Below, piece after piece: positions 1-64,000 of a DNA stretch of 64,000 bases. The notes under the pieces were generated by a model. That model saw only the letters and a list, made by a program, of their open reading frames with translations. It searched no databases and had not been told where the DNA came from. This stretch comes from a virus, in IMG/VR virus record IMGVR_UViG_3300025853_009406, positions 1 through 64,000 of that record. The stretch is one strand, 5' to 3'. A program made the translations under genes and the position numbers. Positions within the stretch are counted from its first letter, which is position 1. Every line of letters starts with the position of its first letter.

Positions 1-517
1 TAGCATCTTCGCCAGCAATAGTAATGGTGTTATCAGTTACTGTGGTGTCAATACCTTCACCACCAGTAAACGTAAGAGTATCAGTGAGAAGAGAAACTGA
101 GTCATTAGTTCCACTATCTGCACCGACTGTCAGAGATGCAACAGCATCAATGAATGAAAGATTACCTGATCCATCTGTTGCCAGAACCTGAGATGCAGAT
201 CCATCAGTTGCTGGAAGTGTGAGATCCAGATCAGATGCCATTGTAGCAGGAGCAATCAGACGAACTTTGTTAGTTCCGTTATCTGCATCCTCATAAAAAT
301 TAACAGCACCTGGACCAGCAGTCGTTGCTCTAGAAAGGATCTGAAGACTTGCTAAGAATGTTTCAGCATTGGCAATAGATGTTCCAGCACCTGTACCATT
401 GGCACCGCTATCGCCGACATATAGTGATTTATCAGATAAATCTAATACTGGTTCTCCCTCATAAAAAATACTTCCAGGGACTCCTGTACCTCTTTTGAGT
501 TGTAATCTATTTGCCAT
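1..517 (-). CDS. Tail-fibre-like structural protein, N-terminal part (runs off the window start)
   Basis: Manual translation from ATG at 517: MANRLQLKRGTGVPGSIFYEGEPVLDLSDKSLYVGD..., typical fibre N-terminus; late promoter upstream. Confidence 0.7.
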   Translation of the reverse strand, partial: MANRLQLKRGTGVPGSIFYEGEPVLDLSDKSLYVGDSGANGTGAGTSIANAETFLASLQILSRATTAGPGAVNFYEDADNGTNKVRLIAPATMASDLDLTLPATDGSASQVLATDGSGNLSFIDAVASLTVGADSGTNDSVSLLTDTLTFTGGEGIDTTVTDNTITIAGEDA

Positions 518-550
518 GGTAAAATAGTCTCTTATAAATTATGTCTATCT

Positions 551-558
551 TATTTATA
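551..558 (-). promoter_or_regulatory. T4-type late promoter
   Basis: TATAAATA on minus strand 34 nt upstream of ATG at 517. Confidence 0.65.
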
Positions 559-559
559 C

Positions 560-2254
560 CTAGTTATAAGTTCCATAGTCGTCCATATTAGGATCTGGGT
601 TAGCATCCGCATTAATGCCCATCGTAGATGGTGAAATAAATACAAACTTTTCTGAAGATGCATTGTAAGCGATCATGTCTCCATCAGCCAATCCAGTTTC
701 ATCAACATCAAATAGACCCGTCAATTTTCCAGTAAAGTCTCCCGATCCACCAACAACAGTAGTAAACTCAAACTTACGAATAGCATGATTATATTTTAGA
801 TATTTACCATCGTATGCTTCTGGATTAGATGAAATGCCAACAATATCATCCAAATATTTCAGTTGCGTTTCACCGCCACCTCCTAGTGTAGATATTTGTT
901 GTTGAATCCTATTGATAAAAGTTCTGTAATGATCTTGCAGTTGCTTGAATGTTACGAACTCTTGGTTTAATGGAGTTAATGGATCACTATTTTTTGTCTC
1001 AGGAGGTTCAGCAAGCTCTTCATTTAGTGCCTCTTCTTGAGACTTATTAAAGTACTCAAAAATTTCTTCTAAGTTTTTAATCTTTTCATTTAATATTTCA
1101 TTATTTTTTTGATAATCATCTTGAAGTTTTTCAATCTGTTTTCCATCAGTTATTTTAATCAAAGAAACTTTTTTAAATAAATCATTAACATCAGATTGTA
1201 ATGTACGGATTTCATCATCATAGTATTTTACTTCAGGCATAACCTGAGGTTTTGGAATAGACTCTTTGATTTCTTTTAGTTTGAAATCTAAAGATTTTAT
1301 TTCATCGTCATAGTATTTGGGTTCGGGTAAATCTAAAAGAGAAGATTTAAGATGACCAATCTTTTCTAACAACGACTTTATATCAGAATCATAGTACTTT
1401 ACCTGAGGTAAAGTATCAATACTTTTCTTTAGATTTTCTATCTGGTTTTCAATGAGTTCGATCTCACCATCATAGTATCTTACTTCAGGTACTACAGGTA
1501 TAGATTTTTTAACAGAATCAACTTTATCTTCAAGATAGGTTATATCATCATCATAATATTTTATTTCAGGTACTACAGGAATACATTTATTAACTTCTTC
1601 AATCTTTTCTTCAATCTTAGTTAGTTGATAATCATAATACTTTACTTCTGGTAGATTTTCTACTTGACTCCTAACATCTTTTATACTGTTTAATAACTCA
1701 TCAATCTGATCATCATAATATTTTACTTCTGGAACCTCTGGAATAGATTTTTTTACTTCTATAATAATATTTTTAAGTTCTTTTAAATCATTATCATATC
1801 TAATAGGTTCTGGAACTTCTGGGATTTCTTTTCTAATATTTTCAATAGTTTCTTTTAAGTCACAAATATTTGTGTAGATATAAGTTGCATCAAACTTTTC
1901 TTCTTCATCAATTTCTTTTTTAAAGTTATCAATAGTTCTTTTTAAAAACTTTATTTCTTTACCATACTTTTTATCAGAATCAATACGTTCTTTTAAGTAA
2001 TCTACATCACTGAGAAGCAGATTAAACTTTTCATCAAAATCTTCTTCTTGTGTTTCTTCTACATTTACAGTCTCTTGTATATTTTCTTCGACTATATTTT
2101 GTTCGCCAAATAATGTTCTAGGACTTACTATCCTCTTAGACATCTGTTTGTCTCTAAGAGATTGTTCTTCTATTATTTTTTGTCTTTCCAATCTATCTAA
2201 AAGATCCTGCCCTTTTTGTTCGAATAATTCTTTTGGTGACTTCATTTTTCTCAC
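560..2254 (-). CDS. Coiled-coil repeat protein, probably structural
   Basis: 8 copies of a P(E/Q)xxYYD/RYD-led ~27-30 aa repeat; C-terminal LGGGGE..LDD motif seen in cyanophage structural proteins. Confidence 0.6.
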   Translation of the reverse strand: MRKMKSPKELFEQKGQDLLDRLERQKIIEEQSLRDKQMSKRIVSPRTLFGEQNIVEENIQETVNVEETQEEDFDEKFNLLLSDVDYLKERIDSDKKYGKEIKFLKRTIDNFKKEIDEEEKFDATYIYTNICDLKETIENIRKEIPEVPEPIRYDNDLKELKNIIIEVKKSIPEVPEVKYYDDQIDELLNSIKDVRSQVENLPEVKYYDYQLTKIEEKIEEVNKCIPVVPEIKYYDDDITYLEDKVDSVKKSIPVVPEVRYYDGEIELIENQIENLKKSIDTLPQVKYYDSDIKSLLEKIGHLKSSLLDLPEPKYYDDEIKSLDFKLKEIKESIPKPQVMPEVKYYDDEIRTLQSDVNDLFKKVSLIKITDGKQIEKLQDDYQKNNEILNEKIKNLEEIFEYFNKSQEEALNEELAEPPETKNSDPLTPLNQEFVTFKQLQDHYRTFINRIQQQISTLGGGGETQLKYLDDIVGISSNPEAYDGKYLKYNHAIRKFEFTTVVGGSGDFTGKLTGLFDVDETGLADGDMIAYNASSEKFVFISPSTMGINADANPDPNMDDYGTYN

Positions 2255-2264
2255 AGGTTTTTAA

Positions 2265-2507
2265 TCAAAAGGGAATTACACCACCAGTTTTGTTAGGAAC
2301 CTCTGGTATTTCAGGCATTTCTGGGAGTGCTGCATCAATAATACCAGGCAGTGCTTCTGTAATTGCTTTTGTAACTTGCTCTGTTGCTTGCTTACGAATG
2401 TCTTCAATCATTGCATCCTTATTTGCATAAAGATAGTATCCACCACCAACTACTGAGAGTGATACAAGTCCTGAAAGAAGTGCGATTGTGTTAATGACTT
2501 TTTGCAT
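2265..2507 (-). CDS. Small membrane-anchored hypothetical protein
   Basis: 80 aa ORF, N-terminal hydrophobic helix, Pro-rich tail. Confidence 0.7.
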   Translation of the reverse strand: MQKVINTIALLSGLVSLSVVGGGYYLYANKDAMIEDIRKQATEQVTKAITEALPGIIDAALPEMPEIPEVPNKTGGVIPF

Positions 2508-2749
2508 TACTTTTTCCTGTAAAATTTCTTTTCCATTACAGAACGAAAATCATAATATCTTTGTCTACACTTATACCACTTCAGTTCTTTTATAATAGAG
2601 GGAGATTTCCAGATAGTGAGCAATAATCCAGATGTACTTAAAATTAAGATTAAATGTAATGTGCCAAAATCACCTAAACATCCCTCAATAGGACCCATTC
2701 TAACATAACCATTACATTCTTGCTGCTGGATAATATTTTGCCCCATCAT
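2507..2749 (-). CDS. Hypothetical membrane protein
   Basis: 80 aa ORF abutting neighbours, one hydrophobic segment. Confidence 0.5.
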   Translation of the reverse strand: MMGQNIIQQQECNGYVRMGPIEGCLGDFGTLHLILILSTSGLLLTIWKSPSIIKELKWYKCRQRYYDFRSVMEKKFYRKK

Positions 2750-2752
2750 AAT

Positions 2753-2899
2753 TTATTCTACTAAAGTTCCATGCTGTCTGCGAATTTCTCTTAACTGCTC
2801 AAAATCTTTCACCTTTGTACCACCATCGACTACTCTATCTATGCTGATCACTCGGAAGTTGTAACAACTCTTCCGACTCGGTGGTGTCATCACCCCCAT
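2753..2899 (-). pseudogene. Internally deleted SNase/thermonuclease-like endonuclease remnant (48 aa)
   Basis: MGVMTPPSRKSCYNFRVISIDRVVDG fused directly to GTKVKDFEQLREIRRQHGTLVE; these match the N- and C-termini of a common cyanophage nuclease as I recall it, with the core missing. Confidence 0.7.
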
Positions 2900-3035
2900 C
2901 TTCTAACTCCTGATATGCTAATGACATTAATGTATATATGTAATAACCTACTCCAAACAACAATATCAATAATGATATAATAACACTCCAAGTAGGATTA
3001 TTAATATCAGATAGAGGACGAAGTAGTAAGTTCAT
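2835..3035 (-). CDS. Small membrane protein
   Basis: 66 aa, single TM helix (WSVIISLLILLFGVGYYIY). Confidence 0.7.
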   Translation of the reverse strand: MNLLLRPLSDINNPTWSVIISLLILLFGVGYYIYTLMSLAYQELEDGGDDTTESEELLQLPSDQHR

Positions 3036-3037
3036 TT

Positions 3038-3364
3038 TTATTTAGCACTTTCTTCTTCTTTTTTCCTAGAAGTTTCTACTGATTTGTTGTTACCATTACC
3101 ATTACCATTACCATTAGACTTAGATGGAGTCACTCCAAAAGTAGCTAAAGTTCCAGTAAAAACACTAGCGATAAAAGTTGGATCAATTTTTTGCTGTGGT
3201 ATACCTGGAATAGAAACATAGTTAAGTGTTAATATAGCACCAGTCCATCCTAAAACAACAAGTCGCACTAGACTTGATATACCTTCTTCTCTCCAATCAA
3301 AATCATGATCATCTTCACCATCTTTTCTTTTTTTGGGAAGCATGGACTTTAATAGTGATTTCAT
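3038..3364 (-). CDS. Two-TM hypothetical membrane protein
   Basis: 108 aa, two hydrophobic segments, IDPTFIASVF motif, NG repeat. Confidence 0.7.
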   Translation of the reverse strand: MKSLLKSMLPKKRKDGEDDHDFDWREEGISSLVRLVVLGWTGAILTLNYVSIPGIPQQKIDPTFIASVFTGTLATFGVTPSKSNGNGNGNGNNKSVETSRKKEEESAK

Positions 3365-3370
3365 ATCTAT

Positions 3371-4039
3371 TTATTTAATAAAGCCATTCTCTTTTAACCA
3401 CTTATTAGTAAGTGGTGTTGGTTTATAATCAGTCCACATAGTGCCAGCAGCGCATGATTCAAGTGCTTTCATTGTCATGCCTTCGGTTCTACCTGCCCAC
3501 GATGCTTCTGCCTCCCAGGGAACAGAGTGTTTAGGATAAGTTTTCTCTGTCATATTACGCCAAATCTTAGGCACATCCTCTTCTGGTTTGATGATAGCAA
3601 TCATATTATTCTCAATGCTACCTGCCATACAGTCTTGTGCTGCGTGCCATCCTTCATGGCGCATGACTGACATAAGTGTTGATTGTCGATGCATAAAAGC
3701 ATCATTCAGAAAAAAGTTATTAGAAACTGTATGATAAACACCACGATGCCCAACTGGAAAATATTTTTGATCTGCTAAAAAAACCATAACTCCGATCTTA
3801 TCAAGGGATAGAAGCATTTGGTTAATCTCATGCCCAATAGCAGAATAAATAGAATCAGGATAAGCAGATTTAATATCTTCGATACTTCGGATTCGTCTAA
3901 CATTGTCGGTGCATTCTTGTAGTAACATGCAACCCATGGAACCCATAGTATTGAATTCTTTAAACCCATTTTCTTTTGCTAATGCTGCTTGAGATGTTGC
4001 TGCTAATCCCGCTAAAAGAATAGAGAATACTTTATTCAT
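3371..4039 (-). CDS. Signal-peptide protein with HExxH (putative zincin-like metallopeptidase)
   Basis: Signal peptide; MRHEGWHAAQD and downstream WEAEA. Confidence 0.6.
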   Translation of the reverse strand: MNKVFSILLAGLAATSQAALAKENGFKEFNTMGSMGCMLLQECTDNVRRIRSIEDIKSAYPDSIYSAIGHEINQMLLSLDKIGVMVFLADQKYFPVGHRGVYHTVSNNFFLNDAFMHRQSTLMSVMRHEGWHAAQDCMAGSIENNMIAIIKPEEDVPKIWRNMTEKTYPKHSVPWEAEASWAGRTEGMTMKALESCAAGTMWTDYKPTPLTNKWLKENGFIK

Positions 4040-4066
4040 AGTGATAAAATCATTTATTAGTATTTA

Positions 4067-4672
4067 TCACACATAAATCATCTTTTTAGTATAATCGTAG
4101 GCGTATTGCTCACGATACCCTTTAATACCCCATCCTAACCAATAGTAGGCAGGAACCATGTACTGAGAGACAGTTTGCCCACTGCCCTCAAACTCGGGCA
4201 GGTGACGTTGAAAGACTGATTCGTTAATCATATAGCGAGTCTGCCCTTCAAGACTGCTCGGGTCGCAGTCATACTTATTACAGAACTTTCCAAGGTTATT
4301 ATAACGATTTATGCTGGTCCATTGAATCAGTCCGTAACCACCGCTATAACAACGGTCGTAAGGAACTCTAGCCCCTCCCTCGCATATATTGGGAATGAAC
4401 TTGCTTTCCTGTTTAATGTTACCCATGATCGTTGCAAGAGCATTACGATCTGAGATCTTGGTGTGTTCTTGGAGTTGTTCGAGGACATACTGTTCGTTGG
4501 GGGAGCAAGTGGGGCAAGTCCAAGTCTTGTTGTCCACCTCAAGAGCGATTGCCTTGTCTTTGTTGACGCTGACATCAACAGTGGGGGGAGCGTCAATCTG
4601 ACTGATGCTCGGGTAAGCACCAGCAGAACTCGTAAGTCCCAAACTCAAAAATATTAGAACTCGTTTTAACAT
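4067..4672 (-). CDS. Phage tail lysozyme-like muramidase with signal peptide
   Basis: ALATIMGNIKQESKF and GYGLIQWT motifs. Confidence 0.75.
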   Translation of the reverse strand: MLKRVLIFLSLGLTSSAGAYPSISQIDAPPTVDVSVNKDKAIALEVDNKTWTCPTCSPNEQYVLEQLQEHTKISDRNALATIMGNIKQESKFIPNICEGGARVPYDRCYSGGYGLIQWTSINRYNNLGKFCNKYDCDPSSLEGQTRYMINESVFQRHLPEFEGSGQTVSQYMVPAYYWLGWGIKGYREQYAYDYTKKMIYV

Positions 4673-4674
4673 AT

Positions 4675-4703
4675 AAAAAAATAGGAGACCATTGGGTCTC
4701 CTT
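4675..4703 (-). terminator. Intrinsic terminator
   Basis: GGAGACC-CAAT-GGTCTCC stem followed by ATTTTTTT on minus strand. Confidence 0.6.
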
Positions 4704-4728
4704 ATAGTAACGTATTTTATTTAGGTTG

Positions 4729-4854
4729 TCAAGGGGTGTAGACAGAAGCAGGAACCATCATTCCTCCTTGATGATCATCGTCATCGTCAATATCTTCCGA
4801 AAATACAGCATGAATTATAAAAGCACCCAACATAAAGGTTGCTAATAACATCAT
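4729..4854 (-). CDS. Small membrane protein with acidic DDDDD-GGM motif (41 aa)
   Basis: Manual translation MMLLATFMLGAFIIHAVFSEDIDDDDDHQGGMMVPASVYTP; GGAG RBS. Confidence 0.65.
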   Translation of the reverse strand: MMLLATFMLGAFIIHAVFSEDIDDDDDHQGGMMVPASVYTP

Positions 4855-4921
4855 TTTATTTCTCCATATATTACGCAACTACTTTTAATTATTTATAAAA
4901 ATAAGTAGTTGCTTATTAAAT

Positions 4922-5041
4922 CTACCAAATACCAGGAATTAAATCTCCGGTAAGGGTATAAGTTCCGACAGCAATCACGAAACCGAGCATTGCCAGACGG
5001 GAGTTGAGGATCTCTGCCTCAGGGGTGAATCCGAATTTCAT
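4922..5041 (-). CDS. hli: High-light-inducible protein (39 aa)
   Basis: MKFGFTPEAEILNSRLAMLGFVIAVGTYTLTGDLIPGIW: AExxNxRxAMxG and TGxxIPG motifs; not in the ORF track. Confidence 0.92.
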   Translation of the reverse strand: MKFGFTPEAEILNSRLAMLGFVIAVGTYTLTGDLIPGIW

Positions 5042-5187
5042 TGGTTTTTCTCCAGTGTAGTGTTTGTGATGATGATCTTTTGACCATCGTGAGTAAATTG
5101 TAACTCATCGTCAGGATGCCATAGAAGTTCTTCATACATGTCATCCAGCTTTTGCATATCTTCGCGTAGTTGATTGGGGTTAGGCAT
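5038..5187 (-). CDS. Hypothetical protein (49 aa)
   Basis: MPNPNQLREDMQKLDDMYEELLWHPDDELQFTHDG...; ATGA overlap with hli. Confidence 0.65.
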   Translation of the reverse strand: MPNPNQLREDMQKLDDMYEELLWHPDDELQFTHDGQKIIITNTTLEKNQ

Positions 5188-5470
5188 ATTTTTCTACAGC
5201 AGATCTAATGTTTTGCGTGATTCCCATACCCCCAACATATTGTACAAGTTTATTACCTTCACTGTCAGTAATAACTAATACAGGTGTTGCAGTCACACCA
5301 TATTTTTTAACAAGATCTAGATTTTCTTGTGGAATAGGAATATCAGTAAAATCTTCCAAATCAATTTTTTCAATCATACTAGTATCTACTTTAATGTTAT
5401 TAAAGTATTTCTCAACTAAAGCACAAGGTCCGCAAGATTTTTTGGAAAAAAGATAAAACTTGTTCATCAT
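5180..5470 (-). CDS. Glutaredoxin/thioredoxin-fold protein
   Basis: CGPC active site, YGVTATPVLV cis-Pro loop. Confidence 0.85.
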   Translation of the reverse strand: MMNKFYLFSKKSCGPCALVEKYFNNIKVDTSMIEKIDLEDFTDIPIPQENLDLVKKYGVTATPVLVITDSEGNKLVQYVGGMGITQNIRSAVEKYA

Positions 5471-5760
5471 TAAATATTTTCTTCCTGTTCAGTCAGAACG
5501 GTAACATCACTAGTGGGATATGCAACACAGAGAAGTGTAAATCCTTGCTCTAGTTGTTCATCATCAAGAAAAGTTTGGTCACTATTATCTACAGAACCAG
5601 AGATAACTTTACCAGCACAGGCAGAACAAGCACCAGCACGGCAGGAAGAAGGAAGGTCTACACCTGCTTCTTCAGCAGCATCAAGGATGTACTGATCATC
5701 TTCACATTGAATAACACTTTCGGTGCCATCAGGTGTACGAAGAGTAATATTAAAATCCAT
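5470..5760 (-). CDS. petF: Plant-type [2Fe-2S] ferredoxin
   Basis: [27 protein letters not shown]...LLCVAYP. Confidence 0.97.
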
Positions 5761-5846
5761 TAGTAAGTTTCGGATAGTTTTTCTACAGAGTATGCCAACA
5801 ATACAAAGAAGGCAATGCTAGTTATTGTAAACAAAATTGAAGTCAT
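5760..5846 (-). CDS. Very small membrane peptide (28 aa)
   Basis: [28 protein letters not shown]; TAATG coupling to petF. Confidence 0.5.
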
Positions 5847-5855
5847 TGTCAATAT

Positions 5856-6059
5856 TCAAAAGATACCGAAGAAGAACTTACCATTAATGGCATATGCAAC
5901 GAATCCCATAATGAGACCCATCATAGCCCAGCGTCCATTATACATCTCCTTCTGTTGCCAGGGAGAGGAAAGACCCTTCTTATTGTAGTTTTCAACTACC
6001 ATTTGAGGTTCGACAGCCCACATATTTTGTTGACCGTGCTCGTTAGTTGTAACAGTCAT
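5856..6059 (-). CDS. hli: High-light-inducible protein (long type)
   Basis: MTVTTNEHGQQNMWAVEP N-terminus; EMYNGRWAMMG motif. Confidence 0.9.
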   Translation of the reverse strand: MTVTTNEHGQQNMWAVEPQMVVENYNKKGLSSPWQQKEMYNGRWAMMGLIMGFVAYAINGKFFFGIF

Positions 6060-6136
6060 GATACGTTTTGTAATGAATCTTTACATATTATATAGTAAGA
6101 AGGGGGGCGTTGTCAATCCCCCCCGTCTCATTATTA

Positions 6137-6325
6137 TCAGTAATCACTTACATAACTGGCACATATGTCCTTGTTCTTCTTACAGAACTGACGAACATAG
6201 GAGTCAGCATCTTGTTCCATAGTATGGTGAGCATGGTTATGAACGATACCCACCGCAATAAAAAATCCAACCAGTAACAAGTTAATCTGTGTTACTGGAT
6301 GGAAGATTACCTTTAAGTATTTCAT
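6137..6325 (-). CDS. Small membrane protein
   Basis: 62 aa, TM helix, HNHAHH, CxxxxxxC. Confidence 0.65.
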   Translation of the reverse strand: MKYLKVIFHPVTQINLLLVGFFIAVGIVHNHAHHTMEQDADSYVRQFCKKNKDICASYVSDY

Positions 6326-6332
6326 GGTTTAA

Positions 6333-6348
6333 GGGGACCGAAGTCCCC
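6333..6348 (-). terminator. Stable cUUCGg hairpin (terminator or mRNA stabiliser)
   Basis: GGGGAC-TTCG-GTCCCC just after the stop of the upstream gene; U-tract short. Confidence 0.5.
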
Positions 6349-6358
6349 CTAGGAAGGA

Positions 6359-6730
6359 TCAGAAGCTGTACGTCACACCTGCCTTAGCACCGTATCCACG
6401 GTCGATGTCGCTATCGCCGGAACCAACGAACGAGACTTCACCATAGAAACCAAGTTGCTCGGTAGCAGCGAAACCAAGACCTGCCTTACCAGAAGGAACA
6501 GTGTCAGCATCACCACCGTCAGGAGTCACTAGGGTAGCACCACCTTGGACGTAGTAGGAAGTACGCTCGCCAAGAGCACCTTCGTAACCGATGTGGAGAT
6601 CAGTCGCGGCACCATTATAGTCCGAACCGGTCCAACCAGCATTGGTTTCGACGTTTACATAAGGACCAGCGACAGCAGCGCCAGCGAACAGGGGAGCAGC
6701 AGCAAGGGCTGCGAAAGCGGATTTGATCAT
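6359..6730 (-). CDS. Small outer-membrane beta-barrel-like protein with signal peptide
   Basis: Start MIKSAFAALAAAPLF with GAGG RBS; alternating beta pattern; C-terminal GVTYSF (terminal Phe OMP signal). Confidence 0.75.
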   Translation of the reverse strand: MIKSAFAALAAAPLFAGAAVAGPYVNVETNAGWTGSDYNGAATDLHIGYEGALGERTSYYVQGGATLVTPDGGDADTVPSGKAGLGFAATEQLGFYGEVSFVGSGDSDIDRGYGAKAGVTYSF

Positions 6731-6838
6731 GTTTATACCTCTTAGATTTTTGCTTGTGGAATGGTTACCCACAGATGACAAAAGACTCGACGTGCCTTCG
6801 TTTGTTACAGTTCGTGAAGCAAGTGCTCTACGAATGTT

Positions 6839-6872
6839 TATTTATAATACTTGATATTTTGAACCTTGTCAA
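6839..6872 (-). promoter_or_regulatory. Overlapping early (sigma70) and late promoters
   Basis: TTGACA-N17-TATTAT overlapping TATAAATA. Confidence 0.65.
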
Positions 6873-6877
6873 CCCCC

Positions 6878-7297
6878 TTACAGGATCCCAAAAGGAAGGT
6901 TGCTGAGTCCTTTAAGAGCAGATCCACCTGAAGTGGGTGGTCTCATTGGCAAGTTTGCTTTCTCTCTCTTTTCAGCTTTAAGTTCTAGCTCATAGATTCT
7001 TTCTTCCATAACTTCAATAGAAGCATGTAGATTTGTTAGATACTCAATCAAGTCTTCCTTATTTTCTACAACTTGTTTAATATCTTCTCTAAGTTCTTTT
7101 TCCTTTTTCTCAACATCAAGTTGATCTGGATCTAAAGCTCCACTTTTTGCCATGTAGTAGTCGGCAATCTCTTGACTATTATCAAGATCAATACCTTCTA
7201 ACTTGGGCGAAACTTCTTCATTTTCTTGTTCTGGATATTCATCCTCAGCATATTTAATACTGTGGATTACTTCAGTGCGTCTTGGTTCTTCTGTCAT
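6878..7297 (-). CDS. Acidic coiled-coil hypothetical protein
   Basis: 139 aa ORF coupled to pcyA stop. Confidence 0.7.
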   Translation of the reverse strand: MTEEPRRTEVIHSIKYAEDEYPEQENEEVSPKLEGIDLDNSQEIADYYMAKSGALDPDQLDVEKKEKELREDIKQVVENKEDLIEYLTNLHASIEVMEERIYELELKAEKREKANLPMRPPTSGGSALKGLSNLPFGIL

Positions 7298-8001
7298 CAG
7301 ATCTCTGGGTAATCAAACAACATTTCTTTGATGTATTTATCGGCAAACTCTTCACCAAAAATACTCCTCAATACAGCTCTGGTCTTAGTATTTTGCCTCT
7401 GCTTATCACAATAATACTTATGACCTTCGTAGTTTTCTTTAATATTTTCTGAAATAGGTTTAGTATTATATGCAATAGCACAATGATAGTTTAAATATGT
7501 GAATGCAGTATTAATAAACTTCTGATATTCATCCTCGTTTGGACTCACAAAAACGCAGTACTCAGAAAATACATCTCCCCAGTCAGGCATCTTTTTATCT
7601 TTTTCAAACTCTGTATCGAGGATGTTTAAGATTTCATATTGCTGTGGCAAAGACCTGTCTGGTCTAATAGAGCTAATATCTACGATTGCTGCACCAACTG
7701 CTTTTTCTGATGCAACAATATCTGCACCATAAATGGGAATATCATATTGATATCTTGGGTACATATTAGTGTGAAGAATATCAAGACCCGATTTCATTTG
7801 AGCGACTTCCAAATGAATCTTTCTAAACTTTTCAGTCTCCCACACATAGTTTTCAACATAAACTTCTTCTTCGTCACCAGAAGACATCTCAATGAGTTTA
7901 AACTCATCAGCAATCTCTACTTCTTGAAGATCAAAATTCTCTTGCCAACTATCCAGAATAGAATCTGCTAGTCCTTGAATAAGTGGATGTAAGTCTCTCA
8001 T
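7297..8001 (-). CDS. pcyA: Phycocyanobilin:ferredoxin oxidoreductase
   Basis: LHPLI N-terminus, FRKIHLE (Glu76 equiv.), LDILH (His88), GAD (Asp105), WGDVFSEYC, YCDKQRQNTKTRAVL. Confidence 0.88.
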   Translation of the reverse strand: MRDLHPLIQGLADSILDSWQENFDLQEVEIADEFKLIEMSSGDEEEVYVENYVWETEKFRKIHLEVAQMKSGLDILHTNMYPRYQYDIPIYGADIVASEKAVGAAIVDISSIRPDRSLPQQYEILNILDTEFEKDKKMPDWGDVFSEYCVFVSPNEDEYQKFINTAFTYLNYHCAIAYNTKPISENIKENYEGHKYYCDKQRQNTKTRAVLRSIFGEEFADKYIKEMLFDYPEI

Positions 8002-8423
8002 AATAGTCCCATATACTTTTCAGGTGGTGTACTGAGAACATAAAGTTCTCTTACTTTTGGAAGTTCTTCCTTAGTCAAATCAATACCATTGTCCCAAACA
8101 TATCCCATTAAAAACATTTGTTTATTTATCGAATGATCAAACTGTTCTGTGTAGATATTGCCCCACATATAGTCATCATGATAGTCAGTAACCTCTACAT
8201 ATAATGTTCCAACTAAATCATCTTTTATGAAATGACGAAGTTTATTCATAGCATTATATGCATAAAACTTTGTCTCTCGATCAGTAGACTTTGGGTCTGG
8301 AGAATCTATTCCAGACAAATATATAACTTTCTTGAGATAGACTCCCATACCCAAATCTATAACTGCTTCAAATGAAGATCCATCAAATACCTCAAGAACT
8401 CTGCTTATTTGGTATTTGTACAT
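7998..8423 (-). CDS. Divergent SNase-like (thermonuclease-fold) protein
   Basis: VFDGSSFEAVIDLG, LSGIDSP, SINKQM..GY pattern; several canonical residues altered. Confidence 0.6.
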   Translation of the reverse strand: MYKYQISRVLEVFDGSSFEAVIDLGMGVYLKKVIYLSGIDSPDPKSTDRETKFYAYNAMNKLRHFIKDDLVGTLYVEVTDYHDDYMWGNIYTEQFDHSINKQMFLMGYVWDNGIDLTKEELPKVRELYVLSTPPEKYMGLL

Positions 8424-8431
8424 TTAAGTTT

Positions 8432-11425
8432 TTAATCGGTAAACATATACTTAACAACATTAACGGTTTTATCTGATACAGTCTTCATCTCATTAACTAC
8501 TTCTGGATCGATGAGATCAGGATGATACCACCAATCCTCAAAAGGACTGTTATCGTTTGGAGAAACATTAGCGACTAACATTTCATATCCCATTAACTTA
8601 AGATATCTCCTAGACTTATCACGATAAGATCTAGTCATATCAACATAATGATCATGTTCATATGTAATAATACTAAACCTATACTTCTCGAATGGCATTG
8701 CTAACAAGCATTCAAAAGTAGTCCTAGAGGGTTCAACATCTAGTTGAAGATAATCAAAATCAGTTCCTTTATCAAAGTTATCAAGCAACTTCAAATAATC
8801 GATAGTTGTTGCATCTTTGCAAATGATCTGATTTTTGCGCTCTCTTGAAAACTGAGCGCACAAATCAGGAAGAATCTCAATAGAAATACCATCCCATTCA
8901 TATTTAGTCTCAAGAAGAGCAGTGTTATTTTGATAGAAAGGTTGCTGAGCACCTATTTCAAGATAAAGTCCATTAGTTTTACCTTGAGTTGCAGCAAGAA
9001 TAAACATGTCCTGGAATGCTTGAGAATGATTTTTTTCAATCGTTTCTGATCCAGGGAACTTAAACCTCAATCTATCATGCTTTCTCTTCTGATACTTAAT
9101 CACTTCATCTGGGATATGTCCAGATCCCATTCTCATTAGATTGTTAGCAACCATGTCATAGTGGCGATCATCCATTTCATAGTTGTTCTTCATGTCTTGA
9201 AGAAGCGTTCTGGACTCATCACCTTTACCCCACCACCAAGCAGCAAGTTGCTTCTCAAAAAGAAGACCATACTTACCAGGATATTCCACATCAGTCTTCA
9301 ATGGTTTACAATCAAAATCACAGAAGTCTATTGCCCATTGAGAAAAGATATAGCAATCTTGCCACCATTGACGTTTCTCAGCAAACCTCGCTAGAAGGTA
9401 ATACGCTTCAGGTCTTTTAGGACGAATACAAAGTGCTTGCTGAAGAAGTCCTTTTGCTGTTTGATCTCTCGTCCCTTGCCTGTCATAGGCATTGGAAGCA
9501 TGGATCAATGCTTCATAAGCAAGATCAAGATCATCTGTACGCTCAGCACATCTCAGGAAGAATGATAGTGCTGGAGCATTATGTCTGTAATGCTCGTACC
9601 ACATACCAATGTTAAAGTTCTTCACTGGGTTCTCAGTATCTAATGCATACTCTAAAAGTAAATCATTTAGATTTGCATTAGAAGCATCCGTCAATAATAG
9701 ATCTTTCTTTACAACAAACTCAGAAGCAACTCTTAATTCTTCTTCTACTTGTTGCTCTTTAACTTCAAATGATTTTCCCATAAGTTCCTCAACTGTTCTA
9801 TTAGAACCATTATCTTTCCACCAGTTTATAACATAGTCGTGGGTATAATAGTGATTACGTTTCTGACCATATTTTACATCTCCATCTCCACCTTCAAAGG
9901 TAGAAGTAAAACGAACATCCTCTACAAACATTGAAATAGTATAAACTTTTCCAGCATTGGTATAAAGAATATTTTCAATAAGTGGTTGAACTCCATTATC
10001 TAGTTGAAGATGATATGTGCCGTCAACGATATAAGTATCTATAATATATTTTGCATAGTCTCTTTTAATAATATATGCAGTAACTGACCAATCATCCCAG
10101 TACCTGTCTCGGATTTTAATATCTTCAAAATCACCACGAATAGGAAGCATTTGAACACATCCCCAATCTTCTGGAAGTGCATCAACAAACTGTTTCCAAG
10201 TGAAGTTCCAGTAATCAACAGTATCAAGACTCAGATCATCTTCACAAAAGAAACCATACTCTTCCTCAGTTTCATAATACCAGTTTAAAATAGATTTTAA
10301 ATGGGAAACACAACACCCTTTCGTACCATCATTTAATGTGTGAACATACTCACCCGTAACTACATCATCACACTCTGCAAATCTTTTTGAGATCAATGGT
10401 CTAATGTTTGTAACTCCATGATCTTTGAGAGATTGATCAAGTTTCTTACGTCGTTCTACACTTTCTTCTAAACTAACATAAGAAACACTACTTAGTTCTA
10501 ATAACTTTTTCATTTTTTCTTTTCTAGTAGCAACATAGTTTTGGTCATCAATGTTCATCACATCCCATTCATATATCCTATCAATATAATAGTAATCTAA
10601 ATCAGAAAATCTTTTCTCATTTTCTTCTACATTCATTTTTGCTAGAAGATATTCAAGATTCCAACGATCAGAGTCACTTGTATCAGGATTAGCAATCTTT
10701 CTTTTTACATTTTCAATATTGCTATCGTCAGAATCTTCACCATACCCCTCAAAGTTTTCGTATCTTTTCTTATCTGGATGTGGCAAATGAATAATATTAT
10801 AGTTTTGAGTTAGTTTTTTGCACTCTAGACCCATCATAGTAAGTCTTTTAGTCATTTGATCATCTTCATAGGCATAATACTTACCCATGCGTTCATCATA
10901 TCCACCAACTTTCCAAAAGTTTTCTCTAGTCACAAAACATAGTCCAGTCAAATATTTAAACAAAGGACTATAGGTATGAGAATATTTCATCAACTCCCCA
11001 ACATCCATGTTATGGAAGTTAATCGCATATCCTTTTAGATTCCCATCCCAATACTCATGATTACACACATAATCATCTTGTCCACATAGGAAAGAGTTTT
11101 CATCAACTTTATAAAACTGAAAAAAATCAAAGTAAGGATTAATAATATAATCAGTATCTACTTTAATAATATAATCTCCAGTAGCAATACTGGCAGCAAG
11201 ATTTAATGGTTGAGGTTGGTTAAAATACTTTTCATCATTGACTCGTATAACTTTTATTCTTTTATCCAGTTTTGTAAGATGACTGATTGGTTCATCAGAA
11301 CTCCAATCAACCACAATAATCTCTTTTATTTCATAAAAAGATAACCAAGAGTTTAAAGAAACTCTCAGTGCATTATAGCGATTTTTACATGCACAAATTA
11401 AAGAAACATTCATATTGAAATCCAA
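8432..11425 (-). CDS. Multidomain GT2/GT7-like + GT25-like + TPR + FkbM-like methyltransferase fusion
   Basis: IIVVDWSS/KVDTD/GGYDE..YEDD; SHLKSI/FCEDD; TPR-like helices (RPEAYYLLA); SQAFQD/YLEIGA/DYLQLDVE. Confidence 0.8.
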   Translation of the reverse strand: MDFNMNVSLICACKNRYNALRVSLNSWLSFYEIKEIIVVDWSSDEPISHLTKLDKRIKVIRVNDEKYFNQPQPLNLAASIATGDYIIKVDTDYIINPYFDFFQFYKVDENSFLCGQDDYVCNHEYWDGNLKGYAINFHNMDVGELMKYSHTYSPLFKYLTGLCFVTRENFWKVGGYDERMGKYYAYEDDQMTKRLTMMGLECKKLTQNYNIIHLPHPDKKRYENFEGYGEDSDDSNIENVKRKIANPDTSDSDRWNLEYLLAKMNVEENEKRFSDLDYYYIDRIYEWDVMNIDDQNYVATRKEKMKKLLELSSVSYVSLEESVERRKKLDQSLKDHGVTNIRPLISKRFAECDDVVTGEYVHTLNDGTKGCCVSHLKSILNWYYETEEEYGFFCEDDLSLDTVDYWNFTWKQFVDALPEDWGCVQMLPIRGDFEDIKIRDRYWDDWSVTAYIIKRDYAKYIIDTYIVDGTYHLQLDNGVQPLIENILYTNAGKVYTISMFVEDVRFTSTFEGGDGDVKYGQKRNHYYTHDYVINWWKDNGSNRTVEELMGKSFEVKEQQVEEELRVASEFVVKKDLLLTDASNANLNDLLLEYALDTENPVKNFNIGMWYEHYRHNAPALSFFLRCAERTDDLDLAYEALIHASNAYDRQGTRDQTAKGLLQQALCIRPKRPEAYYLLARFAEKRQWWQDCYIFSQWAIDFCDFDCKPLKTDVEYPGKYGLLFEKQLAAWWWGKGDESRTLLQDMKNNYEMDDRHYDMVANNLMRMGSGHIPDEVIKYQKRKHDRLRFKFPGSETIEKNHSQAFQDMFILAATQGKTNGLYLEIGAQQPFYQNNTALLETKYEWDGISIEILPDLCAQFSRERKNQIICKDATTIDYLKLLDNFDKGTDFDYLQLDVEPSRTTFECLLAMPFEKYRFSIITYEHDHYVDMTRSYRDKSRRYLKLMGYEMLVANVSPNDNSPFEDWWYHPDLIDPEVVNEMKTVSDKTVNVVKYMFTD

Positions 11426-12246
11426 TGTGGTAATCTTAATCCATCAGAATCGATGTAATCGCAGTATGGCAAAAACCACTGCTTAGGTGAAATAGTTTTT
11501 TTACTTTTTGCTAACCAAGAACCCCACCAACTAAAAGAGCTGTTGGCAATAATATGATAATCACATTTAGACATTAAGCACATATCAACATAAGTGTTAT
11601 TAGTTTTTATTATAATAAACCTATCGTCTTGGAATATTTTTTGCTCTTTACACCACTCAGTATCGTCAGAAAATACTAGAACTGGTAAAGATTTGTCGAA
11701 AAAACTTAATGCTTCCTCATAATAATTTATATCCAAACTATTGAGGACATGTGAGTTAACGTAGTCAGTCCTCCTTACATGCATCGAGATTACTTCAGTA
11801 TCAGAAAACATCTGAGAAAAATACTGTTCTGATATATCAAAATATTTTTTTCTGAATACAAACTTGTTTCTTAGTTTATCTTCGACATGAGAAAAATATT
11901 TATGATTTTGAAAAAAACCTAAGATACTTTTATTGTCATGATTAGTATTTAAAAACTCTTGATCAAAATGTGTTGATAAGAACTTTGCATTCTCTTCTTC
12001 TGAAGGAATGTAAATAACATGCCCATCAACCACAACATTAGAATTTAGTTTATTTGGACAATGAAACTCTTTATTATAAAATGAAAATATTTTTGTGTCA
12101 ATATCAAAGCATTCATAGAGTTGTATATTTTTTCTTGCTAAAGCATAATCTAAACCATATTTATCTGCTATGCCTACCAAGGCAGAGTATTGGAACATTT
12201 GATTTCCAAGTCTTCCAATAAATCCTATATGTGGAAATGTAATCAT
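11410..12246 (-). CDS. Alpha-1,2-fucosyltransferase-like (GT11)
   Basis: GRLGNQMFQY, HVRRTDY, NSSFSWWGSWL. Confidence 0.9.
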   Translation of the reverse strand: MITFPHIGFIGRLGNQMFQYSALVGIADKYGLDYALARKNIQLYECFDIDTKIFSFYNKEFHCPNKLNSNVVVDGHVIYIPSEEENAKFLSTHFDQEFLNTNHDNKSILGFFQNHKYFSHVEDKLRNKFVFRKKYFDISEQYFSQMFSDTEVISMHVRRTDYVNSHVLNSLDINYYEEALSFFDKSLPVLVFSDDTEWCKEQKIFQDDRFIIIKTNNTYVDMCLMSKCDYHIIANSSFSWWGSWLAKSKKTISPKQWFLPYCDYIDSDGLRLPHWISI

Positions 12247-12989
12247 AGTTCCAATATCTTATGCATATATTCTCTAGTCAGTTTCATATTATAATCCAAC
12301 TCTTGTACAAAATAGTTTCCTGGTCTTATTCTGTGATGATGATAAAACCCATCAACGATAGTGAATGTGTTTTTATATCTCAACCAACAATAAGAAAATA
12401 GTAAAACATCAGCACCTTTTGGGTCTTTAAACTTTTTACCTCCTCTCCTTAAACTTTGAACAGCACTTTTTTGAGAATCAATATAGCTATTTTTATTTAC
12501 AATAAAGTTACCAGTATTTAATAACCAATCAATATAGTTAGTGCTTTCTTGAATATTTTTCTTTGCTACTGAAAGATCTATAAAGTTATCTCTATAGTCA
12601 AAGTTAACAATATTTCCACCAGTCATATGAAGTTGTTTCACATGATAACACGTATCTTCTTTTGAAAAATCTATATTTCTTACGACATCCAATACTGATT
12701 TATCAAACCAGTTATCGCTATCTATAAGATAAACCCAATCATTTTTACATTTTGATACGGCAAGATATTTATTAATATATGCTTTTTCATTTTTAGAACC
12801 ACGATACAACTTTATTTTATTAGTATCAATATTTGAAATCGTTTCAATAAGATTATAATATTCTACTTCAGAAGATTTATCATCGTGAATAATAATCTCA
12901 GATATAATATCGCTATCAATGGCAGGTTTAATACAATCCCAAAGATATTGAGAACTATTATAAGTTGGTATTGCTAATGATATTGTCAT
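12243..12989 (-). CDS. GT2-family glycosyltransferase
   Basis: ISLAIPTYN, IIHDDKS, LIDSD. Confidence 0.8.
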   Translation of the reverse strand: MTISLAIPTYNSSQYLWDCIKPAIDSDIISEIIIHDDKSSEVEYYNLIETISNIDTNKIKLYRGSKNEKAYINKYLAVSKCKNDWVYLIDSDNWFDKSVLDVVRNIDFSKEDTCYHVKQLHMTGGNIVNFDYRDNFIDLSVAKKNIQESTNYIDWLLNTGNFIVNKNSYIDSQKSAVQSLRRGGKKFKDPKGADVLLFSYCWLRYKNTFTIVDGFYHHHRIRPGNYFVQELDYNMKLTREYMHKILEL

Positions 12990-12990
12990 T

Positions 12991-13644
12991 TTAAACAAAG
13001 ATTGTGTTTATATGATCACGATATACTTCAGTATATCCCACACTGTTTATGTATTCCCTCAACTTTCGACATGACGTTATCAGTTTTATATTATCTTGAA
13101 AATAAGAATGATCATCAACAAGTTCAATGATCATCATCTTTGGTTTCCACAAATCAAGTCTAAAAGAGTTAAAAACATCTTCCTCTCTTCCTTCAACATC
13201 AACAACTAACAAATCAAAGTTTTTAGGAACATCTGCCATTTGCATATAAGTATCCAATCTTACTTGTTTACATTCTGATTCTGTAAACTGAGGATAACCA
13301 AATAGATGCATTGAAGAAACAATATCAGCTTGTTCTTTATCTAAAGTTGAGACTATTCCAGAACAATAAACTGGTTTATATCCAACTTCTGTTCCAATAG
13401 CATAGTTAGATACTTTAATCTTTTTGTTATTTTTGTGCCTGTTAACACACTGATTAAAGTGCTCTTTTACAGGTTCAATATAAAACCCTTTCCATCCAGC
13501 ATCAGCAAGACAAGATGTGTTGGATACAGATTCACCATCAAAAGCACCAACTTCTACAAAGGTTCCTTTTTTTGATCCAAAATATTTTAGATAAATCTGA
13601 TCAAGATCAGGTATCTGACAAGTAGGAGATAAGTTATAGATCAT
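12991..13644 (-). CDS. FkbM-family methyltransferase
   Basis: FVEVGAFDG, IEP, DLLVVDVEGRE. Confidence 0.88.
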   Translation of the reverse strand: MIYNLSPTCQIPDLDQIYLKYFGSKKGTFVEVGAFDGESVSNTSCLADAGWKGFYIEPVKEHFNQCVNRHKNNKKIKVSNYAIGTEVGYKPVYCSGIVSTLDKEQADIVSSMHLFGYPQFTESECKQVRLDTYMQMADVPKNFDLLVVDVEGREEDVFNSFRLDLWKPKMMIIELVDDHSYFQDNIKLITSCRKLREYINSVGYTEVYRDHINTIFV

Positions 13645-14290
13645 AATACTCTTTATGTGTCCACAGTTGTTCTCTACCAGAAGTTAAAACTTCTTCGTAA
13701 CCACAATATTTTAACGATCTTGCGACTTCATGTGCAGGGGGAATATTTTTATCTGGAAGTCCATACTCAAACTGAACATATTTAATATTATGTCTCATTA
13801 AAAGATCTTTAGCTCCTTGAATGATTTTTAACTCAGCACCTTCGGCATCTATTTTTAAATAATCAATATGATCTAAAGATAGTTCTTTACATAAAGTATC
13901 AAGTGTTTTGCATTCTACTTTTTCGGTATGTAATGATTCTCCCAAAAAATCATCTTGCATATAAAAACTTGATAAGACGTGACGATCTCCAGGATAAAAA
14001 ATAAACTCATGTCCATTTTTATTTGAAAGAGCAAGTTTTATTAACTCAACCCTTTCATCATCTCTCCATCTATTTTCAAACTCTTGCCAATGCAAAGGTT
14101 CTACAGCATAGCATTTAGCGTCTTGAAATCTATCTAGAAATAATAAAGTAAAATCATCATTCCAGTTTTCAATCCATACTGCATTATCTTCTTCTACAAT
14201 TTTATTAATGTTACATCCAATATCAAATACAATAGGATTAGATGGAAGATATGGAACTGTTTCAATACATTTACGATAATCAAAACTCAT
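13634..14290 (-). CDS. FkbM-family methyltransferase
   Basis: FDIGCN, TLDT, IDYLKIDAEGAE, QFEY. Confidence 0.88.
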   Translation of the reverse strand: MSFDYRKCIETVPYLPSNPIVFDIGCNINKIVEEDNAVWIENWNDDFTLLFLDRFQDAKCYAVEPLHWQEFENRWRDDERVELIKLALSNKNGHEFIFYPGDRHVLSSFYMQDDFLGESLHTEKVECKTLDTLCKELSLDHIDYLKIDAEGAELKIIQGAKDLLMRHNIKYVQFEYGLPDKNIPPAHEVARSLKYCGYEEVLTSGREQLWTHKEYYDL

Positions 14291-14291
14291 A

Positions 14292-14909
14292 TCACATAAA
14301 TGCTCCTTTCTTTACATACCAAATGTGAACTGGACCATCAATACCAACAAGTTGATCTTCATCATAATGATTTTTTAGGAAGGAAGTAATATTTCCAAAT
14401 GAAGGGTGATTCCAATCATGACCCATGATATATCCACCATCACGAACTTTTGTTTCCCAATACTTTAGATCATTTTCAAGATCAAAATGATCGCCGTCAA
14501 TAAAAATAAAATCTAAACTTTCATTCTTAAACTTCTTTGCTGCTGCTTCAGATGTCATACGAGCAATTTTTCCTCTAGTTCCATACGGCTTAAGCATAGC
14601 AACAACGTGCTGATATAAACCCTCAAAGGATACAAAGTCATTTTTTATATTTACATCACCAACATTCCACCTTTTTTCAGAATAAGTATCTACTCCCCAA
14701 AGTTTAGTCAGTTTTGTTTCTTCGAGAAGAAGTTTCATATTAGATCCAAAAGCAACTCCAATCTCAACACCTGTTGAAATATCATCACTTCTTTCATTAA
14801 TAAAATCTTTTAACCATTGATGGGATTCATCCCAATACTGATGATACTTGTAAAGGTTTTCTAGATTAATATCTACTGTAGTAGTCGTAGTTGTTGCCAT
14901 TGTAATCAT
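14292..14909 (-). CDS. Class I SAM-dependent methyltransferase (Methyltransf_24-like)
   Basis: VEIGVAFG, DFIFIDGDH, GGYIMGHDW. Confidence 0.85.
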   Translation of the reverse strand: MITMATTTTTTVDINLENLYKYHQYWDESHQWLKDFINERSDDISTGVEIGVAFGSNMKLLLEETKLTKLWGVDTYSEKRWNVGDVNIKNDFVSFEGLYQHVVAMLKPYGTRGKIARMTSEAAAKKFKNESLDFIFIDGDHFDLENDLKYWETKVRDGGYIMGHDWNHPSFGNITSFLKNHYDEDQLVGIDGPVHIWYVKKGAFM

Positions 14910-15526
14910 TTCTCCTGTTTTGTATAAAGGGCATCACCCCAATCATGATCTTGCCACCAGTTAGTTTCAGTTCTTTCAAATGAATACTGTAACAAAAACT
15001 TATCGATGTCTTCTATATATGCGTTGTTCTCATATATCTCTGCACGATTAACTTCACAGTAAACATAATCAATATGATTTAAAGTGTTTTTAGCACCTTT
15101 TAGAACCTCAAGTTCATATCCCTGTACATCCATATTTAAAAAGTTATACTTTGTAAAGTTATAATCATCTAATAACTTTACTTCAATAGTTTCAGTTTCA
15201 TTAAATGTAATGTCTGGATATAAATTGAGATGTTCTTTAGGTTTGAGAATAGAACTACTCTCACACATATTACTGCTTAGATACATATCAACTGTTTTAT
15301 GTTCACTACCTAAAGCAACTTGATACCCTAAAATATTTGCATCGTAGTTTGCTGCATGTTTAGCAACAATATCAAAGTTTCTTTCTACTGGTTCAAACAA
15401 GACAATATTTTTAATTCCATTATTGATATATAAAGGAATCTCTTCTCCATGATGAGCCCCTACGTGAATAACTCCATTAATATTCATATCATACTTTGTA
15501 GTAATATTATTAAATGTTAGAATCAT
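14906..15526 (-). CDS. FkbM-family methyltransferase
   Basis: HVGAHHGEE, FEP, MDVQGYELEVLKG, WGDALY. Confidence 0.88.
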   Translation of the reverse strand: MILTFNNITTKYDMNINGVIHVGAHHGEEIPLYINNGIKNIVLFEPVERNFDIVAKHAANYDANILGYQVALGSEHKTVDMYLSSNMCESSSILKPKEHLNLYPDITFNETETIEVKLLDDYNFTKYNFLNMDVQGYELEVLKGAKNTLNHIDYVYCEVNRAEIYENNAYIEDIDKFLLQYSFERTETNWWQDHDWGDALYTKQEK

Positions 15527-16539
15527 GTTTCACTATAGATAAACTTTTTGACATAATCAATATTCACTCTTAAAAGATAAGCAGAGTTATCTTGGAATCC
15601 AAATGTAATCAAATAATCATCACCATATTCACACATACCAACAGCAAACTCAATCTCTGCTTCCATAAAAGAAAACTGTTTAGACACTGTTTCAATCTGC
15701 CAGTTCTTATCCCAAACAATAAATCTATGTCTATAGATACCATCTTTACGATCTTGTTCACTTTTGGTTAAGTATGTTTCATGGCAAAGTGTAATATGTT
15801 TACCGTCACCAAAAGGAAGAACCTGAGATCCTCCTCTTAGATCAATACAACCAATATCTTTCCAATCAGTAATAACTACTGTCTCAGTTGTATTGGTTTC
15901 AATATCATATCTTACAACTTCTGTGCCATTAGTCCACTTAACAAAATGCCATGGCATATCAACAATAGGCATCCAGTTCTTTTCACAATAAGATTGCCTA
16001 TTACCTGGTGTAGGAATACGATATTGAGCAATCTCTTTCACATAATCAGGACCAATCTCAATCTCAGATAGTTCCATTCTACCAGTACCAACAGTGTCTA
16101 GATCTCTTCTGACACCACACATAAAAAGTCTTCCATCCCAACGGAAAATCCTGGAATCTTCAAGACCTACAAAATCCCAAAGCTCTTTATCGGGGAAGTC
16201 TGATGTATCAATATGTCTTTGCCATACTGGATTCATATTAGAATCATACTCACACAGAATATTCTTTGTGCGAAGCTTCCAATCATTTTCTGGATGAATA
16301 TAAACTAAAGGACCCCATGGATGTTCATAGGTCTTCTTCTCAGAATGATATAATGTATAGTTAATATTTCTTAGATTTACTAGAATCTTATCCCCATCCA
16401 AATAAATCGAAGGATTTGTTAGAGAAGGTCCTTTAAGAATAGAAGAATCTGTTACCAGTGGATGAATACTACCTCCATTCTCAATACACTCTTTCACAAA
16501 ATTCATACTATGTGATGATTCATGCAATGGTCTGTTCAT
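15523..16539 (-). CDS. Putative beta-propeller glycosidase/phosphorylase-like protein
   Basis: NPSI, GLEDSRIF, EKNWMP, RGGS, IEFAVGM, FGFQD motifs resemble 5-bladed propeller GH families. Confidence 0.55.
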   Translation of the reverse strand: MNRPLHESSHSMNFVKECIENGGSIHPLVTDSSILKGPSLTNPSIYLDGDKILVNLRNINYTLYHSEKKTYEHPWGPLVYIHPENDWKLRTKNILCEYDSNMNPVWQRHIDTSDFPDKELWDFVGLEDSRIFRWDGRLFMCGVRRDLDTVGTGRMELSEIEIGPDYVKEIAQYRIPTPGNRQSYCEKNWMPIVDMPWHFVKWTNGTEVVRYDIETNTTETVVITDWKDIGCIDLRGGSQVLPFGDGKHITLCHETYLTKSEQDRKDGIYRHRFIVWDKNWQIETVSKQFSFMEAEIEFAVGMCEYGDDYLITFGFQDNSAYLLRVNIDYVKKFIYSET

Positions 16540-16615
16540 ATTATTTCAATAATAACAAAGTATCTATAAGATTTTTAAAGGTCTTAAATTAATCCCAATC
16601 AAACCTGACAAAGGT

Positions 16616-16644
16616 ATTATATCAATATCTGATTACTATGTCAA
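16616..16644 (-). promoter_or_regulatory. Consensus sigma70 (early) promoter for the left glycosylation cluster
   Basis: TTGACA-TAGTAATCAGATATTGA(17)-TATAAT. Confidence 0.8.
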
Positions 16645-16688
16645 TATCAAAAGAAAATAAGATTAAGTGAAGTGTCTAAATTAACACT

Positions 16689-19600
16689 TTACTTATTTTC
16701 AAGATTACTAACTCTATTCTCCAATACTTTTATGTAATTGTGGTCTTCAACAAGAGCATTAATTAGGAATGGAATTAATCCAGAATAATTTACAGTTTTA
16801 TTATTTCCATTATTATTAACTAGTTCTGGAATAATGTTTTCCAATTCTTGTGCTATAACACCATAACTTACATTTCCATTATCTTTCCAAGTAAATCTTA
16901 TTGATGAAATTTTTTCTAATTTGTCAATACTATTACTCAGATAACTGATATTTTCTTTTAACTGTATATCGGATGTAGAATTAAAATCAGTTGCTGACAG
17001 TTGACCAGTACTTGGATTGAATTGGAGTTTTGTTGAAGAAACATATTCTGTTGATACTGTCCCAGAAGTCTGGTTTACAAACGTAGGATATCTTGTGGCA
17101 TTTGTTGTTGTGTCATTAGTAATTGAAATTTCAGTTCCCGATTTACCTTGAACACCCTGAGATGATTGTGTACCTTGAACGCCTTGAGTACCTTGGAGAC
17201 CCTGGTTTCCTTGAACACCTTGATTACTTAAACCTTGGAGACCCTGATTACCTTGGAGACCTTGAGTACCTTGAGTTGCTTGTGTACCTTGAGTACCTTG
17301 GCGTCCTTGTAATCCCTGGTTACCCTGGTTACCTTGGTTACCCTGGTTACCTTGGCGGCCTTGTGTACCTTGAGTTGCTTGTGTACCTTGAGTACCTTGG
17401 TTACCTTGGTTACCTTGGTTACCTTGAGTTGCTTGTGTACCTTGGTTACCCTGAACGCCTTGGTTACTTCTACCTTGGTTACCTTGGTTACCTTGAGTTG
17501 CTTGTGTACCTTGGTTACCCTGAACGCCTTGGTTACTTCTACCTTGGTTTCCTTGATTACCTTGATTACCTTGGCGTCCTTGGTTACCTTGAAGACCTTG
17601 GTTTCCTTGGTTTCCTTGGTTACCCTGAGTTCCTTGGTTACCCTGGTTACCCTGGCGTCCCTGACGACCCTGGTTTCCTTGGTTGCCCTGTAGACCTTGG
17701 TTTCCTTGATTACCTTGATTACCTTGGCGTCCTTGGTTACCTTGAAGACCTTGGTTACCTTGATTACCTTGATTGCCTTGATTACCTTGATTACCTTGGC
17801 GTCCTTGGTTACCTTGAAGACCTTGGTTACCTTGATTACCTTGATTGCCTTGATTACCTTGGTTACCTTGGCGTCCTTGGTTACCTTGGAGACCTTGATT
17901 ACCCTGATTACCTTGGTTACCCTGGTTACCTTGATTACCTTGGTTACCCTGGTTGCCTTGGTTGCCTTGAAGACCTTGGACACCAGATCTTGTAAATGCT
18001 AATGTTACTTCTTCACTTACTGATGGCGAAGCACCTGCAAGATAGTTGACTGGAATGGTATAGTAAGAACCATTATCAGTTATATTTCCATCAACTTCAA
18101 AAATAACAACAGTATTATCTGAAGATAGAGCTGAGATTATGTAAATATAACCCCTGTTTAATCCACCAGTTAATGTAGTATCATCCCAACTTGCAATCCA
18201 TCCCGATTGATTATTGCTTAAAGCGTCAATATCATTAACTGTAATAGAAGTTACAGAAGATGCTGTGGCATTATTAAATCTAATCTGACCAGAAGATGGT
18301 GCTCCAGTTCCTCCATATGCATAAGGAACTCCACCACGGTTACCGATGTTACCCTGGTTACCCTGGTTACCTTGGTTACCTTGGTTACCTTGGTTACCTT
18401 GGTTACCTTGAAGACCTTGGTTACCTTGATTACCTTGATTTCCTTGGTTTCCTTGGTTACCCTGGTTACCCTGTAGACCTTGGTTTCCTTGGTTGCCCTG
18501 ATTACCTTGATTACCCTGGTTTCCTTGGAGACCTTGATTACCCTGGTTACCTTGGAGACCTTGATTACCTTGGTTTCCTTGGAGACCTTGATTACCTTGG
18601 TTTCCTTGATTGCCTTGGAGACCTTGGTTTCCTTGATTGCCTTGGAGACCTTGATTACCTTGGTTACCTTGGTTACCTTGAAGACCTTGGACACCAGATC
18701 TTGTGAATGCTAAAGTAACTTCTTCACTTACTGATGGTGTAGATCCACTAATGGGATTAACTGGGATAGTATAATATGTACCATTATTTGTTGCAGAACC
18801 ATCAACTTCAAAAATATTAACGGTATTATCGGATGAAAGTGCCGAAATAACGTAAATATAACCTCTATTTAATCCACCAGTTAACGCTGTATCATCCCAA
18901 CTTGCAATCCAGTTTGATTGATCATTACTTAACTGATCAATATCATGGACTTGAATCGCAGTGATGCTAGCAAATGTAGAGTTATTATATCTGATCTGTC
19001 CACTAGAAGGAGCTCCAGTTCCACTATAAGTATAAGGAACTCCACCACGGTTACCAATATTACCTTGGTTACCTTGGAGACCCTGGTTTCCTTGGTTACC
19101 TTGGTTTCCTTGATTACCTTGATTTCCTTGGTTACCCTGTAGACCTTGGTTACCTTGGTTGCCCTGATTTCCTTGGTTTCCTTGGTTGCCCTGATTTCCT
19201 TGATTACCTTGAAGACCCTGAAGTCCTTGATTACCTTGATTACCTTGGTTACCCTGATTACCTTGGTTACCTTGATTACCTTGAAGACCCTGAAGTCCTT
19301 GGTTACCTTGGTTACCCTGTAGACCTTGATTGCCCTGGTTGCCTTGGTTTCCTTGATTACCTTGATTTCCTTGGTTACCTTGGAGACCTTGGTTACCTTG
19401 ATTACCCTGGTTGCCTTGGTTTCCTTGATTGCCTTGGTTTCCTTGGTTTCCTTGGAGACCCTGAACACCCTGAACACCAGATCTTGTAAATGTTAAAGTA
19501 ACTTCTTCACTTGCAGTAGGAGTACTACCAGATAAGTAGTTGACAGGAATAGAATAATATGAACCGTTATCAGTTATATTTCCATCAACTTCAAGGATTG

Positions 19601-22600
19601 TTACAGTATTGTCAGAAGATAGTGCAGAAATAATATAAATGTAACCTCTATTCAGACCACCATTTAATGTAGTATCATCCCAACTTGTAATCCAGTTTGA
19701 TTGATTGTTACCAAGATCATCAATATCGTTAACATAAACTACTGTAGGATTGGATCCATTGTTGAATCTAATCTCACCAGATGTTCCCGATGATGTTCCC
19801 GTACCAGCATAGGTATAAGGAACTCCACCACGGTTACCAATGTTTCCTTGTAGACCTTGGTTGCCCTGATTACCTTGGTTACCCTGGTTGCCCTGGTTTC
19901 CTTGATTACCTTGGCGTCCTTGGTTACCCTGTAGACCTTGGTTGCCCTGATTACCTTGGTTACCTTGATTACCTTGGCGTCCTTGGTTACCTTGGCGTCC
20001 TTGGTTACCCTGTAGACCTTGGTTGCCCTGGTTGCCCTGGTTACCTTGATTGCCCTGGTTGCCTTGATTACCTTGGCGTCCTTGGTTGCCCTGTAGACCT
20101 TGGTTTCCTTGGTTGCCCTGGTTTCCTTGGTTTCCTTGGTTGCCCTGGTTTCCTTGGTTACCTTGCAGACCCTGGACACCTTGAACACCAGATCTTGTGA
20201 ACGCTAAGGTAAGTTCTGTTCCATTTGAGGGAACAGTACCACTAATAGGATTGACTGGGATGGTCCAATATGTTCCATTATTTGTCGCAGTACCATCAAC
20301 TTCAAAGATATTAACCGTATTTGCATCAGATGAAGCGGAGATTAGATAGATATAACCCCTATTCAATCCGCCAGTTAATGCTGTATCATCCCAACTTGAA
20401 ATCCAGTTAGTTTGGTCATTACTTAACTGGTCAATATCATGAATTCTAAGTTGAGTAATAGAACTAAAAGTTGAACTGTTATAAGTGACTGTACCTGATC
20501 CAGGAACTCCTCCAGTCGATCCTTGGAAGTCATAAGGAACTCCACCACGGTTACCAATGTTTCCTTGCAGACCCTGAACACCTTGGTTACCTTGGTTTCC
20601 TTGGTTACCCTGGTTTCCTTGGTTACCCTGGTTTCCTTGGTTACCTTGAAGACCTTGGTTACCAACTGGTTGAATAACAACAAATACTCTGTCACCATCG
20701 GTAAATGTACCAGTCTGTGCAATCTTTGTGACAGTAAAGTATCTCCAAGTACCTTGATCATTTCTATAAGATTCAACGGAGAAGACAATATAATCTAAGT
20801 TATTTGCTTCTCTTTGAACTGTAATAACCGATCTTGGGCTGTTATTTGAATAGTCAATAGAAGAAAGAATACCCTGCACATCAGTAGTTTCAATATCAAT
20901 CTCACTGATTCTAAACTGTGTAAAGTTTGCTGTTGGTGCAGCGTTAAATCCAATATGACCATTTCCAGGATTAGTATTAGCCGTTGACGAGTTATATTCA
21001 AATACAGAACCTAGGGATCTTGCTGCAGAAATACCTTGTAAACCTTGGAGACCTTGGTTACCCTGATTACCCTGGTTGCCTTGGTTACCCTGGTTTCCTT
21101 GGTTACCCTGATTCCCTTGTAAACCCTGGTTGCCCTGGTTACCTTGGTTTCCTTGGTTACCCTGGTTTCCTTGGTTACCCTGATTCCCTTGTAAACCCTG
21201 GTTGCCCTGGTTACCTTGGTTGCCTTGATTACCTTGGCGTCCTTGGTTGCCCTGTAGACCTTGGTTTCCTTGGTTGCCCTGGTTGCCTTGATTTCCTTGG
21301 TTGCCTTGGTTACCCTGATTACCTTGATTGCCTTGTAGACCTTGTATTCCAGAAGCAACAAAGTTTACTGAAAGTTCTTCATTATTTGCTGGTAATGAAC
21401 CAGATACATGACTGACTGGAATCTTATAATATCCAGAAGCAACTGTTACTGCACCAGTAATCTGGAATACATCAACAGTTGTTTCATTACTATCAGATGA
21501 TGTTAGATATAAGTAACCTCTAACAAGACCTGGGTTGACCTGAGTATCATCCCAAGTGTTATACCATCCTGTCTGATTGTTTCCTAAACCATCTAGGTTA
21601 TCGATAAAGATCTGTGTTACAGATCCAATAGTGCCATTATTATATCTTATAGTTCCATTTCCAGGATCAAAATCTCCAGTTGCTGTAGAGAAGACATATG
21701 GAGTTCCACCGCGACTACCATAGTTACCTTGTAGACCTTGGTTACCCTGGTTTCCTTGGTTGCCTTGGTTTCCTTGCAGACCTTGGTTACCTTGATTACC
21801 TTGATTACCCTGGTTGCCTTGATTACCTTGTAGACCTTGATTACCCTGGTTACCCTGGTTTCCTTGGCGTCCTTGGTTGCCCTGTAAACCTTGAAGACCT
21901 TGAAGACCCTGGTTTCCTTGATTACCCTGGTTTCCTTGGTTTCCTTGGTTTCCTTGGTTACCTTGTAGACCCTGTAGACCTTGGTTTCCCTGGGGTTGAA
22001 TGCTAAAGAAACAATCTTCAAGGTTATTAAATGTTCCGTTAGAGATTAAAATCTCAACAGTATATTGTCTCCAAGTACCTTGATCAATTCTATCTGATTT
22101 AATAACACCAACAACATAAACAGATGCATCTCCAATCTTTTGGATTGCAAAGGTAGATTTAAGTTCATTGTCGGAATAATCTAATAGATTTAATACTGCA
22201 CTTTGATCTACTCCAACAGTATCAAACTCACTGATCGCAAGAGTAGTTGCACTTGTAAATGTAGTATTATTTAATCTAAAATTTCCACTACCAGGATTTG
22301 CGATTGTTGTATTATTGCTGTATCTTACGTTACTTCCTAACGTTCTTGCTGCAGCAACACCCTGCAATCCTTGTAGACCTTGGTTTCCTTGGTTGCCCTG
22401 GTTGCCTTGATTGCCCTGGTTGCCTTGGTTGCCTTGGTTACCTTGCAGACCTTGGTTACCCTGGTTGCCTTGATTTCCTTGATTTCCTTGGTTACCTTGC
22501 AGACCTTGGTTACCCTGGTTGCCCTGGTTACCTTGATTTCCTTGGTTGCCTTGGTTACCTTGGTTACCTTGTAGACCTTGGTTGCCTTGATTGCCTTGTA

Positions 22601-25600
22601 GACCTTGGTTACCCTGGTTGCCCTGGTTACCTTGATTTCCTTGGTTGCCTTGTAGACCTTGGTTGCCTTGGTTGCCTTGATTACCCTGGTTTCCTTGGTT
22701 ACCTTGTAGACCTTGGTTGCCTTGGAGACCCTGAACACCCTGAATGCCTGTCTTAGTGAAGAAAACAGTTACCTCTTGTCCATTTGAAGGCAGAGTACCT
22801 GTCAGATAGTTGACAGGGATAGTGTGATAAGTGGTATTATCTGTTACTGCACCATCTACTTCAAATACTGCACTGACATTAGTTGATGAATCTGCAGAAG
22901 TAATATAAATGAATCCTCTATTGAGGCCAGGGTCCATTGTTGTATCATCCCAAGTTTCATACCATGCAGTCTGATCAATACCAAACTCATCAGTATCATC
23001 AAAATACATGCTTGTGACACTTGCAATACTTGAAGCATTAAATCTAAGTCTTCCTTGACCACCAGATCCAGCAGTGGTAGTGGTATCAAAGAGATAAGGA
23101 ATACCACCACGATCTCCAAGCATACCTTGTAGACCCTGTAGACCTTGGTTACCTTGGTTTCCTTGATTACCCTGGTTGCCCTGGTTGCCTTGGTTGCCTT
23201 GATTACCTTGTAGACCTTGGTTACCTTGATTGCCCTGATTACCTTGATTGCCCTGGTTTCCTTGGTTGCCCTGGTTTCCTTGCAGACCTTGATTGCCTTG
23301 ATTTCCTTGGTTTCCTTGGCGTCCTTGGTTGCCTTGTAGACCTTGAAGACCTTGAAGACCTTGGAGACCTTGGTTACCCTGATTACCTTGGTTTCCCTGG
23401 TTTCCTTGGTTTCCTTGATTACCCTGATTACCTTGTAAACCTTGGCGTCCTTGGTTACCCTGTAGACCTTGATTGCCCTGGTTACCTTGATTGCCCTGGT
23501 TTCCTTGGTTACCTTGATTTCCTTGGTTACCCTGTAGACCTTGATTACCTTGGTTACCTTGGTTGCCCTGGTTTCCTTGATTGCCCTGGTTACCTTGGTT
23601 TCCTTGGTTACCCTGAACACCCTGAACACCTGTTTTGGTGAAGAATATAGTTAACTCTTGATTATTTGTTGGTAGAACACCTGTCAAATAAGTAACTGGA
23701 ACTGTATAATATGCTCCATTATCAACTACAGAATCATCTACAAAAAATACGGCAGATACATTAGATGATGCATCAGCAGAAGTTATATAAACGTAACCTC
23801 TATTAAGACCTGAGTTAACAATCGTATCGTCCCAAGTGTCATACCAAGCAGTTTGATCTACACCAAATAAGTCGGTATCATCAATATAAAGTTGAGTTAC
23901 TGATCCAATAGTAGAGTTGTTGAATCTAAGTCTTCCTTGACCACCAGAATTTGCTGTAGTTGTTGTGTCAAAGAGATAAGGAATACCACCACGATCTCCA
24001 AGCATACCCTGGTTACCCTGGTTTCCTTGGTTACCCTGGTTTCCTTGGTTACCTTGCAGACCCTGGTTGCCTTGATTACCTTGATTACCCTGGTTACCTT
24101 GATTGCCCTGGTTTCCTTGATTGCCTTGTAGACCTTGGTTACCCTGGTTTCCTTGGTTGCCCTGGTTGCCTTGATTTCCCTGTAGACCTTGATTGCCTTG
24201 ATTACCCTGGTTTCCTTGGTTGCCCTGGTTGCCTTGATTTCCCTGTAGACCTTGATTGCCTTGATTACCCTGGTTTCCTTGGTTACCTTGATTTCCTTGG
24301 TTGCCCTGGTTACCTTGTAAACCTTGTAGTCCTTGATTGCCCTGGTTTCCTTGGTTACCTTGATTTCCTTGGTTGCCCTGGTTACCTTGGTTACCTTGTA
24401 AACCTTGGAGACCTTGGTTTCCTTGGTTGCCCTGGTTTCCTTGGTTGCCTTGAGTACCTTGAATACCTGCTAAACCAAAACTAATAAAGATCTCATCATT
24501 ATTACTAAATCCAGATCCAACTGAAACAGAATCAGTTAAATCTAAAGTACTCCATCCATTAACACCAGCAGACTCTAGAGTAACTCCACCAAGTCTAAAA
24601 ATATAGAAGTTATTTGAATTTGTTTGGGACTGGATTTTAATAAATCCTTTGTTACCTGGTGATCCATATGCATTAACAAAACTATAAAAGTCACTTAAAT
24701 CTGAACCATTTTGATCTGCGTGGTCCAGATACATTTCTGTAGAGTTTTCAATAGTAGTATTATCAAATCTAAAGTATCCGCTTCCAGGATCTCCTGATGT
24801 AGTGCTTGTTGAATAGAAGTATTCAAAAGTATCTCCAGAACTTACACCATCTGGACCCTGAAGACCCTGTAAACCTTGAAGACCTTGGACACCAGATCTT
24901 GTAAAGTTAAATACTAATTTTTCAGAGTTGGTTGGTAAAGATCCAGATACATATGCAACAGGAACTCTGTAATATCCAGTTTCTGCTGTAACTGCTCCTA
25001 CAACATTAAAGACATTTACGTTGGTTCCAGTAACATCTGCAGATGTTATTACAAGATTACCACGACTTAAACCTGCATTTAGTTGAGTATCATCCCAAAC
25101 ATCATACCAAACGGTCTGATCATTACCTAAGTCATCTAAGTTATCAATATAAATTTCAGTTACAGATCCAATGGTTGCGTTGTTATATCTAAAGATACCA
25201 TTGCCAGGATCCGCATTAGTTGTAGTTGTAGAGAAGATATAGGGAACTCCACCACGGTTACCAATGTTTCCTTGTAGACCTTGTAATCCTTGATTGCCCT
25301 GATTACCTTGGTTACCTTGATTACCTTGGTTGCCTTGATTACCTTGGAGACCCTGGTTGCCCTGGTTACCTTGATTGCCCTGGTTGCCTTGATTACCTTG
25401 GCGTCCTTGGTTGCCCTGTAGACCTTGGTTTCCCTGGTTACCTTGGTTACCTTGGTTTCCTTGGTTGCCCTGTAAACCTTGGAGACCTTGTAATCCTTGA
25501 TTGCCCTGATTACCTTGGTTGCCCTGGTTTCCTTGGTTGCCCTGGTTTCCTTGCAGACCTTGATTGCCTTGATTTCCTTGGTTTCCTTGGTTACCCTGAT

Positions 25601-28600
25601 TACCTTGATTACCCTGAAGACCTTGTAAACCTTGTACACCTTGTGGACCAATCAGTGAGAATGATAAGAATACCGTATCATTTGCACTGAAGTTGCCAGA
25701 AGATGCATAGAATGATTCAATATCAAATGAGAACCATCCAGTAGCACCACCAGTTTGTAGTGTAGTATTACCAACAACAAACAGATGATACTGAGATGAA
25801 TCAACAGGATCTACAATCTTACATAGTGCCTGTCTTGTTGGAATGCCATATGCCGAAATATCAGCAAAGAAATCTGCTAGAGATGTTCCGCCTCCATCAC
25901 TATTTGAAACATACATCTCAGTAGCACTTGACTGAGTTGTAAAGTTATCAAATCTTAAGTTACCTGAACCTGGATTGGCAGATGCAGTTTGTGATGTAAA
26001 AGTATAAACATAAGTAGTTTCAGCATTTCTACCACTTAAACCTTGTAGACCTTGTAGACCTTGAGCACCACTCTGGGTAAAAAATGCTGTTAAATCTTGC
26101 CCGTTATTAGGTGCAGTACCAGTCAAATATTCAACAGGAACAGTATAATATGTTCCATTACTTGTCACTGCTCCATTGACGGAGAAGATCATACTAATAT
26201 TATTAACACTATCTGCAGAAGTTAGATAGATATAACCACGATTTTCTCCAACAGATACTTGGGTATCGTCCCAAGTATCATACCAAAGTGATTGATCAAT
26301 ACCGAATAAATCATTATCATTAAAATATAGAGCAGTAATATTTGATGGATTACTATTATTAAATCTTAAGTCTCCGTCTGATGTTGTACCAGCAGTAGTC
26401 GAAGTGTCAAAGTTATAAGGAATACCACCACGATCTCCAAGCATACCTTGCAAACCTTGGAGACCTTGGTTGCCCTGGTTTCCTTGATTACCTTGGTTGC
26501 CCTGGTTACCTTGGTTTCCTTGGTTACCTTGGAGTCCTTGTAATCCCTGGTTGCCTTGATTACCCTGATTACCTTGGTTACCCTGGTTACCCTGATTACC
26601 TTGAGTGCCTTGGTTACCTTGGAGTCCTTGTAATCCCTGGTTACCCTGATTACCTTGGTTACCCTGATTACCTTGGTTACCTTGGAGTCCTTGATTACCT
26701 TGGTTGCCCTGAACACCTTGAGTACCACTCTTAGTGAATAGAACTGTTATTTCTTGACCATTTGAGGGAATATCTCCACTTACATAAGTAACAGGTACAG
26801 TCCAGTAGGTAGTATTATCAGTTACAGCACCATCAACATAGAATATTGAGGTTACATTACCACCAGAATCTGCTGATGTTACATAAATATAACCACGATT
26901 TAAACCACTATTAAGAATAGTGTCATCAAAAGTATCATACCAACCAGTTTGATCTGATCCAAATGAATCAGTATCATCAAAATAGATTTCTGTAATGCTT
27001 GCAGCAGTTGCATTATTGTATCTTAGTGACCCTTGTCCGCTAGTACCTGCTGCGGTAGTAGAATCAAAGTCATAACGAACACCGCCACGATCTCCAAGCT
27101 TACCTTGCAAACCTTGGAGACCTTGATTGCCTTGATTTCCTTGGTTACCTTGGAGACCTTGGTTACCTTGATTACCCTGGTTGCCTTGGTTTCCTTGATT
27201 TCCCTGGAGACCTTGATTACCCTGGTTACCTTGGTTACCTTGGTTACCCTGGTTGCCTTGGTTACCTTGGTTACCTTGAACACCTTGAATACCTGTTCTG
27301 GTATGGAACAGGGTTAAGATGTCTCCATTAGATGGTAAAGTACCAGTTACATACTCTACAGCAATCTTATAATATCCAGATGCTACTTGATTAGCACCAT
27401 TAATTCTAAAAATATTTACTGTAGTTCCAGATAAAATATCTGCAGAGATAAAGTATAAGTATCCCCTATCTGGATTCTCAGTATCATCCCAAACATCATA
27501 CCAGTTAGTTTGGTTGTTACCTAAATCATCTTCATTATCAATATAGATTTCTGTTACTGCGCTGATTGAAGAGTTGTTATATGCAAAGTTTCCTAATCCT
27601 GGATCAGCATCGGTAGTTGATGAAACATACTGGAATCTAATACCACCACGGTCACCAATACCACCTTGCAGACCTTGAAGACCCTGAGAACCTACACCTT
27701 GGAGACCTTGGTTGCCCTGGTTGCCCTGGTTGCCTTGGTTACCTTGTAAACCTTGATCTCCAACACCCTGTAGACCTTGATTACCCTGTAAACCTTGGAG
27801 ACCTTGATTGCCTTGATTACCCTGGTTACCTTGGTTTCCTTGGCGTCCTTGGTTACCCTGTAGTCCCTGGTTACCTTGGTTACCTTGATTACCTTGATTA
27901 CCTTGATTACCTTGGCGTCCTTGATTACCTTGATTTCCCTGACGACCTTGTGTTCCCTGAACACCCTGAATAGATACATCAGTGATAGTTGCTTTCTTTA
28001 AGTTACCAGCACTCGTATCATATAAGAGTAAATAATCAGATCCTTGAATGTCACCAGTTAACTGAGGCCTATCAAAAATAAGATTTGGATTGACATTTCT
28101 TAGATTAGAATCAGTGACTCCAGTTCCAAGAGAGGTTGAATCTACTACAACATTACCGCCAATCTTATAAGCTTCTGTAGCAGGAATATTTACATTTGCA
28201 TTGATACCAATAGATTCGGTTGCATATTCCCAGACAATAGTTTTCTCAATACTGGTTGAACCGATACCAATACCAGCGCCATCAAGTAAAACTTCACTAC
28301 TAACACTTTTTGCAATAGCAACTTTGAAGTCGGGAATATCAAGTGTACCACTACTAATTGTAATAGTTTCACCGTCAACAACTAGGTTACCCTTAATCCT
28401 AACAAGACCTGTATTATCACCAACTCCTGCTGGGTCAATAAGAATAGTTCCTGGACCAGTAATAGAGTTACTGGTAACTATGATTGCTTGTCCCTCTTCA
28501 CCTAACTCAAGAGAAGATGCACTGACAATACCTGCAACATATAAGTCTTGATTATTAAAGAATCTTAGGTTATCATTACCTACAGGTAGATTAGAAGCAT

Positions 28601-29936
28601 TTTTGTATATGATTTGATCAACATCACCTTCTACTGGACCTGCAACACCTTGCAAACCCTGTAGACCTTGTAAACCTTGGTTACCTTGTAGACCCTGTAA
28701 ACCCTGGTTGCCTTGTAAACCTTGTAAACCTTGGTTACCTTGTAGACCCTGCATACCTTGCAGGGCAGCACTTAAGATAGTATCTTTCTTAAGTTGACCA
28801 TCATCCTGATCATAAAATAAGATATAATCTTCAGGAGCTGCTTGTGTTTGTATTCTATCTGAGATTGCACCTGGGTTAAAACTAGTTAAGTTTGATGCTG
28901 TAACACCAGATCCTAGTGTTGTAGCACTAAGAACTTCGTCGATATCAACATAATATTTTCCTCCGGCGGATGATACTCCTATATTTGCATTTGACTGCCA
29001 TGCATCAATATCATATTCATAAAGAAGAGCTCTTCTGATGCTTGTTGAACCAATACCAATAAAATTACCATCAAGATTCTGTAGATCAGTTTCCCTAGCA
29101 TTAAAGATAATAGATTCAGTAGTTAAAATAACGTCATCATTAAAGAAACTAATGCCATCACTGTTAAATCCAATAGGTGTTCCTTTAATAGACAAGTCAC
29201 CTTCAATATATACCAAACCATCTGAGAATGGTGCGATAGTAATAGAAGCAGGACCAGTAATCCTTGTTTGAGTAATACTTAGTGATGAAGTAGTATCAAA
29301 TCCAGTATAAAATGCATCTGCAGTTAGAATACCAGAAACTACGTTTTCAAATGATGGACTAGATCCAGAGGTAACTACACCAAAGTCGCCAATGTAGCGA
29401 TAGGCAACAATGTAAATATTACTTGAAGTTACTCCACTCGGAACAACTGATCCATTAAAGTTTAGGATGCCCGATGAATAATCAAAAAACCAAGTATCGT
29501 TTGATCCTGCACCAGCAGCAGATAGCTGCACCCCACCAGATGCAGGATCCCCTCTATAAACTTTAACAATGTAATCTGGACCAAAGCTAGGATCAATCCA
29601 GTTATTAACAGTACTTGAACTATTATTTCCGTATATTGATCTTGCAATAAATGCTCTATTACCACTAACAGTAGGGTCTACTGTCATTCTAAGGGCACTA
29701 CTAGTGCCATACACCTGTACAACAGGACCAGATGATGAAGGCGGTGTAGAAGGAATAAGACTAGATTCTGCCCAAATAGTATCTGCGCGTGTTACTATAG
29801 GGGAGGGTATAGCTTCTGCGAAAGGAGCTTTTTTAGTACCTGATAAAGTAGAATCCTCAGCTATACCAGTTTTGGATGCGGTATAACCTATCTTTTTTAA
29901 TAGAAAATCTAGCTTTTGTTCTTGAGATGCTGCCAC
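16689..29936 (-). CDS. Giant collagen-like fibre protein with C-terminal S74-type intramolecular chaperone
   Basis: GTG start; long (Gly-X-Gln)n tracts alternating with 15 ~120-130 aa globular repeats; C-terminal TSDIQLKENI...GVIAQELE...VNYSGL. Confidence 0.85.
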   Translation of the reverse strand: MAASQEQKLDFLLKKIGYTASKTGIAEDSTLSGTKKAPFAEAIPSPIVTRADTIWAESSLIPSTPPSSSGPVVQVYGTSSALRMTVDPTVSGNRAFIARSIYGNNSSSTVNNWIDPSFGPDYIVKVYRGDPASGGVQLSAAGAGSNDTWFFDYSSGILNFNGSVVPSGVTSSNIYIVAYRYIGDFGVVTSGSSPSFENVVSGILTADAFYTGFDTTSSLSITQTRITGPASITIAPFSDGLVYIEGDLSIKGTPIGFNSDGISFFNDDVILTTESIIFNARETDLQNLDGNFIGIGSTSIRRALLYEYDIDAWQSNANIGVSSAGGKYYVDIDEVLSATTLGSGVTASNLTSFNPGAISDRIQTQAAPEDYILFYDQDDGQLKKDTILSAALQGMQGLQGNQGLQGLQGNQGLQGLQGNQGLQGLQGLQGVAGPVEGDVDQIIYKNASNLPVGNDNLRFFNNQDLYVAGIVSASSLELGEEGQAIIVTSNSITGPGTILIDPAGVGDNTGLVRIKGNLVVDGETITISSGTLDIPDFKVAIAKSVSSEVLLDGAGIGIGSTSIEKTIVWEYATESIGINANVNIPATEAYKIGGNVVVDSTSLGTGVTDSNLRNVNPNLIFDRPQLTGDIQGSDYLLLYDTSAGNLKKATITDVSIQGVQGTQGRQGNQGNQGRQGNQGNQGNQGNQGNQGLQGNQGRQGNQGNQGNQGNQGLQGLQGNQGLQGVGDQGLQGNQGNQGNQGNQGLQGVGSQGLQGLQGGIGDRGGIRFQYVSSTTDADPGLGNFAYNNSSISAVTEIYIDNEDDLGNNQTNWYDVWDDTENPDRGYLYFISADILSGTTVNIFRINGANQVASGYYKIAVEYVTGTLPSNGDILTLFHTRTGIQGVQGNQGNQGNQGNQGNQGNQGNQGLQGNQGNQGNQGNQGNQGLQGNQGNQGNQGLQGLQGKLGDRGGVRYDFDSTTAAGTSGQGSLRYNNATAASITEIYFDDTDSFGSDQTGWYDTFDDTILNSGLNRGYIYVTSADSGGNVTSIFYVDGAVTDNTTYWTVPVTYVSGDIPSNGQEITVLFTKSGTQGVQGNQGNQGLQGNQGNQGNQGNQGNQGLQGLQGNQGTQGNQGNQGNQGNQGNQGNQGLQGLQGNQGNQGNQGNQGNQGNQGNQGLQGLQGMLGDRGGIPYNFDTSTTAGTTSDGDLRFNNSNPSNITALYFNDNDLFGIDQSLWYDTWDDTQVSVGENRGYIYLTSADSVNNISMIFSVNGAVTSNGTYYTVPVEYLTGTAPNNGQDLTAFFTQSGAQGLQGLQGLSGRNAETTYVYTFTSQTASANPGSGNLRFDNFTTQSSATEMYVSNSDGGGTSLADFFADISAYGIPTRQALCKIVDPVDSSQYHLFVVGNTTLQTGGATGWFSFDIESFYASSGNFSANDTVFLSFSLIGPQGVQGLQGLQGNQGNQGNQGNQGNQGNQGLQGNQGNQGNQGNQGNQGNQGLQGLQGLQGNQGNQGNQGNQGNQGLQGNQGRQGNQGNQGNQGNQGNQGLQGNQGNQGNQGNQGNQGNQGLQGLQGNIGNRGGVPYIFSTTTTNADPGNGIFRYNNATIGSVTEIYIDNLDDLGNDQTVWYDVWDDTQLNAGLSRGNLVITSADVTGTNVNVFNVVGAVTAETGYYRVPVAYVSGSLPTNSEKLVFNFTRSGVQGLQGLQGLQGPDGVSSGDTFEYFYSTSTTSGDPGSGYFRFDNTTIENSTEMYLDHADQNGSDLSDFYSFVNAYGSPGNKGFIKIQSQTNSNNFYIFRLGGVTLESAGVNGWSTLDLTDSVSVGSGFSNNDEIFISFGLAGIQGTQGNQGNQGNQGNQGLQGLQGNQGNQGNQGNQGNQGNQGNQGLQGLQGNQGNQGNQGNQGNQGNQGNQGLQGNQGNQGNQGNQGNQGNQGLQGNQGNQGNQGNQGNQGLQGNQGNQGNQGNQGNQGNQGNQGLQGNQGNQGNQGNQGNQGMLGDRGGIPYLFDTTTTANSGGQGRLRFNNSTIGSVTQLYIDDTDLFGVDQTAWYDTWDDTIVNSGLNRGYVYITSADASSNVSAVFFVDDSVVDNGAYYTVPVTYLTGVLPTNNQELTIFFTKTGVQGVQGNQGNQGNQGNQGNQGNQGNQGNQGLQGNQGNQGNQGNQGNQGNQGNQGLQGNQGRQGLQGNQGNQGNQGNQGNQGNQGNQGLQGLQGLQGLQGNQGRQGNQGNQGNQGLQGNQGNQGNQGNQGNQGNQGNQGLQGNQGNQGNQGNQGNQGNQGNQGLQGLQGMLGDRGGIPYLFDTTTTAGSGGQGRLRFNASSIASVTSMYFDDTDEFGIDQTAWYETWDDTTMDPGLNRGFIYITSADSSTNVSAVFEVDGAVTDNTTYHTIPVNYLTGTLPSNGQEVTVFFTKTGIQGVQGLQGNQGLQGNQGNQGNQGNQGNQGLQGNQGNQGNQGNQGNQGLQGNQGNQGLQGNQGNQGNQGNQGNQGNQGNQGLQGNQGNQGNQGNQGNQGLQGNQGNQGNQGNQGNQGNQGNQGLQGLQGVAAARTLGSNVRYSNNTTIANPGSGNFRLNNTTFTSATTLAISEFDTVGVDQSAVLNLLDYSDNELKSTFAIQKIGDASVYVVGVIKSDRIDQGTWRQYTVEILISNGTFNNLEDCFFSIQPQGNQGLQGLQGNQGNQGNQGNQGNQGNQGLQGLQGLQGNQGRQGNQGNQGNQGLQGNQGNQGNQGNQGNQGLQGNQGNQGNQGNQGLQGNYGSRGGTPYVFSTATGDFDPGNGTIRYNNGTIGSVTQIFIDNLDGLGNNQTGWYNTWDDTQVNPGLVRGYLYLTSSDSNETTVDVFQITGAVTVASGYYKIPVSHVSGSLPANNEELSVNFVASGIQGLQGNQGNQGNQGNQGNQGNQGNQGNQGLQGNQGRQGNQGNQGNQGNQGLQGNQGNQGNQGNQGNQGNQGNQGLQGNQGNQGNQGNQGNQGNQGNQGLQGLQGISAARSLGSVFEYNSSTANTNPGNGHIGFNAAPTANFTQFRISEIDIETTDVQGILSSIDYSNNSPRSVITVQREANNLDYIVFSVESYRNDQGTWRYFTVTKIAQTGTFTDGDRVFVVIQPVGNQGLQGNQGNQGNQGNQGNQGNQGNQGVQGLQGNIGNRGGVPYDFQGSTGGVPGSGTVTYNSSTFSSITQLRIHDIDQLSNDQTNWISSWDDTALTGGLNRGYIYLISASSDANTVNIFEVDGTATNNGTYWTIPVNPISGTVPSNGTELTLAFTRSGVQGVQGLQGNQGNQGNQGNQGNQGNQGNQGLQGNQGRQGNQGNQGNQGNQGNQGNQGLQGNQGRQGNQGRQGNQGNQGNQGNQGLQGNQGRQGNQGNQGNQGNQGNQGNQGLQGNIGNRGGVPYTYAGTGTSSGTSGEIRFNNGSNPTVVYVNDIDDLGNNQSNWITSWDDTTLNGGLNRGYIYIISALSSDNTVTILEVDGNITDNGSYYSIPVNYLSGSTPTASEEVTLTFTRSGVQGVQGLQGNQGNQGNQGNQGNQGNQGNQGLQGNQGNQGNQGNQGNQGNQGLQGNQGNQGLQGLQGNQGNQGNQGNQGNQGNQGLQGLQGNQGNQGNQGNQGNQGNQGNQGLQGNQGNQGNQGNQGNQGNQGLQGNQGNIGNRGGVPYTYSGTGAPSSGQIRYNNSTFASITAIQVHDIDQLSNDQSNWIASWDDTALTGGLNRGYIYVISALSSDNTVNIFEVDGSATNNGTYYTIPVNPISGSTPSVSEEVTLAFTRSGVQGLQGNQGNQGNQGLQGNQGNQGLQGNQGNQGNQGLQGNQGNQGLQGNQGNQGLQGNQGNQGNQGNQGNQGLQGNQGNQGNQGNQGNQGNQGLQGNQGNQGNQGNQGNQGNQGNIGNRGGVPYAYGGTGAPSSGQIRFNNATASSVTSITVNDIDALSNNQSGWIASWDDTTLTGGLNRGYIYIISALSSDNTVVIFEVDGNITDNGSYYTIPVNYLAGASPSVSEEVTLAFTRSGVQGLQGNQGNQGNQGNQGNQGNQGNQGNQGLQGNQGRQGNQGNQGNQGNQGNQGLQGNQGRQGNQGNQGNQGNQGNQGLQGNQGRQGNQGNQGNQGLQGNQGNQGRQGRQGNQGNQGTQGNQGNQGNQGLQGNQGRQGNQGNQGNQGRSNQGVQGNQGTQATQGNQGNQGRSNQGVQGNQGTQATQGNQGNQGNQGTQGTQATQGTQGRQGNQGNQGNQGNQGLQGRQGTQGTQATQGTQGLQGNQGLQGLSNQGVQGNQGLQGTQGVQGTQSSQGVQGKSGTEISITNDTTTNATRYPTFVNQTSGTVSTEYVSSTKLQFNPSTGQLSATDFNSTSDIQLKENISYLSNSIDKLEKISSIRFTWKDNGNVSYGVIAQELENIIPELVNNNGNNKTVNYSGLIPFLINALVEDHNYIKVLENRVSNLENK
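17130..28760 (-). repeat. 9-nt-unit tandem repeat tracts encoding GNQ/GLQ/GRQ/GTQ
   Basis: Recurrent GGTAACCAA/GGAAACCAA/GGTCTACAA units with synonymous variation. Confidence 0.95.
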
Positions 29937-29956
29937 AGATCTTACTTTCCCTTAAC

Positions 29957-32086
29957 TTATGTAGACGTGAATGACATGGTAGTTATTGACTGCCCAGAGT
30001 TCAATCTCCAACGAATCAAAATGCGATTATTCGAATCATTAGATGAAGATTCTGTACCAAATACGCAAGTAAATGTTCCACTATTACCATTCATCGCTCC
30101 ACCTGAAGAACATCCTGGTTCTGCTGATGTTGGCACACCAGCACCTCTGTATGCTTGGAACATATCTGCCCAACCATTTGTTCCTGACAAAGATGATGTC
30201 CAAGTAGAGTTGTTTGGCATACAAACCCAACAACCAGCATAAGAACCAGTTACGACAATTTTAAACTCAGATACCTGAGATCTAATAAAATCCATTTGAA
30301 AATACTGTGCCCCAGTTCTACCAGAAGAATAATCTGGTCCTGCTGGTAACCAAGATCCATTTGAATAATCAGTTACATCATGACGCAGTACAGCACCTCT
30401 AACGATAGATTCATATGTAGCAGCAGTGTTAGATGCTGTAAATGTTGTAAAGACTGGTGATGGATTATCACCAGTAGAACCTGCATTTACTCTTTTAGCG
30501 TTACCAGAACCAGTTCCTAAAGAACTCACTAAGATGTTATCCTCATCAATTTTATTAGTTCTTGCAGTTGTTCCCATCATATTAACTGCCTGAGTTATAG
30601 TTGCTCTGACAGAATTTGATCCATAAGGAGTAGTTGCAGTATAGTTAGAGAACCTTGTCGTATCAGTATTAACAGTTTGATGGAGATCTCTGGGTGTCTG
30701 AGAAACTAAGCAGGTTACACCAGTACCTACACCATAATTCTGGACTGGTGGATTCGTCCCACCATCAAAATCTGTATAACTCTTAGTACCTCCATTTTGG
30801 AATCCTGTGGTTTGACCACCAGATGCCAAGAAAGTGTTCTGAGTGTACATATCACCACTAGCATTCTCACAAGTTATTACATAAGTGAATGCATTGCTAG
30901 AAGATTGTGTGTAATGTGGTACACCTGAAGAATAATTTAAGGTTGGTGAAGGTGGTGTTACTGGAGTAGTAGCACTTAATACAGGTGCAGAGACTGTACT
31001 TGGATCTTCATACCAAAAAGCGCGTTGAGTTTTATATCCAAACTGCTGAATATATCCTCTATTAAACCCATTTGGAGATGTGGCATTAATCAATCTAGCA
31101 TCATAAACTTCATAAAACTCTGAGTTAATACCAGGATTTCTAGTTGAGAAAAACGCATCCTTATCATTTGAAATCTGTAACGCACCGTAAATGCCGTCAT
31201 TTGATCCAGTTGTCAGAGTAACTACTCCAACAGAACCATCATTTATATACCCCGTTACAGTCCCTGCATCACCAGGACCATACTCTGTAATGTAGTTTGA
31301 AGTTACTGAGTTAGTGATGTTCCTATTATATTGTGTACCTGCTGATGGAGTTAACTCTCCACTAGTACTATTTGTTGGCGCAAAACCAGCACATAATCTA
31401 CCAACACCTGTCAATCCAGTCATAGTAAATACTACGTTTGAAATAGTATCGGGTGGTTTTGGTACTAGTTTTCCTAAAATAAAGTTGATTTCATTAACAG
31501 AATCTTTTGTATAATCTGCAGTCTCAATGCCAACTGCTCCTGGAAGGAATCCTCCGTTAGGAGTTCCAATGACTTGATCACCATAAAACTCTGAAGCTGT
31601 TATAAATCCAGTTACTTTTACGTCATCAATAATAGATAATCTATGATCTGGTAAGGGAAAAGATGTTCCAATACCTACACTATTTGTAGAAGGAGAAAAA
31701 ACAAATAAAGGATCAACAGATAATGATGTAATAATACCAGAAGTTGCTGTTAAAAACCCAACATACCTAGCATCATTACCAGTGGGATCTGCTAGTTTAT
31801 TTGATAAAACATTAGATAATGTGGATCCATCACCATAATATTCCGTTGCAGTAATAAATCCAGATACTATGGCATCACCATCAACGGTGATATCATTAGA
31901 TACATTAATATCTGAGGCAGTTAGTGCCCCAGATACTAAAACATCTCCTGTAACGGTTAGATCTGCGGATGCATATGTTGTACCAATGCCAACCCTACCA
32001 GTTACCTCAAGTACAGTAGAGTTTTCGGTATAAGAAGATATACCGACGCTAAGATTCCTTTTACGTTCGCTTAAAAACTTTGGCAT
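29957..32086 (-). CDS. Putative virion structural protein; paralog of 45107-47125
   Basis: Shared INFILGKLVPKPP, SSGVPHYTQ, GWADMF, FGTESSSND motifs. Confidence 0.75.
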   Translation of the reverse strand: MPKFLSERKRNLSVGISSYTENSTVLEVTGRVGIGTTYASADLTVTGDVLVSGALTASDINVSNDITVDGDAIVSGFITATEYYGDGSTLSNVLSNKLADPTGNDARYVGFLTATSGIITSLSVDPLFVFSPSTNSVGIGTSFPLPDHRLSIIDDVKVTGFITASEFYGDQVIGTPNGGFLPGAVGIETADYTKDSVNEINFILGKLVPKPPDTISNVVFTMTGLTGVGRLCAGFAPTNSTSGELTPSAGTQYNRNITNSVTSNYITEYGPGDAGTVTGYINDGSVGVVTLTTGSNDGIYGALQISNDKDAFFSTRNPGINSEFYEVYDARLINATSPNGFNRGYIQQFGYKTQRAFWYEDPSTVSAPVLSATTPVTPPSPTLNYSSGVPHYTQSSSNAFTYVITCENASGDMYTQNTFLASGGQTTGFQNGGTKSYTDFDGGTNPPVQNYGVGTGVTCLVSQTPRDLHQTVNTDTTRFSNYTATTPYGSNSVRATITQAVNMMGTTARTNKIDEDNILVSSLGTGSGNAKRVNAGSTGDNPSPVFTTFTASNTAATYESIVRGAVLRHDVTDYSNGSWLPAGPDYSSGRTGAQYFQMDFIRSQVSEFKIVVTGSYAGCWVCMPNNSTWTSSLSGTNGWADMFQAYRGAGVPTSAEPGCSSGGAMNGNSGTFTCVFGTESSSNDSNNRILIRWRLNSGQSITTMSFTST

Positions 32087-32154
32087 TAGTCAACCTATAC
32101 ATTTGTGGTATATACCGCAGATCCAGTTATATAACTGAATATAATAATATTTAT

Positions 32155-32442
32155 TCAATTAAATATTTCTTCATTATCCAAAATACTTTCTTCTTCGTCT
32201 TGTTTTGCTAACGTTACTTTAGTTTTTCTGGAGGTTCTTTTCTTCAGTTTTTCTTGTTCTTTAGTAATATCTCCAATAGTTTCGTTGAGATTTTCTACCA
32301 TAGAACTAAGAGTTGCTACCTTAGCTTCCAATGAGATGTTTTCATTAAACAACTTAAAAGTTTTTTGTTGATATACTGAGATTAAAGTTTTATAGTCATC
32401 CTCAGAGATATACTGAAACTCATCTTCTTTATTTCTAGACAT
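32155..32442 (-). CDS. Small coiled-coil hypothetical protein
   Basis: Start MSRNK after hairpin; LISVYQQK..LFNENISLEAK. Confidence 0.7.
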   Translation of the reverse strand: MSRNKEDEFQYISEDDYKTLISVYQQKTFKLFNENISLEAKVATLSSMVENLNETIGDITKEQEKLKKRTSRKTKVTLAKQDEEESILDNEEIFN

Positions 32443-32474
32443 AAAAAAATAGGTGTAATAATACACCTATTTAT
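32443..32474 (-). terminator. Terminator hairpin overlapping a late-promoter-like motif
   Basis: ATAGGTGTA-TTAT-TACACCTAT followed by T-run; CATAAATA overlaps the 5' arm. Confidence 0.55.
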
Positions 32475-32502
32475 GTGGATTTGATTATATTATTTTTTTA
32501 AA

Positions 32503-32844
32503 TCAGTTTAGGGTCTCAAGAACTGAAACGATAAACTTGACATCACTACTTGTACTTCCTTCAACCTTGAGGGAATCTCCCTGCTCCATAACTAGTTTTC
32601 CTGCTAATAGATTGACAGCATCATTTGCTGGGATTGGAAACTCACGGAATAGTTCGGTTGTTACCGCAATACCAGATTTGGTTCTTACATGAGAAACGCT
32701 AATATCTTGACTAGATGCTCCCACGTTTGATGCTTGTGCCAGGAGGAGTACTCCCGTGTAACCCACGGGAGCAGTATAAATTCCTACTGGTTCTGTTGAG
32801 ACAACATTAGTGATTGTCTTGAATACGTTAAGGGCTAATGCCAT
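32503..32844 (-). CDS. Small virion-associated hypothetical protein
   Basis: 113 aa, IYTAP...KLVMEQGD...SVLETLN beta-rich pattern. Confidence 0.75.
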   Translation of the reverse strand: MALALNVFKTITNVVSTEPVGIYTAPVGYTGVLLLAQASNVGASSQDISVSHVRTKSGIAVTTELFREFPIPANDAVNLLAGKLVMEQGDSLKVEGSTSSDVKFIVSVLETLN

Positions 32845-32847
32845 GGA

Positions 32848-35800
32848 TTACTCTCCTCCGAGTGCTAGAATGAATGGGGTTAGGGTTGAGAACAACGACT
32901 TGGAATATGCCGTTCCAGAGATAGTACCAGTATTCTGGTTAATGATTAGTCCGTCACCAATCTTGAAGTTACCTGACTGATCAGTACTGGTGAATACGAC
33001 CAGACCACCATTCAGATTCACAGTTTCATTTTCAGCAATAGTAACGCCACCATTCTGAGGAAGTGCAGCTTTTACATCGATACCAGAACCAATGTATTCA
33101 AATGCATGAGATGATGCGAGAACTCTACTTTGCTTGTAGAACTCAACTTCCATTCCAGCGGTTACTTCATATGGAACCTGTGCGTCAAGGGTGATTGTTG
33201 AGATTCCTGCAGAAGGATATGTTGCCTTATTAACTGTGTAGTAACTTGGATACATATCAATCACGATTCTTGCAGGTGTTCCTCCACCTATAGGAGCACC
33301 GATTGTAACGGTTGGAGGAACAATGAATCCTCTACCGCTAGAAACAACTTCAACTCCAGTTACCTGACCATTCTCGACTGTTGCGATTGCCTGTGCAGGT
33401 ACGCCCCAAGCAGTTGTTGGATTACCAATAGTAACTTCTGGAGTACTGGTATAACCAGAACCTTTAGTTGTTACTCTAATCTTGTCAACCTGATAGTATA
33501 ACTTATCAAACACAGTTACTTGACCGTCGAATGGTCTCTGTGGATTAATCTGTACTGTACCACCAGAAGTATAGAAGTGTGGGAATGGACCTTTACCTAC
33601 GTTAGCGGTAAAGTCTGTTGAAGTTGTAGCAACCGAGCATGTGGTTGGTTGACCCTTAACGATTGCGTCAGTTGCGATACCAATGAGGTTATCAATAGTA
33701 TCTTGAACATTTTGGCAAGCGTCTGGATCGTTATTGGAGTTAAGAACAGGATCAGGAGCGAGCTTGAAGTTCTTGCTATTTAGTTGATTATTGATAGCAA
33801 GTTGCATATAGTCAGCAGATGCACGGAAAGCAGTTACGGTTTCAACTTCTTCACCGATTAGTGCATCAGAGAGTGGCTTGCCAGTCTCTTGATCGAAGTA
33901 GTAGTTGGTTGCACTAATGATATTTTTATTAGTGAAGTTAAGAAGATCATTCTTAACTGCATCAACGATGTAACCAATGTCTCTTCTGCACTTAGTCTCT
34001 TGATCTAGGAGTCTACCTGCATTAGGTAAGAAGTTATCTAGTTCAGTTAGAGTACCGATTCCGATTACAGTTGTAACGATTCCGATTCTATTGTCAACTA
34101 CGTCCTGAACATCTTGACAGGTTTCAGGATTACCCGATCTTGTATAAGTGATTACTGGACCAACACCGTAGTTTGCACCACCGAAGGATAGAGTTAGATC
34201 CTTAGTATAGAGTTGGTTAGTTAGAGCACCCTTCATGTAATCACCTGCCTTACCGAAAGCAGTTACAGATTCAGATCTTTCACCATACAGACCTGGAGTT
34301 AGTGGTTGACCAGTTCCAGTGAAGTATTGCTTAGTGAAGTCTCTTGAATAAGTATTACCTCCGAGGAATACGTCAGTTGAAACAGCGTCAACTAGGTATC
34401 CAATGTCTCTTGCACACTTATAACCACCTGGGGAAGAAGTAGTTCCGAGACCAACGAAGTCATCTGCATCAGTTCCATAACCAACTGTCTGACCAAACTC
34501 GCCTGGTTGTAAGTAGAAATAACCATTGTTGATACCGTATGTTCCATCATAAAGTGCTGCAGTGTTACCTGCGGCAACTACGACTGTTACAATACCAACT
34601 AGGTTTTCAATGTTTGCCTGAACATCTGCACAGGTTTCACCATTACCCGAAGCATTATACTGGATATTACCACCAGCACCATTGTAAGATGCAGGACCGA
34701 AGGTTAAAGTTAGATCCTTAGAATATAGTTGGTTAGTTACTGCTCGCTTCATGAGAGGTTCAGCAGCTTCAAATGCGGTTAGTGAAGGTGCGAGTTCACC
34801 GTCTAGTCCGCCTCTGATTACTGATCCATCAGCGTAGTAGTATTGCTCAGAGAATCCTCTGGAATATCTATTACCACCAGTAAACACGTCAGTTGATACT
34901 GCATCAACTAAGAATCCAAGGTCTCTAGCACACTTGTAACCGCCAGGGTTCTCAGTGGTTCCGATACCAGTTCCTCTGTCGAAGATTCCAGTATCATAAG
35001 TTAGAGCGCCGAATGAAGCAGTGCTTCCAGCACCAAGAGAAACAGTTACAATACCAACCAGAGTATCAATGTTATCCTGAACATCTAAGCAGGAATTCTC
35101 GTTTCCAGACTGTAGAACAGGGATAGAGGAACCGATACCATAGTACTGAGGACCAGATGAAATACCAAGATCCTTAGTATAGAGTTGGTTAGTGATTGCA
35201 TCCTTCATCCACTCACCGCCACCCATTAAACCAACGATTGTTGGAGCAACTTCATTTCCATCAATGTGAATAGCACCAGACTGGTTGAAGTATTGCTTGG
35301 TAAACTCTTGTGAGTATCTGTTACCAGAAGTGAATACGTCGGTTGCGACGGCATCAACAAAGAATCCAACGTCTCTTGCACACTTATAACCACCTGGAGT
35401 GTTAGTTGTACCAACACCAACTGATTGATCAAATAGACCAGTGTTGAGTGGGAATGTAATAGAAGCAGTGCTTCCAGCACCAAGAGAAGATGTTACGATT
35501 CCAGCGAGAGTATCAATGGTATCTTGAATATCCTGACATGCAGTTGAAGAAGTGTTAGCAACGTCTGAACCCTCATTTCCTGCATTATATGTTGGGTTAC
35601 CAACTGAGATTGTTAGATCAGAGTATGTAGCGCCAACTAAAGAGTTAGTAATTGCATTGAGCATGTACCCTCTTGCTTGATCAAAGACATAGAGTGACTC
35701 ATCCATCTCACCCTGTAGACCATTAGAGATTAGTGAACCATTTTCAAAATATTGGAAGGTGAACTCAGAAGCATAAGTATTACCACCAGTTAGTACATCA

Positions 35801-38800
35801 AGAGCAACTGCATCAATGAAGAATCCAGTATCTCTCTTACACTTCTCTTCAACTGAAGCGAAGTTGAATGAACTGAATAGTGGGTTATTGACTGCATCGG
35901 TGAACGCTGCGCCAACGATTACCTCCTTATTGAGTTGAATCATTCTGTAAGCATCATAATATCTTGATCTTCCGTTAGACTGTGCGTCACCTGGGAAGTA
36001 GAATGCATCATAAGCATCATAACCTTGAGCAATAGAACCGATAGATCTATCGATAACTTCTTGCTTGTTCTGTTGGATTAGACGATATGAATCGAAGTAT
36101 CTGTACTGCTCATCATCTCTCTCATCAAATCCAGTGTTAAGAGTTGGGAGTTGTGAAGTGGTTCCTAGACCAACTGCAACAGTTGCAATACCAACTAGGT
36201 TCTCGATTAGGTCTTGAACATCTGCACAAGATGATGCGCTTCTGTTATCATTAGTGACGTAATCGGGAGAAATAGTTAGGTCTTGAGCATTGAGTTGGTT
36301 AGTTACTGCTCCTCTTGCGAGATCGCCAAGTGCAGTGAATGCGGTAACTGACTCAGACTCTTCACCGAGTAGACCATCAGAGATTGGATTACCATTACCA
36401 TCGAAGTATGATAGAGCGAATCCAACAACATTATCGTTAGAACCTGCCCATACATCCTCTGCGAGTGCGGAGTGTAGATAACCAAGATCTCTAGCACACT
36501 TAAATCCGCCTGGGGATGCTACAGTACCAACACCCGACTGGTTAAAGTAACCAACATTTAATGTTGGAAGACTATTGGTTGATCCAAATCCTACTGCAGT
36601 GGTAACCACTCCAACTAGGTTTTCAATGTTTGCTTGGACATCAACACAAGCTTCAGCATTACCAGAAGGTAGTACAGGGATGGAAGAACCAGCGCCTGCA
36701 TAAATCGCTTTACCTGGTGAGATTGTTAGATCTTTGACGTTGAGTTGGTTAGTGATTGCCTTTCTTGCATAGAATCCTGCGTAATCGAAGGAAACAACAC
36801 TTGGAGACTCTTCGCCAGTCAGACTTGCTGTTGGTGAACCTGCCCCATCAAAGTAGAATAGAGTGAAATCTCTTGTGTAGCTATTACCACCTGTAAATAC
36901 ATCAGTTGCAACGGCATCAACAAGGTAACCAATATCTCTTGCACACTTAGTACCACCAGGAGATAGAGTACCGAAGTCTTCCATCTGGAGTGATAACTTG
37001 GTGAATGGATCAGTGTTGACTACAAAGTTACCAGTATTGAGAGCATCGCCAGAAGGTAGTTGTGTAGTGGTTCCGAGACCAACTGCAACTGTTACGATAC
37101 CAACTAAGTTCTCAATAGCAGACTGAACATCAATACAAGCATTAGCATTACCAGAGATTAACACAGGTAGTTTAGTATCATCGGTACCGTATCTAGCAGT
37201 ACCAGAAGAAATGCCAACATCCTTAGAGTTAAGTTGGTTGGTAACTGCCTTCTTCATGAAGGTCTCTGCAGAATCAAATGCTACAAGTGATTGTGCTTCT
37301 TCACCAACCAGACCATTGCTGATTGGAAGTCCAGCGCCATCAAAGTATTGAAGAACGAACTCTCTAGAATAGCTGTTGCCTCCAGTAAATACGTCGGTTG
37401 AAACTGCATCAACTAAGAATCCAATATCTCTAGCACACTTGAATCCACCTGGGGATGAAGTAGTACCAATACCAGATTGTGAGAAGTAACCATCGTTGAT
37501 TGATGTAGGAACGTCTGCGAATGTTGCGGTTGTACCAATAGAAACAACTGCAGTAACAACTCCAACGAGAGTATCAATGTTATCCTGAACATCAATACAT
37601 GCTGCTGCATTACCCGAAGGAAGAACTGCAATATCTCCACCAGCACCACCATAAGTAGCAGCACCAGAAGAAATGCCAACATCCTTTCTATAAAGTTGGT
37701 TGGTGATTGCGTCCTTCATGAACTCACCAGCAGCAATGAATGCAGTGTTTGAAGGAGCTTCTTCGCCTAGTAGACCTGTCTTAATCCATCCACGATAGGT
37801 TGGTTCATATGACTTGACAGAATCGATTGTTGTTCTTACGAATGTATGTGCAGACTGTGGAAGATGCTTGATTGCTCCAGCGATTGCACTTACAAATGTA
37901 TGTGCTGTTTGTGGTTCATGTCTAATAGCATTACACTCAGCACGTACAAATGTGTGTACAGAACCTGATGCAGAACCAGCATTTCCAACATTAACTGTGA
38001 ATGTACCAGTCTGCCTCTCAAGACCGTTTGCAGATGCACTTACAAATGTGTGAGTTCCAGTGTAGTCAGCAGCACCAATATTAATCTTGAAGGTGTTATC
38101 AGTCTTCTCACTGATCTGTAACCAGCGACCTGATGGATAATCATATCCAGCGCGTGGATATGACTTAGATACTGTGTTACCATCTAGTTCGCAAGTGAAG
38201 GTTAGTGAACCATCATCAAGTTTAATATAATCTTCATTAGCAAATCCATGAGAAGCAACTGTTAGAACAACATCTCCAGTTGCAGGGTCATAAGTTGCTG
38301 CAGTTACAGTATGAGTGGAAACGCCAACTTCATTGATCGCAGTTGCGATACCTGAGATTGGATTGCCTGCTGCAGGATATGCATGTTCAGTAGCATTTCC
38401 ATCCTGGTCACAAGTGAAGATCATTGACTCATCTTCAATAATGACTGCACGACCAACGCCAAGACCATGCTGACCAACAGTAACAGTTAGATCACCAGTT
38501 GCTGCATTATAAGTAGCAGCAGTTGGATCAAAGTACTTGTTAGGACCAGACTTACCTACATTAACGGTTAGAGAATCATCTGTAACACCAGTAATCTTGA
38601 TTGATCTACCTGCGTATGGATCGATTCCTGGACGTGGATATGTCTTCTGTGCTTGATTATTATCAAATGCACAAGTGAAGGTGAAAGAGTTGTCCTCGAT
38701 GATAACACCCTCTCCAACACTCAGTGAGTGCTCACCAACAGTAACGGTGAAGTCACCAGTTGCAGGATCATATGTTGCTGCAGTTGGGTTGAATGACCAG

Positions 38801-41800
38801 TCAGTACCAGAAGCACCAACATTAACAGTCACTGATGTTGCACTAGTTCCAGTAATCGTTAGAGGAGAGTTATATGCAACTTGACCTTTTGCTGGTAGAG
38901 AGTGCTCACTCTTATTGCCATCCATTGCACAAGTGAAAGTGAAGCTTTCCTTGTCTAGGAAGATAACATCAGATGTTTGTAGTGGGTGATCTGCACCAAC
39001 AATCATCGTGAAGTCGCCAGTTGCAGGATTATAAGTTGCAGAAGTTGGTGTCCAACCTGCTGCCTCTTGGAAGTTATTTTGTAGATAACCAATAGCGTAG
39101 GAGTTACCTCCAGTAAATACGTCAGTTGAAACAGCGTCAACTAAGAATCCAAGATCTCTAGCACACTTAAGTCCACCAGGAGAATAGGAGCTAATACCAA
39201 GTGCCTGGTTAAACTCACCTACGTCTAGAGTTCCTTGACTTGTAGGTAGTTCTGAAGTTGTACCGATACCTACAGCGTAAGTAACAATTCCGACTAGTGC
39301 ATCAATACTATCCTGAACATCTAGACATGCATTTGCATTACCAGATCTTAGAACCTCAATGTTAGGACCGCCACCTCCGAAGTATGCTTTACCCGAAGAA
39401 ATGCCAACATCCTTATTGAAGAGTTGGTTAGTTACTGCATCCTTCATGTATTCGCCAGCAGATTCAAATGCGACGACTGAAGGACCTTCTTCACCTAGAA
39501 GACCATTAATGATTGGAGCAGCATTATCAAAATACTGCAATGCAAATCCATCTGCATAGTAGTTACCAGCAGTGAATAGGTCAGTTGAAATAGAATCGAT
39601 GAAGAAACCAAGGTCTCTTGCACACTTATAACCACCTGGTGATGAAGTAGTACCAACACCAACAGACTGGTTGAAGTAACCATAGTTGATAGTTGCCGTT
39701 ACATCAGATGCAGTTGCAGTGGTTCCTAGACCAACAACTGAAGTAACGATACCGATTAGGTTATCAATGTTGTTCTGAACGTCAATACATGAAGCTTCGT
39801 TACCAGATCTTAGAACAGCAATATCACCTCCACCACCACCATAAGAAGCAGGACCAGATGAAATACCAAGATCCTTAGTATAGAGTTGGTTAGTGATTGC
39901 GTCCTTCATGAACTCACCAGCTCCGATGAATCCATATAGAGACTGTAGTTCTTCTTCGTATAGACCCTCACTGATTGGATTACCAGTTCCATCATCGAAG
40001 TACTCAAGGATAAACTCTCTAGAATAGAGGTTACCGCCAGTAAATACGTCAGTTGAAACTGAATCGATTAGGAATCCGATGTCTCTAGCACACTTGAATC
40101 CTCCTGGAGTTGCAGTGGTTCCGATACCTGCTTGGTTGAAGATACCGAGATTTCTTGTACCAGCGAAGGAGGTTGTATTTGCCTCAGTAATAGCATCAGT
40201 TACGATTGTAACTAGGTTTTCAATGTTTGTTTGTACGTTAGCACAAGCACCAGTATCAGTATTTGAAGATGCTAGAGGATCAGTTGTAATACCAACATCA
40301 GTATAGGTTAGGTTGTTAGCAATAGCTAACTTCATTCTGTCTCTTGCTTCATTGAAAGCGTAGATGGATTGAACCTCTTCGCCACCAATACCATTATCAT
40401 AGATAGCATCATTCTCAAAATATTGTAGAGTAAAGTCTTGAGAATATGCGTTACCACCAGTTAGAATGTCAAGAGAAATGGCATCAATAAAGTAACCAAG
40501 GTCTCTCTTACACTTAGTTTCAGTGCTAAGGATACCAGGATACTGAGTTCTTGTAGCATTCCAAGAACCATTAATAATCTCATCTTTGTTTTTCTGGATC
40601 AGACGATATGAATCATAGTATCTGGAACGTGCATTTGTCTCTTCATCACCAGGGAATACCCAATCAGTTGGATAAAGATCATAGTTAACAGTGATGTTAC
40701 CAATAGATCTATCAATAATTTCTCTTCTGTTCTGTTGGATTAGACGATATGAATCGAAGAATCTTGATCTTTCATTAGTTTGAAGATCGTTAGGGAAGTA
40801 GAAATCAGGATAACTGATAGAGATAGATGCTAGTGACTTATCAATAATCTCCTGTCTATTCTGTTGGATTAGACGATATGAATCATAGTATCTGGATCTT
40901 GCTGTAGTTTGAGAATCGCCTGGGAAATAAAAGTCTGGATGCTCTAATGAAATAGCAGCAAGTGACTTATCAATAACTTCTTGTCTGTTCTGCTGGATTA
41001 GGCGATATGAATCGAAATATCTTGAGCGAGCATTGGTCTCAAGATCTCCAGGGAAGTAGAATTGATCATACTTAGTTGCAATAGAAGCAAGTGACTTATC
41101 AATAATCTCTTGCTTGTTCTCATTGATTAAACGATATGCATCATAGAATCTTGATCTTGCATTGGTCTCTGTATCGCCAGGGAAGAAGAAATCGTCATAG
41201 TTGTCATAATCTAATGAGATAGAAGCAAGGGACTTATCAACAATTTCTTGCTTGTTCTGAAGGATTAGACGATAAGAATCATAGAATCTAGATCTATCAG
41301 TCGTCTCTGCATCATCAGGGAAGTAGAAATCTGGGTGATATAGACCGATAGTCGCAAGAGACTTATCAATGATTTCATCTTTATTTGAGTTAATAAGATT
41401 AAATGAATCTTTAAATCTGTTTCTTGAAGTATCTGGGAAGTAGAAATCTGGGTGGCCAATAGCAATCTGTGCTAGCGACTTATCAATAACTTCCTGTCTG
41501 TTCTTCTGGATCAGACGATATGAATCAAAGAATCTTGATCTTGCGTTTGTCTGATTATCATTAGGGAAATAGAAATCAGGATGCTCAACAGCAATCTCTG
41601 CAAGTGATCTATCAATGATCTCTTGCTTATTATGTTGGATTAGACGATATGAATCAAAGAATCTTGATCTTGAGTTAGTCTCTTCTTCGCCTGGGAATAC
41701 AAAATCAGGATGCTTATAAGAGATAGAAGCAAGTGCCTTGTCAAGAATCTCAGTTTTGTTTGCTTCGATTGACTCGCTAGCATCACTATATCTACCAGGA

Positions 41801-42897
41801 GCAACAGACTTAACTTCAAAAATAGTACCGTAGTTACCTGTTGGATATAGAAGTGTCTCCTGACCACCGTCTGAAGTGCAAGTAAATCCTAAACCTGCAA
41901 TGGTAACACCCATACCAACACTTAGTTCGTGTTGTCTGTCGAGTGTGAATGAAGTAACTCCTGTTACATGATCATAAACAGCATCAACAACATTCATTAC
42001 AGGGGCGTTTGCATCAATCTTAATCTCAAAAGTAGATGCATCTACACCTGCATTTGATGTTACGACACCAACATATTTGAGAGGTCCGACGCCATCAGCG
42101 ACAAGACCGAAGTTGCCGAATGATGAGTTAGAGTTGGTAAGGTCGCAAGCACCACCTGACTGGCAGAGGATTGCGGTATCTGAACAGATGGTGAACATGG
42201 ACACCAACTGAGCGAATGCTTCGTTGAAGATTTTAGCACCTAAACCACCTGGGTTAATCTGGGTATAGGAGTCAAGAACCATGGACTTAATAGGTCCAAT
42301 GGCATACTTACCATCAATGTTTAGACCAATAGTGCCTGGAATGAAGTTTGTACAGTTCTGAATATATGGCGATTGGTCAATATAAGGAACAACTTCTGGG
42401 TTAAATGTAACGATTGCGCCATCGGATTTTTGTGCTGGTCCAATGAATGACATCTCTGCGATGTAGCATCCATTGTCTAACCAGAACAAGTCTCCTTGAT
42501 TTTTTGGTGTAACCGTAACTTCACGAAGTGAGTCGCCAACGACTGACACATTGTCGGGAAGTACGATTGGGTTATCTTCTAGATAAACTCCAGCACTAAT
42601 TTTAATAACAGTTCCTGGGACAGACTCTGCGACGGCAGCTTTAATGGTTCTTTTTGCGTCTCCGAGTTTCTTACCTGTGTTGTTGTCGTTACCATCTTGT
42701 GTTACATATAGGACATTAATAACGGTCGCACCAGCACCAACTCTTACAATGTCTGTTCCAATACCTGGCCTATTTCTGGCCATGTAAAGTTCGCCATCAT
42801 TAGTATTAATGGCCATTTCTCCTAGAGGGAGATCAGAGACTGTAGGTTTTTTGTTAGGTACTGAAGACCTTTTGAATCTAATTTTAGGACTTGCCAT
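32848..42897 (-). CDS. Giant putative virion protein with pectin-lyase-like N-terminal region and 12 nested phycobiliprotein-like domains
   Basis: Fibre-type N-terminus (IRFKRSS..P..L..GE.AIN), YVTQDGND/GDSLR/SPYIQNCT; 12x KC(A/K/R)RD; 12x C-x-(D/N)-(V/I)-Q; 12x D-x4-I-x2-N-x3-I. Confidence 0.8.
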   Translation of the reverse strand: MASPKIRFKRSSVPNKKPTVSDLPLGEMAINTNDGELYMARNRPGIGTDIVRVGAGATVINVLYVTQDGNDNNTGKKLGDAKRTIKAAVAESVPGTVIKISAGVYLEDNPIVLPDNVSVVGDSLREVTVTPKNQGDLFWLDNGCYIAEMSFIGPAQKSDGAIVTFNPEVVPYIDQSPYIQNCTNFIPGTIGLNIDGKYAIGPIKSMVLDSYTQINPGGLGAKIFNEAFAQLVSMFTICSDTAILCQSGGACDLTNSNSSFGNFGLVADGVGPLKYVGVVTSNAGVDASTFEIKIDANAPVMNVVDAVYDHVTGVTSFTLDRQHELSVGMGVTIAGLGFTCTSDGGQETLLYPTGNYGTIFEVKSVAPGRYSDASESIEANKTEILDKALASISYKHPDFVFPGEEETNSRSRFFDSYRLIQHNKQEIIDRSLAEIAVEHPDFYFPNDNQTNARSRFFDSYRLIQKNRQEVIDKSLAQIAIGHPDFYFPDTSRNRFKDSFNLINSNKDEIIDKSLATIGLYHPDFYFPDDAETTDRSRFYDSYRLILQNKQEIVDKSLASISLDYDNYDDFFFPGDTETNARSRFYDAYRLINENKQEIIDKSLASIATKYDQFYFPGDLETNARSRYFDSYRLIQQNRQEVIDKSLAAISLEHPDFYFPGDSQTTARSRYYDSYRLIQQNRQEIIDKSLASISISYPDFYFPNDLQTNERSRFFDSYRLIQQNRREIIDRSIGNITVNYDLYPTDWVFPGDEETNARSRYYDSYRLIQKNKDEIINGSWNATRTQYPGILSTETKCKRDLGYFIDAISLDILTGGNAYSQDFTLQYFENDAIYDNGIGGEEVQSIYAFNEARDRMKLAIANNLTYTDVGITTDPLASSNTDTGACANVQTNIENLVTIVTDAITEANTTSFAGTRNLGIFNQAGIGTTATPGGFKCARDIGFLIDSVSTDVFTGGNLYSREFILEYFDDGTGNPISEGLYEEELQSLYGFIGAGEFMKDAITNQLYTKDLGISSGPASYGGGGGDIAVLRSGNEASCIDVQNNIDNLIGIVTSVVGLGTTATASDVTATINYGYFNQSVGVGTTSSPGGYKCARDLGFFIDSISTDLFTAGNYYADGFALQYFDNAAPIINGLLGEEGPSVVAFESAGEYMKDAVTNQLFNKDVGISSGKAYFGGGGPNIEVLRSGNANACLDVQDSIDALVGIVTYAVGIGTTSELPTSQGTLDVGEFNQALGISSYSPGGLKCARDLGFLVDAVSTDVFTGGNSYAIGYLQNNFQEAAGWTPTSATYNPATGDFTMIVGADHPLQTSDVIFLDKESFTFTCAMDGNKSEHSLPAKGQVAYNSPLTITGTSATSVTVNVGASGTDWSFNPTAATYDPATGDFTVTVGEHSLSVGEGVIIEDNSFTFTCAFDNNQAQKTYPRPGIDPYAGRSIKITGVTDDSLTVNVGKSGPNKYFDPTAATYNAATGDLTVTVGQHGLGVGRAVIIEDESMIFTCDQDGNATEHAYPAAGNPISGIATAINEVGVSTHTVTAATYDPATGDVVLTVASHGFANEDYIKLDDGSLTFTCELDGNTVSKSYPRAGYDYPSGRWLQISEKTDNTFKINIGAADYTGTHTFVSASANGLERQTGTFTVNVGNAGSASGSVHTFVRAECNAIRHEPQTAHTFVSAIAGAIKHLPQSAHTFVRTTIDSVKSYEPTYRGWIKTGLLGEEAPSNTAFIAAGEFMKDAITNQLYRKDVGISSGAATYGGAGGDIAVLPSGNAAACIDVQDNIDTLVGVVTAVVSIGTTATFADVPTSINDGYFSQSGIGTTSSPGGFKCARDIGFLVDAVSTDVFTGGNSYSREFVLQYFDGAGLPISNGLVGEEAQSLVAFDSAETFMKKAVTNQLNSKDVGISSGTARYGTDDTKLPVLISGNANACIDVQSAIENLVGIVTVAVGLGTTTQLPSGDALNTGNFVVNTDPFTKLSLQMEDFGTLSPGGTKCARDIGYLVDAVATDVFTGGNSYTRDFTLFYFDGAGSPTASLTGEESPSVVSFDYAGFYARKAITNQLNVKDLTISPGKAIYAGAGSSIPVLPSGNAEACVDVQANIENLVGVVTTAVGFGSTNSLPTLNVGYFNQSGVGTVASPGGFKCARDLGYLHSALAEDVWAGSNDNVVGFALSYFDGNGNPISDGLLGEESESVTAFTALGDLARGAVTNQLNAQDLTISPDYVTNDNRSASSCADVQDLIENLVGIATVAVGLGTTSQLPTLNTGFDERDDEQYRYFDSYRLIQQNKQEVIDRSIGSIAQGYDAYDAFYFPGDAQSNGRSRYYDAYRMIQLNKEVIVGAAFTDAVNNPLFSSFNFASVEEKCKRDTGFFIDAVALDVLTGGNTYASEFTFQYFENGSLISNGLQGEMDESLYVFDQARGYMLNAITNSLVGATYSDLTISVGNPTYNAGNEGSDVANTSSTACQDIQDTIDTLAGIVTSSLGAGSTASITFPLNTGLFDQSVGVGTTNTPGGYKCARDVGFFVDAVATDVFTSGNRYSQEFTKQYFNQSGAIHIDGNEVAPTIVGLMGGGEWMKDAITNQLYTKDLGISSGPQYYGIGSSIPVLQSGNENSCLDVQDNIDTLVGIVTVSLGAGSTASFGALTYDTGIFDRGTGIGTTENPGGYKCARDLGFLVDAVSTDVFTGGNRYSRGFSEQYYYADGSVIRGGLDGELAPSLTAFEAAEPLMKRAVTNQLYSKDLTLTFGPASYNGAGGNIQYNASGNGETCADVQANIENLVGIVTVVVAAGNTAALYDGTYGINNGYFYLQPGEFGQTVGYGTDADDFVGLGTTSSPGGYKCARDIGYLVDAVSTDVFLGGNTYSRDFTKQYFTGTGQPLTPGLYGERSESVTAFGKAGDYMKGALTNQLYTKDLTLSFGGANYGVGPVITYTRSGNPETCQDVQDVVDNRIGIVTTVIGIGTLTELDNFLPNAGRLLDQETKCRRDIGYIVDAVKNDLLNFTNKNIISATNYYFDQETGKPLSDALIGEEVETVTAFRASADYMQLAINNQLNSKNFKLAPDPVLNSNNDPDACQNVQDTIDNLIGIATDAIVKGQPTTCSVATTSTDFTANVGKGPFPHFYTSGGTVQINPQRPFDGQVTVFDKLYYQVDKIRVTTKGSGYTSTPEVTIGNPTTAWGVPAQAIATVENGQVTGVEVVSSGRGFIVPPTVTIGAPIGGGTPARIVIDMYPSYYTVNKATYPSAGISTITLDAQVPYEVTAGMEVEFYKQSRVLASSHAFEYIGSGIDVKAALPQNGGVTIAENETVNLNGGLVVFTSTDQSGNFKIGDGLIINQNTGTISGTAYSKSLFSTLTPFILALGGE

Positions 42898-42979
42898 TAA
42901 CCCATCCAGAAAAATTTTCGGTACTTTTACTTTATTTATGAAATATCTTTATTAAGTTACATTACAATATTATAAATCT

Positions 42980-43492
42980 TTAAAGTCCGTAGAGTCCACA
43001 ATCAACAGTAATATTCTCCATCAATCTCTCACCATCTTCACAGGTGATGACTTGAGACTGACCAGCGCAATCATTCAACCATAGTGCTCCAATTTCAAGA
43101 GCAGCATATGCTTCTGCAAGAACACTATTACTATTTAATATAGCTCTCTGAGCAAACTTCATTCTATCATCATCATTATCATAATACATTGCTGCTTTCT
43201 CTGAAGAGTTAGTAGCAGTATCAAAATAGTTCAGAACAACGCCAACATCATTACCCAAATCTTGAGTTGGAGGAACTAACTCTCCAGTAGCCTCATCTAA
43301 TATTAAACCAAGTTCGATTAAAGGATCTCTGAGCGTGAAAGTTTCAGAATCTACAAGGAATCTTCCACCATCAATAAGCAAATCACCAGTAATATTGGCA
43401 TTACCAATAACTGTTAGTACAGTTTCAAAGTCAGTGTATCCCTGAACACCAAGTGTTAACTCCCTTTGAGTAGGACTTAAATATTTTGTCAT
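42980..43492 (-). CDS. Hypothetical structural protein
   Basis: 170 aa; N-terminus (KYLS..R.L.LG...YT) resembles the 29957 and 45107 ORFs. Confidence 0.7.
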   Translation of the reverse strand: MTKYLSPTQRELTLGVQGYTDFETVLTVIGNANITGDLLIDGGRFLVDSETFTLRDPLIELGLILDEATGELVPPTQDLGNDVGVVLNYFDTATNSSEKAAMYYDNDDDRMKFAQRAILNSNSVLAEAYAALEIGALWLNDCAGQSQVITCEDGERLMENITVDCGLYGL

Positions 43493-43541
43493 TTAGAAAT
43501 AACCCTTCTTAACCGTAAAGTTATTTAGTGAAATAATGTAC

Positions 43542-44108
43542 TTAATATTCCCCACCATCAAAATCGATACGGTTATCAAGATCTGTGTCAAGTTGATCAA
43601 TAAAGACTTCTGGTAGACCTGGATTCTCGGGTTCTTCAACAGCAGCAGAAAGAACGTTGTCTGGGTTTTCCGCTCTCCACTTATCGAGTAGTTCATTATA
43701 CATGAGAGTGTATCTATCTTTAGCATCATCGACATCAGTATCGACAAGATCGGATAGACGAAGACCACTAAGTTTATCAAGGATAGCTTGCAGAAGCTCG
43801 TTAGATGAGTCTAGTTGTAAGTTAGATCTTAAGTATGCTAAGAAATCTTCAGGTAATCCTGGTTGAGTAGTTTCAGTTAAAGCAGCAGCACTAAAAATCT
43901 CATCGGGGTTAACTGATTCATATTTTTCAGTATTCTCATTAAACATTAACACATATTTATCCAATGTGTTGTCTATGTCAACATCCTGAAGATCGGAAAG
44001 TTTCCTTGCCATTACTATTCCTGATTTAGTAACTACTTTAATATTTCCTAATGGGAGTTTACTTTTTACATTAAATAGTTTTTTTCTTACTCTGACTTTG
44101 ATTGTCAT
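43542..44108 (-). CDS. Hypothetical structural protein with internal duplication
   Basis: Two copies of LSDLxDxD...Y.LM.N....NPD....AA.......PGLPE.F; ends DGGEY. Confidence 0.75.
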   Translation of the reverse strand: MTIKVRVRKKLFNVKSKLPLGNIKVVTKSGIVMARKLSDLQDVDIDNTLDKYVLMFNENTEKYESVNPDEIFSAAALTETTQPGLPEDFLAYLRSNLQLDSSNELLQAILDKLSGLRLSDLVDTDVDDAKDRYTLMYNELLDKWRAENPDNVLSAAVEEPENPGLPEVFIDQLDTDLDNRIDFDGGEY

Positions 44109-44437
44109 ATGGTAGTATCCTCGACAATTATTGTTCCAGTTACAACTCTAGTGACAAAATCTAACTCACTATTTTGAATAAACACATCAAAATAGTTTCT
44201 TCCAGAGCTCAACTCCGTTGTCATGGATCTCCCCATGGAGATATTTACCTCTGCATCTGCTGTAGTAATACCAACAACAAAACTATGCGACTTAGTTGCT
44301 GTTGGATGTTTTTTGATCTTTGCAAATGCAGTAGTATATAGCAAGTTGAGCATGTCGCCGTCATCACCAGTTAGATAGAATGATGCTTCAAAATCTGCAC
44401 CTTTTTCTATTGTTAGGTTAACAACAGATGCACTCAT
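44105..44437 (-). CDS. Small baseplate/adaptor-like hypothetical protein
   Basis: NLTIEKGADF...GRNYFDV...RVVTG. Confidence 0.7.
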   Translation of the reverse strand: MSASVVNLTIEKGADFEASFYLTGDDGDMLNLLYTTAFAKIKKHPTATKSHSFVVGITTADAEVNISMGRSMTTELSSGRNYFDVFIQNSELDFVTRVVTGTIIVEDTTI

Positions 44438-44467
44438 TTTCTTATACCTTTACCGTAATTCTATTTA

Positions 44468-45094
44468 TTAAAAAGCACCGCCATCAAAATCTGTGATTGC
44501 TCCTACTGTTCCAACATACCTCCATCCTTTAATATAAACACTTGCGCCGCCAGTAACTAAAGTTGGTACATTTGTTCCCGCAAAGTTTAATATCCCAGAT
44601 GAGTAATCAAAAAACCATTCATCATTATTACCGCTACCTCCAGCAGAAAGTTTCGTCCCCCCAGATGCTGGATTTCCTGCATAAACTTCTACAATATAAT
44701 CTGACCCAAACTGAGTATCAATCCAGTTAGTTACATTGGCAGAAGTATTTACTCCAACTATCTCTCTGGCAATAAAGCTTCTTCTACCACCAACAGTGTT
44801 ATCCTCTGTCATTGGATAAGCATTGGATGTTCCATATGTTTCAATCAAAGTATATGATGGATATCCTTCTCCAGGAACAATGATCAAATCTCCTGTCGGT
44901 GGAGTTGATGGTATCCTAGCAGACTCAAACCAAAGACCGTTGTTTGGTATTATTATGGGTGATGGTATTGGTTCCGCAAACGGAGCTTTTTTAGTCCCCG
45001 AAAGAGTGGAATCCTCAGCAATACCAGTTTTACTTGATGAATATCCTAACTTCTTTAGAAGAAAGTCAACCTTTTGCTGTTGAGATAATGCCAT
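44468..45094 (-). CDS. Stand-alone paralog of the collagen fibre N-terminal domain
   Basis: Near-identical KTGIAEDSTLSGTKKAPFAE and WFFDYSSGILNF. Confidence 0.85.
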   Translation of the reverse strand: MALSQQQKVDFLLKKLGYSSSKTGIAEDSTLSGTKKAPFAEPIPSPIIIPNNGLWFESARIPSTPPTGDLIIVPGEGYPSYTLIETYGTSNAYPMTEDNTVGGRRSFIAREIVGVNTSANVTNWIDTQFGSDYIVEVYAGNPASGGTKLSAGGSGNNDEWFFDYSSGILNFAGTNVPTLVTGGASVYIKGWRYVGTVGAITDFDGGAF

Positions 45095-45106
45095 TAGATC
45101 CTAGTA

Positions 45107-47125
45107 TTAAGTATTGCGGAATGACAATGTGTTAATCTGATCTCCAGAATCCAATCTGATTCTTATGAGTATTCTATTAAAAGCATCATTAGACGATGAC
45201 TCAGTACCAAATACGCATGTAAAAGTTCCTGTCCCTCCAGTCATATTTCCTGCAAAAGCGCATCCAGGAAGGGCGCTATTAGGAATACCAGAACCTCTAT
45301 ATGCTTCGAACATATCTGCCCAACCATTGGTTCCAGATAGGGATGTATTCCATTGGGTATTGTTTGGCATACAAACCCAAAATCCACCATAAGATCCATT
45401 GATTGAAATCAAAAACTCTGAAACGTTTGTTCTAAACATTTCAAGTTGAATGTATTGAGCTCCAGTCCTACCAGAAGAATAATCTGGTCCTACTGGAAGA
45501 TATCCAGTAGAATAGTTTGTTTGATCGTGTCTTAAATCACCACCAACAACAACAGCTTCATAAGTTGCTATTGGGTTTGATGCAACCCAAGAAGTAGTAA
45601 CAGGTGTTGGATTATCTCCAGAAGAACCAGCATTAACTCTTCTAGCATTTCCAGATCCCGTTCCTAAAGTTTGAATGAGAATATTATCTTCATCTATCAC
45701 ATCAGTTCTAGCAGTTGTACCCATGATATTTACATTCTCAGTTATAGTTGCACGAACACTATTTGATCCATATGGAGTGGTTGCAGTATAGTTTGAGAAT
45801 TTCTGAGTGTTGGTGGTTACAGTGACATGAGAATTTCTAGGAACTTGAGACAATGTACATGTAACTCCAACACCAACACCAAAGTTTCTTACTGGTGGAT
45901 TAACACCGTCAGTAAAATCTGGATATGATTTATTTCCCCCATTTTGAAATCCAGTAGTTTGACCAGAAGAAGTCAAGAATGTATTTGTAGAATACATATC
46001 TCCAGTTGCATTCTGACAAACAATCTCATATACAAAAGCATTATTTGTTGCTTGTGTATAATGAGGAATACCCGAAGAATAGTTTAGTGTTGGTGATGCA
46101 GGTGTTACTGGAGTAGTTGCTGCCAAAACAGGAGCAGGTACTACACTAGGATCTTCATAATATAAGTATTTTTGAGATTCATATATGATAGTTCCAACTT
46201 GATGTTTAATATAACCCATATTAAATCCATCAGGTGATGAAGCATTTAATATTCTTGAGTCGTATACCTCATAAAAGTTTGATGTAATACCAGGATTTCT
46301 AGATGATAAAAATGCGTCTTTATCATTTGCAATCTCCAATGATGTGTAAACACCATTATCACTGTTAATATCATTAGAGATACTATTATCAGGATTGATA
46401 ACATCATTTGTTATCATCATCCTAGTTCCTTTAGGATCAAAGTTTATCATAGCAGAAACATCACCATCATCACCAGGACCATACTCAGTCAACCAGGTTG
46501 ATGTAACACTGTTGCTAGTATTTCTTGGATATTGTGTTCCTGCTACTGGAGAAAATACCCCAACAGTATTATTAGTAAAAGAAAATCCTGAGCACAATCT
46601 ACCAACATTAAGTCCAACTATACTAAAAGAAGCGTCAAGAATAGTTGCTGGTGGTTTTGGAACTAGTTTTCCTAGAATAAAGTTAATATCATTAATAGAG
46701 TTTTTTGTAAACTGAGTTTCATCTATTTCAATAGCGCCAGGTTTAAATCCACCAGCAGGTTCACCAAATCTTAAAGGACCATTATATTCACCAGCAGAAA
46801 CAGCATTACTTATATCAACGGTTCCTCTGAATAGTGAAGGACCATTAACATCAAAATCTGTAGTAGGTTCACTATCAGTATTTCCAATAGCAACCTTACC
46901 CCTAAAACTACTTATTCCAGTTGCAAACGTATCTTTTGGTTTTAATGTAGTATCAACACTCAAAACGCCAGAGACTAAACCGTCTCCAACGACATGAAAA
47001 TCTGATCTGGCAATATCAGTTTTAACTCCAACATTGCCAGTAACTTGTAGTGCTGTAGTGTTGTCAGTATATGATGGTATACCAACCCTAAGTGTTCTGT
47101 TAAGTTGACTTAAATACTTTGCCAT
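45107..47125 (-). CDS. Putative virion structural protein; paralog of 29957-32086
   Basis: Extensive colinear similarity over the C-terminal ~530 aa. Confidence 0.75.
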   Translation of the reverse strand: MAKYLSQLNRTLRVGIPSYTDNTTALQVTGNVGVKTDIARSDFHVVGDGLVSGVLSVDTTLKPKDTFATGISSFRGKVAIGNTDSEPTTDFDVNGPSLFRGTVDISNAVSAGEYNGPLRFGEPAGGFKPGAIEIDETQFTKNSINDINFILGKLVPKPPATILDASFSIVGLNVGRLCSGFSFTNNTVGVFSPVAGTQYPRNTSNSVTSTWLTEYGPGDDGDVSAMINFDPKGTRMMITNDVINPDNSISNDINSDNGVYTSLEIANDKDAFLSSRNPGITSNFYEVYDSRILNASSPDGFNMGYIKHQVGTIIYESQKYLYYEDPSVVPAPVLAATTPVTPASPTLNYSSGIPHYTQATNNAFVYEIVCQNATGDMYSTNTFLTSSGQTTGFQNGGNKSYPDFTDGVNPPVRNFGVGVGVTCTLSQVPRNSHVTVTTNTQKFSNYTATTPYGSNSVRATITENVNIMGTTARTDVIDEDNILIQTLGTGSGNARRVNAGSSGDNPTPVTTSWVASNPIATYEAVVVGGDLRHDQTNYSTGYLPVGPDYSSGRTGAQYIQLEMFRTNVSEFLISINGSYGGFWVCMPNNTQWNTSLSGTNGWADMFEAYRGSGIPNSALPGCAFAGNMTGGTGTFTCVFGTESSSNDAFNRILIRIRLDSGDQINTLSFRNT

Positions 47126-47181
47126 TTATTCGTTTACTAAAATGCAATGACAAAAAGATTATTATAGTTATATGTTTTTAT

Positions 47182-47706
47182 TTAGTCAATTTGTTTGTCG
47201 AACTCAAACATCCCATACTCTGATCCCCATACCATTTTTTTAGTTACAGGATCATATCCCCTATCAATAACTCTATAAGTATTTTTTCTCAATTCAGACA
47301 TGGTAAATAAGAACGATTCTTTACCATTTTTATTTACCATACATTCACACCCCATGATCATACCATAATAAACACCATTCTGTTTAGTAAAAATACAATC
47401 ACAGTTCTCATTCTTTTCTAAATCATCTTCAGTGATTTTATCTATATCAGTGAAATATAAAAATCTTTTACCATCCTTCACTTTATAACTACTAACTATT
47501 AGTTTATCTTCATACTGATTTATCTCCAGAACAAACTGTCTATAAGGAGGTTGTTTGCGAACAGAATATTTCTGTTCTCCATAAATCATATTATTACTTA
47601 ATAACTCATGACGTAAACTAATCTGAGAATATTGTGAAGGGTATGAAAATGCTTGTTTTCGATTATGAAAAGATCCAAGTAACCATTCTGTAAACTCCTC
47701 AATCAT
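47182..47706 (-). CDS. cpcT: T-type phycobiliprotein lyase (CpcT/CpeT family)
   Basis: G.F.NRKQA..P, YGEQ..PYRQ, C.C.F, DRGYD..VWGS..G.FEF. Confidence 0.9.
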   Translation of the reverse strand: MIEEFTEWLLGSFHNRKQAFSYPSQYSQISLRHELLSNNMIYGEQKYSVRKQPPYRQFVLEINQYEDKLIVSSYKVKDGKRFLYFTDIDKITEDDLEKNENCDCIFTKQNGVYYGMIMGCECMVNKNGKESFLFTMSELRKNTYRVIDRGYDPVTKKMVWGSEYGMFEFDKQID

Positions 47707-48398
47707 TCAGTACTACCTCTTCTTTGATGACGTATTAATGTAGAAAATAATACCTTACCAATAGCAGATATTAGATTACCTTCAATTTCATTAAAGACAT
47801 TCATATTTAGTTTGAATGCTAGATTAGCTTCTTTGATAATCTCATCGATTTCATTTTGATCGAAAGGAAGAGTATCTAATACATCTCTATAATCTCCCTT
47901 AAAAACTTTTTCATCTTTAATATCTTTAAAAATATAAAAGTTCATCCCAACATCAGGAACTTTTAAAGCAGATTGAGCAATATTTTTCAATACTTGTCCA
48001 CCAGAAAGATCGCCAATATACCTAGTATAATGATGTGCAATCAATAAGTCTTGATTTTCATTAGATACCTCTTTAATCCTGGCAACATATTCTTTGCAAG
48101 ATTTTGTTTGAGTAATCCTTTCTTTCCAATCATATCCTAGATAATATTCTAAATCTTTTTCTAAAGATTTTTTTCTGAAGAGTTGTGGAAAATAAATGTT
48201 TGACACAATCATATCATCTTTGTGTCTTTCAAACTCTTCTTCCATCGCGGAATAGATATGGTACAAGTCTGATAGTAATCTTACATAAGATTTCTTTTCA
48301 ACCACACCTTTGAGAAAACAGGTAATGAAACCTGTATTCTCTGCCATAGTGTGAGATTTTTTAGTACCTTCTCTTATTTGTTGTGATAGGTTAGACAT
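47703..48398 (-). CDS. ho1: Ferredoxin-dependent heme oxygenase
   Basis: REGTKKSHTMAENTGF, AHHYTRYIGDLSGGQ, EANLAFKLN. Confidence 0.96.
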   Translation of the reverse strand: MSNLSQQIREGTKKSHTMAENTGFITCFLKGVVEKKSYVRLLSDLYHIYSAMEEEFERHKDDMIVSNIYFPQLFRKKSLEKDLEYYLGYDWKERITQTKSCKEYVARIKEVSNENQDLLIAHHYTRYIGDLSGGQVLKNIAQSALKVPDVGMNFYIFKDIKDEKVFKGDYRDVLDTLPFDQNEIDEIIKEANLAFKLNMNVFNEIEGNLISAIGKVLFSTLIRHQRRGSTE

Positions 48399-48403
48399 AA
48401 GCT

Positions 48404-50173
48404 CTACTTGGTATTAGAATCCGACACCTTTCCAAGATATGGATCATAATCAGTAATCATGTTTACATCAATATCTGATCCGTTCGCTTTCCAGAAGTTT
48501 AAAACTCCTCGATAAGAAGCTTTATGGAATTTATCAACATGATCTGGGTGGATTGTCGATCCTAGGTCTGTTTTATAAAGTAAAAGTGGAGTGGCGTAAG
48601 TCGCACCAGAGTTGTAGATTAGATCATCTGCAACAGGTCTTGGTTTAACACCATTGTCAAGTTTATATTTAGCGCCTCTCACATGATTTTTTATGATTTT
48701 TTCTGCATGATGCCTTGTAATGACATAACATGCGGTTGAAAAATCATTAACAAACCTGTTATGTACGGGAACTACGATATTACCAGTACAAATAATAGCT
48801 AGTTGTAAAACATCCCAAGAGTAAGGTGCTTTAGCAATAAAGTCTTGCCAAGTAAAGTTCCAATAGAGAACAGTCTCTAAACTACAATCATCTTCCATGA
48901 TGACTGCATAAGGAGAATCTGATGTTTCATACCAATGTTTGATTGCTTTAATATGAGAAGTAACACATCCAATCTCACCTGATGACATCATCGGAGGATA
49001 AGTTCCTTTGATAATATCACTTAGATCATCTTCTCTACCATCGTATGCAGAGATACGCTCATAGTTTTCAATTTCCCAATACTTAAACTGATCTTCCATC
49101 CACTTACGACGCTCAGGTTGACCATCTAGATTTAGATAATAGATAGGACCAAAGTTTTTAAGTTTGTAAGCTGCTTTGTTTTTTTCTGAGAAATCAAAAT
49201 CCAACTCCATTTTTTCCTCTTCTTTAGGAACATAAGATTCAATAAGTTTTTCCATGAAGGGAATGTGATATTTCTCTAGAGTATTTTTCCACTCAAACTG
49301 TTTTGCATACTCTAGGATTTCTTGACGATTAGCGACTGAATACTCTCTGTTCTTGATGATTTCGGATTCAACATATTCAATGTCGTTGATTTTATCTTCA
49401 GGGATTACAGTAATAAATCCTCTATCAATATCAAGATTTGCTTTACCCCATTCGCTAACAACAACACCTAGTCCTGCAGCGAATGCTTCCATACACACTA
49501 ATGGATGAGCTTCTCCATCAGAAAGAAGAACTAGATTTCCATATTCAGTCAACTCATCATATAGAGTTTCTTTAGTCCATTCCCCAAGATAGTTTTTGTT
49601 AATATCAAACTTTTTATCATCAACAATACCAGCATAATAAAGAGAACTAATAGACTGGAATAGATGCTGTCGTTTCCGATAGTCTACCTTTGCGACATAA
49701 ATGCTTTTATCACTTTGTTTTGGTTCTTCAGTTACTCTAAAGTTTTTCGAGTTTACGCCATTAGGAGTAACGAATACTTGATCTTCTGGAATATTATTAT
49801 TGACGTATACTTCTTTAATGCCTTCAGAAAGAGCAAATACATTTGGTTTGTAAACCTTGAATGCATCTAGTACAGCTCGATAACCGCCAATCTTTTCTGG
49901 TTGCTCAAGATATGCATAATGTGTTGTAATCGCTGTCGGATATTTAAGATGGGGATATAGTCCGACCATATTGTCAAACTCGATATGAACAAAATCTGGA
50001 TTAAACTCATCAATCTGCTTAATCGCATCAGATCCATTTGTAGTATTGACAATCTGAACTTCATGTCCAAGTTCTTCATAGCAACACTTCATGTCCCAAA
50101 TAAGAATTTCTACAGCACCCCACCCTTTAGGTGGAATAGGCATCACGCCAGGACCTACGATTGATACTTTCAT
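48404..50173 (-). CDS. GT4-like + GT25-like glycosyltransferase fusion
   Basis: PIPPKGWGAVE, EAHPLVCMEA; YYLNLD..ERR, GEIGCVTSH, MEDD. Confidence 0.82.
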   Translation of the reverse strand: MKVSIVGPGVMPIPPKGWGAVEILIWDMKCCYEELGHEVQIVNTTNGSDAIKQIDEFNPDFVHIEFDNMVGLYPHLKYPTAITTHYAYLEQPEKIGGYRAVLDAFKVYKPNVFALSEGIKEVYVNNNIPEDQVFVTPNGVNSKNFRVTEEPKQSDKSIYVAKVDYRKRQHLFQSISSLYYAGIVDDKKFDINKNYLGEWTKETLYDELTEYGNLVLLSDGEAHPLVCMEAFAAGLGVVVSEWGKANLDIDRGFITVIPEDKINDIEYVESEIIKNREYSVANRQEILEYAKQFEWKNTLEKYHIPFMEKLIESYVPKEEEKMELDFDFSEKNKAAYKLKNFGPIYYLNLDGQPERRKWMEDQFKYWEIENYERISAYDGREDDLSDIIKGTYPPMMSSGEIGCVTSHIKAIKHWYETSDSPYAVIMEDDCSLETVLYWNFTWQDFIAKAPYSWDVLQLAIICTGNIVVPVHNRFVNDFSTACYVITRHHAEKIIKNHVRGAKYKLDNGVKPRPVADDLIYNSGATYATPLLLYKTDLGSTIHPDHVDKFHKASYRGVLNFWKANGSDIDVNMITDYDPYLGKVSDSNTK

Positions 50174-50292
50174 TCTACTTCTCCCATGTCATAGTCACAC
50201 ATTTCCTTTACAAGATCTTCAAAAGAATATTTTGGATCCCAGTTTAGAGTTTTTTTGGCAAAACTGGGATCTCCAACAAGAGTATTTATCTC
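50170..50292 (-). pseudogene. 3' remnant of a second GDP-mannose 4,6-dehydratase-like gene
   Basis: EINTLVGDPSFAKKTLNWDPKYSFEDLVKEMC aligns with gmd C-terminus [32 protein letters not shown]; in-frame TAA immediately upstream, no start codon. Confidence 0.75.
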
Positions 50293-51098
50293 TTAGATAA
50301 CTCCTGAATAAACTCGTAGTCTCTATGCTTTCCAGCATGATTTTCAAAGGCAATAAACATATCTGGATTATTTTTATAAACATATGCCATAGCACTTTGC
50401 TCATTGTTGATTAGATTGTTAGCGATCATTTTGTTTTGAAGGACATCATCTACAAGATCACAGAACTTACTCATGACTTCTGCTCCTCCACACCAAAGAC
50501 CTCCCATTACCCACGTTCTACCATCCCACAAATCTTCTAAGGTATATGATTTAGCATTAACCAAATCTCCATAGTAAGACATGAAGGTTTGTATTATAAC
50601 ATGGTCTTTGCAATCTAGCAATGTTTCCATGGCAGTCTGTGATGGATACTCCAAATCCATGCCAAAGAAAAATCTAGATAGACCAGCATCCATCCACATA
50701 AAAAGTTCAGTATTAAAGGGATTGTCGGAAATAATCCGATTTACCCATCGAAACTTAGAATAGATAACTGAGTTATAAAGAGCTAGTTTACATTCTACTC
50801 TGTTGGGAGCTTGAACTTTTTCCTTAAAGTTATCAGAGTTTAAAATACCATCAATCTTCTCAGTTAAATGATAGTAAGGAATATCTTCCAATGCTTGGGT
50901 GATTATCTTTGTAGGCAACCCTTCCCTACATTTTTCTACAAATGAAACAAGAGACTCTTCTACAAAGATTACCATCGGTCTGGTAACTTTTAGAGTTTCT
51001 TCAAACCAAGAAAGATATTCTTGAAACTTTCTACCATCTCCATCTTGTTCTCTATTGATATCATAAAGAGCAGTTACTATTGTGATAGAATCAGACAT
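50286..51098 (-). CDS. HtrL/YibB-like glycosyltransferase
   Basis: TIVTALYDI, YNSVIYSKF, WMDAG, GGLWCG, NNEQ. Confidence 0.7.
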   Translation of the reverse strand: MSDSITIVTALYDINREQDGDGRKFQEYLSWFEETLKVTRPMVIFVEESLVSFVEKCREGLPTKIITQALEDIPYYHLTEKIDGILNSDNFKEKVQAPNRVECKLALYNSVIYSKFRWVNRIISDNPFNTELFMWMDAGLSRFFFGMDLEYPSQTAMETLLDCKDHVIIQTFMSYYGDLVNAKSYTLEDLWDGRTWVMGGLWCGGAEVMSKFCDLVDDVLQNKMIANNLINNEQSAMAYVYKNNPDMFIAFENHAGKHRDYEFIQELSKR

Positions 51099-51807
51099 GA
51101 TATTTTGAATTATTTTTACTTAAATGAACAATCTTAGGTTCAAAATCACAGTATTGACCGAACATTTCTGGGTATGCAAACTGTGGTCCTAAGACATTTG
51201 TATTATCTCGGTTTTCTATAAGAAACTTATTAAGGTGACTTTCATCATGCCACTGAGCAATTACATCATTATCTAAATCTATTTGAACTCGACGATCGAG
51301 TTCACAAATAAGATTCATAATCTTTGAAGACTTTCCTCCCCATAAGCATCCTTGGAAATACACAGATAAATCATCATCCTCTGAAATGGCAGATGTAGAT
51401 TTTTTATTCGTCTCAAACGCACCAAACTTCTGATTATGTGGGGGCATCTTAAGAAAATGGCAAGGATGATGAACACCAAAGAAATCTTTAGTATCATCAA
51501 AGAACTCTTCTTCAGTTACAGTATCTACAACTAAAGCATCCGCATCAATAAAAACAAACCAATCTGTTTCTGAGATTACATCTTTTGCTTTTTGAATAAT
51601 CTCAAATCTTTTTAGTGTGATATAAGGCCATTCAATATGCTCATAGTCATAGGTATTAATATCTTCAGGAAAATCTCCATCACCATCAGTAAAAACTAAA
51701 AACTGTTTTTCGGTATTAGGCAAAAAATATTCATGAATATTTTCATAGTATCTGGGAAGAAAGTTTAAATACTTTCCTGTTCCAATAAAACAAATAGCAA
51801 CTTTCAT
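51091..51807 (-). CDS. GT6-family glycosyltransferase
   Basis: IGTGKY, FTD, WPYITLKRF, DAD, WHDESHLNK. Confidence 0.88.
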   Translation of the reverse strand: MKVAICFIGTGKYLNFLPRYYENIHEYFLPNTEKQFLVFTDGDGDFPEDINTYDYEHIEWPYITLKRFEIIQKAKDVISETDWFVFIDADALVVDTVTEEEFFDDTKDFFGVHHPCHFLKMPPHNQKFGAFETNKKSTSAISEDDDLSVYFQGCLWGGKSSKIMNLICELDRRVQIDLDNDVIAQWHDESHLNKFLIENRDNTNVLGPQFAYPEMFGQYCDFEPKIVHLSKNNSKYHV

Positions 51808-52433
51808 CGTTTTAAAAAATCATAGTTTACATGTTTACCTGCAATGTCAGAGAAGTCACTTCTTTGCCATGCCAAATGAGGTCTGAAAATATAAGTCCTT
51901 AAGTAAGATTGCAGTTTTGTATATATTACATCTAATGGTCCTTCCATCTTAGACACAAAATCAATAAGCAGATCATAGCAACTACTGTTTATTGCATATG
52001 CATGAGTAGCGTGAGCATTATAAACTTTATATACATGATCCGTTACTTTGATTGGCGGTCTATTCATGTATGGATAGCATAATGCATGAGTAGCACCAAG
52101 ATATAAAATATCCCATTCAGGAACTTCTTTTATATACTCTGAGAAAAGTTTATCAAAGTTTGAACAAAACTCAACATCATCTTCTAAGATCAAAACATTT
52201 GACACATTATCTTCTTTACACTTTTTTAAAATGTTTAAATGTGAAAGAAGACACCCTACTTCTCCATGACTCATTTTTCCAACACGATCATGTTTAGTGC
52301 CATCTACGGCTTCATACCTTTCAACATTAATATTATATTGAGAGAATACTTCTTTACAAATATCCCATCGTTCTGGTCTTCGTTCTAGATTGACACAATA
52401 GATTTTTTCAAAGCAGTCATTAAGAGTTTTCAT
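51804..52433 (-). CDS. GT25-family glycosyltransferase
   Basis: CVNLERRPERW, EAVDG, GCLLSH, LILEDD. Confidence 0.9.
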   Translation of the reverse strand: MKTLNDCFEKIYCVNLERRPERWDICKEVFSQYNINVERYEAVDGTKHDRVGKMSHGEVGCLLSHLNILKKCKEDNVSNVLILEDDVEFCSNFDKLFSEYIKEVPEWDILYLGATHALCYPYMNRPPIKVTDHVYKVYNAHATHAYAINSSCYDLLIDFVSKMEGPLDVIYTKLQSYLRTYIFRPHLAWQRSDFSDIAGKHVNYDFLKR

Positions 52434-53076
52434 CGTATCTTGTTAAATATTTTCTAAAAATAGAAGATCCTGCATTAAATTTTACTGCTTGAGTAAACAA
52501 ATCTTTTTGCCCACGATCATGGGCACTAATGTTATTATAGATTCTAATATATCCCTTCTTTGATTTGCTGTTTAACTCTTCAATATTATCCAAGTATCTT
52601 TGCCAATTTGGACGCTCTACAATATCATTACTGTCTAGTATTTTTTTAATACAGTCTGGTTGCAACTCAAGATTAATCAGATCTTCATAGTAAATAAAAG
52701 TTGCTTGATTTTTGCTCCAGTCATAATAACGAAGAAGATTGCAATAATCTTTTATTTGATCATTTAAAGATCTAGATGATCCTCTCTTTGAATGAGAAAC
52801 AATAGCATCATAATAATCTCTAATAATAAGAGTTACTTTTGAATCTTTGATAAGTTCTTTTTCATTGAGTGTTGGATCTACCAAATGAAACTTCCTAAGA
52901 ATCGGAGGATTCTTAGGTTTAACTTCTAGGTTTCCACCAACCAGATAGTCGATTGCACTATCTGGAATGTCTTCATTAAAATCAACAACAACCCTTTCGG
53001 TAATGTATTCAATCAAAAACCTCAATAAAGTATTACCACTTCTAGGGTAAGATATTAAACAGTTTGGTTCACTCAT
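52420..53076 (-). CDS. Sulfotransferase-like protein
   Basis: 5'-PSB motif SYPRSGNTLLR; 3'-PB motif IRDYYDAIVS; YEDL. Confidence 0.75.
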   Translation of the reverse strand: MSEPNCLISYPRSGNTLLRFLIEYITERVVVDFNEDIPDSAIDYLVGGNLEVKPKNPPILRKFHLVDPTLNEKELIKDSKVTLIIRDYYDAIVSHSKRGSSRSLNDQIKDYCNLLRYYDWSKNQATFIYYEDLINLELQPDCIKKILDSNDIVERPNWQRYLDNIEELNSKSKKGYIRIYNNISAHDRGQKDLFTQAVKFNAGSSIFRKYLTRYDENS

Positions 53077-53861
53077 AACACAATCCAATCACTACAATAT
53101 ATATCCTTAGTTTCAAGGTGTGCATTATTTGGACCAAACCATTCCTTAGGAGCAACAATAGTTTTTGCCTCCGATATATAAGCTCCCCACCAACTAAAAG
53201 TACTACTAGCAGTAATGATATATTGACACTTTGTCATCAGACATAGGTCAAGATATGCATCATCAGTTTCAGAAACTAAGAACCTATCAGAAGAAAAAAT
53301 AGATTGCTTTTTGCACCATGCAGGATCATCAGAAAAGATTAGAACCTCACAATCTCCAGGAATCTGATTCAAAGCTAGTTGAAAATAGTTTTCATTCTGA
53401 GAGTTATGACTCGGATTATTTACATAATCAGTTCTTCTAATGTGAATAGCGGCAACGTTTTCACTAAAAGAATCTCTTACTTCAGTTGCAACAGATTCAT
53501 ATTCCGATTTAAATTTAAAATCTTTTTTGATTTCATCTTTAATATGATCAAACCATTTAGCACTTTGAAAGAAACCAAATAAGTTTACGTTTCCTTCTGG
53601 TAGATTTTCAAATAACTCTGGATCAAATCCAAACCCTTTCTCCTGAACAGTAGGAAAATCAGAGATACCACGTTGGCAAACAATGTCAAAGCAATCGTCA
53701 ATATTACTTCTAAGTTTTGTATAATAATGTTTACCAAATACCTCAGTTGGAGGAATCATAAAATCCTTACCATGCTTTACAGCAATACCTTTAGTAGCTG
53801 CGTACTGGAACATTTGATTTCCCAAATGTCCATTATTACCAAGATGATTAAACGATATCAT
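53073..53861 (-). CDS. Alpha-1,2-fucosyltransferase-like (GT11)
   Basis: GHLGNQMFQYA, HIRRTDY, STFSWWGAY. Confidence 0.9.
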   Translation of the reverse strand: MISFNHLGNNGHLGNQMFQYAATKGIAVKHGKDFMIPPTEVFGKHYYTKLRSNIDDCFDIVCQRGISDFPTVQEKGFGFDPELFENLPEGNVNLFGFFQSAKWFDHIKDEIKKDFKFKSEYESVATEVRDSFSENVAAIHIRRTDYVNNPSHNSQNENYFQLALNQIPGDCEVLIFSDDPAWCKKQSIFSSDRFLVSETDDAYLDLCLMTKCQYIITASSTFSWWGAYISEAKTIVAPKEWFGPNNAHLETKDIYCSDWIVL

Positions 53862-54657
53862 AGTTTTCTAAAATAAAATCTTCTAGCACTCCAATCTTTT
53901 TAACACGCTCTAGATTATCTTCTATAGCATCCATTTTATCATAATAGATTTCTTCAGAAACTTCAAACTCCTCAGTGAGTTCAATAATACCTTCTGCATT
54001 AAAATACTCACTGATAGAAGGAGATCCCATATAGACTGGAATAGTTCCAGTTGCAAAACAATCTAAAATCTTTTCAGTATGATAGGAATCGTAGAATCCA
54101 TTCTCAATCGCCACTGAAAACATATAATCACAAAGTCCTTCTTCTTTCAAAGGGATTTCATTAAATCCTCTACCAAAAAGATCCACTTGATCACCAATCA
54201 TATCAACCCATTTTAGTCTGAGTTTATGTCCTGGTGTACTATTTTTATTTGATGTAATAAAAGATAGCATCTTTGTTTTTGGATATACTTGTGGATCTTT
54301 AATCCAAGTTCCATTTGGAGGACACCATTTAAATCTCTCATCAAGATCCAATAGTTCTTTATTGTGAGTGAAAATATATCTAAAAACTTCTAGATATTCT
54401 TTATAATCTCTTTTTACATCATTAACAATATCTGGAGTAACATACTTTGACTCTAGCAACCACCCATATTTAATACCTTTTACATTATCAGAGAATGCTT
54501 GTGTCATGCTCCGATCAACATAAAATGAAATCCCATTGCTATCATCAAAAACCCACTCTACAGTTTTTGCTTCTTTCCCATGAACAGAGTATCCTTTATT
54601 TCCATGAGTGAGATGGGTAAAAGAATCTCCAACCAAATTTAACTTAGTTTTACTCAT
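53848..54657 (-). CDS. GT10-like (alpha-1,3-fucosyltransferase-like) protein
   Basis: YMFSVAIEN...Y.TEKILDCFATGTIPVYMG. Confidence 0.75.
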   Translation of the reverse strand: MSKTKLNLVGDSFTHLTHGNKGYSVHGKEAKTVEWVFDDSNGISFYVDRSMTQAFSDNVKGIKYGWLLESKYVTPDIVNDVKRDYKEYLEVFRYIFTHNKELLDLDERFKWCPPNGTWIKDPQVYPKTKMLSFITSNKNSTPGHKLRLKWVDMIGDQVDLFGRGFNEIPLKEEGLCDYMFSVAIENGFYDSYHTEKILDCFATGTIPVYMGSPSISEYFNAEGIIELTEEFEVSEEIYYDKMDAIEDNLERVKKIGVLEDFILENYDIV

Positions 54658-55003
54658 CAAATACACCCTTGTAAAGTTTAACACTATCTTCCCTGATAGG
54701 AGTTCCATTAACAATGGAATCTTCAACTAGAAGATTAATAGCTTGGACCAGTTTAGGTCTTTTTACTTTGAAGCAGATATCGATCTTTTTCTTTAGTTGA
54801 GCAATCTCTTCATCAGTTGTTGCTTCCTGAATGGCATCTTCTAACATCCAAGTTCTAATATGAAGAATAGCAAGTTTCTCCACAACTTCCCCAAGATTAT
54901 CTGTTGCAATATACTCAACATCAGGGATCTCTCTCTTGGAAAGAAATGTTTTAATAGTTTCTTGAAGACAATCTTCTAAAAGTGTTCCGAATGTAGTAAT
55001 CAT
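54650..55003 (-). CDS. Helical hypothetical protein (DUF4254-like)
   Basis: LGEVVEKLAILHIRTWMLED...KID. Confidence 0.6.
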   Translation of the reverse strand: MITTFGTLLEDCLQETIKTFLSKREIPDVEYIATDNLGEVVEKLAILHIRTWMLEDAIQEATTDEEIAQLKKKIDICFKVKRPKLVQAINLLVEDSIVNGTPIREDSVKLYKGVFDE

Positions 55004-55004
55004 T

Positions 55005-55871
55005 TTAGTACATAATAGGTTTTTTGATTTCAGTTTCAATCAAATCATATACAACATTTAAGTTGTGTTGATCTGTATTAACTTGCTTTGCTACTGAGTT
55101 GTCATACCAAATGCCTTCACTAGGATACTTAGAAAAACTAATATAAGTTTTTGTCTTATCCAAAAGATTTTTTTTAGTATGTGTGTAGCAATATGGACCA
55201 GATGCCCTTCCAATTATTATATCACATGATATTGAAATATATGATATTAGGAGAAGGTCGCAATCGATATTACCAGTTATCTGAGGAACTCTGATAATGC
55301 TTTCATGATTTATCTTTGTTTTATTAGTCATCAAGAAAGCAACCTTAGGATATTCTTTAGCAAGGCGCTCTATAACTGGATCAAAATCAAAGTTTTTAAT
55401 CTGACCAGACATGCAATCATTATTACATACCAAAACTATTTTGTCATAACAGGCTCTTATTGTACACAAATCATTGATTACATTATCTGGAACATATGGA
55501 TCCATATCAAAGAACTTTACTGTAGGCAAAAGATCTTCTTCATGATCATATTTAATGCCATAGTATTGAAAGATTTCATCTGCTAGAGGAACATATCCCC
55601 TAAAAGAACATGCATCTTTTTTAACAAACTTTGCTTTTTCTTTCCCAATCCAAGTGTTGATAAGATTTTCCTTATAGTTGTTTGCACCTCTTGGGATATG
55701 AATATTTGGGTTTGTGGGACCAGCATACAATCCTGGATAATCATTTAGAATTTTAGGATTCATTCTATGATAATACTTTACATCAAAATCATTTTTTAAA
55801 AACTGATCGATGATTATCCTAGAATAAAAAACATCACCATTATGAAAATCATTATAAAGTTTAATAGTCAT
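55005..55871 (-). CDS. Hypothetical protein, possibly GT-B glycosyltransferase
   Basis: HNGDVF, SGQ, CDIIIGRASGP. Confidence 0.55.
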   Translation of the reverse strand: MTIKLYNDFHNGDVFYSRIIIDQFLKNDFDVKYYHRMNPKILNDYPGLYAGPTNPNIHIPRGANNYKENLINTWIGKEKAKFVKKDACSFRGYVPLADEIFQYYGIKYDHEEDLLPTVKFFDMDPYVPDNVINDLCTIRACYDKIVLVCNNDCMSGQIKNFDFDPVIERLAKEYPKVAFLMTNKTKINHESIIRVPQITGNIDCDLLLISYISISCDIIIGRASGPYCYTHTKKNLLDKTKTYISFSKYPSEGIWYDNSVAKQVNTDQHNLNVVYDLIETEIKKPIMY

Positions 55872-57028
55872 AATACTTCTAAAATATCAGATAAAAGTTG
55901 TAGATGATCTGGACCAACAAACTGACTGTTACCAATATAAATCCCATTTTCATGAATAAGATCTACATTTAAAGTACCTTCTTTGTTACTGCAGATTTCA
56001 TAGTTTAAGTATGGTTGTCGTAACAAGTTTCCACCAACAACTGGTCGATATTCAACTCCACGGTCAATAAGAAGATCAATAAGACGCTTCTTAACTTCAA
56101 CCGTTTTACAGATTAATGGAAAGCAAAAAGAACTATTTCCAAGGTTATGTGCAATGGGGTAAAGTTTAGAGCAGTTGTTTACAATATCAACATACTCATC
56201 ATAGTTTTCTCTCCTAATATCAATAATTGTATCAAGACGTTTTAGTTGAGAAGATCCAAGCACGGCACCTAACTCAGTATTCCTAAAGTTATACCCATCA
56301 GTTACAAACAAAAAAGACTTTTCAATCTCTGGGTTTTGTTTAGAATAATAGTCAAAATGATCAGATGCTCTAGCAAGACCATGCGTTCTTTTCATCTTCA
56401 TCAGATCATATAGCTCACTATTGTTAGTAGAAATCATTCCACCTTCAATGGTTGACATATGGTGTCCAAAGTAAAAACTGAACGTAGATCCTAGACTATT
56501 AGAACCAACTTTTTCTCCAAGTAGTTCACATCCATGAGATTCGCATACATCATCTAAAAAGATGGCGTCTGGAAAATAGGACTTATATACAGGAACATTG
56601 GCAGGAATACCAAGCAAGTGTGTTACAAAAACTAACTTAATATCTGGATGTTGTTCTTTAACATACTGCAAGGATTCTAAATCAAATCCATAATCTTCCA
56701 AACTAACGTCACAAAAAATAGGAGTAAGTCCAAGTTGAAAGATGGGATTAATATTTGTCACCCATGTACATGCTGGTAGCAAAACTTTATCTCCTCTCTT
56801 GAGTCCATAAAGTTCCATAACTGCAGCAATAAGAAGAAAGTTTGCCGTACTGCCAGAGGTTACATAAAGAGAATGTTTACAACCTAACCAGTTAGACCAC
56901 TCATCCTCAAACTTTTTTACTCTTTCTCCTTGAGTAAATCTATCTGACGTAAGAATAAACTTTGCTAATTTTAATCTGTCCATAAAAGACAGAGTATTTT
57001 TCATCAATGGCCAGTTATACCCTTTCAT
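55868..57028 (-). CDS. DegT/DnrJ-family PLP enzyme with His in place of the catalytic Lys (ColD-like 3-dehydratase)
   Basis: SGSTAN, DDVCESHG, FSFYFGHHMSTIEGG, GYNFR. Confidence 0.8.
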   Translation of the reverse strand: MKGYNWPLMKNTLSFMDRLKLAKFILTSDRFTQGERVKKFEDEWSNWLGCKHSLYVTSGSTANFLLIAAVMELYGLKRGDKVLLPACTWVTNINPIFQLGLTPIFCDVSLEDYGFDLESLQYVKEQHPDIKLVFVTHLLGIPANVPVYKSYFPDAIFLDDVCESHGCELLGEKVGSNSLGSTFSFYFGHHMSTIEGGMISTNNSELYDLMKMKRTHGLARASDHFDYYSKQNPEIEKSFLFVTDGYNFRNTELGAVLGSSQLKRLDTIIDIRRENYDEYVDIVNNCSKLYPIAHNLGNSSFCFPLICKTVEVKKRLIDLLIDRGVEYRPVVGGNLLRQPYLNYEICSNKEGTLNVDLIHENGIYIGNSQFVGPDHLQLLSDILEVL

Positions 57029-57959
57029 ATGTGCTCCTATTCTTCAAGAACCAATCAATAGTAATCTTAAGACCATCTTCTAAATTTGTTTTAGCAGACC
57101 AGTTTAATGATTTCATTTTAGAAGTATCCAACGCTCTCCTCGGAGTTCCGTTGGGTTTTGACGTATCCCATGAGATAAGTCCTTCATAACCAACATACTT
57201 TGCAACGATTTCTGATAACTCCCTGATACTAACTTCCCGATCTGGTCCAATATTTATAATCTCTGGATCATCATAGTTATTCATCAAAAAGATAAGACCA
57301 TCTGCTAAATCATCAGAGAATAAAAACTCTCTAGTAGGACTACCATCACCAAAACAAGTTACAATAAGACTATTATTATCTTTTGCAGTGATAAACTTAT
57401 TAATAAAACTTGGAATAACATGACACTTTTCGATATTGAAGTTGTCATTGATTCCATATAGATTGTTTGGCATTACAGAAATAGTATCAAAACCATATTG
57501 CTCTGAATACTTTTTACACATAATGTAACCAGAGATTTTTGCCAGTGAATATGCAATGTTAGTCTCCTCTAAAGGAGAAGTCATTAAATATTCTTCTTTG
57601 ATTGGTACTGGAGCATGTTTAGGATAGATACATGCTGATCCAAGAAATGCAAGTTTTTTAGCTGCGTTTTGATATGCTGCATCTATAACATTTGTTTGGA
57701 TCTGTAGATTATCTCTAATAAAATCGGCAGGGATTGCTTTGTTATAACTAATACCACCTACTCTTGCAGCAGAAAGAAACACATACTCAGGTTTATGATA
57801 TTCAAAAAAGTCTTCTACATCAACTTGACGAGTAAGATCTACTTTTGATTTATCTGCTGTAATAATATTGGAATATCCTTGGTTTGTAAGTTGCCTGATT
57901 AGAGCAGATCCTACTAGACCTTTATGTCCTGCAACATAAATTTTCGAATCATGATTCAT
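57015..57959 (-). CDS. fcl: GDP-L-fucose synthase (or ColC-like epimerase-reductase)
   Basis: [46 protein letters not shown]. Confidence 0.93.
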
Positions 57960-58950
57960 TTTGACACATCTCCATAACTAGATCACAAAAAGATACAGTT
58001 GGTTCCCAACCAAGTTGTTCTTTTGCTTTTGTTGGATCTCCCAAAAGAGTTTTTACTTCTGCTGGTCGATAATATTTTGGATTAACTGTAACAATGGTTT
58101 TTTTAGTCTTTTGATCCATACCAATCTCATCTTCACCACTACCATGCCACTCAATATCCATTCCAAAATAAGGAGCTGCTTTTTCTACAAACTCTCGAAC
58201 AGAATGCTGAACACCAGTAGCAATGACATAATCTTCAGGAGTTTCTTGCTGGAGCATCATCCACATTGCTTTACAATAGTCTCTGGCATGTCCCCAATCC
58301 CTCTTTGCATCTAGATTTCCAAGTTGCAGAAGAGTTTGCTTCCCTTCAGAGATTGCTTTTAGTCCTCGTACAATTTTACGAGTTACAAATGTCTCACCGC
58401 GTCGTGGAGATTCGTGATTAAAAAGAATACCACTACAGGCATACATTCCATATGACTCACGATAGTTCTTTACAATCCAATATCCATACAGTTTTGCAAC
58501 ACCATATGGAGAACGTGGATAAAAAGGTGTCGTTTCTGTTTGAGGAATCTCTTGCACCTTTCCATAGAGTTCGCTAGTAGATGCTTGGTAAATACGAATC
58601 TTATCTTCCATACCCAGAAGACGAACTGCCTCAAGGACTCTAAGAGTGCCCAGTCCATCAGTCTGTCCTGTGTACTCAGGCATCTCAAACGATACCTTGA
58701 CGTGACTCTGAGCGCCAAGATTATAGATTTCGTCTGGTTGAACTTGCTGAATAACCCCTACTAGGTTAGTAGAATCAGTCAAATCTCCATAATGAAGATT
58801 AAGTTTATCGTAAATATGATCAATACGATGTGTGTTGATCAAAGAAGCACGACGAACAATACCATGAACTTCATAACCTTTTTCAAGGAGAAGTTCTGCG
58901 AGGTATGAACCGTCTTGTCCCGTAATACCAGTGATTAAAGCTTTTTTCAT
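57949..58950 (-). CDS. gmd: GDP-mannose 4,6-dehydratase
   Basis: [52 protein letters not shown]. Confidence 0.97.
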
Positions 58951-58953
58951 AAA

Positions 58954-59295
58954 TCAAACTCTTCCAAAATCATCTTCAAGTCTAACAATGTCATCCTCAT
59001 CGCAAGGATCACCAATCTGAACTTCAATAAGGGTTATTCCTGTTTCGCCTCCCGTAACTCTATGCACAGTAGTTCTTGGTACAAAAATAAAGTCTCCAAC
59101 TTTTACATCTCTTTCAGACTCACCCACAATAACTTTAGCATCTCCTTGAACAACTGTCCAGTATTCGTTTCTTAAGTTATGATACTGGAGAGAAAAACTT
59201 TTTCCAGGATCGACATAAAGTCTTTTACATTTATAGTTGGAGGTTTCGGAAAAAACTTCCTCATACCACCCCCAAGGTTTTTCAACTCTTTCCAT
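58954..59295 (-). CDS. Mannose-6-phosphate isomerase type II cupin domain
   Basis: KPWGWY, SLQYHNLRNEYW, HRV, IEVQ.G..EDDIVRLEDDFGR. Confidence 0.88.
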   Translation of the reverse strand: MERVEKPWGWYEEVFSETSNYKCKRLYVDPGKSFSLQYHNLRNEYWTVVQGDAKVIVGESERDVKVGDFIFVPRTTVHRVTGGETGITLIEVQIGDPCDEDDIVRLEDDFGRV

Positions 59296-59328
59296 GTACA
59301 TAAACATAGTGACTATGATATGTATACA

Positions 59329-59510
59329 AGAAAAAAGGAGGGTTATTACACCCCCCTTTGTAGGTCTTTTCATGCACGCCACTTGCTCTTTAGAGAAGCA
59401 AGAAACTCATATTAGGGTCATATGACTCCACCACACATTTTTGAGAGAAATGAGAAACTCCAGGGGTCAATGACCATCCCGACCAGGATTTTTATAGACT
59501 CTCCATGTCT
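59329..59510 (-). ncRNA. Structured leader RNA, probably the manA RNA motif, ending in an intrinsic terminator
   Basis: Intergenic, upstream of the M6P isomerase gene, near tRNAs; duplicated GGTCA/GAGTCA..TGACC hairpins plus GAGTTTC..TTCTCT modules; AAAGGGGGGT..ACCCTCCTTTTTT terminator. Confidence 0.6.
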
Positions 59511-59743
59511 TAGGCAACTTCAACAGTTTCAAGATCATTATAAAGATATTCCATTAAAATCTCATAATCATCAAGAGGATCTCCAGAGAAAACTACTCCA
59601 CTATTTCCATAAAAGCGTCGAACTTTTTTATAAAGTTTTGGATTTTTAACATCCAAAAAGATTTCTCCATTTGCAGCAGACCTAAGTGTATTGATGTCTT
59701 TTTTGAACTTTTCTGTAAGTGCCATTTTTTTGAGTGTTGACAT
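59510..59743 (-). CDS. Hypothetical protein
   Basis: 77 aa; LDVKNPKLYKKVRRFY..GV.FSGDPLDDYE. Confidence 0.75.
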   Translation of the reverse strand: MSTLKKMALTEKFKKDINTLRSAANGEIFLDVKNPKLYKKVRRFYGNSGVVFSGDPLDDYEILMEYLYNDLETVEVA

Positions 59744-59747
59744 TTAT

Positions 59748-59776
59748 ATTATAATGGTTTGACAGTTTACTGTCAA
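59748..59776 (-). promoter_or_regulatory. Consensus sigma70 promoter with palindromic -35 region
   Basis: TTGACA-N17-TATAAT; TTGACAGTAAACTGTCAA inverted repeat. Confidence 0.75.
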
Positions 59777-59800
59777 TAGGACATAAGTGGTTATGTCCAA

Positions 59801-59874
59801 TGCAGGTTAAGGGAATTGAACCCTTCTTAGCCGCTTTATGAGAACGGAGCATTCAACCAGATTGCTAAACCTGC
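59801..59874 (-). tRNA. tRNA with CAT anticodon (Met or Ile2)
   Basis: GCAGGTT/AACCTGC acceptor; CCGTT-CTCATAA-AGCGG anticodon arm; GGTTCAATTCC T-loop. Confidence 0.88.
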
Positions 59875-59897
59875 TCGTCTAGAAACTCTGCTAGAAG

Positions 59898-60098
59898 TCA
59901 AGATCCTTCTTGGTGATCTGTGTACAAGCGTATGAGTTCATCATCTGCTGGAACCATAACTGCAGTTTGCTCATTTTCTTCGTTTTTGATTCCTATATGC
60001 TCCCCATTCTCAACTCTTTCAATCAAAGTTTCCCAGTTATTTTGCCAATATTCCACTGTGTAAATTTCAATAGTTGTTGTATTTATCATATGATTCAA
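59898..60098 (-). CDS. Small hypothetical protein
   Basis: YTVEYWQNNWETLIERVENGEHIGI...AVMVP. Confidence 0.65.
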   Translation of the reverse strand: MNHMINTTTIEIYTVEYWQNNWETLIERVENGEHIGIKNEENEQTAVMVPADDELIRLYTDHQEGS

Positions 60099-60657
60099 AG
60101 AATATTTTTTTGTAATCAGAAATAAAATTATAGAATGCTTTTGAAGGTCTTTGAGATTTTAGATTAAATGTCAATGAAGTTGATATATGTTCTTTAGGAA
60201 TAACATTTTCCAACTCGTAAACTTTTAGATAATCTATAATAAACAAAGAACAGATTTCTGGATCTAAACTTTGCATGAATAATCTCTCAAGTCTTTCCGT
60301 AGATTCTTGACAGTTTTGAGGTATTTTATAATAGTTATCAGAAAAGTCTTTGGTTTCTATTCTATTGTTTTCTATGTGGTCTTCAATCGGGGATGTATTT
60401 TTTTCCAAATAATATCTGCAGAATCTTGTAAAGATATTTTCCATATAAACTGCATTATATTCTGCAACCTCATTGACATCTAGTTTAAAGTTCCAAGGCA
60501 TTCCACTGAAGCAACATACGATATGTGCAATATCATGTGTTGGAGTTGTTGGAGGAACCTCATCACTATGTAAAGTTAAAACTTGATTGTCAGAATAAAA
60601 AACTTTAAAGAGTGTATTTCCTTTATCCCAAGACCAAAAAATTTCTTTTACTTCCAT
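60067..60657 (-). CDS. Hypothetical protein
   Basis: 196 aa; PTHDIAH and later EYNA motif. Confidence 0.7.
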   Translation of the reverse strand: MEVKEIFWSWDKGNTLFKVFYSDNQVLTLHSDEVPPTTPTHDIAHIVCCFSGMPWNFKLDVNEVAEYNAVYMENIFTRFCRYYLEKNTSPIEDHIENNRIETKDFSDNYYKIPQNCQESTERLERLFMQSLDPEICSLFIIDYLKVYELENVIPKEHISTSLTFNLKSQRPSKAFYNFISDYKKIFFESYDKYNNY

Positions 60658-60675
60658 CAGAATAATAAAGGGTAA

Positions 60676-60696
60676 TCGGAATGACAGGATTGGAAC
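60676..60696 (-). pseudogene. tRNA 3'-end remnant (Pro-like)
   Basis: GTTCCAATCCTGTCATTCCGA: T-loop remnant plus 3' acceptor strand; 5' part absent. Confidence 0.55.
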
Positions 60697-60724
60697 GTCT
60701 CAAGTTCCTGATGTAGTAATCATA

Positions 60725-60946
60725 CTACTTTTTATGCCGTTTGTCAAATGGTTCCCAATGTTCCCATCCATATTTGTGAACTGCCCACATACCAAGGATA
60801 GGGACAAAGACGAGAGACGCTGAAAGAAATCCCATAGTCCATGGATTATTTAGTACCCATCGAGAAAAATGTGCTACTTCATGTATCATGGATTTTAAGG
60901 TATAAAACATGAAAGTAAAATTAAAGTTTCCATTACATACTCCCAT
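60725..60946 (-). CDS. Small membrane protein (start uncertain)
   Basis: TM helix, VPILGMWAVHKYGWEHWEPF. Confidence 0.6.
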   Translation of the reverse strand: MGVCNGNFNFTFMFYTLKSMIHEVAHFSRWVLNNPWTMGFLSASLVFVPILGMWAVHKYGWEHWEPFDKRHKK

Positions 60947-61148
60947 TTCTAAATCCTACTATATACCCAAGTAGAAGTCCGCACATAAATGATACCCACA
61001 GGTATAGCACATGAGATGTAAATGCAATAAACTCCATCCATTCAGTATACGTCATCATCCCCCTCGTAAAGTGGGCATGGTTCTTCGAATAACAATAGCA
61101 TTCGCATCTCTTTAACTTTTTCCTGCAACTTTTCGTAGTCTTCTTCAG

Positions 61149-61352
61149 TCATAATGTGATGTTCATCCATGAGAATACGGGTGGTATTACTCCAATAAGT
61201 CGAAGTAAACCCTCAGCAAAAAGTGCAAGAACAACCCAACCAACACACATACTAATAATCGAAGCATTCCGATTATGACGACGTATTGCAGCATCGATCA
61301 TCTCCTGGACTTCACTGCGACTTACATAATCATCATCAAAAGGACTCATCAT
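61149..61352 (-). CDS. Small membrane protein
   Basis: EVQEMIDAAIRRHNRNASIISMCVGWVVLALFAEG. Confidence 0.7.
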   Translation of the reverse strand: MMSPFDDDYVSRSEVQEMIDAAIRRHNRNASIISMCVGWVVLALFAEGLLRLIGVIPPVFSWMNITL

Positions 61353-61498
61353 TTCTCGTCCCCCAGATACTTTGCTGCTGGATCTTTTTTAGTCTTTACT
61401 ATAGCACAAGCTCTTTTGTAAAACATGTTGTCTGTATTCCCAGACTCTTCAAAAACAGCTTTGACCTTTACCCAGTTTTGATAAGTATGATCGTCCAT
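61349..61498 (-). CDS. Small hypothetical protein (49 aa)
   Basis: MDDHTYQNWVKVKAVFEESGNTDNMFYKRACAIV...; ATGA overlap with next gene. Confidence 0.65.
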   Translation of the reverse strand: MDDHTYQNWVKVKAVFEESGNTDNMFYKRACAIVKTKKDPAAKYLGDEK

Positions 61499-61619
61499 GT
61501 GTTTTTAGCTTATTTACTAGTTATGATATTATTCTAGTGACTAGTAAAAAACTTGCATGGTTTATATCGATACCGTAACACTGTTTAAGAAAATATTAAA
61601 TATTAAATATTAAATAAAA

Positions 61620-61639
61620 AGGAAGATCAGGGATTCGAA
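61620..61639 (-). pseudogene. tRNA 3'-end remnant (Ser-like)
   Basis: TTCGAATCCCTGATCTTCC(T) directly after an ORF stop; 5' part absent. Confidence 0.5.
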
Positions 61640-61642
61640 GTT

Positions 61643-61903
61643 TTAGCGGACTTCAAAGTCCAACTTACGAACATTGCGTTGTCTTCTTGCCTCTTGCCAG
61701 GCAATATCTTCAGGACTTAAAACATTATTTGATTGCTTTGACTTGTAAGTGTTTAACATAACTACCTGAGATAAGTCAACTGCAGAAATATTTTCATAAT
61801 CTCTAATGGTTGCCATATTTGGACAACCACAAGTAACAGTTTTTCCGACAACCCCTAAAAGTTCTTTAGAACATGACTTGCATCTTATTTTTACAGGATC
61901 CAT
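61643..61903 (-). CDS. Zinc-ribbon hypothetical protein
   Basis: Start MDPVKIRCKSC...TCGCPN; the longer ORF call runs through tRNA-Ala. Confidence 0.75.
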   Translation of the reverse strand: MDPVKIRCKSCSKELLGVVGKTVTCGCPNMATIRDYENISAVDLSQVVMLNTYKSKQSNNVLSPEDIAWQEARRQRNVRKLDFEVR

Positions 61904-61932
61904 AATATAACATGCTTTCTTATTATTTATAA

Positions 61933-62005
61933 TGGAGAATAGCGGACTCGAACCGCTGACAGCCTGCTTGCAAAGCAGATACTCTACCAACTGAGCTAAT
62001 TCCCC
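61933..62005 (-). tRNA. trnA: tRNA-Ala(TGC)
   Basis: GGGGAATTAGCTCAGTTGGTAGAG...TTTGCAA...GGTTCGAGTCC; G3:U70 present. Confidence 0.96.
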
Positions 62006-62006
62006 T

Positions 62007-62035
62007 TGCCCGTTAGGTTGGACTCGAACCAACTA
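62007..62035 (-). pseudogene. tRNA 3'-half remnant
   Basis: GTTGG-TTCGAGT-CCAAC T-arm plus AACGGGCA acceptor strand; no matching 5' strand upstream. Confidence 0.65.
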
Positions 62036-62062
62036 CTGAATGTAAGGAACCAAAAGGTTCAG

Positions 62063-62133
62063 AGCGAAATACGGGATTCGAACCCGTGACACCAACTTGG
62101 AAGGATGGGATGTTACCACTACACCAATTTCGC
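62063..62133 (-). tRNA. trnG: tRNA-Gly(TCC)
   Basis: GCGAAAT/ATTTCGC acceptor, CTTCCAA loop, GGTTCGAATCC, U discriminator. Confidence 0.92.
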
Positions 62134-62225
62134 ATTTGATGGAGTAAGTGTGATATATCTCATAAGGATATAACAGTGACTTACCCTCTATCACTTTTAT
62201 ATATTACACCAGTTCTTGGATATTG

Positions 62226-62696
62226 TCAAGTCCAAAGGTTATGGTCATATTCCCAGTGGCAATTTGGACATAATGGCATTATGTTTTCCTTTGAGTTTAT
62301 AACACTAATCATAACTTCTTCACTAAAAGAAGATATTGGTTTTATGTGAGCAATTTCTATATGTTTATTATATCCACATTTAACACATTCGGTAAATCCA
62401 AGTTTTTTTCCAAATGCTCTTGCTCGTGTTCTTACCAAAGCAAATGCTGAGGACTTGTGATGTTTTTCATATATTGCTTCTTTAAGGGTCATATCTTTTA
62501 CTTCTCTATCTTTTAACCATATCAAATAGTGTTCTTTACAACGAGCACGATTTGCTGTTATTGCTTTTCCACAATCAATACATTTATGCTCTGGTTTTCT
62601 TTTAGGAACTTTTTTATTATTATAAGAAGCAGCACAACTTCTTCCACAAAATTTTGGATTTTTTGTTTCTACTTTACAAAACAAGCACTTATTCAT
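62226..62696 (-). CDS. Free-standing HNH homing endonuclease with N-terminal zinc-finger motifs
   Basis: CxxC/FCGRSC, CIDCG..RCKEH, CVKCG..IEIAHIKPI...ENIMPLCPNCHWEYD. Confidence 0.9.
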   Translation of the reverse strand: MNKCLFCKVETKNPKFCGRSCAASYNNKKVPKRKPEHKCIDCGKAITANRARCKEHYLIWLKDREVKDMTLKEAIYEKHHKSSAFALVRTRARAFGKKLGFTECVKCGYNKHIEIAHIKPISSFSEEVMISVINSKENIMPLCPNCHWEYDHNLWT

Positions 62697-62700
62697 AATG

Positions 62701-62739
62701 GAACCTTAAAGTTATTTTTATTTATAAACCTTAAGGTTC
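62701..62739 (-). promoter_or_regulatory. RBS-sequestering hairpin with late promoter in its loop
   Basis: GAACCTTAAGGTT / AACTTTAAGGTTC 13-bp stem (one G-U); TATAAATA at 62719-62726 in the loop; AAGG in the 3' arm just before ATG 62696. Confidence 0.8.
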
Positions 62740-62745
62740 AAAAAA

Positions 62746-63028
62746 CGTCTCAGGAGGGACTCGAACCCCCGACCAACTGCTTAGCTTACCACTACGGATT
62801 TCCCCGCCATTTCTGTTTGTGGTCTGGACTTTCTCTTTACCATATCCTAAAAGGACTTAGGCACTTCCCGTCAAGTCTCTACACCTTCATCTTACGATGC
62901 TTGGCTCGGGATTATCATAGTCTTAAGACTTTAGAGTTCCCCGAATTTGAGAAGTTACATTTATAAAGTTTCCCTTATAAAGCTCCTTTGTTAAAGGCAG
63001 ATGCTCTTTCCAACTGAGCTACTGAGAC
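62746..63028 (-). tRNA. trnR: tRNA-Arg(TCT), intron-split (exons 63028-62994 and 62784-62746)
   Basis: Spliced: GTCTCAGTAGCTCAGTTGGAAAGAGCATCTGCCTT^CTAAGCAGTTGGTCGGGGGTTCGAGTCCCTCCTGAGACG. Confidence 0.92.
62785..62993 (-). mobile_element. Group I (IC3-like) self-splicing intron, 209 nt, no ORF
   Basis: Core elements AAATTCGGGGAA (P), AATCCCGAGC (Q), GTAGAGACTTGACGGG (R), GAGAAAGTCC (S); exon CUU pairs with GAG; terminal G. Confidence 0.92.
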
Positions 63029-63114
63029 AAGAGACCTCCCTGTTTGTGCATCGTTGAGAGGCATGGGAGGGGTGAGACTTATACGAAGTGTGGACCTTCG
63101 CTGCTCATAAGACA

Positions 63115-63143
63115 ATCATACCAGTTAAAGATTTGATTGTCAA
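63115..63143 (-). promoter_or_regulatory. Sigma70-type promoter for the tRNA cluster
   Basis: TTGACA-N17-TATGAT. Confidence 0.7.
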
Positions 63144-63210
63144 GTGTTTTGAGGTCTTACTGGATTTATGAAGTGGCCAGTTTCTACACTAGTTAAAACC
63201 TCATTTTTAT

Positions 63211-63396
63211 TTATTCATCGCCCAAAACAAGATATGTCATTTCTTCTTGATCTGGAGGAATATTGATCCATTCATCAAACTCTTCTGCAATCGCTACTGC
63301 GTCAAACTGAGATTCAATATCACCTTCTGCAAGGTCATGGATTCTATTGATTGACCATTCACGAATAAGTTTTACTGGTTCAATCGTCTTTTCCAT
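63211..63396 (-). CDS. Small hypothetical protein (61 aa)
   Basis: MEKTIEPVKLIREWSINRIH...AIAEEFDEWI. Confidence 0.7.
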   Translation of the reverse strand: MEKTIEPVKLIREWSINRIHDLAEGDIESQFDAVAIAEEFDEWINIPPDQEEMTYLVLGDE

Positions 63397-63637
63397 AATA
63401 ATCTTTTCTGAAGTATCTGCTGAGGATGTTACTATTGTAGTATGCTGGTTCTCCTGTGTCAAGGGATTCGGTGAGGACGTTGTTCTGGAAGAGTTGTTTT
63501 GTTTCTTCAAAGTTTGTTTTGCCTTTTGTTTTGTGGAGGGAGAGGATAGTCCGTCTGAATATCCCCTTGCCATATTTTTCCACATCTTCTTTAAGTTCTG
63601 GGCAAGATCCATAATAGTTTTTATAGGTGTTATCATC
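63380..63637 (-). pseudogene. 5'-truncated GIY-YIG (Seg-like) endonuclease
   Basis: KNYYGSCPELKEDVEKYGKGIFRRTILSLH...YYNSNI; in-frame TAA at 63638-63640, GIY-YIG half absent. Confidence 0.7.
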
Positions 63638-63675
63638 TTAAGATATTTATGGAATAAAGTCAAGAATATTTTCAG

Positions 63676-63683
63676 TATAAATA
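63676..63683 (+). promoter_or_regulatory. T4-type late promoter
   Basis: TATAAATA upstream of the plus-strand ORF. Confidence 0.6.
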
Positions 63684-63706
63684 TTTTTATGGTAGAAAAT
63701 ATTTTT

Positions 63707-64000
63707 ATGACTTGGAAGTATAACAGTGAAGATTTTATAGAGTCCCCAAAGGGGATAGAAGGATTTGTTTATCTAATAACAAACTTAACCAATGATAGAA
63801 AATATATTGGAAAGAAATCTTTTTGGACAAGAAGAAAAGATAAAAAAACTGGTAGAAGAAAAACAAAAGAAAGTGATTGGAAAAATTATTTTGGTTCCTG
63901 CGATGAACTAAATGAAGATGTAAAACTTCTTGGTAAAGATATTTTTTTGAGGGAAATTCTTTATTTGTGCCCTCACAAAAAATCAATGTCTTACTATGAA
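63707..64000 (+). CDS. GIY-YIG (Seg-like) endonuclease, runs off the window end
   Basis: MTWKYNSEDF...GFVYLITNLTNDRKYIGKK...SDWKNYFGSCDEL; alternative ATG at 63689. Confidence 0.85.
   Translation, partial: MTWKYNSEDFIESPKGIEGFVYLITNLTNDRKYIGKKSFWTRRKDKKTGRRKTKESDWKNYFGSCDELNEDVKLLGKDIFLREILYLCPHKKSMSYYE

Follow-up and report, generated by a model that had tools for sequence, protein, structure and literature searches.

IC3 group I introns carry GNRA loops at their periphery (L2 and L9) and receptors in P8 and P5. The intron of tRNA-Leu(UAA) is a small, ORF-less element without P5abc that lies between U34 and position 35, follows a C-U-U exon end matched by a GAG guide with a U-G wobble, and separates exons that pair as the anticodon stem. 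The introns of Azoarcus tRNA-Ile(CAU) and Agrobacterium tRNA-Arg(CCU), reportedly described by Reinhold-Hurek and Shub in 1992, are IC3 ribozymes of ~200 nt that occupy anticodon loops and combine GAAA loops in L2 and L9 with helix receptors. Both are named in PMC5733544, and the absence of the P5abc extension from IC3 introns is stated in PMC11835236. The intron analysed here shares the listed features of its tRNA-Leu(UAA) counterparts, as represented by introns recovered in this work and by the literature, but it differs from them in its host, a tRNA-Arg(UCU) in a phage genome, in an extra P5a hairpin and in an HNH neighbour. Like the Azoarcus and Agrobacterium introns it has a small, IC3-like layout; unlike them, it follows U34, whereas they are inserted after position 36 (CAU| or CCU|) and use GUG- or GGG-type guides. 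The Arg(CCU) of Agrobacterium and the Arg(UCU) studied here are different isoacceptors interrupted at different sites.

Zeng, Bonocora and Shub are said to have described, in 2009, collaborative homing by the psbA intron of cyanophage S-PM2 and F-CphI. The term is applied in PMC3984707 to this group I intron and its free-standing endonuclease, and in both systems the presence of intron and endonuclease varies among relatives; there, however, a protein gene is interrupted and here a tRNA gene, and the enzyme here is an HNH protein that is only presumed to target the insertion site. PMC2330249 and PMC2988022 describe SegB as a free-standing GIY-YIG homing endonuclease encoded in the tRNA gene cluster of phage T4, with the tRNA region as its target. 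The present locus likewise has a homing endonuclease gene among phage tRNA genes, but the nuclease family is different and no intron plays a part in T4. Here we describe what is very probably a working tRNA-Arg(UCU) gene, carried by a cyanophage-like virus from fresh water and split between U34 and C35 by an ORF-less, IC3-like group I intron of 209 nt.

Results

Phage origin of the locus

The window, that is, the whole stretch of 64,000 nt that was analysed, is part of a 116,740-base record of the IMG/VR virus collection. The phage context proposed in a first-pass annotation made from the letters alone agrees with this provenance, with PHROG matches that include a tail fibre, and with a blastn search in which 84 of the 101 matching phage records were Synechococcus phages. 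Because IMG/VR may include cellular fragments and the record is rated 61% complete, we considered whether cyanobacterial or plastid DNA carrying an ordinary cellular tRNA intron had been misfiled as viral. Besides the PHROG and blastn matches, a phage-style tRNA cluster, a wcaG RNA like that of Synechococcus phage S-SZBM1, a G+C content of 37% and the match of the tRNA and its abiF-like leader to isolated cyanophages make this explanation most improbable.

The split tRNA-Arg(UCU) gene

The gene, recognised from its sequence and by ARAGORN, extends from 63028 to 62746 on the minus strand, on which all features described below are also located. Its 35-nt 5′ exon (62994..63028) contains the acceptor arm, the D arm, the 5′ strand of the anticodon stem and C32, U33 and U34, as seen in the sequence, in ARAGORN with introns allowed and in the match to the S-SZBM1 tRNA-Arg. 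The 39-nt 3′ exon (62746..62784), delimited by sequence, ARAGORN and a contig of DNA run X2, continues with C35, U36, A37 and A38, the 3′ strand of the anticodon stem, a 5-nt variable loop, the T arm, the acceptor strand and G73; CCA is not encoded. As the first-pass annotation had proposed, removal of the insert restores a 74-nt tRNA: ARAGORN run on the joined exons (35 + 39 nt) returned a standard cloverleaf with the 7-nt loop CUUCUAA, U33, the anticodon UCU and a purine at 37. Both ARAGORN and the join test described below gave an anticodon stem with four of its five pairs, the exception being a U27-U43 mismatch. The 209-nt insert past the wobble U34, the GAG guide, the P/Q/R/S core and the terminal G that the annotation had listed were all recovered in place.

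Synechococcus phage S-SZBM1 has an intron-less tRNA-Arg, annotated as such, that is identical to the joined exons at 73 of 74 positions, which makes the window gene an ortholog of an annotated phage tRNA-Arg. Because S-SZBM1 carries the same tRNA without an intron, the splice junction can be placed at CUU|CUAA. In addition, DNA run X2 contains a contig in which 62784 directly abuts 62994, an exact skip of 209 bases. The Rfam E-value given below, the intron-less tRNA of S-SZBM1 and this skip together exclude a chance origin of the arrangement. The tRNA of phage S-SRM01 has the same anticodon loop and is preceded by the same abiF-like leader.

If the true splice sites lay elsewhere, for example after U33, the product would not be tRNA-Arg(UCU). 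Relatives L029, L062 and L035 do carry the intron after U33, and ARAGORN accepts many joins if any T...G pair is allowed; indeed, our exhaustive T...G join test was far too permissive until loop, U33, purine-37 and stem pairing were demanded. In its final form the filter kept a join only if the 5′ cut followed a T, the intron ended in G, the loop had 7 nt with U33 and a purine at 37, and four or more of the five stem pairs formed. Under this filter only the U34/G62785 join agrees with the remaining evidence: its product equals both the S-SZBM1 gene and the DNA contig that lacks the intron, and the guide is GGAG here versus GGGGGC in the relatives with the U33 site. We therefore regard displaced splice sites as highly improbable. 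One further join also passed the filter, giving a 198-nt intron and an 87-nt 'stop' (UUA) tRNA; it was discarded for its mismatch to intron-less alleles. For the relatives, the T...G join test replaced ARAGORN, whose intron placement in them was often mistaken, with the anticodon called as ccg, ggc, gaa, aac or cta.

By the rules established in E. coli, arginine identity involves A20, C35 and a purine at 73. The joined exons have A20 (D loop AGUUGGAAA), C35 and G73, and charging with arginine is predicted from the sequence. AGA accounts for 341 of the 576 Arg codons in the 35 long ORFs of the window, and ARAGORN with default settings found no second tRNA-Arg within it. The same default run reported three other tRNAs and missed the split gene, as the first-pass annotation had feared of standard finders; with introns allowed, ARAGORN called tRNA-Arg(tct) with a 209-nt intron. 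According to PMC8450103, tRNAscan-SE 2.0 is not built to detect group I introns in tRNA genes. Split phage tRNA genes can thus be overlooked by finders at default settings, as happened here with ARAGORN, and phage tRNAs are therefore undercounted in annotations; in the present virus, the tRNA overlooked is the reader of its commonest Arg codon.

Structure and class of the intron

The intron (62785..62993) is 209 nt long, has no ORF and ends with a G at 62785. A cmscan search with RF00028, which the first-pass annotation had named as a check, gave an Intron_gpI match at 63004-62803 (minus strand) of 66.5 bits, above the gathering score of 50 (E 1.2e-14). The match spans model positions 1-253 without truncation and is the sole one in the record.

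Our helix map and the covariation described below place the internal guide GGAG at 62983..62986; it includes the GAG of the earlier annotation and base-pairs with the exon end C32-U33-U34 and also with nucleotide 1 of the intron, leaving a U34-G wobble at the splice site. P1 is short, with the three exon pairs C32-G, U33-A and U34-G and one intron pair. Across 35 sequences the guide helix (helix 2) is 93% paired, and of the 33 sequences with letters at both splice-site positions, 31 have a U-G pair there and 2 have C-G. P2 has 9 bp, with compensatory changes in all nine (35 relatives), and is closed by the GAAA tetraloop L2 (62969..62972; helix map and sequence). P5 consists of 2 bp and a 12-nt mini-hairpin, P5a (62919..62930; alignments A1 and A2), shared among close relatives only by L262; the P4-P6 domain measures ~60 nt and there is no P5abc.

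An 18-nt core (62868..62885) comprises the P6′ strand, J6/7, the 5′ strand of P7 with its bulged A, J7/3 and the start of the 3′ strand of P3. These 18 nt recur unchanged in at least 116 viral and 120 bacterial stretches; introns with this exact core include viral and bacterial ones in tRNA-Leu(UAA) and bacterial ones in tRNA(CAU) and tRNA-Arg(CCU). The 3′ strand of P7, AGUCC (62826..62830; helix map and covariation), has G(A)GACU at 62879-62874 as its partner, and P7 and P3 together make a pseudoknot. The five pairs and the bulged A of P7, the predicted site of guanosine binding, are unchanged in all 35 sequences. In the Rfam alignment as in the helix map, the P/Q/R/S elements are those of P4 and P7.

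The sequence of P8 (62840..62861) contains CCUAAG...UAUGG, a putative 11-nt GAAA-tetraloop receptor, and GAAA loops are present in L2, P9a and P9b. The name of this motif and its pairing with GAAA loops follow PMC7913685. P9 is a three-way junction made of P9 (CCAC/GUGG), P9a and P9b (62795..62806; helix map, covariation and sequence), and helices 11-13, which form it, have compensatory changes in 7 of their 10 pairs.

Over 35 related pre-tRNA introns the fold comprises 58 pairs in 13 helices. Standard pairs occupy 93.4% of pair cells, whereas shuffles gave 76.2% and sliding the partners gave 28-44%. Compensatory changes occur in 35 of the 58 pairs, and none of 500 shuffles matched the alignment on any of five measures. 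RNAalifold, unaided, found P2, P3, P4, P5, P6, P8 and the P9 hairpins. The anticodon stem can form between the two exon halves, and this helix is 99.3% paired in the 35 sequences with compensatory changes in three of four pairs. The whole pre-tRNA folds modestly better than shuffles (z -2.2). No convincing P10 was found.

These data support the assignment of the element to the tRNA-anticodon group I introns, with an IC3-like architecture; the label 'IC3' reflects architecture and homology, since the Rfam model covers all group I introns. The earlier reading of an IC3-type intron in a phage tRNA-Arg(UCU) is supported by the missing P5abc, the GAAA loops, the putative 11-nt receptor and a core identical to that of bacterial tRNA introns.

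Predicted splicing and RNA data

Splicing is inferred here from the structure of the locus. In the transcript, the exon end C32-U33-U34 can pair with the guide GGAG to form P1 with its U34-G wobble, and the P3-P9 core is complete, including the bulged A of P7 and the terminal G. By the chemistry of group I introns, an external guanosine would attack after U34, and the 3′-OH thus freed would attack after G62785. Ligation of the exons would then produce the 74-nt tRNA with loop CUUCUAA, which would read AGA.

The two metatranscriptome runs with the locus, X13 and X16, have contigs that are unspliced over the 5′ junction (62884 or 62870 to 63400) and show no mismatches; such contigs may stem from precursor RNA or from DNA that entered the library. 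No ligated junction of the gene was found in contigs of RNA runs X13, X16 and X17, and the exact 209-base skip was seen only in X2, the run listed as DNA. Junction-like loose ends in X17 came from other tRNA-Arg genes that lack the intron and show mismatches. Where contig cover is broken inside the intron, the gaps fall on the shared 18-nt core and are uninformative.

The missing junction in the RNA-run contigs, together with the short P1, the lack of a detected P10 and the one anticodon-stem mismatch, is what might be expected of a decayed relic that no longer splices and leaves a tRNA pseudogene. Yet all core helices are intact, and the 18-nt catalytic core is the same as in hundreds of copies. 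The same intron is retained in 22 further viral contigs. Their 11 distinct versions show 86-90% identity across the pre-tRNA and paired changes in P2 and P9b, and the changes are concentrated in loops. The exons have stayed nearly identical to the annotated tRNA-Arg of an isolated phage, and the gene is the only tRNA-Arg found in a window whose Arg codons are dominated by AGA. A relic is, in view of these observations, very unlikely, and we retain the reading of a functional split gene.

The intron family and its host tRNAs

In viral contigs, members of the intron family interrupt tRNA genes of at least seven isoacceptors, Leu(UAA), Arg(UCU), Lys(UUU), Glu(UUC), Ala(UGC), Thr(UGU) and Ser(UGA), and in these seven the intron sits after C32-U33-U34 and has a GAG guide. 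A tree of 186 alignment columns, with midpoint rooting only, nests the Arg clade among Leu introns. Transposition between tRNAs that share CUU, as suggested by the first-pass annotation, is supported by both results. Guide and site covary: CUU| goes with GAG, CCU| (after U33) with GGGGGC and CAU| with GUG; the 1-nt difference between insertion after U33 and after U34 is accompanied by a matching change of guide. This natural series of co-varying guides and insertion sites should be useful for the study of ribozyme retargeting.

The annotation had also called a phage Arg(UCU) host site unfamiliar. Of 80 bacterial loci fetched, 56 allowed the host tRNA to be called, and in none was it tRNA-Arg(UCU); nor did our literature search return any account of a group I intron in tRNA-Arg(UCU) or in a tRNA gene of a phage. 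In this respect the remark holds, but the host is not peculiar to the window, because 41 of 50 viral contigs that share the same 3′ junction have an intron-split tRNA-Arg(UCU). The classical host list is thereby extended by tRNA-Arg(UCU) and, in viral contigs, by Lys, Glu, Ala, Thr and Ser tRNAs, and the intron apparently belongs to a large population in phage tRNA genes that has so far gone undescribed. Cyanobacterial 'group I introns' of 22-49 nt in tRNA-Arg(ACG), Gly and Lys, which are reported in PMC5733544, are too short for group I ribozymes and were for that reason not taken as prior art.

Alignment A1 leaves out L007, L016 and L027, whose host call is unsettled, together with duplicates, L039, L067, L080 and the 28 of 80 loci without an intron-tRNA call. 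Both A1 and the tree list locus L076 as Thr(UGU); insertion in Lys(UUU) after U35 would suit its GGAA guide better. The LR756501 intron scored 56.6 bits in a narrower Rfam scan and was unlisted in a three-locus scan at the gathering threshold.

The neighbouring HNH gene and the spread of the intron

A free-standing gene for an HNH endonuclease of 156 aa (62226..62696) lies 49 nt downstream of the tRNA. Its product matches Pfam HNH_2 (E 2.4e-8) and HNH (E 1.2e-4) as well as PHROG families of HNH endonucleases. An ORF-less intron next to a free-standing endonuclease gene that adjoins the interrupted gene is the layout of collaborative homing.

We tentatively propose, aware that this may well prove wrong, that the intron belongs to a mobile lineage that has moved among phage tRNA genes with loops starting C-U-U, with retuning of its guide, and that in this lineage its homing occurs at the DNA level, assisted by the protein of the downstream HNH gene. 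The enzyme would cut the intron-less tRNA-Arg(UCU) of phages that infect the same cell, in or close to the anticodon arm, repair would copy the intron together with the HNH gene, and the intron would shield its own genome by splitting the HNH target, in what amounts to 'collaborative' or trans homing. That the HNH protein targets the insertion site is something we only infer. Retuning would consist of changes in the 3-4-nt guide, including 1-nt shifts of site within tRNA-Arg(UCU). The broader form of the proposal, that one IC3 lineage has a large and so far overlooked reservoir in phage tRNA clusters, where its introns hop between isoacceptors with retuned guides, the cyanophage HNH partner being directed at the tRNA-Arg(UCU) arm, is put forward with the same reserve. 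If correct, this would be the first case of collaborative homing directed at a tRNA gene, and it would become plausible that phages carry tRNA introns from one bacterial phylum to another; intron and endonuclease at one tRNA gene are in any case a testable pair.

The distribution of the two elements can also be read in another way. The intron might splice as predicted while the HNH gene plays no part in its spread and is a homing endonuclease gene in its own right, standing free in the tRNA cluster and acting by 'intronless homing' as SegB does in T4. The intron would then have arrived by reverse splicing into the CUU anticodon loop, reverse transcription and recombination, or else by ordinary phage-phage recombination. 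Intron and HNH gene are each found with and without the other. Full-length HNH relatives were recovered at 48 loci: at 21 of them an intron-split tRNA-Arg(UCU) lies 45-50 nt upstream, 15 adjoin an intron-less tRNA-Arg(UCU) (48-58 nt upstream in 10, 4-13 nt downstream in 5), one has no upstream DNA and 11 are arranged otherwise. Conversely, in 18 of the 41 loci with intron-split tRNA-Arg(UCU), 3 of them with a core of the window type, HNH is absent within 700 bases downstream. The seven or more isoacceptors have only the short P1 target in common, mostly C-U-U, as guide-directed reverse splicing would predict, and the site shift matched by a guide change points in the same direction.

Against independence of the two elements, 21 of the 25 HNH relatives that have at least 85% identity and upstream DNA are accompanied by the intron, and in L262 intron (90% identical) and HNH (85%) have moved jointly into a very different tRNA-Arg(UCU) body. 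Moreover, the anticodon arm CTGCC-TTCTAA-GCAG is intron-split in 21 of 22 intron-bearing alleles and occurs in none of the 40 intron-less tRNA-Arg(UCU) genes of HNH loci; it is found without an intron in S-SZBM1, where HNH is absent. Intron-less contigs with HNH include an allele whose arm reads ATTCT..AGAAT. The correlation of intron and HNH with the CTGCC..GCAG arm could be plain co-inheritance. Taken together, an HNH gene independent of the intron is plausible but somewhat doubtful, and we keep homing assisted by the HNH protein as our working proposal. A role of the intron in protection against anticodon nucleases was also considered and dropped, the mature tRNA being the same with or without it.

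Flanking RNA elements

Folding and sequence comparison revealed a hairpin with a 13-bp stem between the tRNA and the HNH gene (62701..62739; -14.7 kcal/mol, z -3.5, equalled by none of 200 shuffles). The stem is kept through changes in both arms in L241, L251, L252 and L262. Its loop contains TATAAATA (62726-62719) and its 3′ arm covers the AAGG directly before the HNH ATG; the element may be a late promoter of the T4 type combined with a hidden ribosome-binding site. On the other side, 5 nt upstream of the tRNA, lies an abiF RNA motif (RF03085; 63034..63070), with 53.8 bits against a cut-off of 37. The abiF-like hairpin, tRNA-Arg(UCU) and HNH form a conserved module, and the same order is found in phage S-SRM01 and in L241, L251, L254, L262, L275 and L301.

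A group I intron splits the viral tRNA-Arg(UCU) gene

The tRNA-Arg(UCU) gene lies on the minus strand and is interrupted in its anticodon loop. The 5′ exon (63028-62994, 35 nt) runs from the acceptor strand through the D arm into the 5′ half of the anticodon stem and ends in C-U-U; the intron (62993-62785, 209 nt) has G as its last base; and the 3′ exon (62784-62746, 39 nt) starts with CUAA, supplies the 3′ half of that stem and goes on to a 5-nt variable loop, the T arm and the acceptor strand. In its default mode ARAGORN reported three other tRNAs in the window and missed this one, bearing out the warning of the first-pass annotation that tRNA finders may do so. When introns were allowed, it called tRNA-Arg(tct) with a 209-nt intron, and the joined exons gave a normal cloverleaf. 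The cmscan check against RF00028 that the annotation had proposed matched the group I model over its full length at 63004-62803 (minus strand; 66.5 bits, E 1.2e-14; gathering score 50), the single group I intron match of the Rfam scan in the entire 116,740-base virus record. Two independent results fix the exon junction: the annotated uninterrupted tRNA-Arg of Synechococcus phage S-SZBM1 matches the exons, once joined, in 73 of 74 bases, and a DNA metagenome contig joins 62784 straight to 62994, skipping exactly 209 bases. The insert in the anticodon loop, its coordinates and its terminal G had thus been described correctly in all particulars.

Helices were mapped on the window sequence and then tested on A1, an alignment of 35 related pre-tRNA introns with the window included. 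In P1, the guide GGAG (62986-62983, minus strand) pairs with exon bases C32-U33-U34 and the first intron base, with U34-G as the splice-site wobble. P2 is a 9-bp stem with a GAAA cap, P3 and P7 form the usual pseudoknot (P7 being G(A)GACU/AGUCC with the A bulged), the P4-P6 domain is short and without P5abc, the window copy having a 12-nt P5a mini-hairpin, and P9 is a three-way junction with two hairpins capped by GAAA and the terminal G four bases beyond. P8 carries CCUAAG...UAUGG, the 11-nt GAAA receptor motif, so named in PMC7913685. No convincing P10 was found in the window intron. Instead, its two exons can form the anticodon stem between them, as happens with other pre-tRNA introns; a paper cited in PMC3984707 reportedly deals with the need for this pairing in the Anabaena intron.

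Unguided RNAalifold recovered the anticodon stem, P2, P3, P4, P5, P6, P8 and the P9 hairpins, with compensatory changes in 30 of the 43 predicted pairs. When the full mapped structure (58 pairs, 13 helices) was tested on A1, standard pairs made up 93.4% of cells, compared to 76.2% in shuffled data and 28-44% with partners slid by 1-3 columns. Both sides changed in 35 of the 58 mapped pairs, and none of 500 shuffles reached the observed values. P7 showed no variation across A1, an invariance that is built in for its 5′ strand, since this strand lies within the 18-mer used as search query. The window intron possesses the complete group I ribozyme elements, conserved and covarying, together with an exact exon junction. 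By established group I chemistry, guanosine would attack after U34, the 3′-OH of U34 would then attack after G62785, and the ligated exons would yield tRNA-Arg(UCU). Contigs from RNA runs cross the 5′ junction unspliced; the 209-base skip comes from a DNA run.

The intron family occupies many viral tRNA genes

An 18-nt core piece (62885-62868) was used as query, and exact matches occurred in at least 116 viral-contig stretches, 80 of which were fetched and gave 63 distinct regions. Allowing introns, ARAGORN called split tRNAs at 52 of the 80 fetched loci. Because it often misplaced the intron, all T...G joins were made, and only those were kept that gave a paired stem and a 7-nt loop containing U33 and a purine at 37. 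Among the 34 distinct resolvable viral pre-tRNAs plus the window, insertion was after U34 in Leu(UAA) (17), Lys(UUU) (5), Arg(UCU) (4, window counted), Thr(UGU) (2, of which L076 is more likely Lys with insertion after U35), Glu(UUC), Ala(UGC) and Ser(UGA) (one each), after U33 in Arg(UCU) (3) and after position 36 in Met/Ile(CAU) (1); duplicates, loci with unclear junctions (L007, L016, L027) or with long or uncalled inserts (L039, L067, L080), and loci with no tRNA call were excluded. The guide tracks the site: CUU goes with GAG, GCCU (insertion after U33) with GGGGGC, and CAU with GUG. A second query, a 16-nt string comprising the P9 end, the terminal G and CUAAGC, was present in 50 viral contigs, 41 of which had an intron-split tRNA-Arg(UCU) according to ARAGORN; these introns measure 197-359 nt, and the tRNA bodies around them are of several kinds.

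A maximum-likelihood intron tree (guide and exons removed, 186 columns, midpoint root only) placed the window in a supported set of seven (97/90), made up of three Arg-after-U33, three Arg-after-U34 and one Ala(UGC) intron and nested among Leu(UAA) introns. The fourth Arg-after-U34 intron, L068, lay elsewhere with Lys and Thr introns. The nine host labels required 11 changes on the tree (minimum possible 8), compared to a mean of 17.3 for shuffled labels, and each of the 200 shuffles needed more than 11. These values fit the earlier proposal of transposition between tRNAs sharing CUU: the intron would have moved repeatedly between tRNAs with a common C-U-U loop start. The direction of these moves is not given by a tree that is short and midpoint-rooted.

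Several loci showed further arrangements. In tRNA-Arg(UCU), the introns of L029, L062 and L035 (=L037, L038) lie after U33 with guide GGGGGC, and their close relatives in the window, L036 and L071 lie after U34 with guide GGAG; the insertion site has apparently moved by 1 nt within one host gene. The split tRNA of L027 has two junction readings, with anticodon CAU or CUA (amber suppressor). Bacterial tRNA-Leu is expected to be class II with a long arm. In many of the viral loci (L010, L019, L044, L046, L052 and others), the putative tRNA-Leu(UAA) is 74-76 nt when spliced, with a short variable loop, and its amino-acid identity is uncertain because of this unlike shape. The introns of L067 and L080 are of the tRNA-Leu(UAA) type, each apparently with an ORF inside, that of L067 having an HNH-like CxxC...H motif in the P1-P2 region; they would be composite mobile introns of the same family. 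Around core copies with no tRNA call (L005, L024, L026, L031, L032, L045, L049, L051, L055, L057, L058, L063, L074, L078, L079), the flanks resemble, by eye, conserved reading frames of at least two different genes, so that the family would occupy phage protein genes too.

Bacterial counterparts and known systems

Bacterial genomes of many phyla contain the exact 18-mer too, in at least 120 stretches. The join rule called a host in 56 of the 80 loci fetched from these, namely tRNA(CAU), Leu(UAA), Arg(CCU), Leu(CAA), Lys(UUU) and Tyr(GUA), and Arg(UCU) was never a host among these 56. Beside the classical hosts Leu(UAA), CAU and Arg(CCU), the bacterial loci (L121-L200) included tRNA-Leu(CAA) with insertion after U33 (4 loci), tRNA-Lys(UUU) (3) and possibly tRNA-Tyr(GUA) (1); within bacterial tRNA(CAU), insertion was after either 33 or 36. 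A blastn comparison of the window locus with 50,697 GenBank phage records limited intron similarity to an uncultured 735-kb phage assembly (two records) and one uncultured marine contig. The assembly (LR756501) has a tRNA-Leu(UAA) gene (L003, 1443-1733) split by a group I intron of 205 nt, with an RF00028 score of 56.6 bits; the record is unannotated, and hardly any other phage record in GenBank has a gene of this type.

The chemistry and fold of the window intron are ordinary. Its position, guide and architecture are like those of the tRNA-Leu(UAA) intron of cyanobacteria and plastids, and it is a homologue of the classical IC3 introns of bacteria; host gene, viral genome and endonuclease neighbour set it apart. 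A 2014 review (PMC3984707) places all phage introns then known in protein genes, despite the many phage tRNA genes, and main-text passages of a 2025 group I intron database paper (PMC11835236) mention no phage tRNA hosts. In the literature searched, mostly outside subscription journals, neither phage tRNAs nor tRNA-Arg(UCU) were found reported as hosts of a group I intron. As far as we have seen, three things are new in print: which gene hosts the intron, that the genome is viral, and how widely the family occurs.

An HNH endonuclease gene accompanies many of the introns

The neighbouring HNH gene (62696-62226, minus strand; 156 aa) starts 49 bases downstream of the tRNA and matches Pfam HNH_2 (E 2.4e-8) and PHROG HNH families. 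Between the two lies a 13-bp hairpin (z -3.5), whose loop contains TATAAATA and whose 3′ arm spans the AAGG directly ahead of the HNH ATG; its stem is kept in relatives despite changes on both arms. The hairpin may correspond to the arrangement at T4 homing-endonuclease genes, with a late promoter and a hidden ribosome site.

HNH protein relatives were found at 74 viral loci, 48 with a full-length match. Of these 48, 21 had an intron-split tRNA-Arg(UCU) 45-50 nt upstream, 10 an intron-less one 48-58 nt upstream and 5 an intron-less one 4-13 nt downstream; 1 had no upstream DNA and 11 were arranged otherwise. HNH identity was at least 85% at all 21 intron-bearing loci. Upstream DNA was available for 25 relatives at this level of identity, and the 4 beyond these 21 had an intron-less tRNA-Arg (2) or a 45-nt insert at the same site (2). 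The intron-bearing pre-tRNAs (22 contigs, 11 distinct sequences) were 86-90% identical to that of the window, changes among the 22 falling mostly in loops and those of the P2 and P9b stems including paired ones. L262 combines this intron (90% identical) and the HNH (85%) with a tRNA-Arg(UCU) whose body is quite different, an argument for lateral transfer of the two as a pair. The anticodon arm CTGCC-TTCTAA-GCAG was intron-split in 21 of the 22 intron-bearing alleles, absent from all 40 intron-less tRNA-Arg(UCU) genes of HNH loci, and uninterrupted in S-SZBM1, where no HNH gene lies at this position, a distribution that hints at an intron-HNH link. From this context, DNA-level spread with HNH as collaborative-homing partner is a tentative reading with somewhat less than an even chance; PMC3984707 describes collaborative homing in two phage systems. 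An obligatory link is opposed by the 18 of 41 intron-split tRNA-Arg(UCU) loci with no HNH of this kind within 700 bases downstream, these 16-nt-string contigs and the HNH-relative contigs being non-independent samples because they overlap heavily. In the main rival, to which we give a slightly lower chance, HNH would be a homing element of the tRNA cluster in its own right, and reverse splicing or ordinary recombination would account for the movement of the intron.

In L264 and L265 (about 2333-2453), a tRNA-Arg-like gene beside an 85% HNH relative has the 45-nt insert at the same anticodon-loop position and an altered 3′ loop half; the insert may be a deleted intron remnant, or the gene a pseudogene. 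An abiF RNA motif (RF03085; 63034-63070, minus strand; 53.8 bits, cut-off 37) lies 5 nt upstream of the window tRNA-Arg(UCU). It is also found in L002 (1551-1587) and just upstream of tRNA-Arg in L241, L251, L254, L262, L275 and L301, and its association with tRNA-Arg(UCU) is kept in phage S-SRM01 and many viral contigs, intron present or absent. The Rfam family name ties it to the abortive-infection gene abiF; fused to the tRNA leader, the phage motif could be a decoy or merely a processing hairpin.

The virus and its arginine codons

The source record is an IMG/VR virus contig with a completeness rating of 61%, and the runs holding the locus are mostly labelled freshwater metagenomes. Window products include a tail-fibre-like protein, glycosyltransferases and other PHROG families, and 84 of the 101 phage records matching an 8-kb window piece are Synechococcus phages. 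Window G+C is 37%. AGA accounts for 341 of the 576 arginine codons in 35 long window ORFs, so the split gene encodes the tRNA for the commonest arginine codon of the virus; ARAGORN found no further tRNA-Arg in the window. A wcaG RNA motif (RF01761; 59368-59462, minus strand; 53.9 bits) lies upstream of a nucleotide-sugar epimerase and aminotransferase gene cluster, and S-SZBM1 also has one (L001, 2881-2979). Two giant ORFs, of 4415 aa (16689-29936) and 3349 aa (32848-42897), are on the minus strand.
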